Shown here: in pieces, positions 1 to 64,000 of the stretch
Position numbering within the stretch: position 1 is the first letter of the stretch
Layout of the letters: each line of letters begins with the position of its first letter
NCBI GenBank assembly: GCA_964645705.1
Contig: CAZYAB010000002.1
Span: 88,155-152,154, forward strand
Length of the DNA: 64,000 nucleotides
Source: an uncultured Methanosarcinales archaeon
GTDB taxonomy: Archaea; Nanobdellota; Nanobdellia; Woesearchaeales; CAXGTL01
Reading direction: 5' to 3'
Position numbers and translations under genes: made by a program
Notes under the pieces: model-generated
The model's database searches: none
What the model saw: only the letters and a program-made list of their open reading frames with translations
What the model was told of the DNA's origin: nothing

Positions 1-516
1 TCTGAAAGACAAAAAAGGCTTTATAATCTAAGAGGAAATGATAAATTCCATCCTCTTGTGTTTACGCATGGTGATTCTAAATGGGATAATTGGATTAATG
101 GAGTTTTGCTTGCAGATTTTGGAAGTACAAAGATCCAGACAGAGTACAAAGACATTGCAAAATCTTTGTTAGATTGTATCTATATTCATTCACCAAAAAT
201 CATAGACGGTTATATTGAGATTTATGAAAAACTTAGAAAAATATTTAGCAGACCTATGAGAGAATCATTAGATTCATTCAAAAGAAATGTTTATGATGCA
301 ATTCTTACAGAAAGTGTAAGAACAATTTATTACAAACACCAAATACCTGGTAAGGAATATTTAGTAAAGCAATTAGTTAAAATTGCAGAAACATATGCTG
401 ATAAAATAATTGAAATGGAAAAAGAAGATACTTTGTTTAATGATATTACAAGAAAATTTTCAGATCTTGGTAAGAGATTGGAGGGAATAAAAAATGAACA
501 TAAAAGAAGATCGTGA
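1..516 (+). CDS. C-terminal fragment of an APH/choline-kinase-like phosphotransferase (frame is open to the window edge; 'THGD...NWINGVLLADFG' catalytic-loop and DFG-like motifs)
   Basis: No stop in frame 1 from position 1. The HGD and DFG motif spacing is typical of the aminoglycoside/choline kinase fold. Confidence 0.4.
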   Translation, partial: SERQKRLYNLRGNDKFHPLVFTHGDSKWDNWINGVLLADFGSTKIQTEYKDIAKSLLDCIYIHSPKIIDGYIEIYEKLRKIFSRPMRESLDSFKRNVYDAILTESVRTIYYKHQIPGKEYLVKQLVKIAETYADKIIEMEKEDTLFNDITRKFSDLGKRLEGIKNEHKRRS

Positions 517-1282
517 TTGGCTTAAAAAAGCAATTGCTAATGATAAGCTTAATCCATTGTATAAACAAACAGAAGGCCATTATATAGAACCTATTTTAAT
601 ATTTGATAATGAATGGGTATTGATTAGGAATGATTGGGATTTGGTTGGAAAAGCAATTGCAGAGGCTTTTAATGTTCAATTATATGGTGGGAAACAAACA
701 AAAGAAAATTTCAAAGTTGATGTTGGTGAAGAACATCATTTACTTTATCAATGGAGCTCTGGATTAATAGAACAAGGTAAGTTTTGGGGGACTGTTTTAG
801 AAAGAGTGTATAATTTAGAACCAACAAAACAAAACATTGAAAAAATAAGTAAATGCCTAGAATTATTAACTACCGAAATAAATTATCCAATGATTGATTT
901 AGTAAAAAGATTGAAAAAAGCAGGATATAAAACAATCATGCTTTCTAATTCAACAAAAGAGATCAATGATGGCAATAATCAGAGATGTGAACAAGAAGGA
1001 TATAATTATTTTGATTTATTTGATAAGGCATATTTTTCGTTTAAAACTCATATTAGAAAACCATCTAAAGAATCATATGAAAATGTTCTTAATGATAATG
1101 GTTTGAAAGCAGAACAATGCATTTTTATAGATGACAAAGACATTAATTTAAGAGGGGCAAATGATTGCGGGATCTATGCAATAAAATATAAAATGCCAAA
1201 ATCAAATGAATCTTCTTATGAACTTGTCAGATCAGTGGAAAATCTAGAATATAAATTAAAAAGATTAGGATTAAAGTTCTAA
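494..1282 (+). CDS. HAD-superfamily hydrolase-like protein (motifs II-IV present: 'IMLSNS', 'K..PSKESY', 'IFIDDKDINLRGANDCG'; motif I degenerate)
   Basis: The C-terminal half matches the HAD motif IV 'DD' signature. The N-terminal DxD motif is not evident. Confidence 0.35.
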   Translation: MNIKEDRDWLKKAIANDKLNPLYKQTEGHYIEPILIFDNEWVLIRNDWDLVGKAIAEAFNVQLYGGKQTKENFKVDVGEEHHLLYQWSSGLIEQGKFWGTVLERVYNLEPTKQNIEKISKCLELLTTEINYPMIDLVKRLKKAGYKTIMLSNSTKEINDGNNQRCEQEGYNYFDLFDKAYFSFKTHIRKPSKESYENVLNDNGLKAEQCIFIDDKDINLRGANDCGIYAIKYKMPKSNESSYELVRSVENLEYKLKRLGLKF

Positions 1283-2211
1283 TCACTTTCTTTTTTTATC
1301 AACCCAAACAAAACAGTTGAACATAAGTGAACATTTCTTATGATCTCACCAATTCTATACAGAACAACATTTTCAATTCCTTTTTTCTTTTGCAATAATT
1401 TGTAAACATCATTCTTTAGTAATTTATCTTTAAGAACACCCACTTTGTGATTAAGTTCAATATTTTTTTTATAGAATGCATTGTAAAATGTGTTGTACAT
1501 TTCATTTGTTTCTCCAAGCAACTTAATTATGTCTTTTCCTAATTTAAATTTCTTTTTCTTATTCAGAAATGCATACAAATAATAATAAGCATGATGAGCA
1601 ATTGACAATTTAGATACTAGATAGAACAATAAATAAGAATCTTTTGTACCTTCTATCTTGTTTCTGATAATAACTCTTCTTGTAAAATTAGTATAATGAT
1701 CAACTATGTCTTTTTGTTCTTTTCTTTTCTGTAGATTTTTTAATTTACCTGACTTAATATCTTCTAACATTTCTTGTGATTCTTGTTTAATTATCAAGAA
1801 GATTTTTCTTAAGATTACGTCGAATTTTGTTGATGATGGTTCTGCAATATTTTGCACAACACAAACATCATCTGTTTCTTTTGTAACTTCAAATCCTAAT
1901 AATGTTTTTCTTGTTATTTCTTTGACATCTTCTAATTGTTGTTTTGTATGGTATTTAAGAGTAATCTTGTCAAAACCTTTTCTATATGTCTGATTTAATA
2001 TATTTCTAACTGTTCTTTCATTATAATCAGCAAGATCAAATCTAATAGCAACTTCAGGACTCTTTATATAAATTGGATGAACAATTAATTTAGAATCTTC
2101 TTCATTTATCTGTAATTCATCCCCGTATTTTAACTTGTTCTCATCTATCCATTTCTTTGGTAAATAGATAGTATACCCGCCTAATCCTTGCTTTATGATT
2201 TTTCTCTTCAT
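1279..2211 (-). CDS. AbrB/SpoVT swapped-hairpin N-terminal domain protein with a PhoU-like helical C-terminus (archaeal AbrB-PhoU type regulator, paralog 1)
   Basis: The N-terminus 'MKRKIIKQGLGGYTIYLPKKWIDENKLKYGDEL' is typical of the AbrB/MazE DNA-binding fold. Paralogous to 3666-4562 and 22744-23661. Confidence 0.5.
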   Translation of the reverse strand: MKRKIIKQGLGGYTIYLPKKWIDENKLKYGDELQINEEDSKLIVHPIYIKSPEVAIRFDLADYNERTVRNILNQTYRKGFDKITLKYHTKQQLEDVKEITRKTLLGFEVTKETDDVCVVQNIAEPSSTKFDVILRKIFLIIKQESQEMLEDIKSGKLKNLQKRKEQKDIVDHYTNFTRRVIIRNKIEGTKDSYLLFYLVSKLSIAHHAYYYLYAFLNKKKKFKLGKDIIKLLGETNEMYNTFYNAFYKKNIELNHKVGVLKDKLLKNDVYKLLQKKKGIENVVLYRIGEIIRNVHLCSTVLFGLIKKESD

Positions 2212-2257
2212 ATTTATATATGTTTGTTTTGATTATTTATAAATTTTTCTATATAAT

Positions 2258-2275
2258 ATCATTAATATTAATCAT
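2258..2275. promoter_or_regulatory. palindromic motif copy (ATCATTAATATTAATCAT) in the divergent intergenic region between AbrB-PhoU paralog 1 and the TPR operon
   Basis: See 16601-16618. The flanking ~70 nt are conserved with 5063-5134. Confidence 0.4.
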
Positions 2276-2379
2276 ATCAGCAAGATATTAATAATTTATT
2301 TACTATTCTAATATATAATAATCATTCTGCACCCTAAAAAAAGCCAGGTGATAGATACCAATACGCGGAGGAGATAAAT

Positions 2380-2514
2380 ATGTATGATTTAGAAGATATC
2401 ATGGAACTAGGCTCAGAAAGACAAAGAGCACAAGTTACAGCAATGTATCTTTCAGACATAGTTAAAGAAAAAGACGAACCTTTGCTAACAAGATTTGACT
2501 ATGACGATGAATAA
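2380..2514 (+). CDS. small acidic hypothetical protein (44 aa, MYDLEDIMELGSERQ...DYDDE), 2 nt upstream of the TPR gene
   Basis: GGAGG 6 nt upstream of the ATG. Below the ORF-track size cutoff. Confidence 0.3.
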   Translation: MYDLEDIMELGSERQRAQVTAMYLSDIVKEKDEPLLTRFDYDDE

Positions 2515-2516
2515 AA

Positions 2517-3665
2517 ATGGCACTAGATAAAAAAACATTAAGACAAGAAAAAAGTGCATTTGAATTAGTAGATAGGATGAATAATAAACTTTGTGGATTG
2601 TGCCCAGAAAAGATAAATGAATATATTCGTCACAATCCTGATGATTCAGATGCTTATGTTGTAAAAGGAATAATGATGCAGAAAGGGGACTATACAGAAG
2701 CATTACAATTCTTTAGATATGCAATGGACAAGTTTCCTGACAATAACCTCTTATTCTTTGCAAAAGGAACACTTTATGAGCACCACAATCTCTCAGACTA
2801 TGCAATTGCTTGTTTTGAAAGATCATTGCAAATAAATCCTAATACCTTCGAATCAATTGTTAACTTAGGAACATTATATAATAGAAAAGGCAAATATGAA
2901 AAAGCAAAAAAATATTGGAACCAAATAATTGAAATGGATCCTAGTTTGGATATAGGATGGTTTGGTTTGTCAAAGTCTGAATATAATTTACAGGATTATG
3001 ATAATGCGCTAGAACATCTGAACAAAGCTATTGAAAATGTGCCAAAAGATTGTTATCTTGCGCACAGAGGTTCTTCAGAAATGGTTTTAGCATCATATAT
3101 TATGAGCAGAGCAGAATTCTATCTTAATAATGATAAAATAGATGATGCAATGAAAGATATTGAACAAGCATTTAAAGTCGATAAAGAAACAACTGCTAAA
3201 TCAATAGAACAAGCTTCTTTTCATTTTTTAAAAAATGATAGAGCAGATATTGCAAGACTTTTAACAGAAAAATTAGTTGATCTAGAACCAAGGATAGTTG
3301 AAAGTCCTTTTTATAATCCGACTCTTGCTGCACTGCACTTAATAGAAGGTAATCATGAAAAAGCAGAAGAAATATGTATAAGTGAATTGGTAAAATTAGG
3401 TATTGATGAAATTACTTTAATGAATACAAAAGCAAGATTCTTAGCAGCAACTGGTAATCTTGAAGAATCAATCAAAGTATGCGAACAAATAATTGAAAAA
3501 ACAAATGATTATGGCCACGCATTAAATATAATTGGAATGGCAAAACAAATTGGCGATGATGAAACAGCGAATAAATATAAAAAAATCATAAAAAAAGACA
3601 AAGATTTAGTTGCTAAATTAAAGTCTAAGTTTGGCGACAGCAGAATTGATGATGTTCTAGAATAA
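2517..3665 (+). CDS. tetratricopeptide (TPR) repeat protein
   Basis: Multiple 34-aa repeats with the W/LG/Y...A...F...A...P pattern ('ALQFFRYAMDKFPDN', 'AIACFERSLQINPN', 'AKKYWNQIIEMDPS'). Confidence 0.7.
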   Translation: MALDKKTLRQEKSAFELVDRMNNKLCGLCPEKINEYIRHNPDDSDAYVVKGIMMQKGDYTEALQFFRYAMDKFPDNNLLFFAKGTLYEHHNLSDYAIACFERSLQINPNTFESIVNLGTLYNRKGKYEKAKKYWNQIIEMDPSLDIGWFGLSKSEYNLQDYDNALEHLNKAIENVPKDCYLAHRGSSEMVLASYIMSRAEFYLNNDKIDDAMKDIEQAFKVDKETTAKSIEQASFHFLKNDRADIARLLTEKLVDLEPRIVESPFYNPTLAALHLIEGNHEKAEEICISELVKLGIDEITLMNTKARFLAATGNLEESIKVCEQIIEKTNDYGHALNIIGMAKQIGDDETANKYKKIIKKDKDLVAKLKSKFGDSRIDDVLE

Positions 3666-4562
3666 TCAATCATCAAACTTTAATGTAAATATGTCGCCAT
3701 ATAAAGAATTCAATAATCTTGCTAGATTATGAAAATGAATAGTTGCTTTATTAACTTTTTTTGTTAATTTTATCTTATTCTTTAATCTATAAGTCATTAT
3801 AGAGTGTTCTTTGTACTTATTCACGTCATATTTATAGAATAATTCATGTGCTGCTCTTAGAATCTCTGTTATTTTATTTCTAAGTTTTCTACCTCTGTTT
3901 CTTGAACTAATATTTGAACAAAAATCTAATAATAACCACCTAAATTCATCAGATATTTTTTCTAGTCTGTCTAAAATTAAGTAATAAAGGTGGGTTTTTT
4001 TAAATTCAATGTGTCCTTTTTTCATGAGTATTCTTTGACAATAATTAATTAATTTCTTTATGTTTTTGTCTAAGGACTTTACTTGAATAGCATCAGCTTT
4101 GGCTTCTGAAAGTTCGATCAATAAAAGTAGTATTCTTCTAAATACAACTTTAAAATCTTCTTCTGATTCTTTTGTTATTTCTTTTATTATTATGTATTCA
4201 TTTTTTTGCTCAACTATTTCACAACCTATTAATTTTTGTTCTATTATCTCTATAATCCTTGACAATACTTTATTGTCGATAAAACTAATTTTTATTTCAT
4301 CAACACCTGCTCTATAGAGTCCTTGGAGAACCTTGATAATAGATCCAGCATAATCCTCAGAATTGATATTGTGTCTTTTTTGTGGTCCTTTGTGTGAAGA
4401 AATAATTATCTTATCACCAACTATGTCTAATTCGATTTTTCTTACTTTATCTAATCCTTCTTGTTTAACCCATTCTATTGGTAATGTCACTGTGTATGAT
4501 TTTCTTTTCTTTGGTCCTTGGGCTGTTAATTTCTTTTCCATATTCATTAGATATATTGCCAA
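3666..4562 (-). CDS. AbrB-PhoU type regulator paralog 2
   Basis: N-terminus 'KSYTVTLPIEWVKQEGLDKVRKIELDIVGDKIIISS', AbrB-like. The C-terminus has the same architecture as 1279-2211. Confidence 0.45.
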   Translation of the reverse strand: MAIYLMNMEKKLTAQGPKKRKSYTVTLPIEWVKQEGLDKVRKIELDIVGDKIIISSHKGPQKRHNINSEDYAGSIIKVLQGLYRAGVDEIKISFIDNKVLSRIIEIIEQKLIGCEIVEQKNEYIIIKEITKESEEDFKVVFRRILLLLIELSEAKADAIQVKSLDKNIKKLINYCQRILMKKGHIEFKKTHLYYLILDRLEKISDEFRWLLLDFCSNISSRNRGRKLRNKITEILRAAHELFYKYDVNKYKEHSIMTYRLKNKIKLTKKVNKATIHFHNLARLLNSLYGDIFTLKFDD

Positions 4563-4695
4563 CTATTTAAACTTTTCGTTAGTTATAGTGTATAATATTA
4601 CAAATATTTTGTATTAGTTTAAACTATATATATCTGGTTTACTTCCTAATTCCTGCGGTGATGGAGATTTTTTAGACAATAAGGAGGCGGATAAA

Positions 4696-5007
4696 ATGGA
4701 AAATTTGGAAAAAGTAATAAGACAAGATTGGGACGAATCTGAAAGAGGCTGGGGATGCAGATCAGACGGTTGTTCTCTACACCTTAGCATAGAGGACAGG
4801 GATTCCTATGTAAGAGACTACTGGAGCACTATGCCTGATGAAGCACCTGATGAGTATGAAAGACCAGAAGGCGAACCATATGCTGTGTATATTGAGAAAG
4901 AGTTGTATGATCAAGTAGCACAGTCATCTAATGGAATCAGGCTGTCTAAGCATAAATTATTAGGATGTTCAACTGGAAAGAGAATAAAGATGCTTCGTGA
5001 CGTTTGA
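4696..5007 (+). CDS. hypothetical protein
   Basis: ORF preceded by 'AAGGAGG' (4679-4685). Confidence 0.4.
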   Translation: MENLEKVIRQDWDESERGWGCRSDGCSLHLSIEDRDSYVRDYWSTMPDEAPDEYERPEGEPYAVYIEKELYDQVAQSSNGIRLSKHKLLGCSTGKRIKMLRDV

Positions 5008-5072
5008 TACAATATAAATATTTTTTTTTATAATCCAAATCAGCCCAAAATAAGGGCATTTTCCAATATAAT

Positions 5073-5090
5073 ATCATTAATATTAATGAT
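5073..5090. promoter_or_regulatory. palindromic motif copy (ATCATTAATATTAATGAT, perfect dyad), upstream of ORF 5177
   Basis: See 16601-16618. Confidence 0.4.
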
Positions 5091-5176
5091 ATGCAATAAC
5101 TATTAATAACTTGTTTACACTATATATTACTATACAAGAAAGAGGTTCTGATAGAGATTCCAATTAACTAACTAAG

Positions 5177-5440
5177 GTGAAAACTATGTGTAAAGAAAGA
5201 ACATGCGGGAAATACCAAATTCCTCTTGACAGGATTGCAAAAGCTGCTAAAAAGCTTGAAGGCATGACTGTAAGGCCAGGAACAAAACACCCATACATAA
5301 TGGTACATCCTAGTATGGAAAAATCGTGTCCTGTTGCAAAAACAAGCGATGCAAAGAAGATGATTGTTCCATGGATCATGGAAGCAACTGGTTATGATCA
5401 TAGGACAGTTTACCAAGGTATTAGAAAAGGTAAGTGGTAG
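5177..5440 (+). CDS. hypothetical small basic protein
   Basis: ORF with an 'AAGGTGAAAA' leader. The same leader recurs at 5483. Confidence 0.3.
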   Translation: MKTMCKERTCGKYQIPLDRIAKAAKKLEGMTVRPGTKHPYIMVHPSMEKSCPVAKTSDAKKMIVPWIMEATGYDHRTVYQGIRKGKW

Positions 5441-5494
5441 ATAAAAAAGAGCACATGGTAGAGATCAAGTAAAAAACCTAACCAAGGTGAAAAA

Positions 5495-5653
5495 TATGAA
5501 AAACGAATATGTAAAACGATTGGAAAACATTGCAGATGTTGTAAAAGAAATCTATGTACTGAATGCAGAATCAAAAGTACGTGAAGCACGAGAGTATAAA
5601 GTAATGAAGAATGGTGAAGTTTACTCTGCAAAAGAACTAAGACTATCACTTGA
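5495..5653 (+). CDS. hypothetical small protein (52 aa)
   Basis: 'CCAAGGTGAAAAATATG' leader paralogous to the one upstream of 5177. Not in the ORF track (<60 aa). Confidence 0.25.
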
Positions 5654-5697
5654 ATGATTTGAACAAATAAATTAATAAAGCAAGAGGCTGACAAAAA

Positions 5698-6468
5698 ATG
5701 AAAATAGCAAAAGGATTGTATGACGTGATTTTTAATAATTTTAAACCTAAAGCAAAATCACATGCTTGTACTGGCAGAATCCCTGATTATACAGAAGTAA
5801 TGGAAAGATTGAATTGGGGAAGAAAAGACGAACAATTCGAAATAAACAAAGCATTTTCACAGCCAATATATGAATCATTAGAGGCAATGCTTGGCAATTC
5901 TGTGAATAAGTATGGTTCCAGAAGAAAGATTGCTGAACTAGATGCATCACTATCAATGAACAGGTTTGGTTTTGATGGTTATGCTAGACAAGTTAGAGAT
6001 GTTCAAGAAGGAACAAAAGATTTCATGGTACACGGAAGTACAAATAAGTTAGGATATCATTTGTTGATAGATAATGATAATATTGAACTTTTGGTAGAAT
6101 ATAAAAAAGATAAAAACCCAGAAATCTTTATTTTCAATAGAAATAATCTAAATGATCGTTTACATTTTAGACTTGCTAAAGATGGTTCTGTTAATGTAGT
6201 TAATTCTTCAGGCATGACATGTGGACAAGCACTCAAAGTCTTCGAAGCTTACAAACCATTCTTGATAAAACTAAAACAAAACAAGAATTTCAAAGATTTA
6301 TACAAAAAAGATGAAGATGAAGAAAAAAATCATGCACTTGCAGCTTATCTAGATGAAGCACAAATCATGAAAGAAAAAATGGAGCTTAAGAAAAGGAAAA
6401 ATGAAAGAGAAAAATACCCAAAACATGTTTACACAAGCCCTAAGCAAATTAAAATCAATTTTAAATAA
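5698..6468 (+). CDS. hypothetical protein. Its stop lies 19 nt upstream of the ARC ATPase start, so it is possibly the first gene of the Pup-like operon
   Basis: ORF with an AGAGG RBS. No recognisable motifs. Confidence 0.45.
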   Translation: MKIAKGLYDVIFNNFKPKAKSHACTGRIPDYTEVMERLNWGRKDEQFEINKAFSQPIYESLEAMLGNSVNKYGSRRKIAELDASLSMNRFGFDGYARQVRDVQEGTKDFMVHGSTNKLGYHLLIDNDNIELLVEYKKDKNPEIFIFNRNNLNDRLHFRLAKDGSVNVVNSSGMTCGQALKVFEAYKPFLIKLKQNKNFKDLYKKDEDEEKNHALAAYLDEAQIMKEKMELKKRKNEREKYPKHVYTSPKQIKINFK

Positions 6469-6487
6469 AGAACAAGGAGGATTAAAA

Positions 6488-8047
6488 ATGACTGATGAAG
6501 AAAATATAATAAATATTGGTGAAACAATAAATAGACCTGATTTAAGACAAAGGCAACCAGATTTAGCACAACAAAACCTGGCGTTAAAAGATAGGCTAGG
6601 AAAATTCGAACTTTTAGCACACAAACAAAGAGAAAAGCTAGAAGAAGCACAAGCATTTGTTCAAAAAGTTTTATCACCGCCGCACACATTAGCAACATTG
6701 CTAAATTTTAATGAAGAAGTTGCTCAGGTTGTTATGGATAATGGACAAAAATTTGAAGTTAATTATATAAACGAATTATTAGAAAATTTTGAAAAAGGTC
6801 AAAGAGTTTACCTAAACCCGCAATCATTATCAATTGTAAAAATAAAAGACAAAGAAAATCATGGTTATTGTGCTGTTATTGACGATGTATTAGAAGACAG
6901 GGTTAAGATAACTATAGATGGCAGACAAAGACTGATTGACAAAGGCAATAATGGTGTAAACATAGGTGACACTGTGATTGTTGACGCATCATTGTCAATG
7001 GTATTAGAAGGACTTGGTAAACAAAGTAAAGATTATTCTGTAAACAAGATTGAAGAAGTAAGATGGGATATGATTGGTGGTTTGGATTATGCTGTTAATG
7101 ATATAATGAAGATAATTGAAGAACCATTTTTGCATAAAGAAACATATCAAAGATACGGACTTAGCATTCCAAAAGGAATATTGCTTCATGGTCCGCCTAG
7201 ATGTGGTAAGACAATGATTGCAAAAGCAGTTGCTTATTCATTGCAAGAAAAACTTAGACAAGAATCAGAAAACCCTGATCTAAAAGGAACTTTCTTTAGT
7301 ATAAAAGGACCAGAATTCCTTAGCAAATGGGTTGGTGAAGGAGAACGTATGGTAAGAGAATTATTTGATAGAGCAAGACAAGCTTCATATGAACACCAAG
7401 GAATGCCGACTATAATCTTTTTTGATGAAGCAGAATCCTCATTCAAGAAAAGAGGATCAGACATGTCAGCGCATTACATGGATCCATTGATAAACACATT
7501 TTTAGCTGAAATGGATGGTATGAATGGTTCAGATAACTTGATCTGGATCTTGGCAACTAATAGAGCAGACCTAATGGACCCTGCAATTTTAGGCCCTGGA
7601 AGAATAGATAAAAAGATCTATATTGGTAGGCCTGACAAAAAAGCATGCCAAGCAATATTCGAGATCTATCTAAAGAATGTCCCATTATATAATTCACATA
7701 CAATCGAACAGATTGCTGAACATGCTGCATCAGAATTATTCAGTGACAAGAGAAAAATTGCACAAGTTGATTTTGTAGATGGAATGAAAGATTTTATGCA
7801 TTATAGAGACATTGTAAGCGGAGCTCTTGTTAAATCAGTTGTTGACAATGCAATCAGGTATGCAATTGAAAGAGATATTGCGAATGGTGAAAGAGGAATC
7901 AAGCAAGAAGATTTGCTAAGAGCAATTGATGAAGTAATAAAAGCAGATGAAAAGGTTTTGCCAAGCATGATTCTTAAAGATGATATTGAGAACAAGTTTG
8001 GTAAGAGGTTCCAATATATCCAAGGAATCAATCCGTATAGCGGATAG
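6488..8047 (+). CDS. arc: ARC/Mpa-like proteasome-associated AAA+ ATPase (N-terminal coiled coil, tandem OB region, AAA module)
   Basis: 'GILLHGPPRCGKTMIAKAVA' (Walker A); 'FFSIKGPEFLSKWVGEGERMVRELFDRAR'; 'IIFFDEAESSF' (Walker B); 'ILATNRADLMDPAILGPGRID'. Near-collinear with Mpa/ARC. Strong GGAGG at 6475. The start is taken at M30 of the track ORF. Confidence 0.85.
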   Translation: MTDEENIINIGETINRPDLRQRQPDLAQQNLALKDRLGKFELLAHKQREKLEEAQAFVQKVLSPPHTLATLLNFNEEVAQVVMDNGQKFEVNYINELLENFEKGQRVYLNPQSLSIVKIKDKENHGYCAVIDDVLEDRVKITIDGRQRLIDKGNNGVNIGDTVIVDASLSMVLEGLGKQSKDYSVNKIEEVRWDMIGGLDYAVNDIMKIIEEPFLHKETYQRYGLSIPKGILLHGPPRCGKTMIAKAVAYSLQEKLRQESENPDLKGTFFSIKGPEFLSKWVGEGERMVRELFDRARQASYEHQGMPTIIFFDEAESSFKKRGSDMSAHYMDPLINTFLAEMDGMNGSDNLIWILATNRADLMDPAILGPGRIDKKIYIGRPDKKACQAIFEIYLKNVPLYNSHTIEQIAEHAASELFSDKRKIAQVDFVDGMKDFMHYRDIVSGALVKSVVDNAIRYAIERDIANGERGIKQEDLLRAIDEVIKADEKVLPSMILKDDIENKFGKRFQYIQGINPYSG

Positions 8048-8065
8048 AATCTAGGAGAAAACAAA

Positions 8066-11000
8066 ATGGCAATAAAGAGGACAATTGGATCTGAAACAGA
8101 ATATGGTATTTTAGGCACTGCAAAGACTGTTAGTCAATACACTTTAGCAGACAGAGTTGTTGATGCATATATAAGAGGACAAAATCATTTTAATAGTGGC
8201 GATACTAATGAATCTGTTATAGAAGATATGACTGATGATGGACACGTAGGTGGTGACTATGGTGCTGGCAGGTCAATAAGTGTTGGTGCAAGTGGTGCAT
8301 ATCCTGCATCAAGCGGATGGGGAAGAAACTATGATTATGGTTATCAAGGAACTCATGTTGCTTACAGAACTACTTATGTGGCTCCTGCAACAACATGTGC
8401 TAGTCATGATGTTAGCAAGATGATTGAAAATGGTTCAAGATTCTATGTTGACATGGGCCATCCAGAATTATCAACACCAGAATGTGCTGGTGCTGTTGAA
8501 TTCGTAATATATGATAAAGCAGGTGAAGTAATAGTTAACCAAGCAGCTAAAAAAGCATCAAACCCAAGAAACAAGATAACTATATTTAAGAATAATTCAG
8601 ATGGAAAAGGAAAATCATTTGGATGTCATGAAAATTATCTAATGCAAAGAATGACTCAGCAAGAATTTGCTAATAAATTAGCTCCAATACTGATTCCATT
8701 TTTTGTTACAAGACAGATCTTTACAGGTTCTGGTAAAATTGGTGTTGAAAAGCCAAGTGGACAAGGTGGAATAGAACATTATAGAAGAGACATATTAAAA
8801 GATTTTGAAATCCTGAGAACACATTTTATTGGTTTAGAAGATGAATATTCAATTGTTAGAAATAATATCCATGATTTGTTTAAATTATATGATAAAAGAG
8901 TAGGAAGTCAACAAGAAATATTTCAATTATCACAAAGAGCTGATTTTATGGAATGTAGGATTGGTCTTCAGACAACATACGATAGACCATTGGTTAATAC
9001 AAGAGATGAACCTCATGCTGATAAAGAAAAATATATGCGTCTTCACGTTATAGTTGGAGATGCAAACATGTCAGAGATAGCTGATTATCTAAAAGTTGGT
9101 ACAACATCACTTGTTTTGGATTTGATAGAAGATAATTTGTTTCAACCATTTCAATTAATGGATCCTGTTACAGCTATTAAATCAATTTCAAGAGACCAAA
9201 GCATGAAATGGATAACATCATTAAAAAATGGAAAAACTGTTTCAGCAATTGACATACAAAGATGGTACCTTGCTGCTGCTAAAAATAATTATGCAGGTAG
9301 AGACGAAATAACAGATGATATTCTTGCTAGATGGGAATATGTTTTAGACACACTAGAAAAAGATCCAATGGAATTATCTGGATGGGTAGACTGGGTCTTG
9401 AAAAAAGCAATGATCCAAGATTATATGGTAAAAAATCAAGTTCCTATTAATGATCCTGCTGTAAAAAACTTAGCATTACAATTTCATGATGTTGACAGAG
9501 AAACTAGTTTGTTCTACCTAATGCAAAGAAAAGGTTTTTCAGAAAGGTTAATTTCAGATGAACAAATACTAAATGCAGTTAATAATCCTCCAGAAAACAC
9601 TCGTGCATATTTCAGAGGAATGTGGTTAAAGAAATATGATATTGATAGAGCTGACTGGGGTGAACTAGAACTAACTGTAAATGGAACAAAAGTAGACATT
9701 AACATTGACGATCCCTTCAAAGGAACTAAAAAAGATTATGAAACATTGTTTGAGAAATGTGCAAATGCAGAAGAAGCTGTTGAAGAACTTAAGAAAGAAG
9801 AATATGATGTAACAGTTGATGAAAAAACACAGTCATGGGTTTCAAGAGGAATTGGTTTTGTTAAGAATAAGATAACTGGCAAAGGTAAGAAAAAAGCAAA
9901 GTCAAAAAAGAAATCAACAAAGAAAACAGCAAAAGTAAAGAGTGCAAAAGAACTAGCAACAGACCTACAAACAAAATCAGTAAAACAAAGACAATTAGAA
10001 ATACTTGATAACAGAACAAGTCCTGGAAGACAGATTGGTCAAACAAGTAGACAGCTTAGTTTTAATGATGTTGACGAACTTAGTGATAAGGTTATGGAAC
10101 AAGCTGAAAATGATTATGTCAGGTTTCATGACAATGAACTAGTCAGGTCAGAGTATGAAGCTTTAAGGGATATTGCATTACAATACTATAACAAACCTGT
10201 TGAAGAAATTTTTTGGAATATAGGATATGAAGAATATGGTAGCTATATTAGAATTGAAGGAAGGCATGTTGTTCAATTAAATTTAAGATATCAAAATTTA
10301 GTAGAGATCCCAGAACAAATAACTAGTTTTAACAAATTAAGGCATTTGGATTTAGAAGGTAATGAAATAACAGAAGTCAGTTATGTCGCAGATTTAGAAG
10401 AATTAACATACATTGATTTACAGGGAAATCCTATAGATGTTTATAAAAGTGCAGATGTGTTGAATGAATTGCATAAAAGGGAAGTAAGAATTCGTCCTCC
10501 AAAACTAGTTGATGAACTCTGTGATCTTAATTTAGAAGATTCTGTGTCAGCAGATGGTAAAGAAGTTTATGAGTTTAATGGAGAATTATTTGTTATTACA
10601 GATGAAAAAGAACAACCACAACCATCAGAACTCGACGAAACACAAGACGACATAAGCGACGTAGTCGAAGCTGTAATTTGTGGTGGTGCTGTAGGTAATG
10701 GCAATGTTGGCGTCATAGACGTAGGCGGTGACACTGTATATTTTCATGACAGAGAATTAGTTAGAGAAGAGTATGAGGCATTAGAAGATTTAGCACAACA
10801 ATATTTTGACAAAAGTGCTGATGAATATTTTAGCACAGATCTTCGTATATTAGATCCTAATTGTTTTGTTGACATTACCAATAGTCATGTAGCATGCATA
10901 ATGTTGTGTGATACAGGTTTAGAAGAAATCCCTGAACAAATTTCAAAGTTAAGCAAATTATTAAGACTTCACATTGGATACAATAAAATTTCAGATATTG

Positions 11001-11116
11001 AGTGTACTGATCAATTAAAATCACTTGATATTTTTGGTATAACTGACAATCCACTTAATGCTAAATCAAAAACAATAGTTGATTTACTAGATAAGAGTGG
11101 TGTTAATATAATTTAA
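8066..11116 (+). CDS. Pup ligase/deamidase family (PafA/Dop-like) paralog 1 (Dop-like by gene order). It has a K-rich linker and a C-terminal duplicated module containing leucine-rich repeats
   Basis: 'MAIKRTIGSETEYG', 'GCHENYLM', 'FFVTRQIFTGSGKIG', 'LKVGTTSLVLDLIED', 'RDEITDDILARWEYVLD'. LRRs: 'LRHLDLEGNEITEVSYVADLEELTYIDLQGNPI', 'LLRLHIGYNKISDIE'. Confidence 0.85.
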   Translation: MAIKRTIGSETEYGILGTAKTVSQYTLADRVVDAYIRGQNHFNSGDTNESVIEDMTDDGHVGGDYGAGRSISVGASGAYPASSGWGRNYDYGYQGTHVAYRTTYVAPATTCASHDVSKMIENGSRFYVDMGHPELSTPECAGAVEFVIYDKAGEVIVNQAAKKASNPRNKITIFKNNSDGKGKSFGCHENYLMQRMTQQEFANKLAPILIPFFVTRQIFTGSGKIGVEKPSGQGGIEHYRRDILKDFEILRTHFIGLEDEYSIVRNNIHDLFKLYDKRVGSQQEIFQLSQRADFMECRIGLQTTYDRPLVNTRDEPHADKEKYMRLHVIVGDANMSEIADYLKVGTTSLVLDLIEDNLFQPFQLMDPVTAIKSISRDQSMKWITSLKNGKTVSAIDIQRWYLAAAKNNYAGRDEITDDILARWEYVLDTLEKDPMELSGWVDWVLKKAMIQDYMVKNQVPINDPAVKNLALQFHDVDRETSLFYLMQRKGFSERLISDEQILNAVNNPPENTRAYFRGMWLKKYDIDRADWGELELTVNGTKVDINIDDPFKGTKKDYETLFEKCANAEEAVEELKKEEYDVTVDEKTQSWVSRGIGFVKNKITGKGKKKAKSKKKSTKKTAKVKSAKELATDLQTKSVKQRQLEILDNRTSPGRQIGQTSRQLSFNDVDELSDKVMEQAENDYVRFHDNELVRSEYEALRDIALQYYNKPVEEIFWNIGYEEYGSYIRIEGRHVVQLNLRYQNLVEIPEQITSFNKLRHLDLEGNEITEVSYVADLEELTYIDLQGNPIDVYKSADVLNELHKREVRIRPPKLVDELCDLNLEDSVSADGKEVYEFNGELFVITDEKEQPQPSELDETQDDISDVVEAVICGGAVGNGNVGVIDVGGDTVYFHDRELVREEYEALEDLAQQYFDKSADEYFSTDLRILDPNCFVDITNSHVACIMLCDTGLEEIPEQISKLSKLLRLHIGYNKISDIECTDQLKSLDIFGITDNPLNAKSKTIVDLLDKSGVNII

Positions 11117-11137
11117 AACACATGGAGGTATAAAAAA

Positions 11138-11308
11138 ATGGCAGAACAAAAATTCAAAAAGTTCAGACCACTGAACGAAGTAAAAGCAGACCAAAAACCA
11201 AAGTATGAGGTTAAAGCGCCAAACTTCGATGGTGTAATGGATGAAATGGATTATCTGATTAACAAAGATAATCTAGAAAAGAATTACAAGCAAACAAGCG
11301 CAGAGTAG
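11138..11308 (+). CDS. Pup-like small protein modifier candidate (56 aa, MAEQKFKKFRPLNEVKADQKPKYEVKAPNFDGVMDEMDYLINKDNLEKNYKQTSAE)
   Basis: GGAGG 9 nt upstream. It sits where pup lies in the actinobacterial arc-dop-pup order. The C-terminal half ('DGVMDEMDYLINKDN') resembles the Pup 'DDLLDEIDDVLEEN' Mpa-binding helix, and the terminal residue is Glu. Not in the ORF track (<60 aa). Confidence 0.45.
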   Translation: MAEQKFKKFRPLNEVKADQKPKYEVKAPNFDGVMDEMDYLINKDNLEKNYKQTSAE

Positions 11309-11321
11309 TTCGGTAAAAAAA

Positions 11322-11342
11322 TGTTTTTTTTATTTTTTTTTA
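11322..11342 (+). terminator. oligo-T tract (TTTTTTTTATTTTTTTTT) immediately after the Pup-like ORF. Candidate archaeal intrinsic terminator or attenuator
   Basis: A 19-nt T-run interrupted by a single A, 14 nt after the stop codon. Confidence 0.3.
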
Positions 11343-11372
11343 AGTAAAAGAGGTTTTGTTAGACAAGAGGCT

Positions 11373-13472
11373 ATGAAAATGCCAAGACTAGAGAAAAGAA
11401 TAATAGGACTTGAAACAAAGTATGGATTCATGCGGAGAGAATCAGATAGTCGCGACTCTGATGACATTAATCTTTTGTTAAAAAGGATTGCAGAAAATGC
11501 ACAATCAATATATGGCAGAGAATTCATAGAAAATGGCGGAAGAATAGTATCTGGTGATTATTATATCAAATACTGTACACCTGAAACATCTAACCCTGTT
11601 GACTTGGTAATATATGATAAAGCAGGAGAAGAAATTATTAGTCAAAACAGTGATGGTATGAGGTTTGTAAAAGATAAAACAGGAGGAACTCAAAGTGCTT
11701 TTTCCTGCCATGAGAATTATTTAATAAGAAAAGTAAGAACAGATAGAGAAGGTTTTATGCATGATCTGGGAAAATACCTTTTAGGATTTTTAATAACAAG
11801 ACAGATATTTTCAGGACCAGGAGACATTTATGGTAGTGAATTTGTTTTGTCTCAAAACATAATGCAGGGTTTAAATGAATATGACCTTGATTCAAAACAA
11901 TATTCAATAATGAATCTTAATTATAGAAAACCACCTATTGATTCAGACAAATACAGCATGTTGCATATTACATTAAACAAAGCAAATTTATCAGAAATAG
12001 CAACATATCTCAAAGTAGGCACAACAAGCTTGGTATTGGATTTAATAGAAGATGATCTGTGTCCTTTGATAACAATAATTAACCCTTCAGAAACTGCAAA
12101 AGATATTTCAAAAGACCAAACATATCAGTGGGAAGTTTTTACAGATTATGAAGAATCAACAACTGCAATCAACATACAAAGACAATATCTAGAAGCAGCA
12201 AAACAAGCATACACAGGAAGAGACGAAATAACAGATGATATTCTTGCTAGATGGGAATATGTTTTAGATTGTCTAGAAGAAGATCCAATGCAATTAACAG
12301 GCTGGATTGACTGGATAACAAAAAGAGCATTGATTGACAATATTTTTGAAAAACAAGACCCAGAAGTAATAGATTTTACAGTACAAAAAATAGATGAAGA
12401 ACAAGAAAAAATCAAAGCCCTAGAACAAGAAATACAAGACGTGATAAATGATTTTGATAATTCACAAGATACAAATGTGTTTCAAAAACTAAGCTCAATA
12501 AAAGACATACTCGAGATTATGAAAGACGGTGTTTATAGACAAAACAGAGGATTTAAAGCAGGTTTACAAGGAATCTTAAATGAAAGATCAAAGACAGTGA
12601 AAAAGATTATATCTAATTATCCAAGGATAAAAAAAGATGAAAGCTTGTTTTATACATTACAAAACAAAGAATTAGTTGACAGATTAATAACAGATGAACA
12701 AATACAGCAAGCCATGAATGAACCACCAAAAGACACAAGAGCTTGGATCAGAGGAAACATAATAAAATCATTCATGGAAAACCCAGATGACTTGACCAAA
12801 GTAGAATGGGACTGTGTTAAGATAAATGGTAAATACTTGCCTTTTAAAAATCCATTTTCAAACCCTGTAAGGTTCAGAGAAGTTTTACCTAGACACGCGT
12901 ATTCTGAATTTGAAGATAAGATCTTAGAACAATTAGATGATTTTATTCAGATCATAAGACAGAATAATGACACAGAATTTGCAGCACACGTAAAATATGA
13001 TTTATACACTGAAATATTAAAAAATTCTGTATTTAATCATGAATTTTTAGAACAAGAACTAGACATAGACAAACCACCTGAACTTGTTGTAGGTGAAAGA
13101 ATAAAACTATATAGAAATCTTGGAACATTAAATTGCGGATCAAGTAATACTTATTTTTATGATGGAAGTGTTGAAGATATCCCATTGGGTTCAACAGGAG
13201 TAATTGAAAAAATAAGATATATATTTTCAGATCTAAAGATAAAAGTAAACTTGGACAATGGAAGATCATGGTGGCTGGATTCAAGAGAATTAATGCCATT
13301 AGCAGATGAATCAATAACAATAGATAATATTATTCATCAAACATTGTTTGGAGATATTCAAGATCTGAGAGGAACTCAAAGAGAGAGAACATATCTTGAG
13401 AGAAAAAAAGAATTAGATAATTTACTCACTAAGATTATAATAAATTACCTGGATGATATAAATGAGGCTTGA
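11373..13472 (+). CDS. PafA/Dop-like paralog 2, with a variant active-site motif (LETKYG instead of ETEYG) and a ~250-aa C-terminal extension of unknown fold
   Basis: 'RLEKRIIGLETKYG', 'SCHENYLI', 'FLITRQIFSGPGDI', 'LKVGTTSLVLDLIED', 'RDEITDDILARWEYVLD'. Confidence 0.8.
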   Translation: MKMPRLEKRIIGLETKYGFMRRESDSRDSDDINLLLKRIAENAQSIYGREFIENGGRIVSGDYYIKYCTPETSNPVDLVIYDKAGEEIISQNSDGMRFVKDKTGGTQSAFSCHENYLIRKVRTDREGFMHDLGKYLLGFLITRQIFSGPGDIYGSEFVLSQNIMQGLNEYDLDSKQYSIMNLNYRKPPIDSDKYSMLHITLNKANLSEIATYLKVGTTSLVLDLIEDDLCPLITIINPSETAKDISKDQTYQWEVFTDYEESTTAINIQRQYLEAAKQAYTGRDEITDDILARWEYVLDCLEEDPMQLTGWIDWITKRALIDNIFEKQDPEVIDFTVQKIDEEQEKIKALEQEIQDVINDFDNSQDTNVFQKLSSIKDILEIMKDGVYRQNRGFKAGLQGILNERSKTVKKIISNYPRIKKDESLFYTLQNKELVDRLITDEQIQQAMNEPPKDTRAWIRGNIIKSFMENPDDLTKVEWDCVKINGKYLPFKNPFSNPVRFREVLPRHAYSEFEDKILEQLDDFIQIIRQNNDTEFAAHVKYDLYTEILKNSVFNHEFLEQELDIDKPPELVVGERIKLYRNLGTLNCGSSNTYFYDGSVEDIPLGSTGVIEKIRYIFSDLKIKVNLDNGRSWWLDSRELMPLADESITIDNIIHQTLFGDIQDLRGTQRERTYLERKKELDNLLTKIIINYLDDINEA

Positions 13473-15084
13473 GAAAAGAATAATTGGACTTGAAACAGAG
13501 TATGGATCATTTTCACAAGATTTAGCTAGATCAAGGGATGGTGAGGATGGTCACCATGATGCACACAATAACAGACTAATAGAAACAATAAGAGAAGCAA
13601 GACCAAGAAGCGGAAACTCTTTTTTATTAAATGGTGGAAGAATGTATGAAGATTGTGGCCATATTGAATATTGTACACCAGAAACAACTAATCCTGTTGA
13701 CTTGGTTTTATATGAAAAAGCAGGAGAAAGATTGCTTAACCAGCATTCAAGAGGAGTTATGTTTATCAAGAACAATGTTGCTGCAAATAACAGTACATTT
13801 GGATGTCATGAAAATTATTTAATCAAAAGGCCTGAACATTTTATAAATGAAGTAGGAAGATATCTAATGTCATTCCTAGTAACAAGACAAATCTATGCAG
13901 GAACAGGAGATATTTATGAGAATAAATTTAGAATATCACAAAAATCAAGATTTATTACCGAAAACTATGGTAAAAATACAACCAGAGATAGACCAATAAT
14001 CAATCTAAAAGATGAATCTCATTGCGGTGGTAAAGAAAGCGAGAATTATAGATTACATCTTATATTAGGCGATTCAAATTTATCAGAAATAGCAACTTAT
14101 CTAAAAGTAGGTACAACAAGCTTAGTATTGGATTTGATTGAAGATGGAATTTGCCCTTACATTAGTTTATACAATCCTGTTTATGCTCTTCATGAGATTT
14201 CACAAGACTTGACATTTAAGATAGAAAATAAAATAAATGATTCCAGACCAATGACAGCAATCAACATACAAAGACAATATCTAAAAGCAGCAAAAAAAGC
14301 ATACACAGGAAGAGACGAGATTACTGACGATATTCTTGCTAGATGGGAATATGTTCTGGATTGTTTAGAAACAGATCCAATGAAACTTGACACATGGATT
14401 GATTGGGTTATAAAGAAAAGCTTGATTGATAAAAGTCTTGATAAGAATAGTAATTTTAGTGAAACAATTAGAAAAGAATTAGTTAATTTACAACAAAAAA
14501 TAGCATCCGCATATCAAAAAATATCAGAATCAAAAACATTATTATTACCAGATAACCAAATAATCAGAGCAGATAATTTACTTATTCAAGCAATGTCTAG
14601 TATTACGAACATAATTGATGAAGATGTTTATTCACCTATTAAAGAATTTGTAAATGGTAGAAATTTTGAAGAGTTTGATGTAAACAAGATATCAAAAAAT
14701 ATTTCATACAAATATCATAGTACTGATCCTAATAATAGTTTATTTTATTTTTTACAAAACAATGGCATGATTGACAGACTAGTATCAGATGAACAAATAA
14801 CGCATGCTGTAAATAATCCTCCTCAAGACACAAGAGCTTGGGTCAGAGCAAAAATTTTGTCAGAAATAAGAGGATTAGGAGGATCAGTAGAACAAATGGA
14901 TTGGTCAGCGATCAGTGTTTATCATCCTAATCTTAGTGGTGGAAGAGTTATGAAACCTAAATGTGCTAGATGCAGTGCAGACTGTAAAGGTTATGTTAAT
15001 TCAAATGGAAAAGAGTTTGATCTTACAGATCCTTTTGACAATAAAAAACAAGAATATGAAGAAATGGTTAGAGACATTCGTTAG
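13462..15084 (+). CDS. PafA/Dop-like paralog 3 (canonical ETEYG). Overlaps paralog 2 by 11 nt and has a short Cys-containing tail
   Basis: 'MRLEKRIIGLETEYG', 'GCHENYLI', 'FLVTRQIYAGTGDI', 'RDEITDDILARWEYVLD'. The tail is 'CARCSADCKG'. Confidence 0.8.
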   Translation: MRLEKRIIGLETEYGSFSQDLARSRDGEDGHHDAHNNRLIETIREARPRSGNSFLLNGGRMYEDCGHIEYCTPETTNPVDLVLYEKAGERLLNQHSRGVMFIKNNVAANNSTFGCHENYLIKRPEHFINEVGRYLMSFLVTRQIYAGTGDIYENKFRISQKSRFITENYGKNTTRDRPIINLKDESHCGGKESENYRLHLILGDSNLSEIATYLKVGTTSLVLDLIEDGICPYISLYNPVYALHEISQDLTFKIENKINDSRPMTAINIQRQYLKAAKKAYTGRDEITDDILARWEYVLDCLETDPMKLDTWIDWVIKKSLIDKSLDKNSNFSETIRKELVNLQQKIASAYQKISESKTLLLPDNQIIRADNLLIQAMSSITNIIDEDVYSPIKEFVNGRNFEEFDVNKISKNISYKYHSTDPNNSLFYFLQNNGMIDRLVSDEQITHAVNNPPQDTRAWVRAKILSEIRGLGGSVEQMDWSAISVYHPNLSGGRVMKPKCARCSADCKGYVNSNGKEFDLTDPFDNKKQEYEEMVRDIR

Positions 15085-15126
15085 CTAGATGTTTGTTTTT
15101 AGTATTGGTGATAGATTAAACCTAGC

Positions 15127-16599
15127 TTGGGCTATGTAAAAATGGAAAATAATAAAGACAATGAAATGACTGAAAAAGAAAAAAAAGATTTTCTTAGAGG
15201 TATGACTAAAAGGCATATTGAGCAATCATTTGAAATGATGGAATCAATGGGAATGCCATTAGATTACGCACTTGCTATTTTTGCAGATACAACTAGGTTC
15301 TTAGAAAGAGATAATTCACCTGAATTTGAAAAGTTTTTAGAATATTCAGGACAAATATTTGAAAATGAGTTTCATGTAAAATGTTCTTATCATCATGCAG
15401 AGAATGTTCCTCCTTATGAATTTAGACCTGCGTCTGTTGAATATACTAACATATTGTTTCAATTATATGAACAATATTCTAATCAAGAATATGAATCAGA
15501 ACAAGAATTAACAGATATAATGAAAAATATTCTCAGTGGAAAAAAAATATTAGAAATAGGTTGTGGTCCTGGGTTTTTTCTACCTATTTTAAAAAGACTT
15601 GGTGCACAAGCACATGGAATAGAGGTTTGTGAAGATAATAAAGACAAAGTTCCTGATGTAGATATTGTTTATACTGATGCAGAGAATTTAGAGTCAATAC
15701 TCGGCGAGGAGAAATTTGATATAATCATATCAAAAGACGTATTTTGTGGTGTTGTTTTAAAAAAAGACAAAGCATATTCTATATTAGAAAATGCTTATAA
15801 TAAATTAAAAAAAAACGGAATTATAATCAATCAGATAGATTACAAGAGAATGGAACTTTCTTTTTATTTCATGAGGCAGAAAATGATTTGTAATGATCTA
15901 AATTATGATTTTGACAGAATGCTAGATAATTGGTTTTATGAAATGAGTGAAGAAGAGCAAGAAGAAATGCTTCATGTTAATTCACCTAGTTTAACAGAGG
16001 ATGAAATAAAAAAAATAGGTTATGAAGTCATGAGAAAAGAAAATGATGAGAACTTAACAACAATAATGAAAAAACAAACAAACAAAAAACTTGACCAAAA
16101 TCTTGAAGATTTCTTGATTAAAAATTCATTTGATGAAGTTAATCACTGTTTTTTACAATTTTCATCTCACTTAGATATAGATAAAATATTAGAAGAATAT
16201 GATGAAAACGGAAAATATGATGTATATTTTGATAATATTCATGAGATCGGATCATTTGTATTTGATTGTAGAAGGAATTTGTGTGAATTTTATTTTAAAG
16301 ATGACATGAAATCTAAGATATTTTTATACCAATTTCATGAAAAAGACATGGGTTATCATCTGATTGGAATCAATATTGGAGACAAAGACAAATTAAATGA
16401 TTTTGTAAAGGATTTTGTTGACATTATCAAACCAAAGCTAAAATTAAGCTCAGAACATAATCAAGAAATAGCAAAACATTCATTTGAATTTGCAGCAAGC
16501 CAGTACAGGCTTTCTAAATGTCTTTTTAATTCATTTCCTGATGAGAGATTTAGAATACTCAGTTATTCAAACATACTTAATTGTGCTCAGGTGTATTAA
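15127..16599 (+). CDS. SAM-dependent methyltransferase (class I motif I 'ILEIGCGPGFF') with an extra C-terminal domain
   Basis: Glycine-rich motif I followed by an acidic residue ('GIEV'). Confidence 0.6.
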   Translation: MGYVKMENNKDNEMTEKEKKDFLRGMTKRHIEQSFEMMESMGMPLDYALAIFADTTRFLERDNSPEFEKFLEYSGQIFENEFHVKCSYHHAENVPPYEFRPASVEYTNILFQLYEQYSNQEYESEQELTDIMKNILSGKKILEIGCGPGFFLPILKRLGAQAHGIEVCEDNKDKVPDVDIVYTDAENLESILGEEKFDIIISKDVFCGVVLKKDKAYSILENAYNKLKKNGIIINQIDYKRMELSFYFMRQKMICNDLNYDFDRMLDNWFYEMSEEEQEEMLHVNSPSLTEDEIKKIGYEVMRKENDENLTTIMKKQTNKKLDQNLEDFLIKNSFDEVNHCFLQFSSHLDIDKILEEYDENGKYDVYFDNIHEIGSFVFDCRRNLCEFYFKDDMKSKIFLYQFHEKDMGYHLIGINIGDKDKLNDFVKDFVDIIKPKLKLSSEHNQEIAKHSFEFAASQYRLSKCLFNSFPDERFRILSYSNILNCAQVY

Positions 16600-16600
16600 A

Positions 16601-16618
16601 ATGATTAATATTAATCAT
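16601..16618. promoter_or_regulatory. 18-bp perfect palindrome ATGATTAATATTAATCAT, 62 nt upstream of the receiver gene. Third copy of a recurring intergenic motif
   Basis: Perfect dyad. Copies occur at 5073-5090 (ATCATTAATATTAATGAT) and 2258-2275 (ATCATTAATATTAATCAT), each followed by a downstream 'TATTAATA' box. Confidence 0.4.
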
Positions 16619-16679
16619 ATGGAGAATGTATTAATATCAAGATTACCATCAATAGTATATATATATAAAGTGAAAAAAA

Positions 16680-17636
16680 ATGAAAAATAAAGACAAGAAA
16701 ACAATACTAATAGTAGACGATGATGAACAAGTAAGAGAAAATCTTGTTAAAGCAGCTGAAGCTCTTGATTTAGAAGTAACTGCTGCTGGAGATGGTCCTA
16801 CTGCAAAAGCATTAGCACTGAGTTGCGATTTTGACATTGCTGTTCTTGACAAGGATTTCCCCTATATAGATAATCATGTATTTAAGAATGCTGGAAATAA
16901 GATTGCAGCAATATTAAAGGAAAAGAATCCAGATATAAAACTCGCAGGATTAACATTAGGACAAGTTTCAGAGTTTTCAGAAGAATTCTTTGACATAAAA
17001 GAAAGTAAACAAACTATAAGACAAAAAGACTACAATACTTTAATCAGGACTTTATTAAATCCTTATGAAAAAAATCTAGTTACAATAAGAAAACAATACT
17101 CTGAGGCAGAGAGGTTATTCCAAGAAAGTTTTGAAGCATATCAATGTATTTCAATACTTTGCGAAGGTTATGATGTATTTACAAAAGTATTGAATAAAGA
17201 ATCTTTAGGTAGCGATTATGCGGAAATAGAACACTTGGTATCACCAGCAGTTTCTAGAAATACCAGTCATCCAACAAATATGTTAAATCTAGAAGATATT
17301 TTTAATAAAGAAACCACAGGAGATGACATACTAAGAGAAGATGGTTCTGTAAAAACACCTTATGAATTTATTTGTGAAGAAACAGATGAATTCATAGATT
17401 ATGTTGAAGAAAATTTTTCAGAATACAATAATAGAGTAATCCTATTATTAGAAAAAATAAAAGAGTTTAGACATGATAAAAACATTAAACAATTTTTTAA
17501 AGAGGTTCAAGAAAAGGATTTTGAAAGTATCAATAAAAAAAAATTTTATCAACCATTGGTTCAAATGATTAGAGATTATCATGCAAACAGCTACGGAATA
17601 CTAAATATTGTGAAAGAGGAATTAGAACATGAATAG
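16680..17636 (+). CDS. CheY-like receiver (REC) domain protein with an uncharacterised C-terminal domain
   Basis: 'KKTILIVDDDEQVRENL...DFDIAVLD' carries the acidic pocket and phospho-acceptor Asp pattern. Confidence 0.55.
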   Translation: MKNKDKKTILIVDDDEQVRENLVKAAEALDLEVTAAGDGPTAKALALSCDFDIAVLDKDFPYIDNHVFKNAGNKIAAILKEKNPDIKLAGLTLGQVSEFSEEFFDIKESKQTIRQKDYNTLIRTLLNPYEKNLVTIRKQYSEAERLFQESFEAYQCISILCEGYDVFTKVLNKESLGSDYAEIEHLVSPAVSRNTSHPTNMLNLEDIFNKETTGDDILREDGSVKTPYEFICEETDEFIDYVEENFSEYNNRVILLLEKIKEFRHDKNIKQFFKEVQEKDFESINKKKFYQPLVQMIRDYHANSYGILNIVKEELEHE

Positions 17637-18348
17637 ACAGCATGAAATATTAATAATAGAAGATAGAGGAGAATACATAAAAGCAGCTGAAAAAGCAGCA
17701 GACCAGCTAGACATTGAAATAGTTGTATGTAGAGATTATGCTCAAGCATTAGAAGAGATTAAGATAAGACCATCAGGAATATTAACAGACATATTCTTTT
17801 TAGAAGAATTTGGCACTAATAAAAAAGACAAAGCATATGAAGTAATTGATAAGATAAAACAAGCAGTATCACACGACATAGACATAATGGGGGTTGCAAG
17901 ATATAAAGCAAGAACTGTTTATAATGCAGTCACAAAAGTTGCTGATTTATTTGGTGGAGATGTTGACTTTGTTCTTGATCAATTGCCTAATCCTGTTTTT
18001 AGCAACAGAATGAATTTAGAACAAGCACTTGTACCTGAGAAAACAAAACGTCAACGAGAATCATTAAAAGCAATTCAATCACAGCTTGATGAACAACAAC
18101 CCTTAGGAGTATTAGTAGCAGAACAAGCAAGAGAAATGGGTATACCTTATTATCTTTTATCTTCATATAATCATCATGGTGACAAACTAAAAGGAGTTAA
18201 TGCTTATCTACAAAAAGCAAGTCTAATTGTTGATGCTGTCGAATGTAATTTTGGTGATAGAGATAAACCAGAATATTGGATAGAGATATTCAACAAAATA
18301 GCAAAAGCTGTTGATGAAAAAGAGGCAATATTATACAGAAGAAGATGA
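17629..18348 (+). CDS. degenerate receiver-like domain protein ('ILIIEDRGE...ILTDIFF'). Overlaps the preceding gene by 8 nt
   Basis: REC-like spacing, but the first acidic pair is ED and the surrounding motifs are divergent. Confidence 0.4.
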   Translation: MNRQHEILIIEDRGEYIKAAEKAADQLDIEIVVCRDYAQALEEIKIRPSGILTDIFFLEEFGTNKKDKAYEVIDKIKQAVSHDIDIMGVARYKARTVYNAVTKVADLFGGDVDFVLDQLPNPVFSNRMNLEQALVPEKTKRQRESLKAIQSQLDEQQPLGVLVAEQAREMGIPYYLLSSYNHHGDKLKGVNAYLQKASLIVDAVECNFGDRDKPEYWIEIFNKIAKAVDEKEAILYRRR

Positions 18349-18378
18349 AGATAGAAAATATTATAGGAGGCGAATGAG

Positions 18379-18811
18379 TATGAAAAATGATAAACAAGAC
18401 GAACAAAGAGTTGAAGTACCAAAATCACAAATACAAAAACAAATAGAAGGAATTGTTTCAGATAATAGAACATTTGAACCAATAAGAAATTTTTTCCCAG
18501 AGCACATGTATGATAATGAACTAGGTTTACAGTTTTATCTAGGTGCAATGGAAACAAGAGACAAAACACGAGACTTTGCAGAGAGTGTTGAATTTGCATA
18601 TATTCTTAGCAAGATAGTGTCAGAATTTGACAGACAAGATAGATCACTTGATTCAATTTCAAATGTTGATGAGTTTAATCAAGCATTTGATGAAATGTAC
18701 GCAAGATCAAGAGAAGATCTGGAAAGATTATATCAAAACCCAAGTTTCAAACAAACAAAAGCAGAATTTGATCAAGTAAATTACAGCATAGAAATCAAGA
18801 TAGATGCTTGA
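18379..18811 (+). CDS. hypothetical protein
   Basis: GGAGG at 18367-18371. The start is taken at the internal Met of the track ORF 18311-18811. Confidence 0.4.
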
Positions 18812-18836
18812 TTCATTTTGTGATGAGGGGGGAAAG

Positions 18837-19127
18837 ATGGAAAACAATATTGTTGAAACAATCAAACACATTAGCAAAGAACTAGAATCAGATGAAATGG
18901 ATGAAAGAGATAATTGGATGCAAGGTGCCACATTAGTAATCAAAGCTATAAATCTTATAAAAAAATATCCTAATATTGACGAAGATTCACTTGGCTATAA
19001 TCCAGACGCATATTTTGCAAACCAATTTTCAAAATATTGGTCAGGCGATAGAGCTGATGTTTACACAAGAAGGATTTTGATGATTGGCATGGAAAAATTA
19101 GGAGATGAGGCAATGAAAAATGCATGA
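18837..19127 (+). CDS. hypothetical protein
   Basis: G-rich RBS before 'MENNIV'. Internal start of the track ORF 18804-19127. Confidence 0.35.
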   Translation: MENNIVETIKHISKELESDEMDERDNWMQGATLVIKAINLIKKYPNIDEDSLGYNPDAYFANQFSKYWSGDRADVYTRRILMIGMEKLGDEAMKNA

Positions 19128-19515
19128 AGAAAATAATGAAACAAATAGAACATACAGAAAAGAAAAACCAAACAAAGTACTTAAAGAAAATGATTATCTA
19201 GAAAGAGCTATAGAAAGAATATATAAACAAAAACCAGACACTCCTGAAAACTTGGTTCAAGACTTGTTCAGGATCAGAAAGATGGTAACTGATGTAGAAA
19301 CACTTGCTACAAACAGAATAAATGATTTAGCAGGAAAATACACAGAAGATTTGCAATCACAATTAGAACAAGCACATTATGTAGAAGACATACGTGATGT
19401 TGTAAAACAAATATCTAGGAGATATAGAGAAGTTGTGTATGCACTTGCAGAACAACTAGGACTTTGTAAAGAAAAAATTAGCAAACTCGATGATGTCTCT
19501 TTTGAAGAATACTAA
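19120..19515 (+). CDS. hypothetical protein
   Basis: ORF overlapping the previous one by 8 nt. Confidence 0.4.
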   Translation: MHEENNETNRTYRKEKPNKVLKENDYLERAIERIYKQKPDTPENLVQDLFRIRKMVTDVETLATNRINDLAGKYTEDLQSQLEQAHYVEDIRDVVKQISRRYREVVYALAEQLGLCKEKISKLDDVSFEEY

Positions 19516-19642
19516 ATTAGTAACCAACCAGTAGTAAAATAAGCGAAAGATTTATAAAGGGGAAATCACCTCCCTATATTATAAAAAAGGGTTCTGGTGA
19601 TTTCACATATTATTGTATAAAAATATGTGGGGTATAAATAAA

Positions 19643-20302
19643 ATGAAAACAATAGGAAAAATTGCAACAATAGGAGCATTAGTAACTAGTTTACTATGTG
19701 CAGCACCAAGAACAGAAGCAGAAGAAATCATAAGTTTCACTGTTGAAGGTGAAAAACAAGAAAGACAAGTTGATCTAGAAACAATAGATGAAAAAATCAA
19801 TGAATTACAAGAAAAGTATGCACAAGCTTCAACACAAGAAGAGAAAAAATTCTATGAAAAAGAATTAGAAATATATAAAGGTATTAAAGGAATAGGGGCT
19901 GTGATGAGAGGATTAGGAGAAATCTTTGGTACAGTTGCCCAAGTTGTAGTAGGAGTTGCAGGAACAGAACAAGATCCAAATGTTTCTGTAAAAAGACAAC
20001 AACAAACATATCAAACAGAGCTTAAATTACTAGCATCACAATATCTTGATCAATTACTTAATGTTACAAATAGAAAAAAAGCAAAGAACTTGATATCAAT
20101 GTATGGACATAATTTTCAACAAGAAGCACAACAAAGTACAGGATTAGGAAGCGAAGTATTACCAAGTAATTGTGATTTTAGACCTGGAAGAATAAGAAAA
20201 GCAATGGAATATCTTGTTAATGAAGTACAAAGAAGATATTCACAAGAAGAAATTGATGATTTAAAAGATTCAAACCCAGGAATACAAGCATTATATGAAT
20301 AA
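19643..20302 (+). CDS. secreted coiled-coil protein (signal peptide 'MKTIGKIATIGALVTSLLCAAPRTEA'). The C-terminal 'NPGIQALYE' motif is shared with 25409-26128
   Basis: Signal-peptide-like N-terminus. Paralog further along the window. Confidence 0.45.
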   Translation: MKTIGKIATIGALVTSLLCAAPRTEAEEIISFTVEGEKQERQVDLETIDEKINELQEKYAQASTQEEKKFYEKELEIYKGIKGIGAVMRGLGEIFGTVAQVVVGVAGTEQDPNVSVKRQQQTYQTELKLLASQYLDQLLNVTNRKKAKNLISMYGHNFQQEAQQSTGLGSEVLPSNCDFRPGRIRKAMEYLVNEVQRRYSQEEIDDLKDSNPGIQALYE

Positions 20303-20322
20303 GAACAAGGAGGCAACACAAA

Positions 20323-20484
20323 ATGGCAAAGATAAAATATTTGGAATTAACAGAACCTTTGAGACCAGTATCTACTGCTTTTGACCAAGATAATGATAAG
20401 TATACAATATTTCAAGACTTAAATTATTATGGATCAATGGCTGATAGACCTATATTTTCAAGGGTTATAGATGATAGTGAATAA
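20323..20484 (+). CDS. small hypothetical protein (53 aa)
   Basis: 'ACAAGGAGGCAACACAAAATG' is a strong SD. Not in the ORF track. Confidence 0.3.
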   Translation: MAKIKYLELTEPLRPVSTAFDQDNDKYTIFQDLNYYGSMADRPIFSRVIDDSE

Positions 20485-20527
20485 TTTTTTTATTTTATTT
20501 TTTTTAATATAAAAATTAAACTCAAAA

Positions 20528-22747
20528 ATGAATACAACTTCAGAACAAAAATCCTCAACATCTCATCTTGAAGGATTTTTAAGAAAAATAGATCAACTTA
20601 GTATTTTACAAACTCCTGCTAATGAACTTAGAGATTATGATCCTGAACTTGAAGAAACTAATGAAGACTTGCTTAGACAAGAAGCATCTGAATTAGAAAG
20701 AAAAGTATCTGAATTATTAGAACTTGAACCTAATTCTAAAGATATTGCAACATATATTATAAAAAATGGTCTAGATCCAGAATTATTCATGGATTTGATT
20801 GAACAAAAATATACTGATTTTAAAACATTAAAAGGGGGTAATAGCAGGTCTTGTTTTGAAGCAAAATGGGGTGCTCATGAATTAGTTTTCAAATTTGATG
20901 TTTTGCATGATTATGATAATGATGATAATAGGGGCGGAACAAACATAGATGAAATAGAAGCATTATTACACTTGCCCGATCCAGAATTACATAACATAGT
21001 TGAGATGAAGGGTTTTATTGATCTAACAAAATATAATGGAAAAGGTTATTTAACTATTGAAAAAAAGTTTGATGGTGTTTCTTTATTTGATTATGTTCAA
21101 GAACATGGACCACTATCTGCAAAACAATTTGAACAATTAGTTCCAGAAGTTTTAAAAGCACTTAGTCATTCATATGCAAAAGAATACAAAGGCAGACCAA
21201 AACCACAGATTCTTCACAGAGATTTTCATGCAGGAAACATACTTATAAAGTGTGAGTATAATGAAAACATAAATCCAATTTTTCGTGATGAAAGTGTACT
21301 TTGGGTTCGTGGTAGTGAAGACATAAAAGAAGTTAGAATAACAGATTTTGCAACAGCTTCAAAAAGCGAAGATTTAGAATCTAAGACAGAACAAAGCGTT
21401 ACAATACATGCTTTATCAATACAAGATCCATTATTAAGTTATACTTTTACAAGAAAAGAAACAAAATATTCCCCAGCTTCACAACTTTATGAACTAGGTG
21501 TTGATCTTTATTATTCTTTGACAAAAAGATCAATATTTACATTTAATTCAAAACAAAAGATTGCAGAAGTTAAAAAGACTGGTGAAAGTTTATTGAACGA
21601 AGACGGAACATTGAACATAGATCTTTATGAAAAAGCATTAGATAATGCTTTAGACAAACTTCCAGATGAAGTAAAAGCATATAAAGATATATTATTTAAT
21701 CTTTTAAGCTTAAAACAAAGAGTAGATGATCCAGAAATAAACCCTAATTATGATTCTGAAAATCCTTTTGATGATTTAATTGAAGATTTTAAACAAACAA
21801 AACAACTCAATTATGATGCTAATCTTGCTAAAATTAGAGAAAAGGCAGAAAAGGATAAATTAGAGTTAGAAAATATAACAAAACCAATATATGAAAAACA
21901 ACCTTTTTACAAAAGATTATTAGGAAATAAGTTTGCACTTGCAACTGGCGCGCTTGGTTTGATAGGATTGTTAGTGTTTGGAAGAGGCATGTATGCTGGT
22001 AAAGAAACAAAAGTTTTTGAACATCCGCCAATTGCAGCACAAACAGAAAAACAACCAGAAGAACAACAAGAAGAAAACATGCCAATTGCCGAACAACCAG
22101 CACAACCAGAAGAAAACATAATACCAGAACAAATAAGAGAACCAGAACAAGAAAATAAAAAACCACAAATGAATACACAAAAATTAAGTCTTGAAAACAA
22201 GATTCAAAATGGTGCTTATGTTGATGTTAATAATGGTGATTGGAGATATGTAAAGAGTTATTTTGATTATGATTTGCAAACTAATTTAAATAAGCATCAA
22301 CACAAATCTAATGGTACTATAATTGATGTCACTGATCTTAATATTGTGAAAGATACTTTTATTCCAACAGCAGTTAATGAGATTAAAAACAATGCTTATG
22401 TTGATGTTAAGAATAGTGATTGGAAATATGTAAAGAGTTATTTTGATTATGATTTGCAAACTAATTTAAATAAGCATCAACACAAATCTAATGGTACTAT
22501 AATTGATGTCACTGATCTTAATATTGTGAAAGATACTTTTATTCCAACAGGAGTTAATGAGATTAAAGAGCACGCATATATTGATACTAAGAATGGTGAT
22601 TGGAAACCTGTAAAGAATTATTTTGATTATGATTTTAATACTCATTTATACAAGTATCAGCACAAAGAAAATGGTTCTATAATTGAAGTTACTGATCTTA
22701 ATATTGTGAAAAGATTTACAATACCAACTAATGTAACTGCAAACTAA
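20528..22747 (+). CDS. membrane-anchored Hanks-type (eukaryotic-like) protein kinase domain protein. It has an N-terminal kinase, one TM helix, a P/E/Q-rich linker and three tandem ~60-aa C-terminal repeats
   Basis: 'ILHRDFHAGNILIK' (catalytic loop HRD...N), 'ITDFATAS' (DFG-like), Gly-rich 'LKGGNSRSCFEA', 'VFKF'. The TM helix is 'FALATGALGLIGLLVFG'. Confidence 0.6.
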   Translation: MNTTSEQKSSTSHLEGFLRKIDQLSILQTPANELRDYDPELEETNEDLLRQEASELERKVSELLELEPNSKDIATYIIKNGLDPELFMDLIEQKYTDFKTLKGGNSRSCFEAKWGAHELVFKFDVLHDYDNDDNRGGTNIDEIEALLHLPDPELHNIVEMKGFIDLTKYNGKGYLTIEKKFDGVSLFDYVQEHGPLSAKQFEQLVPEVLKALSHSYAKEYKGRPKPQILHRDFHAGNILIKCEYNENINPIFRDESVLWVRGSEDIKEVRITDFATASKSEDLESKTEQSVTIHALSIQDPLLSYTFTRKETKYSPASQLYELGVDLYYSLTKRSIFTFNSKQKIAEVKKTGESLLNEDGTLNIDLYEKALDNALDKLPDEVKAYKDILFNLLSLKQRVDDPEINPNYDSENPFDDLIEDFKQTKQLNYDANLAKIREKAEKDKLELENITKPIYEKQPFYKRLLGNKFALATGALGLIGLLVFGRGMYAGKETKVFEHPPIAAQTEKQPEEQQEENMPIAEQPAQPEENIIPEQIREPEQENKKPQMNTQKLSLENKIQNGAYVDVNNGDWRYVKSYFDYDLQTNLNKHQHKSNGTIIDVTDLNIVKDTFIPTAVNEIKNNAYVDVKNSDWKYVKSYFDYDLQTNLNKHQHKSNGTIIDVTDLNIVKDTFIPTGVNEIKEHAYIDTKNGDWKPVKNYFDYDFNTHLYKYQHKENGSIIEVTDLNIVKRFTIPTNVTAN
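22201..22740 (+). repeat. 3 x 180-bp direct tandem repeat inside the kinase gene (copies 1 and 2 near-identical, copy 3 diverged)
   Basis: Lines 22261-22320 and 22441-22500 are identical. The period is exactly 180 nt. Confidence 0.85.
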
Positions 22748-23661
22748 CTCTTAATTATACCAATCAATGCACTGCTGCAATGATAAAACATTCTTATTGT
22801 ATTAATTAAATAATGAATTACAGGTTTTTCATTGTCTTTTTTAGAATCAAGGCTTTTTATGCCAAACTTGAATGCATAAGTAGTCTCAATGTTATGTATG
22901 TCTTTAACAATATTCAAATCTTTTGTAACATAAAGTGAATGTAATTTATCTAATTGTTCTTTAGAAGCTTTTAATAGTTTTCTGATGTCTGAATTCATTT
23001 TTATCTTGTTTCTATAAACATGATCATTAAGAAAACCAAGATTTCTTACTGCGAGTGTTATGTTTGATAAGAATAACCAATAAATAGGTGCAAGTTTAGT
23101 AGAAAATAGACCTTTTGAAATACATCTTCTTAAGAAATTAGCATATTTATGAACACTTATTGCAAGTTCTTCTGCTTCTTTGAATTCTTGTCTTTTCCTT
23201 TTTGTGATATTGGTTTCTAATATTCTTATTATTTCTTTTAAAATAAAGAATTCTTTGTTAATTATAGTATTAAAATTCTCAATACTTGGCTCTGTTATTG
23301 ATTCTATAACGCAATCTTTGTCAGATCTTGATTTTATGTCAAAACCTATGATTCCTGTTTCAACTGTTTTTTTGATTGTTTTTAGTGCTTTTTTATCTTC
23401 AAATTTAATAGTAATTTTGTCATATCCTTGCCTGTAAAGGTTGACAATCACTCTTCGTATGATGCTCTGTTCTGATATTGGCAATTTAACTGTTGTTTCT
23501 AATCTTTGTTTTTTTTTCTTTGACTCAATCACTAGTTTATTATTCTCTTCATCGACGTCAACTTCGTCTCCTGCTTTTAATCCAATCTTATTAATCCACT
23601 TCTTAGGAACATAGATTGTCAAGCCACCGCCTCCGCCTTGCTTGATCAATTTTCTTTTCAT
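22744..23661 (-). CDS. AbrB-PhoU type regulator paralog 3
   Basis: N-terminus 'MKRKLIKQGGGGGLTIYVPKKWINKIGLKAGDEVDV'. Collinear with 1279-2211. Confidence 0.5.
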   Translation of the reverse strand: MKRKLIKQGGGGGLTIYVPKKWINKIGLKAGDEVDVDEENNKLVIESKKKKQRLETTVKLPISEQSIIRRVIVNLYRQGYDKITIKFEDKKALKTIKKTVETGIIGFDIKSRSDKDCVIESITEPSIENFNTIINKEFFILKEIIRILETNITKRKRQEFKEAEELAISVHKYANFLRRCISKGLFSTKLAPIYWLFLSNITLAVRNLGFLNDHVYRNKIKMNSDIRKLLKASKEQLDKLHSLYVTKDLNIVKDIHNIETTYAFKFGIKSLDSKKDNEKPVIHYLINTIRMFYHCSSALIGIIKS

Positions 23662-23830
23662 ATCCTATGGTATATCTTGCTTATTTATATACTTTTCGGT
23701 TATCATATTCATCATATCTTTCATATCAGTAGGATATTAATAATTGTTTTACTATCCTTACTAAATATAACCATAAAAAAGAGTTCTCAGAATAACCCCA
23801 AACAATCACAAAAAAAGAGGGTGATGGTAG

Positions 23831-24055
23831 ATGGAGATGATGACTATGTCAAGATACAAAACAAAACATACAGGCATGAAAACAATAATACTGTCTGCAA
23901 TAGGGGCATATGCACTAACTAAATTTATGTGTCCTGATTTTGATATCCTTCCTGATTTTAATTATGATAAATCAACAGAAGTGTATCAAACAAGACAAGC
24001 ACAAGAATTCCAACATCCTGTGATTGGAATCACAACTGAGCATAATAGAGGTTAA
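23831..24055 (+). CDS. small membrane protein (74 aa). First gene of a long co-directional array
   Basis: ORF containing a hydrophobic helix 'IILSAIGAYALTKFM'. Confidence 0.3.
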   Translation: MEMMTMSRYKTKHTGMKTIILSAIGAYALTKFMCPDFDILPDFNYDKSTEVYQTRQAQEFQHPVIGITTEHNRG

Positions 24056-24059
24056 TAAA

Positions 24060-24953
24060 ATGAATAATAAAAATAAACTAACTTTAGGAGCAATTTTATT
24101 AGGATCAATGTATTTTTTAAATCCTTTTTCAACACCTGTTAGAGCCCAGGAATTACATATGAATGGCGAATATTCTGGAGAAAAAGTAACAATACAACAA
24201 CCACAAGTACCAAAAACACAACAATCAGTAGATAATGTTATTGAAAGAACAGAAGCAATAAAAGAATATAATCGAATGAATGATTTATTCCAATCTCATG
24301 TATTTGGTGATGGCTATACAAAAGAGAATCCTGCTTGGGGTTCTATTTATGAAAGATTGCACACTGCTGTGAAAAGAAAACGTAAGCAAGATGATCTTGA
24401 TTATAAAGTAGATGGTAATACAAGTCAAAATGATTTGAATTTTTTGGTTGACCACATGGATGATGATATAAGTAATTTTAATTTGGATAAAATAAAAAAT
24501 AGAACAAGAATGTTCAAACTTGCTTATGTAGTAAGAGATAAGACAGAGTTTAACAAAGAACTAAACAAATATCGCAAAGCTGTTAATTTTTTCAAACTAA
24601 ATCTTTATGGAAATGGTTGCGAAGAGTTTCCTGGTTTTGGTTCTATTGCTGAAAGATATTTAAGACTTAGATCAGAAGGAAACTTGCTAAGATATGGAAT
24701 TGTTCTAAATAATCATGAATTTAGATTTTTGATAGATCACAAAGATGATAATGCTAATCATCTTGGCATAAGAGAAATTCAAAAAAGAACAGACTTGTAT
24801 GAAGAAGCAAATGTAATCAAACACAAAAACAAGTCTGAAAGAAACAAAGAAAGAATTAAGAACGGCTTGAAAGAAGCAGGTGACAAAGTAAAAAAGATTG
24901 CACCTGTGTATAAAGACCTAAAAAAAGCAAAAGAGATTACAGGCGGACTTTAA
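24060..24953 (+). CDS. secreted protein with an internal two-fold duplication (signal peptide 'MNNKNKLTLGAILLGSMYFLNPFSTPVRAQE')
   Basis: The repeats 'FGDGYTKENPAWGSIYERL' and 'YGNGCEEFPGFGSIAERYL' are followed by 'FLVDHMDDD' and 'FLIDHKDDN'. Confidence 0.45.
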   Translation: MNNKNKLTLGAILLGSMYFLNPFSTPVRAQELHMNGEYSGEKVTIQQPQVPKTQQSVDNVIERTEAIKEYNRMNDLFQSHVFGDGYTKENPAWGSIYERLHTAVKRKRKQDDLDYKVDGNTSQNDLNFLVDHMDDDISNFNLDKIKNRTRMFKLAYVVRDKTEFNKELNKYRKAVNFFKLNLYGNGCEEFPGFGSIAERYLRLRSEGNLLRYGIVLNNHEFRFLIDHKDDNANHLGIREIQKRTDLYEEANVIKHKNKSERNKERIKNGLKEAGDKVKKIAPVYKDLKKAKEITGGL

Positions 24954-24965
24954 GAGGTTAAGAAA

Positions 24966-25412
24966 ATGAATGAACTAGAAAAAATAATGTCAAAACATAA
25001 AGAACCTGAACAATCACAACAAACGCAAGAATCTCTATACAAACCAAAATTTGATGCGTTTGGTATTATGGCAGTAGGTCTTGCATCAACATTATTAACA
25101 ATCTTTGGGCTTTGCATTGGAATTGAAATGTATGAAACAAAAAGATTTAACAGAGAAACACCTATCAATGATTCTCTTTGGGATCTGAGGTTTGCACGAG
25201 CAGATGACAGCTATGATTTAGTTAATACGTATATGAATAGAGATTCAGGTGAAATTATTTATATTAATGAGTCTCAGAGAATAGTTTCTTCTGATGCTCC
25301 AGAAGGTGTAAAAAACAGTACCAAGGGCAGATATGTTTCTAAAGAAGAATTGTACAATGATTGGCAATATGTTGGTCAAGAAAAACAAACTAAGGAGAGT
25401 GAAACAAAATGA
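24966..25412 (+). CDS. membrane-anchored protein (N-terminal TM). Paralog of 26130-26843
   Basis: TM helix 'FGIMAVGLASTLLTIFGLCIGI'. Shares 'YINESQRIV' and 'YNDWQYVG' motifs with 26130. Confidence 0.4.
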   Translation: MNELEKIMSKHKEPEQSQQTQESLYKPKFDAFGIMAVGLASTLLTIFGLCIGIEMYETKRFNRETPINDSLWDLRFARADDSYDLVNTYMNRDSGEIIYINESQRIVSSDAPEGVKNSTKGRYVSKEELYNDWQYVGQEKQTKESETK

Positions 25413-26128
25413 GTTTAACAAAAATATTAACAACAACAGCATTAGTAGGAGGTATGATGTTTAACTATTTAGTTAAACCAGTTTTGGCAATTAACAATAA
25501 AGCAAAACAAGCACAAGAAACTGTAATTGATTATAATGCTGAATTAAAAAGATTAGATGAATTATATGAAAAAGCAACAACAGATGATCAAAGATCTAAG
25601 ATAGATGAACTAAGAACAAGATATCAAAGCATTAAATCATTAAATGAAGAACTTAGTGAATTAGAAACATCAATAAGCACAGACACACAAGAAACACTAG
25701 CAACACAAGCAGAAATATTGCCACAAGAAGCAGGACAATTAGATGAAATTACAACAAACGACATACCTCATTATGAAGTTCCTGTGCATAATCTAGCACA
25801 TCATTATTTAAAACAAATAATGAATATACCAGAACAACCTCTTGCAACATCACCAAGTCATAATTTCTATTTAAAAAGAAATGTTGCAGACATGCTCATT
25901 GCATCATATGCATGCGAGCTACAGCACGGAAAAAATGTAGAAAAAGATGGAGACACAATTATTGTCAGAATGAGAGGACATGTTTCTGGAAATTATATTC
26001 AAAAAGCAAGACGTAAGCTAAAGCAAGCAGTAGAATCAATCTACACACTTGAACAAATACAAGATCTTGCAAATGCAAACCCGGGAATTAGTACACTATA
26101 TCCTGGAACATTTATAGGAGGCGAATAA
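25409..26128 (+). CDS. secreted coiled-coil protein. Paralog of 19643-20302 (C-terminal 'NPGISTLYPG')
   Basis: Signal peptide. Shared C-terminal motif block. Confidence 0.45.
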   Translation: MSLTKILTTTALVGGMMFNYLVKPVLAINNKAKQAQETVIDYNAELKRLDELYEKATTDDQRSKIDELRTRYQSIKSLNEELSELETSISTDTQETLATQAEILPQEAGQLDEITTNDIPHYEVPVHNLAHHYLKQIMNIPEQPLATSPSHNFYLKRNVADMLIASYACELQHGKNVEKDGDTIIVRMRGHVSGNYIQKARRKLKQAVESIYTLEQIQDLANANPGISTLYPGTFIGGE

Positions 26129-26129
26129 A

Positions 26130-26843
26130 ATGGTTGAAAATTTACAAGATAGAATTCAAGAAAATATAGAAAGAAGAAGAATAAATTATAATGGAACTAG
26201 TGGTCCTAAAAGAGCATTAATGCTTTTTGTTATTGCAGCGCTTGGATACGGAGCATACTATACTTATGGATTGTTTTCAGATGATAAAGATGTTCCTTAT
26301 GAAAAACAAGCAAAACAAATTGTTAGAGAATATATGCCAGAATTAGAAAAAGGACAAGAATATTTCCCTGGCTCTGTTCCAATTGATTCAGAAGGTGTTG
26401 AAGAAAAAACAAAACCTTTTGAAAAATATATCTATAACCCTGATAAAGATCCACAGCCTACAACCACAGAACAAGAACCAGAACAGCAACCAGAACAAGA
26501 AGATAACGGAAGACTTTACATGAATGAATCAACAGGAGAATTAATTCGTATTAATGACAGAGGAATAATTCTTTCATATGACAAACCAGCGGCTGTGAAT
26601 GAATTAGTAGAAGGTGCTTATGTATATGAAAATACTTTGTATAATGAATGGAATGATTTAGGAAAAGGCGAAGAATCAGGAAATTATTATTTCCAAAATC
26701 CAACAACAGGCACTATAATTTCTATTAACAAATATTTCAGAATACAGTCAGTTGAACAACCAAAACAATCAGATGAATTAGAACCAGGTGTTTACATTCA
26801 TGAAAACACTTTGATGAATGAATGGAATCATGTTGAAGAATGA
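26130..26843 (+). CDS. membrane-anchored protein with repeated 'Y.(H/Y)EN(T)L(Y/M)NEWN' modules
   Basis: N-terminal TM. Three internal repeats. Confidence 0.4.
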   Translation: MVENLQDRIQENIERRRINYNGTSGPKRALMLFVIAALGYGAYYTYGLFSDDKDVPYEKQAKQIVREYMPELEKGQEYFPGSVPIDSEGVEEKTKPFEKYIYNPDKDPQPTTTEQEPEQQPEQEDNGRLYMNESTGELIRINDRGIILSYDKPAAVNELVEGAYVYENTLYNEWNDLGKGEESGNYYFQNPTTGTIISINKYFRIQSVEQPKQSDELEPGVYIHENTLMNEWNHVEE

Positions 26844-27598
26844 CGGTGAATAAAATGAATAAGTTAGTAAAAAATATAGGAAAAGGATTGGGTCTTACAA
26901 TACTTGCAAGCATGTTATTTGTAAACCCTGTAAATGCACAAGAGAACCAAGTAAAAGATCAGAAACATCAAAAACCAAGCATAAGTTATTTGAATTTTTA
27001 TTCAACAGATTGCACTCCTTTGTCACGCGGAAAATCAGGTGAAGAATCAGTACTTATGTTAGGAATTGGAGATGATGAATATATGATCGCAGACAGAAAT
27101 AGTAATGATAAACCTGATTTTGCAGACGTAACTGAAAACAGAGTAAGATATGAATTATCAACAGAATCTATTGTAGACAGGTTTTATGGTAATTTTTATA
27201 GAAGAATTGTAAATGGTTTAGTAAAAAATTATTGTAATAAACTTAGAGAGATAATAGAGGGAGAAGTACAGCCGAAAGTTTTTAATCTCTTTTTAGAAAA
27301 AGAAAAACAAGATTCTGATGAATCAAGGGAAGTTGCTAATCTTTATGCAATTGGCCCTGATAATGTTTTGTATGCCTTCAGAATGTATAAAGATGATTTT
27401 ACCCTCCTGGATTTCGATCTTCAAGACAGAGATAGAAATGTTAACATAAAAATTAAGAACAATTTTCCTGAAAAAGTTCAAGAGATGCTCAGTGATGTAT
27501 TTACTTCATTAACTGATTCTTGTACAGAACTTAATGAAACAGTTAATGAGTACAGTAAAAAAAGACAAGAAGAGATCTTGAATCAATTAGGTTATTAG
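26840..27598 (+). CDS. secreted hypothetical protein (signal peptide 'ILASMLFVNPVNAQE')
   Basis: ORF overlapping the previous gene by 4 nt. Confidence 0.45.
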   Translation: MTVNKMNKLVKNIGKGLGLTILASMLFVNPVNAQENQVKDQKHQKPSISYLNFYSTDCTPLSRGKSGEESVLMLGIGDDEYMIADRNSNDKPDFADVTENRVRYELSTESIVDRFYGNFYRRIVNGLVKNYCNKLREIIEGEVQPKVFNLFLEKEKQDSDESREVANLYAIGPDNVLYAFRMYKDDFTLLDFDLQDRDRNVNIKIKNNFPEKVQEMLSDVFTSLTDSCTELNETVNEYSKKRQEEILNQLGY

Positions 27599-27868
27599 GT
27601 GGATAAACAAATGTTTGAAAAAAAACCACAACAATATGGAGTAGTAATGCTTAGTAAAGATCAAGACATTAGTTATAAGATTTCACAGATCTTTAATGAT
27701 AATAATGGACAAGTAGATTTGCGCGTCATGTGTCAAGAACTGTTATTGAGATTTAATTTTCTTCCAATGAGATTTGTCTCTGCTGACAAAGAAAAAAAGA
27801 TTTCAAATTACAGAGAATTAGGTCTTTCTCTTTACCCAATAATTGATAATATAATCTATGAAAAATGA
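27599..27868 (+). CDS. small hypothetical protein
   Basis: ORF with tight coupling on both sides. Confidence 0.35.
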   Translation: MDKQMFEKKPQQYGVVMLSKDQDISYKISQIFNDNNGQVDLRVMCQELLLRFNFLPMRFVSADKEKKISNYRELGLSLYPIIDNIIYEK

Positions 27869-29754
27869 AATATAAAAAAACATTAGGAACTGTAATGTCA
27901 TTGATAACTGCGCCTTTTTTATATTTTGCACAGCCTGCTAATGCAGAAACATTTTCACAAAGAGTTGCGAGAGAACAGAGAGAGTTTACAGAACAAACAC
28001 TAAAACAACAAAAAGAGTTCCAAGAACAAGTAAAAAAAGAGCAAAAAGAATTTGATGAATACATAAGACAAAGCAATATCCAATTCAGACAAGAACTTGA
28101 AAAAACAAGAATACAGTTTAATCAAAGAGTAAATAATTTCCACAATAATTCTCAAGATGAGATTTCTGATTTAGAAGAAAGAATTGCGCCTGTTAAAAGA
28201 CATTGGAATATAGTTCCAAGAAAAAGAATAATGCCAAGAAATAGAATAACAAGAAGAAGAAAAAGGGAAACTCAAGACAGTCATAAACTAAGACAAGAAT
28301 TCAATAAATTCAAAAAATCATTAGACACAATAGTTGACAATGATGTAAGACCTTTATTTTCTAACGAAGAAGCTTATCAATTTTTTAGATTGTCAAAGGT
28401 AGATGGAAGAGAAGATAAAGTAGAATTTGCAAAAAACCTTCACAATAAGTACAGCCAAATATGGCCTGCAGCAGAACACAAAGGTTTTCCATTGTTTAAA
28501 GCAAAAGAAATAATTAACATATATAATTTGGACAATGATTTTACACAACGTGTTGATGAATTATTAAAACATAAACCAGAACAAAACCATGGTAATCCTT
28601 TTTTTCATGATGGAGAACAAATATTAAGAGCTTATTTAAACAAGATGCCAGAGAAATTCATTAATGGCTGGGGGAAATTACTCGACAGACTAAATTTTGA
28701 TTGTGAATTCTTAAACAAAGCATGGGTATCACAATTATATGCAGACAGTGATTTTGTTACAAAAGCGCTTGCACTTGAAACAGAAAAAGGTGACAAGCTT
28801 TATGATAAATATGATAAAGATGCAAAAAGTCTACTAGAACTGCATCAACTAGGTGCAACAGCAGAAACATTAGAATTTTTTTCACAGTTTAGAAATAAGA
28901 ACGATTATTTTTCATTCAGGCCAGAACATCTTACAGAAATTATGAAAAAAGGCTTTGACCTTAACAATGAATACATACAACAATTACTAGAACTAGAAAA
29001 AAGAAACAAAGGAAAACTTACATTCAGAGACTTAGAAGATGCAACAGATATAAAAAATATGAACAACCCTAATTATGTATCATCATTATATAAAATTTTT
29101 AAAGAAATAGGGATTGATTATGAACTAAGCTTATCAAAGATCAAAAGATATTGTCAATTAAATTTACCATTAAGAGAAATCTTTTTTTACGATACAAGAA
29201 AACCAAATGCATTGATTGTATTGCCAACAGCAGACCACAATGATGCTTTTTATGGAGAATCCGGAAGAAATTTTATTAAAACAATATTAAGACAATATGA
29301 TTCGCAAATTCTAATCGCAGACACAGAAAAAGACGTATATGCTGGTTTGAAGTTTGTACCAAATATTTCATTAGCATCAATATCTGGTCACGGAACAAAA
29401 ACAACACTATCATTGGGAGAAGCAGACCTAAGATTATATACTGGTTCTGGTGACGAAACAAAAACAATCGACATTTCTGATACAGAATTTGTAGAACTTT
29501 TAAAAGAAACTAATCCGTATTGTGTTTTATTTTTATGGGCATGTAGTAATGGACAAGGCAGAGAATACGAAAATAATCTTGCTAATTTTTCAGCAAAATC
29601 AGGAAGAAAAGTGATTTCTGGTGATAATGTTTCTAACATTACAGAGATAACTTCATCATATCCTTTTGATGCTGAAGTCTATTATCATGATAAAAATACT
29701 AATCAGTATACTAAGGTTACGTATAAAATACACATAGGAGGTATGGCACAATGA
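27865..29754 (+). CDS. secreted coiled-coil protein with a C-terminal caspase-like (clan CD, C14/CHAT-type) cysteine peptidase domain
   Basis: Signal peptide 'LITAPFLYFAQPANAET'. The N-terminal region is heptad-repeat rich (Q/E/K). The C-terminal region has 'ALIVLP...ISGHGTK...CVLFLWACSNGQG', matching the His/Cys dyad context ('SGHG', 'xACxSG') of caspase-fold peptidases. Confidence 0.45.
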   Translation: MKYKKTLGTVMSLITAPFLYFAQPANAETFSQRVAREQREFTEQTLKQQKEFQEQVKKEQKEFDEYIRQSNIQFRQELEKTRIQFNQRVNNFHNNSQDEISDLEERIAPVKRHWNIVPRKRIMPRNRITRRRKRETQDSHKLRQEFNKFKKSLDTIVDNDVRPLFSNEEAYQFFRLSKVDGREDKVEFAKNLHNKYSQIWPAAEHKGFPLFKAKEIINIYNLDNDFTQRVDELLKHKPEQNHGNPFFHDGEQILRAYLNKMPEKFINGWGKLLDRLNFDCEFLNKAWVSQLYADSDFVTKALALETEKGDKLYDKYDKDAKSLLELHQLGATAETLEFFSQFRNKNDYFSFRPEHLTEIMKKGFDLNNEYIQQLLELEKRNKGKLTFRDLEDATDIKNMNNPNYVSSLYKIFKEIGIDYELSLSKIKRYCQLNLPLREIFFYDTRKPNALIVLPTADHNDAFYGESGRNFIKTILRQYDSQILIADTEKDVYAGLKFVPNISLASISGHGTKTTLSLGEADLRLYTGSGDETKTIDISDTEFVELLKETNPYCVLFLWACSNGQGREYENNLANFSAKSGRKVISGDNVSNITEITSSYPFDAEVYYHDKNTNQYTKVTYKIHIGGMAQ

Positions 29755-30605
29755 CAAAAATAAGGGACACATTTCCACATCATGAATTTAAAAGACAAAT
29801 TCTTGAAAAGAAAAAACAAGAACTCTTAGATGAAGTTGGTTTAAATAATGTATCACCTATTGATACAGAATACATGCCGCCTGAAAAAGTATTAGAATAC
29901 ATCTGTTCATTGCATGAGATAAGATTGCTTAACAAAGGATATGCAAGATTAAAAAAAACAATAGAAGTATTTTCAGCTTGTGCATTGCTTCAACTAATAC
30001 CTGGTTTTATTGGTTCACCAGGATTATCATTATTACTTACTGGATTCCCGCTAGCAGTTGGATTTCATAATTATGATAATATAAAAGAATTATTATTAAG
30101 AAGACCTGCTGGCAAGGACTTTTTTTATGATTTTGATGAAAACAAGTTCATGAACAGGCCACCTTTTAATAATAAAGGAGTGGATGTTCTTCCAATAAAG
30201 AGTATTGATGAATTTAACACAAGGTATGATTTTGTATTTGTAAATGGCTTTGAAATAATTGAATATAATTTTTATGATAAGAATGATCTTATTAGACACG
30301 ATGTTCCTGATAATCTTAAACATTGTTATGACGTGTCTGAGATTTTGAAAAAAGATTATGCAGGCTTAGCTTATATGAAAGGCTGGCTAAAAAGTGATGA
30401 ATTAGAAGCAAAGATTCTTACTCATGACGAAGTTCTTTGCAGAGACTTATCAGACTATAGGCCTGGTGATGCTTTGGCATTGTTTGGTCTTTATTGTCCT
30501 GATTCACAACCTGCCATAGAAATTCTTGACATAGACTTTGCAATAATTTCTAAACTGTCATTAGATGATTGCTCTGTTTCATTAGGGTATAAGGAGGAGA
30601 AATAA
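29751..30605 (+). CDS. membrane protein (hypothetical)
   Basis: TM segment 'LLQLIPGFIGSPGLSLLLTGFPLAVGF'. Overlaps the previous gene by 4 nt. Confidence 0.4.
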   Translation: MTKIRDTFPHHEFKRQILEKKKQELLDEVGLNNVSPIDTEYMPPEKVLEYICSLHEIRLLNKGYARLKKTIEVFSACALLQLIPGFIGSPGLSLLLTGFPLAVGFHNYDNIKELLLRRPAGKDFFYDFDENKFMNRPPFNNKGVDVLPIKSIDEFNTRYDFVFVNGFEIIEYNFYDKNDLIRHDVPDNLKHCYDVSEILKKDYAGLAYMKGWLKSDELEAKILTHDEVLCRDLSDYRPGDALALFGLYCPDSQPAIEILDIDFAIISKLSLDDCSVSLGYKEEK

Positions 30606-30607
30606 AA

Positions 30608-30982
30608 ATGTTACATAGAAACCAAGAAATAATTTATAGAAGAAATGGAAAAGAATTATGCAGGCTGGTTACAGATGATTGTAAAAAAATAGATATTGCA
30701 ACACTACAATATATAAGGGATTATCAACCATTTACAGAACCAGGAAATTTCTTAACAATTCCATTTAAAAAACGTGAAAAACGATCATCAACACTAAAAA
30801 CAGTTTCAAGAAAAGAAAATGTATTAGTTTGTGGAACAGGACATTCAACATATGAAATAGAATATGTGAACATTGACCTAGAACAAATGTTGATAGATGG
30901 TGCGTTCTTTGGCGTTAATGAAGAAGGAGACGGAATTAATCCTCCTTATTTTCCATTAGATCATAAGGTGAGAAAAGAATGA
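30608..30982 (+). CDS. hypothetical protein
   Basis: ORF in the coupled array. Confidence 0.35.
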   Translation: MLHRNQEIIYRRNGKELCRLVTDDCKKIDIATLQYIRDYQPFTEPGNFLTIPFKKREKRSSTLKTVSRKENVLVCGTGHSTYEIEYVNIDLEQMLIDGAFFGVNEEGDGINPPYFPLDHKVRKE

Positions 30983-31305
30983 CACAACAAGAACTAGAAA
31001 CAATAACAAAATCAGAAGCAGATGAATTATTTTTAGATGATATTTCTTCTGATATCAAGTATTTTGGGTTTGGAAGTCTTTATGGTATTAGTGCAGGAGT
31101 TACAATGATGGTTCATTCAAGTGTAGCCCATTTTAACTCACCCAAGTACATTCCATTGTTTTCATGTGGTACTGGTGCTTTATTAATATCAATTGGGGCT
31201 CAATTAAAATTAGCCTATAACATTTTTCACAAAACAAAGTCTTACTTAGAAAATCCTGAGAATTACGTAAACATGTATTCAAAGACATTAGGTGGTGAAG
31301 AATGA
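30979..31305 (+). CDS. hypothetical membrane protein
   Basis: Hydrophobic segments. Overlaps its neighbour by 4 nt. Confidence 0.35.
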   Translation: MTQQELETITKSEADELFLDDISSDIKYFGFGSLYGISAGVTMMVHSSVAHFNSPKYIPLFSCGTGALLISIGAQLKLAYNIFHKTKSYLENPENYVNMYSKTLGGEE

Positions 31306-31553
31306 AAAAACCTTCAATCATGGACAAAGATCTGGAATTAACAATAAAATTAGAATCATCTTCACATTTTTTAGATGCAATGGCTGTTTTGACAGTTTTT
31401 CCTCTTTTTGCAGGCATTGACATGTATTGCGATGGTGCAAACCCTCAACTAGGCGCAGCTTTAGTTCTATACTCAGTAGCACAGTTAGGACTTTATCTAG
31501 CAGACGGACTATCTATTAAAAAAGGAATTTATTATCATTCGGAGGATAAATAA
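31302..31553 (+). CDS. small membrane protein
   Basis: Two hydrophobic helices. Confidence 0.35.
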   Translation: MKKPSIMDKDLELTIKLESSSHFLDAMAVLTVFPLFAGIDMYCDGANPQLGAALVLYSVAQLGLYLADGLSIKKGIYYHSEDK

Positions 31554-31554
31554 A

Positions 31555-32133
31555 ATGACAAACTTATATTTAAATTCAATAAAGAAATTTTTAGGAATCA
31601 AAGATAATAAAGATACTGAACAAAAACCAAAAACAATAGATGACATTGTTCAGATAAAAGACAAGATCTTAGAAAAATACAGACAAAGAGGCCATCAAAG
31701 AGAAACAGATGATTCTTTGATAGTCACATACACTACTAGATGTTGCCATTATACTGGTATGATGCATTCTACAGGAATGAGGCCAAGCAGAAGGTATGAG
31801 ATAAATAAAAAATCAGGAAATGTGATTGTGACACATTATATTCAGGCAGAACATTATCTTCCTCCATCTCCTGCAACATTGTTATTAATGCCTTATGAAC
31901 CTAGTTCAAGAACAGAATATACTCCTAAAGAATTTTTAAAATATTTAAGAACAAAAGACAGAAGCTTAGGTAAAAAACTAAAGATTCCATTTGAAGAAAC
32001 ATTAAAAGGCAAGATAGAGAAAAGAGAAATCGAGTTTAGGAGAATATTGAGAGAATGCAAGGAAAAAGAAGAAGAAAAGAAAGAACAAGATAAAAAGAGA
32101 AAACAACAAGATGATGAGGATATTATATTGTAG
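31555..32133 (+). CDS. hypothetical protein with a K/E-rich C-terminal tail
   Basis: ORF, coupled. Confidence 0.35.
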   Translation: MTNLYLNSIKKFLGIKDNKDTEQKPKTIDDIVQIKDKILEKYRQRGHQRETDDSLIVTYTTRCCHYTGMMHSTGMRPSRRYEINKKSGNVIVTHYIQAEHYLPPSPATLLLMPYEPSSRTEYTPKEFLKYLRTKDRSLGKKLKIPFEETLKGKIEKREIEFRRILRECKEKEEEKKEQDKKRKQQDDEDIIL

Positions 32134-32136
32134 AAA

Positions 32137-32409
32137 ATGTCAAAACACCATACAATAAAATTAGGACAGGCGTGTGAAGAGGAGATAGGACCTTATGGGC
32201 CAAAAGTCACTTTTACTTATACAGGAATGCTTCCAGGAAACACAGTATTTGATATAACTTATGGTTTGATAGGACATGTGCCAGGAAAGCTTGTACATTA
32301 TCCAGTAGGCACCAAAACTCTTGAATATGGTGATAGAAAGTTTAGGGTGATAAATGTAACACCTGAAGAATTAATTGTAGAATATTTAGGAAAGGCGGAT
32401 AAAAAATGA
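32137..32409 (+). CDS. small hypothetical protein. Paralog of 32406-32747
   Basis: 'RVINVTPEELIVEYLGK' in this ORF matches 'RVISVTPEELVLEYIKE' in the paralog. Confidence 0.4.
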   Translation: MSKHHTIKLGQACEEEIGPYGPKVTFTYTGMLPGNTVFDITYGLIGHVPGKLVHYPVGTKTLEYGDRKFRVINVTPEELIVEYLGKADKK

Positions 32410-32747
32410 CAAAACAATACATACTAAAACTAGGAGAAAACATGACAAAGTATTACAAAGAAAATAAAACATCAATGTTTAAAGAACTTATTGATATCTT
32501 CAAATCTAAACCATCTGAAAATGGAATCCAAGATCTTGTCTATTGTGGATTGTCACCAGAAGAATCTATTTTTGACTTAAACATATATCATTATTGTCAC
32601 GAATCAATGAAAGAAAGACACATTACTGTACATTATCCTGCAGATGCTAGAATAATCAAAGTAAACCTTTATTCATACAGAGTAATAAGTGTAACACCAG
32701 AAGAATTGGTTTTAGAATATATCAAGGAGGAGAAAAATAAAAAATGA
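32406..32747 (+). CDS. small hypothetical protein. Paralog of 32137-32409
   Basis: As above. Confidence 0.4.
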   Translation: MTKQYILKLGENMTKYYKENKTSMFKELIDIFKSKPSENGIQDLVYCGLSPEESIFDLNIYHYCHESMKERHITVHYPADARIIKVNLYSYRVISVTPEELVLEYIKEEKNKK

Positions 32748-33490
32748 CAAACTTCCTAACATCACAACAAACTTTAGAACAGATCTGTGATATTGAACCA
32801 TCTAAAGATCTAGGAAATGGTATTATGAAATCTGTATTAGGTTTGCCTAGTGTAACTATTTCTACAATTGCATCAAAACACCTTATTTATGAAACAATAT
32901 ACACTATAAGGAGAAATCCTATAATCTCTTCTTTATCTGATAAGATTTGTGAATGTTCTATACAGGGTATGGGTTTAGTTTTAGCAGGAGTGTTTTTTTT
33001 AGGAGGGATGTATTGTTTATTAGATGCCACTTCATCTTTTTCATCAACAATGAAAAAGCAATCAAATTCTGTGTATTATGTTAATCAAGGATATTCAAAC
33101 AAAAACAGAATATTTAACAATTTATTTTGTGAAAAAGTAAAACCTATAGAAAGTAAAGATGAATTAGAAAAATACAAGGGTTTTGTTCTACTAAATGGAG
33201 TTTATGTCAAAGATGTTAAAACAAGACATAAAAGAGAACACAGCCCAACTATTATTGGCCCTGATGGCAGGTTTGATAAATATTATACACTTTTTGACTG
33301 TGATTTTAAAGGACAAAAACTAAAAGTTGTTTCAATTGATGAGGATATGTTTATGGGAAATACTGCCAAGGATGCTGTTAAAAAATTACTTTCATTAAAA
33401 GGCTCATATGTTTATTTAGGTGGTAAGGTTCGAAATAATCAAAATATGTTATTATATTCTTTTGGAAAAGCTTTGGAAGTGGAGGAATAA
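32744..33490 (+). CDS. membrane protein (hypothetical)
   Basis: TM 'MGLVLAGVFFLGGMYCLL'. Confidence 0.35.
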   Translation: MTNFLTSQQTLEQICDIEPSKDLGNGIMKSVLGLPSVTISTIASKHLIYETIYTIRRNPIISSLSDKICECSIQGMGLVLAGVFFLGGMYCLLDATSSFSSTMKKQSNSVYYVNQGYSNKNRIFNNLFCEKVKPIESKDELEKYKGFVLLNGVYVKDVKTRHKREHSPTIIGPDGRFDKYYTLFDCDFKGQKLKVVSIDEDMFMGNTAKDAVKKLLSLKGSYVYLGGKVRNNQNMLLYSFGKALEVEE

Positions 33491-33493
33491 AAA

Positions 33494-34282
33494 ATGACAG
33501 ACAAACTAAAGACACTCGGAATACCATTATTAATAACATGCTTAAGTTGTAACACAAATACTTTAGCACAAGAAAATAAACCAAAACAAAGAACTTTCAA
33601 TGAATCTTTATGGTATGATATATTGAAGAAAGACTATACAAAAGAGCAGGCAAGAGAGATATTGTCAGATCCTGATAAGTTTCTAGCTGAATATGATAAA
33701 CATACAATTGCTGATATTACTAAAATTAAAGCAAAAGATGGATCTATTGAAAAATATGCCAGAAGAGATCCAAGAATTTCCTCAGCATGGTTAGCACGTG
33801 AATTACTTCACACAATAAAAGGAGAAAATGATTTTTTAAAAAAACTTGTTGATATGTATTTAGAATATGAAGAAAAGCACAAGCAAGATCCTGGTTATAT
33901 GGAAATTTCTGATGCATTTATCCCTTGCTGTGCAATAAGAAACATGACTCCAGGAGATGATGCTTATTTTCAGAAATTATTAGATACAAAAGATAGTTAT
34001 CATATACAATTAGAAGCATTAAATAAAATGCCAGATGAAAAAAAGATTCCATTGATAATCTCTGGTTTAGATGATTATGGCAAAAACATAAGGGTTATTG
34101 AAAAACATCCTGGTGAATTACATTATTTTGAATCATTAGAGTATTTTGTTGCAAGAGATGCCTTATTAAGTGTAAATGACATCTCTTTTTTAGAAGAAAC
34201 AGCTAACAGAAAAGATCTTGGAGAGATGGCGATTTTTTGTGCTGAAGAAAGACTTAGACAATTAAGATCAAAAGGTGAATAA
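33494..34282 (+). CDS. secreted or lipoprotein-like hypothetical protein
   Basis: N-terminus 'LGIPLLITCLSCNTNTLAQE'. Confidence 0.4.
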   Translation: MTDKLKTLGIPLLITCLSCNTNTLAQENKPKQRTFNESLWYDILKKDYTKEQAREILSDPDKFLAEYDKHTIADITKIKAKDGSIEKYARRDPRISSAWLARELLHTIKGENDFLKKLVDMYLEYEEKHKQDPGYMEISDAFIPCCAIRNMTPGDDAYFQKLLDTKDSYHIQLEALNKMPDEKKIPLIISGLDDYGKNIRVIEKHPGELHYFESLEYFVARDALLSVNDISFLEETANRKDLGEMAIFCAEERLRQLRSKGE

Positions 34283-34285
34283 AAA

Positions 34286-34522
34286 ATGACAGAACAAAAC
34301 AATATAAAAGATTATTTGAATCAGACAAAAGTTAATTTATTAAGCTATTCAGGAGCAGCAAGCTTAGGTGGAATGCTTACTTCATATGCTATGCATGAAC
34401 CAGATGCATTGATGTTGACCTCAGCTCTATTTATAGGAACAAATGTAATGAAAGGCATAGAATATCTAATAGCTTACAGCAATATGCAATCTGATCATTA
34501 TAATAATAAAACAGGTGAATAA
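34286..34522 (+). CDS. small membrane protein
   Basis: Hydrophobic ORF. Confidence 0.3.
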   Translation: MTEQNNIKDYLNQTKVNLLSYSGAASLGGMLTSYAMHEPDALMLTSALFIGTNVMKGIEYLIAYSNMQSDHYNNKTGE

Positions 34523-34525
34523 AAA

Positions 34526-34924
34526 ATGACAGACATAGACTCAATATTAAACACAATTGCACAAGTAAACCCTTTTTTAGCAGCAAATGCATGGCGAGGT
34601 GTTGTAGGTTTTGGTACTGGAATTATGATTGGAATGATTGATATGACAGTTAACAGAGCAAATAATAAAAAAACCAGATATTTTTTAGACAAAAACTCAT
34701 ACCAGCAATTAGGTTTAGCATATTTAGCAGAAGTAGGAGCAAATACTTTTATTTGTGCTGCTGGTCTTGCAGAAAAAGCAAGTGAATACATGGCTAACCA
34801 ACATTTTGCAGATGATCTAGGTGGAATACTTGGATTTATGTGCGGTTATAATCTAGTAAAAGCAGGAGACGAAATCTTAAAACAAGAAGAATCAAATTAC
34901 AGAAGAAACAATTGTAATAGATAA
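34526..34924 (+). CDS. membrane protein (hypothetical). Last gene of the array
   Basis: Gly-rich TM helices. Confidence 0.35.
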   Translation: MTDIDSILNTIAQVNPFLAANAWRGVVGFGTGIMIGMIDMTVNRANNKKTRYFLDKNSYQQLGLAYLAEVGANTFICAAGLAEKASEYMANQHFADDLGGILGFMCGYNLVKAGDEILKQEESNYRRNNCNR

Positions 34925-34926
34925 CA

Positions 34927-36837
34927 TCACTTCAACCTAATGGCTTCCAAATCCCTAGGACAAGTAGTCTCTAACCTATATTGTTTATGCAAAGAAGAAG
35001 CTAAGTCTAAACACCTGGAATTCTCGCCATGATTAATTATGATCTTTTTAGGTCTAGGATCACATTTTCTCACAAAATTCATCAACTCATTTCTATCAGC
35101 GTGATTAGAAATTTCAAGAGCACTGTGTATTTGTATTTTTAATTCTAACATTTCTGTTTTTTGCCCTTGTTTGAAAACAATCTCTCGCTCGCCTCTTTGT
35201 ATTCTCTTACCAAGCGAACCTTCGCCTTGGTAACAAGAAAATATTAATGAATGTTTTTTATCAAAACCAAGCTCACGAAGATATTGAACACTTGGTCCAC
35301 CTATCAGCATACCAGATGTTGCTAATATAACACAAGGATTTTTTTCTAATATTAAATCTTTTCTTTCTTTTTGTGATCCTACTCTTTTGAATATTGGTGA
35401 TAAAAAAGGATTATTGTCTTTATGAAATATTTGTTTTGTTATCTGACGATTCAAGAATTCAGGATATGCAGTATGAATAGCAGTAATATCCCAGACCATC
35501 CCATCTATGTATACTGGAATTGCTTTCATCTCTTTATTTCTCACCATTGACTCAATCATCATCATTATTTCTTGTGCTTTTCCAGAACCAAGAACAGGCA
35601 TCAGCACTTTTCCCTTTCTTGCAATAGTATCTATTATGCATTGTTTTAATTTTTGATCTGCTTCTGTTCTTGTCAAATGCACGCAATCCCTTCCACCATA
35701 AGTTGATTCCATCATCAATGTTTCTAATCTTGGAAACTTTGTTGCCGCACCTTCTAACAACTGTGTTCTGTTGAATTTAAAATCCCCTGTATACAAGACA
35801 TTGTGCAAACCATTTCCAATATGCAGATGTGCCATTGATGAGCCTAAAATATGTCCTGCATTATACAATGTTAATCTAACATCAGGAGTTATATCAGAAA
35901 CTTCTTCATAATCCAAACAAATTGTATGTTTAACCATTTCTTTGATATCATCAGTTTCATAAATAGGATTTTTTCCTTCATTCTTCATAATCTTTACAGT
36001 GTCTAATTGTAACAATGACATTACATCTCTTGTTGGTAATGTACAATATACAGGCCCTTTATATCCATATTTAAATAAATAAGGGACCATTCCACTATGA
36101 TCAATATGAGAATGAGTAACAATAACAGCATCTAGTTCATTTATATTAAACTCAGGTGATTCTAAAAAAGGATAAGCATGTGTTTCAGATGCAACATTAA
36201 TACCACAGTCTAATAAAACCCTGGATTCTGGTGTTTGCAACAGTATGCATGATCTTCCAACTTCTCTTCCACCACCAAGATAAGAAACTCTAACCCATTC
36301 TTGTTTTCTGCCTCTTATCCATCCATCATAAATTCTGTGCCCTGCTTTGTTCAAGAACTTTCTTCTTTCATCAGAATTTTGATAAAGAACTGCACGAATA
36401 TTTTCAATTAATTTTGACCTTATTGAAGGTGTTCTTTTTATCAAAGGAACCCATAATGTTTTTCCTCTTATCTGCCTTAATAGTGAACCTTGTTTTCCAA
36501 TTGCCAGACCTGGTTTTTCAGCATGAATAATCACTTCAGATCTCTGTGGATCAAATATTATATCAGAAACTTTTGCTTCTTTTGGAACTATTTCTTTTAT
36601 TTGTTTTTCAGCTTTTTCCATTTCCATGCAAATAGAAGGATCTGGTCTAAGTTCAATTCTTTTCTTGAATTCATCAACAACTTTTTTTATTGTTCCTTTA
36701 TTATCTAAGAAATATTGTTTTTCTTTTGTATATACGACTATGTTTGCAGCTTCAAAACTAACATCACTAATTTTTCCACTAGGCAATCTTTTTGTAATCT
36801 CCTTAAGTATGTCTGGCATATATTTTTCCCCACCCAA
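34927..36837 (-). CDS. aCPSF1/FttA: archaeal KH-domain metallo-beta-lactamase / beta-CASP ribonuclease (transcription termination factor)
   Basis: 'IVTHSHIDHSGMVPYL' (HxHxDH), N-terminal KH region, 636 aa. Collinear with archaeal CPSF1. Confidence 0.85.
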   Translation of the reverse strand: MGGEKYMPDILKEITKRLPSGKISDVSFEAANIVVYTKEKQYFLDNKGTIKKVVDEFKKRIELRPDPSICMEMEKAEKQIKEIVPKEAKVSDIIFDPQRSEVIIHAEKPGLAIGKQGSLLRQIRGKTLWVPLIKRTPSIRSKLIENIRAVLYQNSDERRKFLNKAGHRIYDGWIRGRKQEWVRVSYLGGGREVGRSCILLQTPESRVLLDCGINVASETHAYPFLESPEFNINELDAVIVTHSHIDHSGMVPYLFKYGYKGPVYCTLPTRDVMSLLQLDTVKIMKNEGKNPIYETDDIKEMVKHTICLDYEEVSDITPDVRLTLYNAGHILGSSMAHLHIGNGLHNVLYTGDFKFNRTQLLEGAATKFPRLETLMMESTYGGRDCVHLTRTEADQKLKQCIIDTIARKGKVLMPVLGSGKAQEIMMMIESMVRNKEMKAIPVYIDGMVWDITAIHTAYPEFLNRQITKQIFHKDNNPFLSPIFKRVGSQKERKDLILEKNPCVILATSGMLIGGPSVQYLRELGFDKKHSLIFSCYQGEGSLGKRIQRGEREIVFKQGQKTEMLELKIQIHSALEISNHADRNELMNFVRKCDPRPKKIIINHGENSRCLDLASSLHKQYRLETTCPRDLEAIRLK

Positions 36838-36852
36838 TCTTGGTAGAACTAA

Positions 36853-37488
36853 TTATTCTTTTAATCTTGTATCAAGTTCTTTTTCAATAACTCTTTTAAC
36901 ACCATCTTTGGTGATTGTCAATACGTCTACTCCGTTTCCAGAAGCAATGTCTCTTTGCATTGCAGCATTCACAGATTTTAATGCAAGCTTTACTCCTTCA
37001 TCAACAGTCATAGCTTCTTTATATAATGTTTCTAAAACACCAAAAGCATAAACAGATCCTGACCCAGAACATGTGAAATCTTTGTGTTCTGATAATGATC
37101 CATCAGGAAAAATATCATAAAGAGTAAATCCAGAATTATCAACACCAGCAAACAAGAAATGAGATATTCCTGGTATTGTTGAGAACTTTCTTATGTTTTG
37201 ATAAACTAGTCCTGCTAATAAGTTAGCAGTTTCTTTAACAGTAGGATCTCTATCAACTCTAATAGATTTTAGCTTTATCTCTGCCCTTACTAGTTTAACC
37301 ATGAGCTGTATATCAGAAACAGTGCCTGCTGTTGTAAGAGCCATTTTATTAGTGATTTCGTGTATTTTTTGTTCTTTTTTATGCATTACTAAGTATCCTG
37401 CCGTTGCTCTTTTATCAGCAGCTAAAACTATTCCATCTTTACATACAATTCCTATAGTTGTAGTACCAGTTTTCAGAGTTTTTTCCAT
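36853..37488 (-). CDS. psmB: proteasome beta subunit (propeptide 'MEKTLKTG' followed by catalytic Thr1 in 'TTTIGIV')
   Basis: The N-terminus is typical of the Ntn-hydrolase 20S beta subunit ('TTTIGIVCKDGIVLAADKRAT'). Confidence 0.85.
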   Translation of the reverse strand: MEKTLKTGTTTIGIVCKDGIVLAADKRATAGYLVMHKKEQKIHEITNKMALTTAGTVSDIQLMVKLVRAEIKLKSIRVDRDPTVKETANLLAGLVYQNIRKFSTIPGISHFLFAGVDNSGFTLYDIFPDGSLSEHKDFTCSGSGSVYAFGVLETLYKEAMTVDEGVKLALKSVNAAMQRDIASGNGVDVLTITKDGVKRVIEKELDTRLKE

Positions 37489-37551
37489 ATTCTCAACCTC
37501 TTACGAGAATTCTATATGTAGTTAGGAAGGGGTTATTTATAAAGCTTACGC

Positions 37552-39003
37552 TTAATAACTCTTACCAAAATACATCCAAACCTTGCTCTTTTTACCACAA
37601 TGCACACATTTACCTTTATCTTTTGGTTGTTTAAATGGAATATTAAGTGTTTTAGCACCGCCTGTTTTATCCTTTATCCAGTCTTCACATTCTTCTTCAG
37701 CACACCACGGTGCAAATGCCAGTTTACCACTTGTCACTATTTTTTTTAATTCATCAAAATCTTTTGGTTTAACAATATGTGATTCAAGATAATGTTTTGC
37801 TTTGACAAACATGTCATGTTGCATTTGGTTTAGCATATCTTTAACTTTAATAACAACATCATTCGATGAAACGAATTCTTTTTTACCACTGTCTCTTCTT
37901 ACTAAAACCACTTGATCTTTTTCAACATCTTTTGGTCCTACTTCCAACCTAATAGGAATTCCTTTCAACTCCCAATCATTGAATTTAAAACCAGGCGTTA
38001 CATCAGAACGATCATCAATAATAGGTTTATATTTTTTTAATGATTTAAATATTTCATCAACTTTTGACATAACTTTTTCTTTTGTATCCTCTCTACATAT
38101 AGGCACAATGACAATTTTTTCTTCAGCTAATTTAGGCGGAACAACAAACCCTTTATCATCAGAATGCACCATTATCAACATTCCCAACATTCTAACACTT
38201 ATACCCCATGAATTTTGCCAAGCATATTTTTCTTTTTTATCTTTATCAATAAATTTAATATTAAATGCTTTTGCAAAGTTTTGGCCTAGTTGATGAGATG
38301 TCCCCCCTTGTACTGCTTTTCCGCTTGGCATCAATGACTCAACTGATAATGAAAAATCAGCTCCTGCGAATTTTTCTTTTTCAGACTTTTTCCCAGTTAA
38401 AACAGGGATACAACATAATTCTTCAAATGTTTTCTTATATAGTTTTAGTATTTTCTTAGTTTCTTGAACAGCTTGTTTTCTTGTTGCAAAAACAGTGTGC
38501 CCTTCTTGCCATAAAAACTCTCGGAATCTAATCAAAGCAACAGGATGCTTGAATTCCCATCTGACAACATTATTCCATTGGTTGATACGCAAAGGTAAAT
38601 CTCTGTAAGACCTTATCCATTTTGCATAAAAAGAGTACATTATTGTTTCGCTTGTTGGACGTATAGCCAATCTTTTTGGTAACTTAGACGAACCGCCTTG
38701 GGTTACCCAAGCAACTTCTGGTGCAAAACCTTCAACATGTTGTGATTCTTTTGTCAAAAGATGTTCAGGAATCAGTAATGGAAAGTAAGCATTTTTCACA
38801 CCATCTTTTTTTATTAATTTATCAAAATAAGCTTGAATCTTTTCCCAAACAGAATAAATCCTTGGCTTTAGAACATAACAACCAGAAACTTCAGAATAAT
38901 CAATTAAGTCAGCTTTTTTAAGAACTTCAGTATACCACTCTGAAAAATTCTCATCTTTCTTAACAGTAATTCCAATATCTTTTTTTTCCTTTTTCTCTGA
39001 CAT
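37552..39003 (-). CDS. proS: prolyl-tRNA synthetase, archaeal/eukaryotic type (class II, C-terminal Zn-binding domain ending in Tyr)
   Basis: 'FSEWYTEVLKKADLIDY', class II motifs, C-terminus 'CVHCGKKSKVWMYFGKSY'. Confidence 0.85.
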   Translation of the reverse strand: MSEKKEKKDIGITVKKDENFSEWYTEVLKKADLIDYSEVSGCYVLKPRIYSVWEKIQAYFDKLIKKDGVKNAYFPLLIPEHLLTKESQHVEGFAPEVAWVTQGGSSKLPKRLAIRPTSETIMYSFYAKWIRSYRDLPLRINQWNNVVRWEFKHPVALIRFREFLWQEGHTVFATRKQAVQETKKILKLYKKTFEELCCIPVLTGKKSEKEKFAGADFSLSVESLMPSGKAVQGGTSHQLGQNFAKAFNIKFIDKDKKEKYAWQNSWGISVRMLGMLIMVHSDDKGFVVPPKLAEEKIVIVPICREDTKEKVMSKVDEIFKSLKKYKPIIDDRSDVTPGFKFNDWELKGIPIRLEVGPKDVEKDQVVLVRRDSGKKEFVSSNDVVIKVKDMLNQMQHDMFVKAKHYLESHIVKPKDFDELKKIVTSGKLAFAPWCAEEECEDWIKDKTGGAKTLNIPFKQPKDKGKCVHCGKKSKVWMYFGKSY

Positions 39004-39210
39004 TTAAAACACAGCACCGCAGTTTTTGCAATACTTATCATTACCTAATTTCTCAAAATCACAGCTACCACACATAATACACTCAGAAACACCTCTGTAA
39101 GGTTGTTTTTTAGGTTTTGTGAATTTGGATTTTAGTTTATTTAGTATGTTTTTCATTTTAGATAGGGTATGGCAGGCTTATATATAAATGTTGTATATTA
39201 TTTTTCAGGA

Positions 39211-40326
39211 TTATTTCTTTTTCTTCTTTTTTGTCAACTTAGCTCTTATCTCACTCAATCTTTTTAATCTTGTTTCTAGTGTACTAATCCTGTTTCTTAA
39301 TCTTTTGAACTTATATTCAAGTTCCTTTTTAACAGACCTTTTCTTAACTTTTTCTAATGCTTTTTCAAGATTTTCCTTTTTTCTTATTAAATCTTTTAAT
39401 TCTGTTTCTAATTTTTCTTTTGTTTCAAGAATTCTTTCACTTTTTCTTCCTTTTTCAAATACAAGTTTTTCAATATCTCCTGCTCTTTTAGTAATTTCTG
39501 AGATTTTTTCTTCTGCTTTATACTTAGCAATAAACTTTCTTTTCTTAATGTCTCTTATATTTACAAAATTAGGTGACACAATTTCAATATTTGCTTTACT
39601 GCATTCATCTAATACTTCTTTTTTTAACTGACTTGTCAAACCAATTATTTTATCAACATCTTTTAGAAAACCATTTATCTCATATGTAACAGAAAAATCA
39701 CCTAATTCTAGTACACTAACAAAAGCTTTTTTTAGACCAACATTTTTTGCAGCTTTTAGTAAAACAATTTCAACTTTTGTCCTAGGAAGATCATAACCAA
39801 GACTTACTGTTGTAGAAATAATAGCACCTTCTTGACTTAAATTAGTCATTTTTTTTGACATTATCAAGCTATTCGGAATAGTAACAAGTGTTCTTTTTCT
39901 TGTTTCTATTTCAGTATGAAACATGCTAAGTTCTGTAACTTTACCAAGCGTTCCTTCGAACTCAATTATATCTCCTATTTTATATTGTTTCAGTGATTTA
40001 ATTAATACACCAGACATACCATTTGCAATAAGTGTTGAAGAAGAGAATGCAACCATACCACTCATCACAAGCAAGAATATCTGTATCATTCCTTTTTGTA
40101 TTCCAGGAATATTTAATAAAAATAAAATAACAGCCATAACATAGATTCCTATTTTTATTGTATATTTACTGAATACTGATTTATATCCAAATTGTTTTCT
40201 TATGAAATTATATATCTTGTTTGTCAAAAAATTAGCAAAAACAGTTAAGATTATTATAGTTAAAACATTAAGAATATTAGGTAAATACGGCTTTATTCCT
40301 TGAATTATTGACTCAATGTTGATCAT
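39211..40326 (-). CDS. MscS-family mechanosensitive channel with a K/E-rich coiled-coil C-terminal tail
   Basis: 'GDIIEFEGTLGKVTELSMFHTEIETRKRTLVTIPNSLI'. Confidence 0.7.
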   Translation of the reverse strand: MINIESIIQGIKPYLPNILNVLTIIILTVFANFLTNKIYNFIRKQFGYKSVFSKYTIKIGIYVMAVILFLLNIPGIQKGMIQIFLLVMSGMVAFSSSTLIANGMSGVLIKSLKQYKIGDIIEFEGTLGKVTELSMFHTEIETRKRTLVTIPNSLIMSKKMTNLSQEGAIISTTVSLGYDLPRTKVEIVLLKAAKNVGLKKAFVSVLELGDFSVTYEINGFLKDVDKIIGLTSQLKKEVLDECSKANIEIVSPNFVNIRDIKKRKFIAKYKAEEKISEITKRAGDIEKLVFEKGRKSERILETKEKLETELKDLIRKKENLEKALEKVKKRSVKKELEYKFKRLRNRISTLETRLKRLSEIRAKLTKKKKKK

Positions 40327-40657
40327 TAATATAATTTATAGAATAATAGTATATAAAGCTTTGTTGTTACTTTAGAATTGTCATCATTAACAAGAATCTT
40401 GTTTAACAAACATCAATGGCCTTTTTTTCATTCTCATAAAAACATGACCATTACGTATTTCTATTTGTCTAAACTTCATGACAAGACCTTCAATCTTTTG
40501 AAAATTAAATAAAATAATATACACCCCCCACAATTTTTGAGTCAAATACCACTATATGCACTCTTGTATTGTACTTATTATAATAGTAATTTTGCTTTAA
40601 AAGTCTTTTGATTTTATTGTGGAAAAAACTACACTAATGTAAATTAAAGTAGATTGA

Positions 40658-41500
40658 TTAAAGAATTTGAGCAACTACCACACATATAAGAATCACTATT
40701 CCTGCAATCATTTTCTTCATCTCAAGCTTTTCTTTTAACCAAAACAATGCATAAATATAAAGCAAGATAGGCATGAGTGTCATTATCAGCATTGTATACA
40801 CAACACCAAACTTTTGAAAACTATAATATGTTAAAACTAGCTGAATAATTATCAAGATTTGTGTAATAGTTAAATGAAAAAATCTTTTCTTGCCTAATGA
40901 AACAATATTAGGCCTAAAATATATAACCAGTATAATCATTATAAAAAAACATCTTATAAAATACAAACTAAAAGCATTATATGTATTAAGCAATGATTTA
41001 ACAATTACATTTTCAACTGCAAAAAATACCATTGCGCCCAATATCATCAAAGCACTTTTATGAAATTTAAGATGATGTTTTTTTACATGTGACAAAACTA
41101 ATGCAAGAGAAGCAATCAAAGCAGGAATAAGTATGTAAGGATTTCTTTCATCAGCATATACAATCGCAGAAAACAATATTGTAAACATATTACCAAAAAC
41201 AAGTAATGCATCTGTTTCTGTTAATTGCTCAGACTTCATTCCATGAAAAAGCCAAACATTTGCAATTGTTCCAATAACAACCACAACCAATAACAATATA
41301 ATATTAATTGGTAGAAAAAAATTATAATTAAACTCAAATAAAAATGGGGATATAATCAGCATTAACAAAGATAATAAAATAAAAGACGCAGCTGTAAACA
41401 ATTTATAATTAACTTTTTCCTTAGAAAGTATGAACTTATTAAGAAACATTTCTAATGAACCAGACACAGCTGCAATTGTTGGTATTATGAATTGAAACAT
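40658..41500 (-). CDS. polytopic membrane protein (EamA/DMT-like, 8-10 TM)
   Basis: Hydrophobicity pattern only. Confidence 0.35.
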   Translation of the reverse strand: MFQFIIPTIAAVSGSLEMFLNKFILSKEKVNYKLFTAASFILLSLLMLIISPFLFEFNYNFFLPINIILLLVVVVIGTIANVWLFHGMKSEQLTETDALLVFGNMFTILFSAIVYADERNPYILIPALIASLALVLSHVKKHHLKFHKSALMILGAMVFFAVENVIVKSLLNTYNAFSLYFIRCFFIMIILVIYFRPNIVSLGKKRFFHLTITQILIIIQLVLTYYSFQKFGVVYTMLIMTLMPILLYIYALFWLKEKLEMKKMIAGIVILICVVVAQIL

Positions 41501-41501
41501 T

Positions 41502-42401
41502 TTACATAGCCATTAATTTATTTATCCTCTCATTTATATTTGGGTGTGTTGAAAATAAGCTAACTACAAATCCTTTTTTCTTTCTAAAAGGAGTTGAAAT
41601 AAAAAGATGAGCAGTTGCTTTGTTTGCTTTATCAACCAATGGATCAGGATCTTTAGATATTTTTCTCAAAGCACTTGCTAAACCAGGGGGATATCTTGTC
41701 ATTACAGCAGCACTTGCATCAGCCATAAATTCCCTTTTTCTACTTATTGCAAGTTTTATCATCTCACCTATTAATGGTGCTAGTATTGCTAATACAAAAC
41801 CGACTATTACCATTATAGCTGCTAACTGACCACTGCCTTTTGATTTTCTTCTTCCTCCACCATATGCAAATGTTCTTAATAAAAAATCACTAAGTAATGT
41901 TGCAATTCCTACTAAAACAGCTGCCAACATCATCATCCTTACATCATAATTTTTTATATGCGACATTTCATGCGCAATCACGCCTTCTAATTCTTGTCTA
42001 TTCATCACTTTTAATAAACCAGTTGTAACTGTTATAGATGCATGCTTAGGATCTCTTCCTGTTGCAAATGCATTCAAAGCACTATCATTTATTACATAAG
42101 CTTTTGGCGTAGGAATGCCTGCTGATATAGCAAGACCTTCTAATGTATGATATAGGTAAGGATATTCTTTTTTTGTAACTGGTCTTGCATCAGACATTTT
42201 TAATATCATCTTGTCTCCTGAAAAATATCCAAATAAAGCATAAATTACTGCAAATGCAGCTGCAAAACCTATACCAAACCCAACACTGCCATACACATAC
42301 CCTATAACATAGCCTAGTACAGTAATCAAAACAATAAAAAAAATCATAAGAACTATGGATTTTATCTTATTCTTTCTTACTTCATCAAACATTATTACCA
42401 T
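41502..42401 (-). CDS. htpX: HtpX-type M48 zinc metalloprotease
   Basis: 'GVIAHEMSHIKNYD' (HExxH), TM helices, overall M48 layout. Confidence 0.75.
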   Translation of the reverse strand: MVIMFDEVRKNKIKSIVLMIFFIVLITVLGYVIGYVYGSVGFGIGFAAAFAVIYALFGYFSGDKMILKMSDARPVTKKEYPYLYHTLEGLAISAGIPTPKAYVINDSALNAFATGRDPKHASITVTTGLLKVMNRQELEGVIAHEMSHIKNYDVRMMMLAAVLVGIATLLSDFLLRTFAYGGGRRKSKGSGQLAAIMVIVGFVLAILAPLIGEMIKLAISRKREFMADASAAVMTRYPPGLASALRKISKDPDPLVDKANKATAHLFISTPFRKKKGFVVSLFSTHPNINERINKLMAM

Positions 42402-42406
42402 TTTAC

Positions 42407-42961
42407 TTAGAACTTGACCTTAACATTCTTTTTTTCTGAAGAACTTGCTTTAAAAGATTGTTCTGCAGTAAAACCTAGCATTTTTGCAAACAGATTATTG
42501 GGAAATGTTTGTATCTTTGTATTAAAGATCATTACCACATCATTATAATGCTGTCTTGAATATGCTATCTTGTTTTCTGTTCCTGTTATTTCTTCTTGCA
42601 ATTGTAAAAAATTCTCATTTGCTCTTAACTTAGGATAATTTTCAGCAACAGCAAACAATGATTTTAATGTTTGTGTTAATTGATTAGAAGCTTTTGCTTT
42701 TTTCCCAATATTTTTTGCAGACATTATAGCAGATCTTGCTTTTGTAATGTTTTCAAGCAAAGTTTTTTCATGCCTCATGTATCCTTTTACAGTTTCAACT
42801 AGATTTGGTATAAGATCATTTCTTCTTTTCAACTGCACATCGATTTGTGCAAAGGAATTCCTAAGTTGATTTCTTAATCTAATAATACTGTTATATAACC
42901 ATATAACTCCTAATAATAGAAAAACTACAACTACGATTGCTATAATTGTTGAAGTTAACAT
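42407..42961 (-). CDS. LemA family protein
   Basis: N-terminal TM followed by 'NYPKLRANENFLQLQEEITGTENKIAYSRQHYNDVV...FP'. Confidence 0.7.
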   Translation of the reverse strand: MLTSTIIAIVVVVFLLLGVIWLYNSIIRLRNQLRNSFAQIDVQLKRRNDLIPNLVETVKGYMRHEKTLLENITKARSAIMSAKNIGKKAKASNQLTQTLKSLFAVAENYPKLRANENFLQLQEEITGTENKIAYSRQHYNDVVMIFNTKIQTFPNNLFAKMLGFTAEQSFKASSSEKKNVKVKF

Positions 42962-42986
42962 TTTTACACCTCCAGTTTGTGTTTTA

Positions 42987-44171
42987 TTAAATCATGCCTA
43001 GCCATATAGCTATAAACATACATATACCTAATAATAATATAATAACACCAGCTATTAAATGCAATACTTTAAGTTTTCTTTGTCTCCATTCTTCTGCTTT
43101 TTCAGTTGTTGTAAAACCAAAACATATTGCTAATGTTATTAACAGCATAGGTAAAATAAAAATAAGATTATATAATACTAGTAACCACAAAGCATAAGTT
43201 CTTGTAGCTGCTTGTGCAAGTAAACCTAATATTACTATATAAGGACCAGATGTACATGGTAATAAGAACAATGAAACAACAAATCCAATCATAAAAGCAC
43301 CAGGCACAGAAGTAACACCGCGTAAAACAGCTTTCATATGCGGTCTCCAGCTAAGAGGTACTTCCATTATAAACCATTTACCATACCAAAGATAATCTTT
43401 TAAATTAAACAACCCGATTATAACTGCTAAAACAGCGACAGTAATATAAAAACCACGAGTCAAACCACTTGCTTTAATAGCTGAAAACAAGCCAATTCCC
43501 ATTAAGAAATATGAAATAAATATTGATAATGTAAATGCTAATCCTGCAAATAATGCTTTTTTTCTAACACCAGTAGCAAGTATAGTTGTCAATAAGATTA
43601 TTAACACAGCAAATGCACATGGATTTATTGCATCAACAAGAGCAGCCATGACAACTGCTGATATTGTTAATGATTTTAACTGCGCATTTGGTTCATCTGG
43701 ATCAACTTGTTCACCAGGTCCAATTGTTTGAGTAATATCTTCTTTATTAATTTGGCCAGAAATACAAACATCAACACAATCATTAATTTCTTTTGCAATA
43801 TTTTCATTATATCCTACAAAAACTTCTTCACTTGTGAACACAACAGGTATGCTTATTCCATTATCAACATCAAGATCATATTTTTCAGCATATTCAAAGA
43901 ATAATTCTATGTTTTCTCTGATTTCATATCTTTCAATTACTAAATCAGGATGTTCTTGTTGTAATTCATCAAGAAACAATTGCATTTTCACACAATAAGG
44001 ACAACCAGGTCTTCCAAAATAAACTAATTTTATTTTATTACTTGTTTCATCTTGGCTCTGTTGATTATTACTAAATACATTATTATCAGAATCACCTAAT
44101 ACTTGAGCAAAACACATAGACAAAACTAATAAAAATAATACTATTATTGTAGTTAGTTTTAATTTATTCAT
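42987..44171 (-). CDS. secreted thioredoxin-fold domain (CPYC) fused to a CcdA/DsbD-type transmembrane thiol-disulfide transporter
   Basis: 'YFGRPGCPYCVKMQ'. The TM region carries 'NPCAF' and 'LPCTSGP'. Confidence 0.65.
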   Translation of the reverse strand: MNKLKLTTIIVLFLLVLSMCFAQVLGDSDNNVFSNNQQSQDETSNKIKLVYFGRPGCPYCVKMQLFLDELQQEHPDLVIERYEIRENIELFFEYAEKYDLDVDNGISIPVVFTSEEVFVGYNENIAKEINDCVDVCISGQINKEDITQTIGPGEQVDPDEPNAQLKSLTISAVVMAALVDAINPCAFAVLIILLTTILATGVRKKALFAGLAFTLSIFISYFLMGIGLFSAIKASGLTRGFYITVAVLAVIIGLFNLKDYLWYGKWFIMEVPLSWRPHMKAVLRGVTSVPGAFMIGFVVSLFLLPCTSGPYIVILGLLAQAATRTYALWLLVLYNLIFILPMLLITLAICFGFTTTEKAEEWRQRKLKVLHLIAGVIILLLGICMFIAIWLGMI

Positions 44172-44293
44172 ATTACCCCTATTCTCTGAATTATTCTTTA
44201 CTATTTATATATCTTTTGATTGTTTTTAATAAGATAGAAATATAATTTTAATAAAAAAACAGAAAAAACAAAAAAAATAAAAACAAAAAAGAT

Positions 44294-44494
44294 TTAGGAA
44301 GCTTCTCCACCTAATCCTTCATCAATATCATCTATTGATGATCCTACGTCTCCAACATCTTCGCCAAGATCTGAAACAATTTCAGATGCTTCTTCATCAG
44401 ATTCAATATTGCTTTGAGGAGCACATCCACTGCTCCCTGCTAATATTACTAATAAAAGCATAGTTATTATCAATAAACAAATTATTTTTCTCAT
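44294..44494 (-). CDS. small secreted acidic protein (66 aa). Overlaps the upstream giant gene by 4 nt
   Basis: Signal peptide followed by a lipobox-like 'AGSSGC'. Confidence 0.35.
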   Translation of the reverse strand: MRKIICLLIITMLLLVILAGSSGCAPQSNIESDEEASEIVSDLGEDVGDVGSSIDDIDEGLGGEAS

Positions 44495-47400
44495 TGTGCT
44501 TCACCTCCTTCATTTGATCCTGTGTCAGCAGGTTCTGGTGATGAAACCTCACCACCGCCTCCTCCGCTTTCAGTTGCAGGCGGTTCTTCTGATCCTCCGC
44601 CCCCACCTGATTCAGTTGTAGGTTCGCTTTGTTCTGGCTCTGATTGTTGTTCTGGTTCTGGTGTTTCTTCATAACCGCGACCTAGACATACACACATATC
44701 ATTTACACAATCTGTGTTTTGATCACCACATTCTTGATGACATCCATCTTTACATTCACTATAAGTAGAGTCTTCTCCTTCTCCTTCAAATCCTCCTTCT
44801 GGTTTTTGTACATCACAATCTTTATAACACCAATCTCCTTCACCTGGATCGCAGTTTCCATCTCCACACCAAGGTTCTTCTTCATGTTGACCAAAGTCAA
44901 TACATTTTATATCAATAACACATTCATAACCTCTTCCAGAGTCTCCATATATTGGTTCATCTCCAGCTCCTGATCCGAACTTAGCCCTACATTCTGCTTT
45001 TTCTCTTTGCCAGTCTGAATCTGTAAAACAATTATCTGGTTCTTGGATTGGCATAGGATATGGTCCTGCTTCTGGAGGCATCATATCAAATTTATCTTCA
45101 GGCATACATGATCCTGCTCCTTCGCTTTTACTAGGATCATAACAATATATTGTTTCACCTTTACCCATTACACAATTATCACTTCCTGTTCCTTCTGGAC
45201 ATTCGCCTTTTAATACTTTAGATGTTCCTGAAGGACATTGTTCATTATAATCAACAAGACATGCTTGTGGTAATCCTTGACAACATTTCTTTGTAAACAT
45301 TGGTCCTCCTCTTATACCAGGCCCTCTAGGTCCTTCACCTTCATATGGTCCTCTTCTCATACCAGGTCCATATGGATCAGGTCCTGCTGGTCCTGTAGGA
45401 AAATGCTCAGGCCCTCCTGGTCCTGCCATATCACCAAAACATTCTTTTTCACATTTTTGACAATCTGGATCAGGATCAAATCCTGGTCTACATGGTTTAT
45501 CACCACCAGCAGTACTACTAAGACAATCCATCATACATCTTTCTGCTTCATTTCTTGGTTGATGAGGTCCGCCAGGTCCTCCTGGTCCACCAGGTCCTCC
45601 TGGCCCTCCAAACCTTTCAAACATTTCTTTCATTGGTCCAGAACAATGTTTCATAAGATCTTCTGGTCCTCTCATACCAAATGCATAATTAGGATATGCA
45701 CATTTCATAGTCATATCACCAATAGGTGTCTCAACTTTTCCTGTTATTAAACAATTTGTTTCTTCTAATCCGATTATGCTTATTGTTACCATTGGATCTT
45801 CTGGTGGATGGAATTCATATGGTTTACATATTCTTACATGTTCATCAAATATTCTGCCTTCATCAGGATAATATTCATCTTCATATTCGCCATATTGATC
45901 AACTTCAAATTTTCTTTCAAACTCAGGCATTACCATGTCAGCAGTTATCTCTTCAGCAGGTGTAAACATTACATATAAAATATCATTAAGAACAACTTCT
46001 TTAATATATTTTAGATCATGTTTAATATCAATTACATCTTGTGTTGATAATTTTCCAACTTTGCCCCTGATAGCTAACATTAATTCATTTATTTTTGCTT
46101 TTGCACCATTAAACATTCCTGCAACTCTGTAGAATTTCTCTGTATTAGCATCATCGCCTTGACCTTCATGATACTTTGCAAGATTTTCTGCTTTTGCTTT
46201 TAATTGATCAAATTCAATTTTTAGTTCTTCTAATTTCATAGCAATGTTCATTAAATCTCCAACATTAGGAATTTTATCTACAGATTCATATTCAATCATG
46301 TCTTCATTACCTCTTCTTATACAATCAACGAATTCTAAACATCCAAATTGATCATGCCTAAACACTAGTTTTCCACCATCATATTCACATTTTTCAAATG
46401 CTTCTGAAGGGGGAGCTTCACCATTACAATGCTGTTCTCTTCCCATATCTTCATAAATTTTTGTCTCTTGACAATCTATCATAGGACATCCCATCTTTTC
46501 ATCAAAATATTTAATTGCTTTTTTCCCATATTTTTCACAAGATGTTTTTTCAGAATGCAATTTTGCTTGATCAGGACAGTGACTACTATATCTTTTTCTC
46601 TCATCAAACTCTTCATGAATGCAATCAATAAAATTACATCCATTTTCATTTTTAGTTACAGGTTTTCCACCCATTTTTTTACACTTTCTAGCAATCTTGT
46701 CCATTTCTTCTGGTGGCGGGCATTTACCTTTTCTTTGCTCAAGAAAACTTCCTTCTTTTTTTTCTTTTTCTTCTCTGCCAAATCCACATTTTACATATCT
46801 ACATCCTCTTTCATCTCTTAATGTTTTAGGTTGAGCACCTTCTCCTTGACATCTTTTTGTTTCTTTTATTATCTCAGATTTTGGTGGACAATCTTCTTTT
46901 AGTTTTTCTTGGATTTGTTTTTCTTTTTCTTTACAAACCATTATAAAGTTCCCAAATTCATCTTTTTCACCACGACAACCTGGGGGGATTTTTGGTTTAA
47001 CTGGTTCTTTTGGACCTATATCTATTTTTTCTTCATATTCTTTTTTTCTTTCCATATCTTTTTTTCTGATCTCTTGTTCATGTTCTCTTCTTGTTTTATC
47101 TGTTTCTTCATCCCATATTCTTTGTTCTGCTTCATCATGAGATTCGAACGGCATTCTATAATCATCAACACAAGGAACTTCTTTATCACCTTCATAACAT
47201 TTTTCAGGTTCAAAAGGCATTCTATGATCATCTACCATTTCAGGCATCATTGGTTGAATATATTCTTCTGGTTTGTAATCATCATGCATGTGATCATCTT
47301 CATAGAAATCATCTTTAGGTTCATCATACATCACTGGTTCGGGTTCATGATGAACCGGTTCTTCTATAGGTTTATCATGCATAATGGGTTCTGGCTGAGA

Positions 47401-47538
47401 TTCATCTCTTACAGGATCTGCAACAGGTTCAGCAAAAACTTCACCACCAGCATCAACATTTGCACCTTCTTCAGCAACTACTAATGACATTATCATCAAT
47501 AATATCATAAAACATACTAGAATTCCTTTTAATTTCAT
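44491..47538 (-). CDS. large (1015 aa) secreted, Cys-rich, acidic protein with (GGP)n and Gly-Pro-rich low-complexity segments. Probable surface or extracellular structural protein
   Basis: Signal peptide 'MKLKGILVCFMILLMIMSLVVAEE', more than 60 Cys, 'GGPGGPGGPGGPGGP', and a terminal 'GGGGGSEEPPATESGGGGG'. Confidence 0.55.
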   Translation of the reverse strand: MKLKGILVCFMILLMIMSLVVAEEGANVDAGGEVFAEPVADPVRDESQPEPIMHDKPIEEPVHHEPEPVMYDEPKDDFYEDDHMHDDYKPEEYIQPMMPEMVDDHRMPFEPEKCYEGDKEVPCVDDYRMPFESHDEAEQRIWDEETDKTRREHEQEIRKKDMERKKEYEEKIDIGPKEPVKPKIPPGCRGEKDEFGNFIMVCKEKEKQIQEKLKEDCPPKSEIIKETKRCQGEGAQPKTLRDERGCRYVKCGFGREEKEKKEGSFLEQRKGKCPPPEEMDKIARKCKKMGGKPVTKNENGCNFIDCIHEEFDERKRYSSHCPDQAKLHSEKTSCEKYGKKAIKYFDEKMGCPMIDCQETKIYEDMGREQHCNGEAPPSEAFEKCEYDGGKLVFRHDQFGCLEFVDCIRRGNEDMIEYESVDKIPNVGDLMNIAMKLEELKIEFDQLKAKAENLAKYHEGQGDDANTEKFYRVAGMFNGAKAKINELMLAIRGKVGKLSTQDVIDIKHDLKYIKEVVLNDILYVMFTPAEEITADMVMPEFERKFEVDQYGEYEDEYYPDEGRIFDEHVRICKPYEFHPPEDPMVTISIIGLEETNCLITGKVETPIGDMTMKCAYPNYAFGMRGPEDLMKHCSGPMKEMFERFGGPGGPGGPGGPGGPHQPRNEAERCMMDCLSSTAGGDKPCRPGFDPDPDCQKCEKECFGDMAGPGGPEHFPTGPAGPDPYGPGMRRGPYEGEGPRGPGIRGGPMFTKKCCQGLPQACLVDYNEQCPSGTSKVLKGECPEGTGSDNCVMGKGETIYCYDPSKSEGAGSCMPEDKFDMMPPEAGPYPMPIQEPDNCFTDSDWQREKAECRAKFGSGAGDEPIYGDSGRGYECVIDIKCIDFGQHEEEPWCGDGNCDPGEGDWCYKDCDVQKPEGGFEGEGEDSTYSECKDGCHQECGDQNTDCVNDMCVCLGRGYEETPEPEQQSEPEQSEPTTESGGGGGSEEPPATESGGGGGEVSSPEPADTGSNEGGEAQ

Positions 47539-47866
47539 TTATACCACCTTCTTTTTTTAATTATAATTGATTATATATAACTTATAGAATTGTTATATAT
47601 AAAGTTAACTGAATTTTTTTATTATTTTTAGTGTTTAAATTTTTCCAAAACATTTATAAATCATAACCTTCCATTATAAAATGTGATAAAATGGTAAGAA
47701 AAACACTTTTCATGGACATTGCTGAGCAATCAGCTTAGATGATAGTGTCTGGTGTTTTTTTTGTTTCTTATGCAGCAATTACTCATCATATAGCCTCCAA
47801 GAATGGAGACTAAAAAATATTATATTTTTTTATCAAAAAACAAAAACAAAAACCGAGGAAAATAAA

Positions 47867-48853
47867 ATGCAACCAATAATTCAAGTAAAAAACCTGAAAA
47901 AAAGCTTTAAAATGTACAAAAGAGAAGCAGGATTATTCAGTGCATTCAAAAGCTTATTTATAAGAAAGCACAAGTTAGCTCATGCACTAAAAGGAATCAA
48001 TTTTGAAGTAGAAAAAGGCGAGATTTTGGGCTTTATAGGACCTAATGGTGCTGGTAAATCAACTACAATAAAAGCATTATCAGGCATACTCTATCCTAGC
48101 TCAGGCTTTATCAAGGTAATGAAATACACTCCTTGGAAAGACAGAGTTAGATATGTTAAACACATAGGTGTTGTATTTGGCCAAAAACACCAGCTACACT
48201 GGGATTTACCACCTTTAGACACATATTATCTAAATAAACAACTGTATAAAATCCCTGATAAAGCATTTAAAAGAAGATTAAGATATATGGTTAATTTGCT
48301 TGATCTTAAGGAAATAGTCAAAACACCTGTCAGAGACCTTTCATTAGGTGAACGTATGAAATGTAAATTAGTAGCAGCATTATTACACAATCCAAAGATA
48401 GTATTCCTAGATGAACCGACAATTGGTTTAGACGCAGTTGCAAAGCACAAGCTAAGAGAATTTGTTAAATATGTAAATACTAAATACAAGACAACTTTTA
48501 TCATAACAACTCATAATATGGATGATATTGAGAAACTTTGTAAAAGAATAGTAATCATAAACAATGGTGATATTGTATATGACGGACCATTAGATAAGAT
48601 AAAAAAGACATATGTTAAATACAAATTACTAGATGTTAAGTTTGATGAAAAAGCACCTAGCTTTAGGTTCCCTGGTTGTAAAGTAATTGACAAAGACAAG
48701 TATGAATTAAAGATAGAAGTAAATACAAAAAAACAATCAGTAAAAACAGTTGTTGATCACTTGATAAAACATTATCCATTTGAAGATTTGATAATAAGTG
48801 ATCCACCTATTGAAGAGATTATTCAATTGATTTATACTCAAAAGAGAGAATAG
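47867..48853 (+). CDS. ABC transporter ATP-binding protein
   Basis: 'GPNGAGKSTTIKALSG' (Walker A), 'LSLGERMKCKLVAALL' (signature), 'IVFLDEPTIGLD' (Walker B). Confidence 0.85.
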   Translation: MQPIIQVKNLKKSFKMYKREAGLFSAFKSLFIRKHKLAHALKGINFEVEKGEILGFIGPNGAGKSTTIKALSGILYPSSGFIKVMKYTPWKDRVRYVKHIGVVFGQKHQLHWDLPPLDTYYLNKQLYKIPDKAFKRRLRYMVNLLDLKEIVKTPVRDLSLGERMKCKLVAALLHNPKIVFLDEPTIGLDAVAKHKLREFVKYVNTKYKTTFIITTHNMDDIEKLCKRIVIINNGDIVYDGPLDKIKKTYVKYKLLDVKFDEKAPSFRFPGCKVIDKDKYELKIEVNTKKQSVKTVVDHLIKHYPFEDLIISDPPIEEIIQLIYTQKRE

Positions 48854-48863
48854 AATAAACAAA

Positions 48864-49664
48864 ATGAACATAAAAAAATACACAGGATTAATGAAGGTTG
48901 GATTTAAAGTAGCTTTAGCTTACAGATTCCACGGTTTAGTTTCAATAATCATGACTCCTATTTCATTGATTGTGTTTTATTTTTTATGGCAATCTATTTA
49001 TTCGTATACAGGTGAAACAATAATCAAAGGCTTTACATTTGAAGCATTGATAGGTTATTACGCACTTTCAATGATAATTGCATTTTTCACATGGAGCCAA
49101 GCAGATAAATGGTTGGAAAATGATATTAGGCACGGCCATCTAATCTTTAAACTATTACAACCAGTAAGCCATTGTTTGAATGAGTTTTTCATAGAACTTG
49201 GAATACACAGTTACACAGTATTAATAGAAACAATTCCAATCTTTTTGATAGGATATTTGTTTTTTTATGTACCACTGCAATCAATATCAACTATTGTATT
49301 ATTTTTTGTATCAGTAATAATGGCGGCAATCCTGTATTTCCAGTTTGCGTATTTTTTAGGATTATCAGCATTCTGGTTAAAAAGAATAGATGGCATTAGA
49401 AGAATGAGATCGCCATTAATAGCATTTTTATCAGGCGGAATACTACCATTAACATTTTTCCCAGCATGGTATACAAATGTACAACACTGGTTACCATTCC
49501 AATACATGAGATATGTGCCAATAATGATTTACTTAGAACAAGTTTCATTTAGCAATGTACTATTGTTATTGTTAGGCCAGTTTTTATGGATACTAGGTTT
49601 AGCATTTTTAATAAATATGATTTGGAAAATCGCATATAAGAAATTTTCAGGTGTAGGAACATGA
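48864..49664 (+). CDS. ABC-2 type transporter permease
   Basis: 6-TM hydrophobic protein immediately downstream of the ATPase. Confidence 0.55.
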   Translation: MNIKKYTGLMKVGFKVALAYRFHGLVSIIMTPISLIVFYFLWQSIYSYTGETIIKGFTFEALIGYYALSMIIAFFTWSQADKWLENDIRHGHLIFKLLQPVSHCLNEFFIELGIHSYTVLIETIPIFLIGYLFFYVPLQSISTIVLFFVSVIMAAILYFQFAYFLGLSAFWLKRIDGIRRMRSPLIAFLSGGILPLTFFPAWYTNVQHWLPFQYMRYVPIMIYLEQVSFSNVLLLLLGQFLWILGLAFLINMIWKIAYKKFSGVGT

Positions 49665-50443
49665 GATACTTAAAAATATTTTGGAAATTCGTAAGCCTTG
49701 ATTTAAGTAGTGAGTTTAGGTATAAGCTTAACATAGTTATGAAATTCCTTAGCTTGATTGTAATGGATTTCATAGGTCCATTGATTGCATTACTTATATA
49801 TTCAAACACACTAGGTATACCTGGATGGACATTGTATGAGTTTTTATTATTCCAAGGTACACTTACATTAGTATTAGGACTAGGCCATTCATTTGCATTT
49901 AGGTTTGCTTGGGAAGTAATGGACATGGTAAGAAATGGCGAATTAGACAAGGTAATGGTCAAACCATTAAAACCATTAACATATCTAATGTTAGGATCAT
50001 TCAATTTTCCAGGAATGGCAGAAATATTTGCAGGATTAGTCATAATTATATATGCATTATTAAACCTTAACCTTGGATTTACACTAAATTACATACCTTA
50101 TATAGCATTCATATTATTAGCAGTATTATTCCAGTTTGGGGTTGCAACATTGATTTCAGCATCTTCGATCTTATTTATCAAATCATGGGCATTGTTTGAT
50201 ATTTGGATGCATATGATTAATTTTGCTAGATATCCATCTATCATATTTAGCGTAGCTATCAGGTTTTTGATAACATTCATATTTCCAGTAGCAATTGCAT
50301 CATTTTACCCAGCAGCAGCATTATTAGGCAGATTATCATTAGCAGAAACATTATTGCCTATGTTAGCTGTAATCTTGTTTTATATAGTTTCAAGACTATT
50401 ATGGTATTTAGCAATGAAGAAATATACTAGTGCTGGAGGTTGA
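49661..50443 (+). CDS. ABC-2 type transporter permease (second subunit)
   Basis: 6-TM protein overlapping the previous gene by 4 nt. Confidence 0.55.
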   Translation: MRYLKIFWKFVSLDLSSEFRYKLNIVMKFLSLIVMDFIGPLIALLIYSNTLGIPGWTLYEFLLFQGTLTLVLGLGHSFAFRFAWEVMDMVRNGELDKVMVKPLKPLTYLMLGSFNFPGMAEIFAGLVIIIYALLNLNLGFTLNYIPYIAFILLAVLFQFGVATLISASSILFIKSWALFDIWMHMINFARYPSIIFSVAIRFLITFIFPVAIASFYPAAALLGRLSLAETLLPMLAVILFYIVSRLLWYLAMKKYTSAGG

Positions 50444-50527
50444 ATACTTTTTTTCTTATTTTTATAATTTATATATTCTCTAATTACATAAAGCTTATAT
50501 AAATTAAATAAATAAAATATAATTGGG

Positions 50528-51607
50528 GTGATTTATATGAAAGATAAAATTCAAGAAATTATTGATTCTGAACTTAGAAAAATAAGTTTTGGTACGCCAC
50601 AGATTGATCAAAATCATGGTTTAGTAGTAGTTCCTGCTATAAGAGAAATAAGAAATCCAGGTTTTAAGGTCTTGTCAAGAAATCTTAGAACTTCTGAACA
50701 TGGAGATGGATATGTTCATATTTGTGAACCAGGAAACATAGGTAACCAAAGTTGGTATCATAATCTTTGTTTTAAGAATTTTTATGATTCTCCTATTTTG
50801 ATTCCACAAGGTCTTACATTAAAAGGAGGCGATCAAGATAGAATGGTAATTGTTTCTGTATTTATTCAAGCAGGAAATATCAATGTTCCAGTAACTGTAA
50901 ATGTTAATGTAAATTGTATAGAACAAGGCAGAAGCAAAGGAGGTCATCCATTCACAATAGGAGGATATGGTATCCAAAGTATTCGATTAAGACAATCAGT
51001 AGACACATTATTAGGTGCTTTTGAACAAGGAAACTATGATCCTGATGATAGTCAAGGTAGTGTTTGGGGAGACATAAGCTCTCTTGGTTATGGACAGGAT
51101 AGTATGCATAGAATCTATAAAGAAAAAGAAAAAGAATTAGAAGAGCTTATGCAAACATTTCCTCAAGAAAAGAACCAGATAGGTTATATTGTTTATTATA
51201 ATGGTGTAACAAGCTTTGAATTCTATGGAAAAAGATTAAGTTCAAGCCAGCACAAAGATATACTTGGTTCTTATATAATTCATGCAATACTTAATCCAAA
51301 TGGTTCTGGGCAAAGATTATCTGCAGACCAAGTAAGAAACATAACTTCGCAATTAACAAATGTTAAATCAATTAGCATGTCAAGTGAAAATACAGGCATG
51401 CATGATTTAAGATTTAGTTTAAGCGAACAAGGAATTATAGGCAATGCTAGTTTAGTTGATGAAAATTTAATTCATCTATCTGCTACAAGAGTAATGGAAG
51501 AGAGTTATATAAACAAATCAGTAATAAATAGCATAAAAAATGCTTGTAAACAAGTAGAAATAGAATATGAGAAAAAAGTAAAATCCGCATTTGTACCAAC
51601 ATATTAA
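50528..51607 (+). CDS. hypothetical protein
   Basis: ORF with a 'GGGGTGA' RBS. No recognised motif. Confidence 0.4.
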   Translation: MIYMKDKIQEIIDSELRKISFGTPQIDQNHGLVVVPAIREIRNPGFKVLSRNLRTSEHGDGYVHICEPGNIGNQSWYHNLCFKNFYDSPILIPQGLTLKGGDQDRMVIVSVFIQAGNINVPVTVNVNVNCIEQGRSKGGHPFTIGGYGIQSIRLRQSVDTLLGAFEQGNYDPDDSQGSVWGDISSLGYGQDSMHRIYKEKEKELEELMQTFPQEKNQIGYIVYYNGVTSFEFYGKRLSSSQHKDILGSYIIHAILNPNGSGQRLSADQVRNITSQLTNVKSISMSSENTGMHDLRFSLSEQGIIGNASLVDENLIHLSATRVMEESYINKSVINSIKNACKQVEIEYEKKVKSAFVPTY

Positions 51608-51612
51608 ATTTT

Positions 51613-52365
51613 TTATTCTTTTTTTATTATTCCTTGAATAAAACTATCTAATTGTTCATATTTGTCTAATCTATCTTTTTTCTCATAAAAACTTTTTAAA
51701 ACCCATCTCATTGTTTTTTTTAGATTATTAAAATTGCTGAAGTAAATAAACTTTTTATAATCAACCTGGTGATTTTGTTGTATTTGTTTTTTCATTACAC
51801 CATCTGATTTAGAAATTACAAAAACATTTTTTAGATTTAGAGTAATTTCTTTTTTTGCTACATCTCTTAATTGATCAACAATTATTTCTGTAATATTACC
51901 ATAAGCTGCCACTAGATAATTATTTTTTTTATAACTTAAAAGAACTGCTAGATTTGTGCCTTCAGTAACTTTAGTATTATAAGGCTCAGAATGCAGACCG
52001 CTTCTCATGATTATATTGCTTACCTCTCTTTTTGTGTCTAGATCTTCTAATGTTTTTAATTTATTATTATATCCTGTAGTTGATTTAATCAATTTTTCAA
52101 GGTTTTTATTAGAAATACTTGATGATGGTAAACCAAAACCTCTTCCAAAAAAAGAAGCAGCTACTGCTGTTGCTAATATTAATATTCCTTCTGTTATGTA
52201 TATTGCTGGCTCTGTAAGAGAATTAGGATCTTGTACAAAGCTTGGTACTGCATGAAGGCCTTTATAAAGCCCAAATGTTCCTAAAGCCACAGAAATATAA
52301 TTGCATGCTGTTTGATAAGGATTTATACCTTGTAAAGATTCTGTTATTCTTGATATTAATGTCAT
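51613..52365 (-). CDS. hypothetical protein (N-terminal hydrophobic region)
   Basis: ORF. Confidence 0.35.
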   Translation of the reverse strand: MTLISRITESLQGINPYQTACNYISVALGTFGLYKGLHAVPSFVQDPNSLTEPAIYITEGILILATAVAASFFGRGFGLPSSSISNKNLEKLIKSTTGYNNKLKTLEDLDTKREVSNIIMRSGLHSEPYNTKVTEGTNLAVLLSYKKNNYLVAAYGNITEIIVDQLRDVAKKEITLNLKNVFVISKSDGVMKKQIQQNHQVDYKKFIYFSNFNNLKKTMRWVLKSFYEKKDRLDKYEQLDSFIQGIIKKE

Positions 52366-52655
52366 TTATATAGTGTTTTTTCGAATAATGTTTTTAAGCA
52401 TTTATAGTTTTTATTATATATACAAAAGTTTTATTATAAGCATAAAGCTTTAAATATTATTTTCATATACTTTATAAACAAAAGCTTTATATATATGGTT
52501 TACCTTATAAGTAATTAAAATTGAGAATTAGACAAAGTTCTAGTGAAGATTCGTGTGAGGATGAAGTTTCAGATAGTGATGAGGTTGCTTTTCTTGAACA
52601 AAAATATAGAAAAAAAATCTTTTCCTTTTCAAAAGACTGGTAATTCTATTTGATT

Positions 52656-53276
52656 TTAGCTATTAATTGGCTTAAATGTCTTTATAATGTGTTCATAAAC
52701 ATCATGACTATCACATTCTTTATAATAACAATTATAAGTCATTGTGTATAATTTATCAAATCCTATTGCCATTATTTGGTTAAATTCTGTCTTCTTATTT
52801 TCTATTATTACTGTGTATTGTATTTTATAGCCTTTTATAGAACCAAAAAGTATTTCAGAAGATTCTTGTGTTATTTTCAAATCATTCATTGTTTTTTTAT
52901 TAAGCTCAATTCCTTGATCTAATAGTTCTTTTAGATCATATGCTGCATCTTTGCCAATATGAGCAACAATAATATTTATGCTTTCAAGATTTTCTACATC
53001 ATCACGCATGTATACAAACATGTTTTCTGTTATCTTGTTTTCTTTCCAATTATCTGGCAACATTAATTTAAAATGTTTATTAGAAAATGTTATTAGGTTG
53101 CCTAGATCTTGCACTTGTCCAATTTCATCAACTCCATTCTGAATTTCTTCACTTAATTCTTCAACAGGTTCTTGGTATGTTGTGCCGCACCCTGTTAAGA
53201 AAAACAATAATATTATTAAGCAAAATATTTTTTTATACATTTTATTCATCACCTTCAAATCTTTGATTTGTTTCAC
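52656..53276 (-). CDS. lipoprotein (lipobox 'LTGCG'). The true start is probably the internal Met 'MNKMYKK'
   Basis: 'IFCLIILLFFLTGCGTT'. Confidence 0.5.
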   Translation of the reverse strand: MKQIKDLKVMNKMYKKIFCLIILLFFLTGCGTTYQEPVEELSEEIQNGVDEIGQVQDLGNLITFSNKHFKLMLPDNWKENKITENMFVYMRDDVENLESINIIVAHIGKDAAYDLKELLDQGIELNKKTMNDLKITQESSEILFGSIKGYKIQYTVIIENKKTEFNQIMAIGFDKLYTMTYNCYYKECDSHDVYEHIIKTFKPINS

Positions 53277-53827
53277 CTTTTGTTTATTCTTTTTAATAAT
53301 TGTTTTAAATTTTGTTTTCCTGTCTTTGTTTTAAACTTAGACATTCTTACATTTTTAAATTTTTCTAAAAATCTCATATAATCTTTTTTATTTATTGATG
53401 GTTTTAGTTTTTTATGATCTATCTGTGACAAAGAATCTGCTTCCATAACCATTATTTCATGTTTTTTCTTTATCTTTTTCATATTATCATGTATCTTTAT
53501 TAAATGGGCAATCATTTTTATTTGTTTTTTTGTATAATTTAATCTTTTTAATATTTTCTTTGCTAGTTTTGCGCCAACTATCATGTGCTTTTTCTTTAAT
53601 GCTAATCTGTCATCAAGACTATAATCATTTTTCAAAAATTTTCCATAACCAATATCGTGCAGATACATTGTTGTTACAAGTATCTTTTCATCACCGCCTT
53701 CTTTTTTTATTATTTTCCTCATCCATTCAGCAGAAAGAATACTATGCTTATAAGTCCAATTCTTTTTATCAAAGTAATTTCCAAGAACTTTTATTAATTT
53801 TTGTTCTGTTTTTTTATCTAGTTCCAT
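53273..53827 (-). CDS. HD-domain phosphohydrolase
   Basis: 'TMYLHDIGY' is an HD motif. There is a further 'H...D' downstream. Confidence 0.6.
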   Translation of the reverse strand: MELDKKTEQKLIKVLGNYFDKKNWTYKHSILSAEWMRKIIKKEGGDEKILVTTMYLHDIGYGKFLKNDYSLDDRLALKKKHMIVGAKLAKKILKRLNYTKKQIKMIAHLIKIHDNMKKIKKKHEIMVMEADSLSQIDHKKLKPSINKKDYMRFLEKFKNVRMSKFKTKTGKQNLKQLLKRINKR

Positions 53828-53949
53828 ATTATGATTTATGTCCTTTGACTATAAAAACCTTTTCGTGAATTTTACGATATTTTCAGCACTAGACATATAT
53901 TCTCTATTACATAATTAAATAAATACACTCAGATAATCCCTATATAAAA

Positions 53950-54453
53950 ATGAAACAAATAGATTCATTAGAAGACTTAGCAATAATTATGAAGTATGTT
54001 GAACCATCTAGATTGTTTATTGAGCTTTCACAACCAAAACAACAGTGCAAAATAAATGTTTCTGAAAAATCAATTTCGATTTTAGCAGGATTTGATGAAT
54101 ATGTTGAATTGCCAGCAGATTGTGGTTTAAATAATAAAGAGACAAGATTAAACACTCTTTATTATGGTTGCATGGTTTATGAAAATAATGGTTGTTCACA
54201 AAAAGATTGCGCAGAATATAGGAACTTTGTTTCAAATAAAGAATATTTAGAATTGATTATTGACATGTTTAGAACAGTATTAGAAGGAGATATTTCTATT
54301 GATTATAAAGTAAAGGCAGGTGACAAGTGTGTTTTCTTACCATGTGCCAGTATTGAGTCTGCTCATTTATCTAATAAAAAAAATTGGTTAGAAATTGCAA
54401 AATCAATAACAGACGTGTATGATACTGGTGTTAGAATTTATATTAGTTATTAG
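53950..54453 (+). CDS. hypothetical Cys-containing protein
   Basis: ORF. Confidence 0.35.
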   Translation: MKQIDSLEDLAIIMKYVEPSRLFIELSQPKQQCKINVSEKSISILAGFDEYVELPADCGLNNKETRLNTLYYGCMVYENNGCSQKDCAEYRNFVSNKEYLELIIDMFRTVLEGDISIDYKVKAGDKCVFLPCASIESAHLSNKKNWLEIAKSITDVYDTGVRIYISY

Positions 54454-55582
54454 AACTTTTTATAAACTTCTCAAGATCATAATCTTTTCTTATCAAATCT
54501 TCTAAAGAAACTAAGTAAATGCCTAAACCATTGTCTTGTGCTTTTTCTGCTTCTTTTTTTGCATCATCTGAAAATGACACAGCTATCAAAAAACCATTTC
54601 CAATACTACTTTCTTCTGGTTGATTACTCACAACACCTATTAATTCTCTTACATCTTTAACACTTACTGGTTTTTCTTTGTTTTGTTTAACAGAAATACA
54701 ATACTTAGGATTATTAGCAGGATATAATCCGTCTATTCCTCCGTCCCTAGTCTTTTTAGGTGATTGTTGTGAACCTGTCATGTCGCAAAGATAATCTTGA
54801 TATTCTAATGGATGCAGTCTTAATAATCTTTTCATGTTTAGTTTTGCTCTTCTTATCTCTAGGTCAAGTCCATAGTCCAATGATTTGATTTGTTTTTTTA
54901 GATTGTCGCATTTTTCAGAATAAATATTAATTGCAACACCCTTTCTGCCTAGTCTAAGAACAGTTTCAATAAATTGAATATCACCGCACATAGGATCAAC
55001 TACTTTTTGTCCTTTATTTGAACTGAGCAATGTTATTATTTCATATAAAGTAGGTATGTCTACATCCCAAACATCTCCTGTTTTTTTTAGATCATATTTT
55101 GATAAGATGTTTTTATTATAAACAACCTTGTTTTTATCTTTTCTTCTGTCTAGTTTAACATAACAATGTATTACATCATGTCCTGTGTGGGGTTTGTCAG
55201 GCCTTGGTAAAATAATTCTATTTCTGTAATTCCTCTTATCAAAAACTTTGTCTGTTACTAATTTGATTTCTTCTGCAAAATCTTCACAATGAACATAATA
55301 AGTTCCGCCTGTTCTTAATCCTATTCTAAATTGTCTTGCTCTTTCCATGTACCAGTCTAAGTATGGTTCAATATCTCCTTTGTCCAGTGCTTTGAAAACC
55401 TTTTCAGATAATTCATCATATGGATAATCTTGTTTGTATGTGTGAGGAGGATTTGCATATATTAGATTGATACCTTTTCTATTGTCTCCTGCTGGAAAAT
55501 ATTGTCTAAGAACATCAATACAGTCTCCGCAATTGATTATGTGTTTTTGTGTTTTTGGTTTTCTTTGTCTTCTATTTCCCAT
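54443..55582 (-). CDS. beta-class DNA amino-methyltransferase (N4-C or N6-A: motif IV 'NPPH' precedes motif I 'VVDPMCGD') with a C-terminal PD-(D/E)xK-like domain
   Basis: 'INLIYANPPHTY' and 'QKVVDPMCGDIQF'. The C-terminus has 'DGGIDGLYP...YCISVKQNKEK'. Confidence 0.65.
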   Translation of the reverse strand: MGNRRQRKPKTQKHIINCGDCIDVLRQYFPAGDNRKGINLIYANPPHTYKQDYPYDELSEKVFKALDKGDIEPYLDWYMERARQFRIGLRTGGTYYVHCEDFAEEIKLVTDKVFDKRNYRNRIILPRPDKPHTGHDVIHCYVKLDRRKDKNKVVYNKNILSKYDLKKTGDVWDVDIPTLYEIITLLSSNKGQKVVDPMCGDIQFIETVLRLGRKGVAINIYSEKCDNLKKQIKSLDYGLDLEIRRAKLNMKRLLRLHPLEYQDYLCDMTGSQQSPKKTRDGGIDGLYPANNPKYCISVKQNKEKPVSVKDVRELIGVVSNQPEESSIGNGFLIAVSFSDDAKKEAEKAQDNGLGIYLVSLEDLIRKDYDLEKFIKSSNN

Positions 55583-55717
55583 TACTCAGAGGGTGTGTTG
55601 CTATATATATAAATATTCATAGACTGTAGAATAGAGAATATAAATGTTTATAAATTAGAAAACCCTCCTGAGTAAAAAAGTAGTTCTTATAATAATAATC
55701 ACGAGGCGAACGTAAAA

Positions 55718-56869
55718 ATGGAAATAAATCAAATGTACTGGGAATTTGGAATGATTCATAAAATTGGATTGAGTTTACAAGAAGGGCATGTTCATGTAAA
55801 AGAGATTGTAGATACAATAGATCAAAGAATTTCTGATTCAAAAAAGGAGTATGAATCATTTTCAAAAGAAAAATCAGATGAATTATCTAGGTGTGAAAGT
55901 TCAATAGAAAAAATAACTAAAGATTTTAAGAGGTTTTATCTTCATTCGTTAATTCCATTATTTGAAGTAGCTTATGATATTTTAAAGAATTATCCAGATC
56001 AAGAATATTTTTTAACACAAAACAAAAGAAATTTGGATGAAAGAAATAATGATTATAATGAACCAAAATATATCTTCTATTTCTTGTCTAATAAAGTGGG
56101 TACAGGAATATTTTCTAGGAAATCTGAAGTGCCTAATGATAAGTTAGAACCTGTTATTTATGATGTAACTGATAAAGTACTTATGCCTATAGAGTTAATA
56201 GCACAATTTGGAAAAAAAGAAGAGAGTGTTGACCTAGCATATTCTAGGCTTATTTCTTTTATCAAAGAAAACATTTCTAAAGTTGAATTAAGTGATGAAA
56301 TAAATAATAATTTTGAAGAAATTTATAATAAGGAACAACAATTACAAAAAGATATTGAAGATAATAAACAAAGAACTATAGAGATAAATAAAGAAATAAA
56401 AGATTCAAAACAACAACATGATTTGTTTTTGGAACAGGAATTAAAAGAAATGTCACAATACAAAGAATTATTGCCACAAGAGGAGCACCAGGCTGAGAAA
56501 CATTATCTTCGTTCATTGTCTCAACTTTATGAAATTTCATGTTATATAATTGATAATTTATCTAATTTTGAGGATTATGCTTTAACACAAAGACAGATTT
56601 CTATAGAAGAGAGAGGAGGGAATATTTCAAAACCTAATTTCGCAACTTATCATTTGTCTAAGAAATATGTAACAAAATTATTTAAACATATGTTTGGACT
56701 AAGTATGGCTGAAAAAAAACCACAAAATCATGGTGATGAATCAATAACAATTTTGGAATTAATAGCAGAAATAGGAATAGAAGAGGAAAATGTTAAAGAA
56801 ACTTATGATCGATTAATTGCTCTGATTCAAGAAAATATACAGGAAATAGAAAAAAACAAAAAACCTTAA
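55718..56869 (+). CDS. hypothetical coiled-coil protein with an internal two-fold duplication
   Basis: 'YSRLISFIKENISKVE' and 'YDRLIALIQENIQEIE'. Also 'YLHSLIPLFEVAYDIL' and 'YLRSLSQLYEISCYII'. Confidence 0.4.
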   Translation: MEINQMYWEFGMIHKIGLSLQEGHVHVKEIVDTIDQRISDSKKEYESFSKEKSDELSRCESSIEKITKDFKRFYLHSLIPLFEVAYDILKNYPDQEYFLTQNKRNLDERNNDYNEPKYIFYFLSNKVGTGIFSRKSEVPNDKLEPVIYDVTDKVLMPIELIAQFGKKEESVDLAYSRLISFIKENISKVELSDEINNNFEEIYNKEQQLQKDIEDNKQRTIEINKEIKDSKQQHDLFLEQELKEMSQYKELLPQEEHQAEKHYLRSLSQLYEISCYIIDNLSNFEDYALTQRQISIEERGGNISKPNFATYHLSKKYVTKLFKHMFGLSMAEKKPQNHGDESITILELIAEIGIEEENVKETYDRLIALIQENIQEIEKNKKP

Positions 56870-57300
56870 CTAACTTCCAAAACCTTAATATTAAAAGTCA
56901 GATTCTTTCCAGCCAAAGGATGATTCAGATCAATTGTAACTTCTGTTTCACCGATTTCAACAATCTTAGCAGGAAACTGTCTTCCGTCTTGTGACGCAAA
57001 CATTAACATCATTCCTGGCTTTGGTTCTGGTTCTTTTGGTAATTTATCTTTTGGTAGTTTTTGAATTAATTTAGGATTAGAATGTCCATAAGCTTGTTCA
57101 GGTGTTAGTTTGAATGTCTTTTCTTCACCTTTTTCCATGCCAATTACAGCTTCATCAAACCCTTTTATAACTTTTCCAGCACCAACTTCAAATTCCAAAG
57201 GATGAGAATGATCACCATGCTTTGATGAGTCAAATACTGTTCCATCATCTAGTTTACCTTCATAATCAAGTTTTACTTTATCGCCTTTCTTAATTGCCAT
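56866..57300 (-). CDS. FKBP-type peptidyl-prolyl cis-trans isomerase (SlyD-like with inserted flap domain)
   Basis: 'KKGDKVKLDYEGKLDDGTVFDSS' ... 'HPLAGKNLTFNIKVLEV'. Confidence 0.75.
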   Translation of the reverse strand: MAIKKGDKVKLDYEGKLDDGTVFDSSKHGDHSHPLEFEVGAGKVIKGFDEAVIGMEKGEEKTFKLTPEQAYGHSNPKLIQKLPKDKLPKEPEPKPGMMLMFASQDGRQFPAKIVEIGETEVTIDLNHPLAGKNLTFNIKVLEVS

Positions 57301-57387
57301 ATTGTTTTGCCTCCTATATAAGTTATTTATCTGAATAATTTGTGTCGCTTTATAAGCCTTTGTGTTGTTTTTATATATAGAATTAGT

Positions 57388-57630
57388 TTATTTTACTTTT
57401 TCATAACATCTACTTCTCATATAATCATCAGAAATAAGATTACATATTGTTTCATCTTGTTCTAGTTCAGCTAAATCAGTCAAACAATCAGCTCTTTCAA
57501 CATAATTATTTAGACTAAGACAATTATTGATTTGAACTTGAGAAATATCAGTCACAATTTCGCCTGTATAACCAGGATAACAACCTGTTAAAAACAAAGT
57601 ACAAATCATTAAAATTATTATCATTTTCAT
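57388..57630 (-). CDS. small secreted Cys-containing protein
   Basis: Signal peptide followed by a lipobox-like 'LTGCY'. Confidence 0.35.
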   Translation of the reverse strand: MKMIIILMICTLFLTGCYPGYTGEIVTDISQVQINNCLSLNNYVERADCLTDLAELEQDETICNLISDDYMRSRCYEKVK

Positions 57631-57722
57631 TCTTTACAATATGGTAAAAATCATCATTAATAAATTAATTTAATATGAATCCGGAAGAATCACGGAGGCA
57701 CAATTCTTCAAAAAACAAGAAA

Positions 57723-59231
57723 TCACACCAACATATACGGTTGCAGACCTAGTTCAGAATCAGTTGTCACATTTAATTTTAATTCATTCAATCCTGCTTC
57801 ATCACCATGCTTAGGAATATGTGTTAAATGCAGATTAAGATTTTCTAATTTGTTCAAATTATTTATTGCACGTTTCATATAAGCGTTATTACGCGCACCA
57901 ATTGCCAACAATATCAAAATTTCTTCAACATTCAAAGAAGCAGACAAATAACCAAACTTTTTTTTATATTTAATCATCTGTTTTATCAGATACTTTGGCA
58001 ATAACTTCTTTTTTTTAGGAATGCCTGACATTTTTTTAAGTGCTTTTAATATCACTGCTGATTCTGCATGCAGTAGATGAGAATTATGTGCTTTGATAAT
58101 TTTTCCACTAGGGAGTTCAATAGCAGCACCGCAATATACACCTTTGTTACCTTCTTTATTTTTTTCTGTTTGTTTTCTGGCTTGTCTGGATTTTTTGATC
58201 AATGGATATATTTTTTCACTAACTTTTGCTTTTTTCATGATAAGTTTTATTTGGTCAATTGTTTCTTGTGTTTCAATTCCTAGTACAAATTCTTGTTTAT
58301 ATCGAAGATATCTTCTTACTATCTCTTGTTTTGATTTTTGTCTTATCACCTTATCATTTATAATACCTTGTTTTGCCATGTTCACACCCATGTCAGTCGG
58401 AGAATTATATTTGTTGACAAAATTTTCAGTTTTTGTGATTGATTTCATGATCCTTTTTAAAATATAAAAATTTTCAATATCTCTGTTATAATTCACAGCT
58501 TTTTTTTTATATTTTTTTAGGTGGTAAGGATCAATCATATTAACATCTTTTAGATCAGCTGTAGCAGCTTCATAAGCAATATTAACTTCATGATTAAGTG
58601 CAAGGTTCCAGATAGGAAATGTTTCAAACTTAGCATATCCTGCATTGATGTTTCTTTTTTGTTCATGATACAACTGTGTAAGACACACAGCCATTTTACC
58701 ACTTCCGCCACCAGTACCTGTCACAATGATTAAAGGCTGTTTTGTTTTGATGTATGGTCGTTTGTTAAATCCTTTTAATGATTTTTTTATGTTCTTGGGA
58801 TAACCAGGTATATCATGATAAACATATACTTTATTCCCTGCATTTTCTAATTTTCTTTTGAACCTGATTGCCAGATTTTCATTTTCATACCTAGTTATTA
58901 CTATTGCACACACTTTAAGTCCTTTTTCTCTTATTTCACTTATTTCTTTTATTGCTTGCAGATCATATGTCAATCCAAAATCATGCCTGATTCTTCCTTT
59001 TTGAATATCTTTTGCACTTATACAATAAATTATTTCAAGATTCTTTAGATTCTTAAGAAGTTGCACTTTTGCATCAGGTTCATATCCTGGTAGAACTCTT
59101 TGCGCATGTCTATCATATAATAATTTTCCACCAAACTCAAGATAAAGCTTTTTATCGAACTTAGCCAATCTTTGTTTTATTTCCTGTGTTTGATGTTTAA
59201 GATACTTTTTTGTGTCAAAACCTCTTTTCAT
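57723..59231 (-). CDS. UPF0371 / DUF1846 family protein
   Basis: 'KLYLEFGGKLLYDRHAQRVLPGYEPD' is highly characteristic of the UPF0371 N-terminus. Confidence 0.6.
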   Translation of the reverse strand: MKRGFDTKKYLKHQTQEIKQRLAKFDKKLYLEFGGKLLYDRHAQRVLPGYEPDAKVQLLKNLKNLEIIYCISAKDIQKGRIRHDFGLTYDLQAIKEISEIREKGLKVCAIVITRYENENLAIRFKRKLENAGNKVYVYHDIPGYPKNIKKSLKGFNKRPYIKTKQPLIIVTGTGGGSGKMAVCLTQLYHEQKRNINAGYAKFETFPIWNLALNHEVNIAYEAATADLKDVNMIDPYHLKKYKKKAVNYNRDIENFYILKRIMKSITKTENFVNKYNSPTDMGVNMAKQGIINDKVIRQKSKQEIVRRYLRYKQEFVLGIETQETIDQIKLIMKKAKVSEKIYPLIKKSRQARKQTEKNKEGNKGVYCGAAIELPSGKIIKAHNSHLLHAESAVILKALKKMSGIPKKKKLLPKYLIKQMIKYKKKFGYLSASLNVEEILILLAIGARNNAYMKRAINNLNKLENLNLHLTHIPKHGDEAGLNELKLNVTTDSELGLQPYMLV

Positions 59232-59342
59232 AATAACATAAATAAAGAAAATAGTTTATATACCTTTCTGTTTGTATTTAGAAATTTATAATAGTTTTGG
59301 TTTATTTATTGACTTCCAATTCATCAAAAAACTGTTCAACTA

Positions 59343-59948
59343 TTAACATTTTACCTTCTTGCCTTCATCAAATCTCCATACATTACCAACAAACTCTAAT
59401 CCATCATTGTAAATAATTGCAGAATTGTTTTCTAAACCATATATTAGTCTGTCTTCAGACATGGGTAGAAGAAATCTGTCAAACTTTTCTTCATAATGAG
59501 CTTTTACCCAGAAATTTACCATACCAATCATTGGCATAATCGAAACATCGTCTCTTAATTTAAGATATTCAGGACACATTACATATGCTCCTGCACTATT
59601 CCCAGACACAATTCCTGGAAAACCTTTTATCATATTAACTAAACTATGCTCTTTAATCTTTTGCATTAATTTTTCTGTTTTACCACCAGGCAAATAAAGA
59701 AGGTCCACAAGATCAAACAATAAATAATTAGGATTATCATCTGAAAAAAACCAAACATTCTCAGCACCTAACTCTTTAAAATAATTTTTAAAAAACTCTT
59801 CTTTTTTTTTTAATTTGCCTTTATCATCAAAAGTTAGATTCAAAACCAGAACATTATTATCTTCAGATTCATCAATAACTCTTTTATCTAGATCTTTTAA
59901 TCCGCCTGTTGACGTGTGTCCTGATAATAAAAATATTTTTCTAGGCAT
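59343..59948 (-). CDS. peptidase S51 family (dipeptidase E / cyanophycinase-like)
   Basis: 'IVSGNSAGAYVMC' (nucleophile elbow GxSAG), 'YLPGGKTEKL'. Confidence 0.6.
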   Translation of the reverse strand: MPRKIFLLSGHTSTGGLKDLDKRVIDESEDNNVLVLNLTFDDKGKLKKKEEFFKNYFKELGAENVWFFSDDNPNYLLFDLVDLLYLPGGKTEKLMQKIKEHSLVNMIKGFPGIVSGNSAGAYVMCPEYLKLRDDVSIMPMIGMVNFWVKAHYEEKFDRFLLPMSEDRLIYGLENNSAIIYNDGLEFVGNVWRFDEGKKVKC

Positions 59949-59949
59949 T

Positions 59950-60330
59950 TTAATTATACTTCATAACCAACTTACAAACCAAACCAGGCATTGAATTATG
60001 CTCTGCACCAGTATCACAAATATTTTCTATTATGCTCTTTAGTTTTGCTTTACCATTTCTTTGATGACTCTTGCCATTGCCTTTTGCACTATATCCATTC
60101 CTATACTTAGGTATTCTTAAACCAAATTTTCTAAACTTTTTTGCATAATATTGGGCTTGATCTACTAAACCTAATTTAATAGCATCGTCTATTACTTTTC
60201 TTGCTACTTTTGGTTCACCATCAGGCAATCTTTCTCCTCTTGTTCTGTAATCTGCAATAATACTTAGTTCAGCACTTAGTCTATTCTTTATAGTATATTC
60301 ATCCATTTTAACATCCCTCCAATCTATCAC
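59950..60330 (-). CDS. hypothetical basic protein
   Basis: ORF. Confidence 0.35.
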   Translation of the reverse strand: MIDWRDVKMDEYTIKNRLSAELSIIADYRTRGERLPDGEPKVARKVIDDAIKLGLVDQAQYYAKKFRKFGLRIPKYRNGYSAKGNGKSHQRNGKAKLKSIIENICDTGAEHNSMPGLVCKLVMKYN

Positions 60331-60447
60331 AGAACTCTTTTATTATATATATGGAAAGATTTCATCATATATAAATCTTTACTATAAAACATATATATTT
60401 AAAAACAGAACAAAAATCCCATATATAAACTAATAAGGTGATATAAA

Positions 60448-60717
60448 ATGTCAGAAGAAAACACATACTATGTAACAACTGAAAACAAAGACGGACATAC
60501 TTCTGTAACAAATTTAGGATCAGAAGAAAATTTCCACGATTGGTACAACAGAAAGATGACGCATCTTTCTGAAACGCGTAACTCAGATGTATACCAAATA
60601 TTATACCGCGGTAATGATGAAAAAAAAGCAATAGCAGCTCGCGACAGACGCAGAACAATTAAACCTAATCATGATGAAGAAGACGATGATGATCTAGAAG
60701 ATATTGTTGAAGAATAA
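60448..60717 (+). CDS. small acidic hypothetical protein (D/E-rich tail)
   Basis: ORF with 'AAGGTGATATAAAATG'. Confidence 0.35.
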   Translation: MSEENTYYVTTENKDGHTSVTNLGSEENFHDWYNRKMTHLSETRNSDVYQILYRGNDEKKAIAARDRRRTIKPNHDEEDDDDLEDIVEE

Positions 60718-60815
60718 TCTGCAACACCAAAATTCTTACTATTTAACATAACTTCTATCAAAATTAAACCTATGACCAACCTTTATATATAACCATTACT
60801 AAAGTAATAATTACA

Positions 60816-62075
60816 ATGAAAAAAACAATAATATTCGGACTATTACTAACTATTTTTTTATTTGGATGTACTTCAGAATTTAAAACAATGGATGATACAC
60901 AAGCAACTTCATCAGGTGTTGAACAAGTTGTAAATGCCAACAATCAGTTTGCTTTTGACATGTACAATAAAATAGATAATGATAAAAATGTATTCTTTTC
61001 ACCTTATTCAATATCAACTGCACTTGCAATGACATACGAAGGTGCAAATGGTCAGACAAAAGAAGAAATAAAAAATGTTTTCTATTTTCCAGATGATCAA
61101 ACACTAAGATCGTCTAATGCAAGAATATATAATCTAATAAACAAAGACAATAAAAAATACGAGCTCAATACAGCAAACGCATTATGGGCTCAGAAAGATT
61201 ATGATTTCCTTCCCACTTATTTCAACACTATTGAAAATTATTATGGTGGTAAAGTAACTAATCTAGACTTTGTTACACAAACAGAAGAATCAAGACAAAC
61301 AATAAACAAATGGGTAGAAGATCAAACAAATGATAAGATAAAGAATTTAATAGAAAAAGGAATGTTAAATGCAATGACAAGATTAGTATTAACAAATGCA
61401 ATATATTTCAAAGGAACATGGGAATGGGAATTTGACAAATCAGATACAAGCAACCAAGACTTTAAGATAACTTCTGACAATGTTGTAAAAACTCCAATGA
61501 TGTTTATGGAACCTGACAAAGCCAGGTTTAATTATGCAAATTTAGAAAAATTACAAATCCTAGAATTACCTTACAAAGGTAATGATATTTCAATGTTAAT
61601 ATTATTACCAAAACAAGGACCAGAATATGATTTTGACAATGATAAAATGATAACTCATGATTATACTCTTAAAGATATAGAATTATCTTCTGAAAAACTC
61701 AAAGAATACAGATCACAAATGAAAGAAACAAAATTAGACGCAATATATCTTCCTAAGTTTGAGTTTGACACAAAATATCTCCTGAATAATGCATTAAAAA
61801 GTTTAGGAATGCCGACTGCTTTTTCAATGGATGCTGACTTTTCAGGCATGGATGGAACAAAAGATTTGTTTATCTCAAATGTTATACATCAAGCATTTGT
61901 CAAGGTTGATGAAAAAGGAACAGAAGCAGCTGCTGCAACAGCAGTTACAATGGAGTTAAAATCAGCAATGCCAACAAACATATTCAGGGCAGATCATCCG
62001 TTCATCTTCATTATACAAGAAAGATCAACAGGAAATATCTTGTTTATGGGTAAGGTAGTGGATCCGACTATTTAA
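60816..62075 (+). CDS. serpin (serine protease inhibitor) with an N-terminal signal peptide/lipobox
   Basis: 'NAIYFKGTWEWEF' (serpin signature), 'FRADHPFIFIIQERSTGNILFMGKVVDP' (C-terminal serpin motif), reactive-centre-loop region 'GTEAAAATAVTM'. Confidence 0.85.
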   Translation: MKKTIIFGLLLTIFLFGCTSEFKTMDDTQATSSGVEQVVNANNQFAFDMYNKIDNDKNVFFSPYSISTALAMTYEGANGQTKEEIKNVFYFPDDQTLRSSNARIYNLINKDNKKYELNTANALWAQKDYDFLPTYFNTIENYYGGKVTNLDFVTQTEESRQTINKWVEDQTNDKIKNLIEKGMLNAMTRLVLTNAIYFKGTWEWEFDKSDTSNQDFKITSDNVVKTPMMFMEPDKARFNYANLEKLQILELPYKGNDISMLILLPKQGPEYDFDNDKMITHDYTLKDIELSSEKLKEYRSQMKETKLDAIYLPKFEFDTKYLLNNALKSLGMPTAFSMDADFSGMDGTKDLFISNVIHQAFVKVDEKGTEAAAATAVTMELKSAMPTNIFRADHPFIFIIQERSTGNILFMGKVVDPTI

Positions 62076-62404
62076 AGTCTCAATGTATTGACATAATTAA
62101 TCATCATCAATACTAAGTCTTTTTTATCATCTTTAACAGTCGGATGTATGTCTTGAAAATAACATATCAATGTTTCATACTTATCAGATAGTTGTTCCAT
62201 ATCTTTTATTTTATTCCTGAGTTCATTAAGAAGAAATTGTTCAGGCTTATCAAGATCATCTTTCCAAACATGTTTATTAATAAAGTCATAAAGTACTAAA
62301 GGATCTTTCATTGTCTCATTCATATAAGAAAAAGTAAGTGGAAAAGAATTTATAAGTTTATAGATTTTATTTAAGCTGGTTTTCAGAATTAAGATTCTCA
62401 GCAA
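62072..62404 (-). CDS. hypothetical protein
   Basis: ORF. Confidence 0.3.
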   Translation of the reverse strand: MLRILILKTSLNKIYKLINSFPLTFSYMNETMKDPLVLYDFINKHVWKDDLDKPEQFLLNELRNKIKDMEQLSDKYETLICYFQDIHPTVKDDKKDLVLMMINYVNTLRL

Positions 62405-62690
62405 AAGTTCTTAATTCTCTTGCTAAATCATATTCTTTGTTCATTTCTTTACTATGGGCCATTTGTTTTAATTCTCTTGCCATAAGATATACACTAATTT
62501 TTCTATTATTCTTAGGATTATCAGCTCCTGCAATATCATTAACGCACTCAACAAAATCATTTCTAAGTTCTTCATAACCAACTTCAAAGTTAGAATCTGG
62601 CATATCATACATGTTTTTAAGAGCTTCAAGATGTATATTTGCAGCAGAGATAATTTTTGAGTCTAATATCCTTGTTTCTAGTTCAGTCAT
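62367..62690 (-). CDS. hypothetical protein
   Basis: ORF. Confidence 0.3.
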   Translation of the reverse strand: MTELETRILDSKIISAANIHLEALKNMYDMPDSNFEVGYEELRNDFVECVNDIAGADNPKNNRKISVYLMARELKQMAHSKEMNKEYDLARELRTFAENLNSENQLK

Positions 62691-62811
62691 TTTTATAAAC
62701 CCCTAATATAAAATAGAAACCAACCCATATTTATAAGCATTTCTATTATATCACTACTATATAGAGGTCATATGCCCAAGATTTATATAGTAAAAAATCC
62801 TTCCTAAGTAT

Positions 62812-63315
62812 ATGATGATAGTAAAACAACTATTAAAAGAAAAATACATACTAGATATAGAACCAGCAGAACCATGGAAAATACCTAGAATAAATTACTC
62901 ATTATTCACAAAACAATCAAGAAAACAAGTAAAATCATGCATAAATCATCTAGTAGATTATATAACACATTATTATTTGTTAGGAGAATTCCCAGATGAA
63001 GAAACAAAAGATGATTGGGTAGATGAAATGGAAGACAAGTATGGTAAAGAAATGAAACAAGAGATAAATAAAAACCCATTAAAAGGAAACATGATCTATG
63101 GTATTAAAACTCTTATGATTGCTAATTTCAGAGAAAATAATTATCAAGATTATATTGGAGAAAATAAACAAAGATTCATAAAACTAACAGAAAATGCAAT
63201 ACAATCATGCAACCTAAAAAAATACACTGAATTAGAATCAATAGATGAAAAAATAGATCTTGTATATAATATAAAACAAAACATTTATTCTTTGTTAAAA
63301 TTTCTTTCTTGCTAA
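62812..63315 (+). CDS. hypothetical protein
   Basis: ORF. Confidence 0.35.
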
Positions 63316-64000
63316 TACCTATAGTGTTCTGGTTTATAAGGACCTTGTACTTTTACACCAATATAAGCAGCTTGTTCTGGTGTTAATTCAGTTAACTTAG
63401 CACCAAGTTTATCAAGATGTAAACGCGCAACTTCTTCATCAAGTTCTTTACTAATCATATAAACTCCAACCTTTCTATCAACATTCTTTGCAATGTCAAT
63501 CTGCGCAAGTATTTGATTGGTGAATGAATTGCTCATTACAAATGAAGGATGTCCAGTTGCACAACCTAAATTAACAAGCCTACCTTCTGCTAACAAATAA
63601 ATTGAATGTCCGTCAGGAAAAGTAAACCTATGAACAGGACAAAAACTTCCTTTTATTTCTTCCTTAACAACACCGGGCCATTTTTCTAATCCAGCAACAT
63701 CAATTTCATTATCAAAATGTCCTATGTTACACACTATTGCTTGGTCTTTCATCTTACTCATGTGCTCTGCAGTTATAATATTATAATTACCAGTTGCAGT
63801 TACATAAATATCAGCTTCAGCAAGAGCATCTTCAACCTTACAAACCTTGTAACCAGCCATGCACGCTTGCAATGCGCATATTGGATCAATCTCAGAAACC
63901 AAGACTTTTGCTTTTTCATTTTTCATTGACTCTGCACTACCTTTACCAACATCACCATAACCACATACCATTGCAGTTTTACCAGAAATAAGTACATCCA
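63312..64000 (-). CDS. ahcY: S-adenosyl-L-homocysteine hydrolase, C-terminal part (the N-terminus lies beyond the window edge)
   Basis: '[16 protein letters not shown]' (NAD-binding), '[12 protein letters not shown]', C-terminus 'KPEHYRY'. Confidence 0.85.

Follow-up and report, generated by a model that had tools for sequence, protein, structure and literature searches.

The window analysed, a stretch of 64,000 nt, comes from a Woesearchaeote, and the DPANN-like host proposed in an earlier note on this DNA is supported by its FttA protein, which shares 65-86% identity with its counterparts in 80 MAGs. Positions 23831-34924 carry 19 tightly packed ORFs (g01 to g19), every one on the + strand. 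From g01 to g19 the spacings are 4, 12, -4, 1, -4, 0, -4, -4, 2, -4, -4, 1, 3, -4, -4, 3, 3, and 3 nt, with a -4 overlap or a gap of at most 4 nt at 16 of the 18 junctions. The co-directional array of about 20 small genes described in the earlier note is thus present, with spacings from -4 to +12 nt. Within the array, terminator-like sites did not exceed chance and no gap was longer than 12 nt. Independent assemblies show the same arrangement, and all of them are in the occupied state. Downstream, the stop codon of g19 lies 2 nt away from that of the convergent FttA gene. Upstream, an AbrB/MazE-fold (SpoVT-AbrB type) regulator gene (22744..23661, - strand; Pfam PF04014, E = 6e-9) is divergent from g01, and the two are separated by 169 nt (23662..23830, read from the sequence). 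Within these 169 nt lie TATA-like boxes rich in A/T (TTTATATA near 23684 and AAATATAA near 23764) and the Shine-Dalgarno (SD) motif of g01, GAGGGTGATGG. This is the sole gap in the cluster with room for a promoter and presumably contains one; the position of the AbrB-type gene makes its product a candidate local regulator.

Five products carry canonical Sec signal peptides with A-x-A cleavage as judged by home-made heuristics: g02 (24060..24953; 297 aa; VRA/QE), g04 (25409..26128; 239 aa; VLA/IN), g06 (26840..27598; 252 aa; VNA/QE), g08 (27865..29754; 629 aa; ANA/ET), and g17 (33494..34282; 262 aa; TLA/QE). The start of g02 was corrected from TTG 24024 to ATG 24060, in agreement with the 297-aa JGI gene call, and the protein contains an internal duplication of ~100 aa (z = 12.7). 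A coiled coil and a C-terminal NPGIxxLY motif were found in g04; in g08 a coiled coil and a helical repeat region precede a C-terminal DUF4347-like caspase-fold domain, and g17 is predicted to be a helical-repeat (HEAT-like) protein. By the same heuristics, hydrophobic anchors or hairpins occur in eight or nine products. These are g01 (23831..24055; 74 aa; one hydrophobic segment near the N-terminus, residues 15-34; no Pfam or PHROG match), g03 (24966..25412; 148 aa; a single TM segment at 29-57 and, after it, one copy of a ~55-aa repeat), g05 (26130..26843; 237 aa; a single TM segment at 24-45, an acidic linker and two copies of the repeat), g09 (29751..30605; 284 aa; hairpin 69-106 plus a C-terminal domain), g11 (30979..31305; 108 aa) and g12 (31302..31553; 83 aa), each with two hydrophobic segments, g16 (32744..33490; 248 aa; hairpin 68-97 plus a C-terminal domain), g19 (34526..34924; 132 aa; two hydrophobic Gly-rich segments), and, weakly, g18 (34286..34522; 78 aa). 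The similarity between g16 and g09 is only marginal. Neither kind of segment was recognized by these heuristics in the soluble products g07 (27599..27868; 85-89 aa), g10 (30608..30982; 124 aa), g13 (31555..32133; 192 aa; basic, with a Lys/Glu-rich tail), g14 (32137..32409; 90 aa), and g15 (32406..32747; 113 aa). For g07, ATG 27611, with a GGTGGA SD, is a more likely start than GTG 27599 and yields the 85-aa protein of the Logan gene call.

The array products are short, with a median of 148 aa compared with 280 aa for the other genes of the window (p = 0.0013). The earlier note had also held that most carry signal peptides or TM anchors; under a strict home-made criterion 10 of 19 array products were secreted or membrane proteins vs 14 of 47 elsewhere (p = 0.10), so this part of the claim is plausible and not statistically established. 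The five soluble products look cytoplasmic from their sequences and would be left unexplained by a pure surface set. Sequence comparison confirmed the paralogue pairs announced in that note, namely g03/g05 (E = 1e-9) and g14/g15 (E = 2.5e-11), and an internal duplication is present in g05 as in g02. A marginal relative of g14 was seen in L112 (18835-19158). All 19 ORFs are intact and show GC1 > GC2 > GC3 like the other genes of the window, from which the array does not differ in codon usage (p = 0.15); its GC content is also host-like. The sole strain-variable patch of the array lies in g16 (33133-33250), where 7 of 14 changes are synonymous.

The boundaries 23831-34924, adopted from the earlier note, are too narrow, because related genes lie upstream at 19.6-22.7 kb. 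A secreted 219-aa protein (19643..20302, + strand) is a full-length g04 paralogue (E = 4e-8), and a membrane Ser/Thr protein kinase (20528..22747, + strand), has in its C-terminal part, behind a TM segment near residues 468-486, three 60-aa repeats in tandem (22200-22739) with homology to the ectodomain repeat of g03 and g05 (z = 6.1 and 6.3; 0/1000 shuffles). The ~55-aa repeat is thus common to g03, g05, and the kinase, and by sequence similarity these two upstream genes appear to extend the cluster as two links.

Stereotyped junctions had been reported in the earlier note, in which the SD of each gene is embedded in the end of the preceding one. This architecture is real and looser than was claimed. 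The literal form, ...G(G/T)GAATAA followed by AAAATGAC, occurs at four array junctions, all within the last 2.5 kb, and once outside the array (483-498), giving five matches at ≤2 mismatches vs 0.47 expected. When the junction was defined more loosely as an SD 4-mer at -18..-4 within the upstream gene, it was present in 16/19 array genes vs 18/47 other genes of the window (Fisher p = 9e-4). Archaeal genes inside operons generically combine an SD with termination-reinitiation across spacings from -4 to +4 nt, and this coupling depends on very short spacing (Huber et al. 2019, PMC6728339; Huber et al. 2023, PMC10666635). The array resembles such operons in its co-directional neighbours, its -4 nt ATGA overlaps or gaps of ≤4 nt, and its SDs within upstream genes, and its unidirectional, closely spaced genes are of the kind for which termination-reinitiation is described; the junction logic is therefore ordinary archaeal coupling architecture and not special to this array. 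It differs from the published operons in the unusual length of the run (18 consecutive junctions), in a recurring 16-24-nt cassette, of which near-identical 24-nt examples stand at g17/g18 and g18/g19, and in a Met-Thr start in 9/19 products vs 2/47 elsewhere in the window (p = 1e-4). The layout fits the single, translationally coupled operon of the earlier note; the transcript itself is inferred.

The caspase-like protease mentioned in that note is g08, whose C-terminal domain (about residues 425-610, with His509 and Cys560) was upheld as such by sequence and structure predictions. An exhaustive HMMER search returned a family of about 250 clusters, mostly secreted proteins, with an N-terminal hydrophobic segment in 80 of 111 members; it occurs in small DPANN proteins and probably in small-genome bacteria too. 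The family is a divergent branch of DUF4347 with an invariant GHG...C dyad, both His and Cys being invariant in 40 sequences. DUF4347 (PF14252) was matched by 27 of the 40 sampled members at E < 0.01; a few exceed its gathering score of 24.6 bits (e.g. P0032, 32.9 bits), and two carry a precomputed PF14252 assignment. With the whole of g08, which falls below every Pfam threshold, no match to DUF4347 was obtained even at E = 0.1, and the isolated domain gave none either; the link is therefore transitive, through homologues that do match. In the AlphaFold model of the domain (pLDDT 94), G93-H94-G95 comes after strand 86-92, and S144-C145 after strand 139-143 (model numbering). The placing of His and Cys at the C-terminal ends of consecutive strands is that of clan CD, an alpha/beta fold built on a central parallel sheet, as in caspases (C14), gingipain (C25), the clostridial toxin CPD (C80), and MALT1. 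Foldseek gave caspase-8, -11, -2, -7, and -3, the TcdA protease domain, gingipain RgpB, and MALT1 as the best PDB matches and giant-virus caspases as the top matches in BFVD, with TM-scores against clan CD that are low (0.3-0.43). Unlike in the known clan CD peptidases, the domain stands at the C-terminus, behind a signal peptide and helical repeats, in small proteins of DPANN and probably of bacteria. This fold and the conserved dyad make g08 a probable extracellular cysteine peptidase or self-processing module. The model of g17 (pLDDT 74.7), built from a four-sequence alignment, is a stack of helical hairpins that may resemble HEAT-like repeat proteins (alphaRep, TOG, PBS-lyase type); its best matches, HEAT-like alphaRep/TOG, are non-significant (E ≥ 0.04, TM about 0.3), and no Pfam HEAT match was obtained. 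It differs from such proteins in being exported by a predicted signal peptide.

No match was found for any of the 19 proteins in Pfam, PHROGs, NCBIfam, or PDB sequences, in keeping with the earlier statement that none has a housekeeping function, and the ten largest products gave only coiled-coil noise against the PADLOC defence models. Type IV pilus, archaellum, and other known filament or secretion loci, marked by an assembly ATPase, a polytopic platform protein, a prepilin peptidase, and class III signal peptides, were considered and rejected, as no product matched Pfam or NCBIfam and the signal peptides are of the Sec type (A-x-A). The exhaustive HMMER search covered g08, g09, and g17; for the other 16 members the absence of relatives refers to Pfam, PHROGs, NCBIfam, PDB sequences, and ~1.4 Mb of related DPANN DNA, with PADLOC for eight. 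Among 1.84 billion representatives g09 found only itself and is an orphan, and g17 has three distant homologues, each elsewhere as a singleton. The homologues of g17 and of the g08 C-terminal domain stand alone among housekeeping genes, with no other array gene within 10 kb. Conservation of the array as a unit was thus not found in relatives. Dispersal of individually conserved genes, named in the earlier note as evidence against a joint system, holds for these two and not for the rest, which are orphans. As far as could be tested by sequence comparison, most members appear confined to one species-level population. Lineage-specific archaeal hypothetical families likewise consist of short, unannotated proteins and are enriched in signal peptides and TM helices, and contact between cells or with the environment has been proposed as their role (Meheust et al. 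2022, PMC9258230); unlike the array members, they show conservation within a lineage of phylum rank.

The array is best explained, with a probability of roughly 60%, as a native, species-restricted Woesearchaeote operon that supplies a private set of proteins to the cell envelope. Since its proteins exist almost nowhere else, they are probably a species-specific cell-surface set rather than a recognizable machine. A single transcript would start in the 169-nt region shared with the divergent AbrB-type gene, and ribosomes would pass from gene to gene by termination-reinitiation, aided by SD motifs in the last codons of upstream genes, which would account for the recurrent ...GGxGAATAA-AAAATG junctions and for C-termini rich in Gly, Glu, and Lys. 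The junction architecture is observed directly; coupling is suggested by analogy with the published work on other archaea. Five products would be exported through Sec, eight or nine inserted into the membrane, and five soluble. Two exported products have an assignable fold, the putative DUF4347-type, caspase-like clan CD protein g08 and g17, predicted to be a helical-repeat binding protein. On the membrane, g03 and g05 would display the same repeat as the presumed outer domain of the kinase, which suggests a shared external partner that the kinase senses or to which all three proteins bind. From location and lineage, the most likely role is cell-surface remodelling or contact, perhaps with a host cell; a role in host interaction is conjecture.

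Tight coupling could instead fix the stoichiometry of a single heteromeric complex at the surface or in the membrane, with the array products as its subunits, as in the multi-component apparatus of the earlier note. The close spacing at 16/18 junctions and the mixture of exported, membrane, and small soluble (chaperone-like?) products would suit such a complex, which is nevertheless considered unlikely: no ATPase, pilin, secretin, channel, or other known structural hallmark was matched among the 19 products in Pfam, PHROGs, NCBIfam, or PDB sequences, relatives of the g08 C-terminal domain and g17 occur alone, paralogues of members lie outside the array, and a 19-part machine limited to one species would be unusual.

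Many of the small ORFs may also be young or fast-evolving genes, arisen de novo or diverged beyond recognition, that have little or no individual function and are carried in a permissive, highly expressed surface-protein operon. The orphan g09 and the lack of family matches fit this idea, as do the near-identical cassettes at g17/g18 and g18/g19 and the local duplications (g03/g05, g14/g15, within g02, and g04/19643), which show ongoing local gene birth; de novo candidates in the literature are short and TM-rich (PMC9258230). The 19 intact ORFs with host-like GC1 > GC2 > GC3 and mostly present SDs argue against it, together with the synonymous half of the changes in the g16 patch, which is compatible with constraint, and as a full account it is regarded as quite unlikely. 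It and the envelope operon are not mutually exclusive.

An integrated or domesticated mobile element (a DPANN virus or plasmid remnant with genes too divergent to recognize) is very improbable. In its favour, 11 kb of small, co-directional, packed orphans with several small membrane proteins recalls small archaeal virus genomes, the slot downstream of FttA is not syntenic in the 80 relatives, and in one relative a different gene lies between FttA and an AbrB homologue. Against it, Pfam and PHROGs gave no match to an integrase, a replication protein, a packaging ATPase, or a capsid-like protein, neither a tRNA nor a flanking direct repeat was found, the array is absent from IMG/VR at the DNA level and g05, g16, and the g08 C-terminal domain gave no relative there at the protein level, neither codon usage nor GC sets the array apart from its host, the array adjoins FttA with 2 nt to spare, g04 and g03/g05-repeat paralogues lie outside the block, and all assemblies are occupied.

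DPANN archaea live on other cells, and the molecules at the contact site are mostly unknown. Under the preferred reading, a species-restricted envelope operon, the locus offers concrete candidates for such molecules; its confinement to one population limits its general significance, and the array mainly illustrates the fast turnover of such envelope gene sets. To our knowledge, translational coupling has never been measured in any DPANN archaeon, and the array provides an inferred 18-junction case in this lineage. For the secreted DUF4347-type family, a caspase-like fold and a catalytic dyad can now be predicted. A far-reaching and quite unlikely extension would treat ~19.6-34.9 kb as a self-contained host-contact module, in which the kinase senses a partner through the g03/g05 repeat and signals via adjacent receiver-domain proteins and the AbrB regulator, switching on a stoichiometrically coupled operon whose products form a new surface complex around the secreted caspase-fold peptidase and a HEAT-like adaptor; if true, the module would serve DPANN cells as a device for attachment or feeding, without counterpart among known archaeal surface structures. 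The kinase, a putative receptor whose outer repeat recurs in two co-located membrane proteins, is itself a candidate, and the number of its repeats differs between strains.

The array consists of 19 ORFs (g01-g19), all on the plus strand between 23831 and 34924, and the co-directional run with tight spacing described in an earlier note was confirmed, with distances of -4 to +12 nt. The successive spacings from g01 to g19 were 4, 12, -4, 1, -4, 0, -4, -4, 2, -4, -4, 1, 3, -4, -4, 3, 3, and 3 nt, computed after correction of two start codons, that of g02 (ATG 24060, matching a 297-aa JGI gene call) and that of g07 (possibly ATG 27611). On the 5' side, a 169-nt A/T-rich gap is common to g01 and a divergent gene for an AbrB/MazE-fold regulator (22744-23661, minus strand). 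At the 3' end, the array converges with the FttA/aCPSF1 gene (34927-36837), and only 2 nt lie between the stop codons of g19 and FttA (34924-34927), so that transcripts of the opposite strands must overlap or end inside the opposing gene. Terminator-like sites within the array were not in excess over shuffled sequence (2 versus 3.5 expected). The block is flanked by genes for FttA, the proteasome beta subunit, and an archaeal-type ProRS. Since FttA is 65-86% identical to its counterparts in 80 MAGs that bear a Woesearchaeota, Nanoarchaeota, or Nanoarchaeia label, the description of the host as a DPANN-like archaeon was correct.

The earlier note had also proposed a stereotyped junction sequence, and this proposal stood as a general rule but not in its literal form. 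The literal motif, G[GT]GAATAAAAAATGAC, had 5 matches in the window at no more than 2 mismatches (0.47 expected), four of them at array junctions within the final 2.5 kb of the array and the fifth at an unrelated gene start (483-498). When Shine-Dalgarno (SD) sites were scored as a 4-mer of AGGAGGTGA at -18 to -4, a site within the end of the upstream gene was found for 16 of the 19 array genes, compared with 18 of the other 47 genes of the window (p = 9e-4). Where stop and start codons overlap or are separated by a few nucleotides, the SD must sit in the final codons of the upstream gene, which results in C-termini of the type ...GGE, ...GE, ...EE, and ...KK. Experiments in Haloferax and E. 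coli have demonstrated termination-reinitiation coupling and its steep dependence on very short spacing (PMC6728339, PMC10666635); the pattern is that expected for operon-internal archaeal genes, and the junctions would represent a long, clean case of a known mechanism. Two features go beyond generic coupling: a Met-Thr start in 9/19 array products but only 2/47 elsewhere in the window (p = 1e-4), and a 24-nt cassette common to the g17/g18 and g18/g19 junctions (96% identity). Both would be most simply explained if junctions had been duplicated locally or had undergone gene conversion.

Product localisation was predicted using simple hydrophobicity and A-x-A rules. Canonical Sec signal peptides were predicted in five products (g02, VRA/QE; g04, VLA/IN; g06, VNA/QE; g08, ANA/ET; g17, TLA/QE), a lone N-terminal anchor in three (g01, g03, and g05), and a hydrophobic hairpin or two segments in five to six (g09, g11, g12, g16, g19, and weakly g18), while the remaining five (g07, g10, g13, g14, and g15) had no hydrophobic segment. 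A loose threshold for hydrophobicity, under which 30 of the 47 control genes scored positive, was dropped in favor of a stricter criterion applied equally to all genes, by which 10/19 array products and 14/47 of the others were positive (p = 0.10). The products had been described as short and mostly secreted or membrane-bound; the first part was borne out (median 148 aa versus 280 aa in the other window genes, p = 0.0013), but the enrichment in the second was not significant. The paralog pairs noted previously were recovered as g03/g05 (E = 1e-9, z = 15.9) and g14/g15 (E = 2.5e-11, z = 15.5). In addition, g02 contains an internal duplication (z = 12.7) and g05 carries a repeat in two copies. 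The similarity between g09 and g16 was marginal, about 2-3% of shuffles scoring equally, and distant paralogy among the two-segment membrane proteins g11, g12, g18, and g19 was considered and found unsupported by comparison.

None of the 19 products matched Pfam, PHROGs, or NCBIfam at a meaningful level or any PDB chain by sequence, and the 10 largest had no match in PADLOC. A word-index protein search with g08 returned only the query although about 250 relatives exist, indicating that such a search is blind at 30-45% identity. For g08, g09, and g17, joined into one concatenated query, HMMER was run exhaustively against 1.84 billion representatives: the 284-aa g09 found only itself, and the 262-aa g17 had three relatives with 34-43% identity. 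Modelling of g17 from four sequences (pLDDT 74.7) predicted a helical-repeat stack, the best structural matches of which, HEAT-like alphaRep and TOG proteins, were non-significant. Array members other than g08 and g17 appear to be orphans as far as tested, with g08, g09, and g17 searched exhaustively. DPANN genomes are known to carry orphan-rich clusters of small secreted and membrane proteins, and termination-reinitiation coupling and DUF4347 as a family are likewise already known.

In the same search, residues ~425-610 of g08 (629 aa) recovered about 250 related clusters at 30-45% identity. An alignment of 40 of these relatives showed invariant Tyr63, Gly93-His94-Gly95, Cys145, and Pro185 in domain numbering, His94 and Cys145 corresponding to g08 His509 and Cys560, together with near-invariant KPNA, D..F, YD, NxA, and V motifs. 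The existing, uncharacterised Pfam family DUF4347 was matched at E < 0.01 by 27 of the 40 aligned relatives and not by g08 itself. AlphaFold2, run on the 40-sequence alignment, gave a model (pLDDT 94, pTM 0.90) of topology beta-alpha-beta-alpha-beta(GHG)-...-alpha-beta(SC). Foldseek against the PDB placed caspase-8, the TcdA toxin with its clan CD protease domain, the orthocaspase-like GSU0716, caspases 11, 2, 7, and 3, gingipain RgpB, and MALT1 at the top of the list; probabilities reached 0.99, but TM-scores were just 0.3-0.43. Among viral models, giant-virus caspases were the named top matches. The dyad and these fold matches support the earlier prediction of a caspase-like protease at the level of the modelled fold and the putative His/Cys dyad. 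An N-terminal hydrophobic segment was present in 80 of the 111 family members having an N-terminal extension, suggesting that the family is mostly extracytoplasmic. It is present in Nanoarchaeia genomes, and a 599-aa relative (P0062, 27% identity over residues 243-619) shares a contig with a bacterial DnaE-type polymerase (L116, 148-3732 and 10001-11800), so the DUF4347-like family probably spans archaea and bacteria, the bacterial carriers possibly belonging to the CPR. Two other relatives that, like P0062, share more of g08 than its C-terminal domain (P0007 and P0012) had gene contexts too short to inform. One by-product of this analysis is that a widespread family of DPANN secreted proteins can be assigned a predicted caspase fold.

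Just upstream of the array lies a gene for a membrane Ser/Thr kinase (Pkinase; 20528-22747, TM near residues 468-486), the 3' end of which, after the TM, encodes three tandem 180-nt (60-aa) repeats (22200-22739). These are homologous to a ~55-aa repeat that g03 and g05 carry in portions predicted to face outward (Smith-Waterman z 6.1 and 6.3; score reached by 0/1000 shuffles), the motif common to all three being NGxIIxV..D..I......P..VNE....AYV......W; this shared ectodomain repeat is a second by-product. Repeat number varies among strains, the kinase having 739 aa here and 679 aa, one repeat fewer, in a JGI 3300009405 contig (L001). Further upstream, a secreted protein (19643-20302) is a full-length g04 paralog (BLASTP E = 4e-8, z = 14.5, common C-terminal NPGIxxLY), with two receiver-domain-like genes (16680-18348) located ahead of this stretch. 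The kinase repeat and the g04 paralog extend the functional neighborhood to at least 19.6-34.9 kb, with its own predicted sensor kinase and predicted divergent AbrB-type regulator. Three paralogous AbrB-type regulator genes occur within 24 kb (1279-2211, 3666-4562, and 22744-23661, all on the minus strand), with near-identical N-termini (MKRK.IKQG.GG.TIY.PKKWI).

Conservation was assessed in 80 FttA-anchored loci of Woesearchaeota/Nanoarchaeota MAGs, in which synteny was limited to proteasome-FttA(-ProRS) and tblastn with the array proteins gave no match at E < 0.01. The nearest relative (FttA 86% identity) is represented by a 3-kb contig that ends within FttA and is therefore uninformative on the array in the sister species. 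Metagenome and viral contigs were searched for the g08 domain with an alignment of 8 sequences. The g08-domain homologs (P0010, P0157, and 21 metagenome loci) and a g17 homolog (P0011) were singletons amid housekeeping genes, including those for TFIIB, GatD, LonB, LeuRS, FtsZ, and archease, and in ~360 kb around them the one possible further array member was a lipoprotein with marginal similarity to g14/g15 (E = 0.014-0.007), located 9 kb from one homolog. Judged from these comparisons, the array is not conserved as a unit; the two members with relatives, g08 and g17, are individually conserved and dispersed, which for these two counts against the interpretation in the earlier note. In one Woesearchaeote relative (L023, 11934-16557), the homolog of the AbrB-type gene at 22744-23661 is 3.7 kb downstream of FttA, and a single 986-aa acidic membrane protein occupies the place filled here by the 19-gene array, which hints that the FttA-AbrB interval may be a variable slot.

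The best-supported reading (probability about 0.6) is that the array forms a native operon, translationally coupled and restricted to the species, that gives the Woesearchaeote envelope private secreted and membrane proteins. Its products would include a secreted probable peptidase of DUF4347 type and caspase fold, together with a helical-repeat binding protein (g17), and the operon would be associated with a receptor kinase having an outer repeat in common with two members. A cell-surface role, possibly in host contact, is suggested by localisation, lineage, and published generalisations on lineage-specific archaeal proteins (PMC9258230). A true heteromeric apparatus is favored by the tight coupling but is unlikely without conservation as a unit or any hallmark of one. 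A nursery in which young genes have weak functions is compatible with the operon reading and, as an explanation of its own, was considered quite improbable.

Codon-position GC1/2/3 was 0.418/0.301/0.208 in the array ORFs and 0.432/0.301/0.185 in the other 47 window genes, and the distance in codon usage was no greater than for random gene sets (p = 0.15); the array ORFs behave like coding sequence of the resident genome. Independent assemblies from JGI 3300009405 and two SRA runs showed the same arrangement, with 99.8-100% identity, the sole variable patch of the array lying in g16, where 7 of 14 changes are synonymous. A cryptic mobile element is very improbable, as composition is native, Pfam and PHROGs gave no sign of integrase, replication, packaging, or capsid genes, and the array has no tRNA or flanking direct repeats, no IMG/VR match at the DNA level, and, at the protein level, no IMG/VR relative of g05, g16, or the g08 C-domain. 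The array is bracketed by a perfect 17-nt inverted repeat (23563-23579 and 34857-34873), which was judged to be due to chance because both arms are coding (AbrB-type regulator and g19) and both encode KAGDE.

Elsewhere in the window, a PAN/Mpa-like AAA ATPase gene (6401-8047) is followed by three Pup_ligase family (PafA/Dop-type) genes, the first fused to leucine-rich repeats (8066-11116, E = 1e-137; 11373-13472; 13462-15084; all on the plus strand), in the same archaeal window as the proteasome beta subunit gene (36853-37488, minus strand). Actinobacteria and a small number of other bacteria are the known carriers of pupylation enzymes; a literature search found no paper connecting these enzymes with Woesearchaeota, and inspection of 4.5-8.1 kb identified no small ORF resembling Pup. 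The gene at 44491-47538 (minus strand) encodes a 1015-aa protein with a predicted N-terminal signal peptide and no Pfam match, a further large predicted orphan envelope protein in the window.
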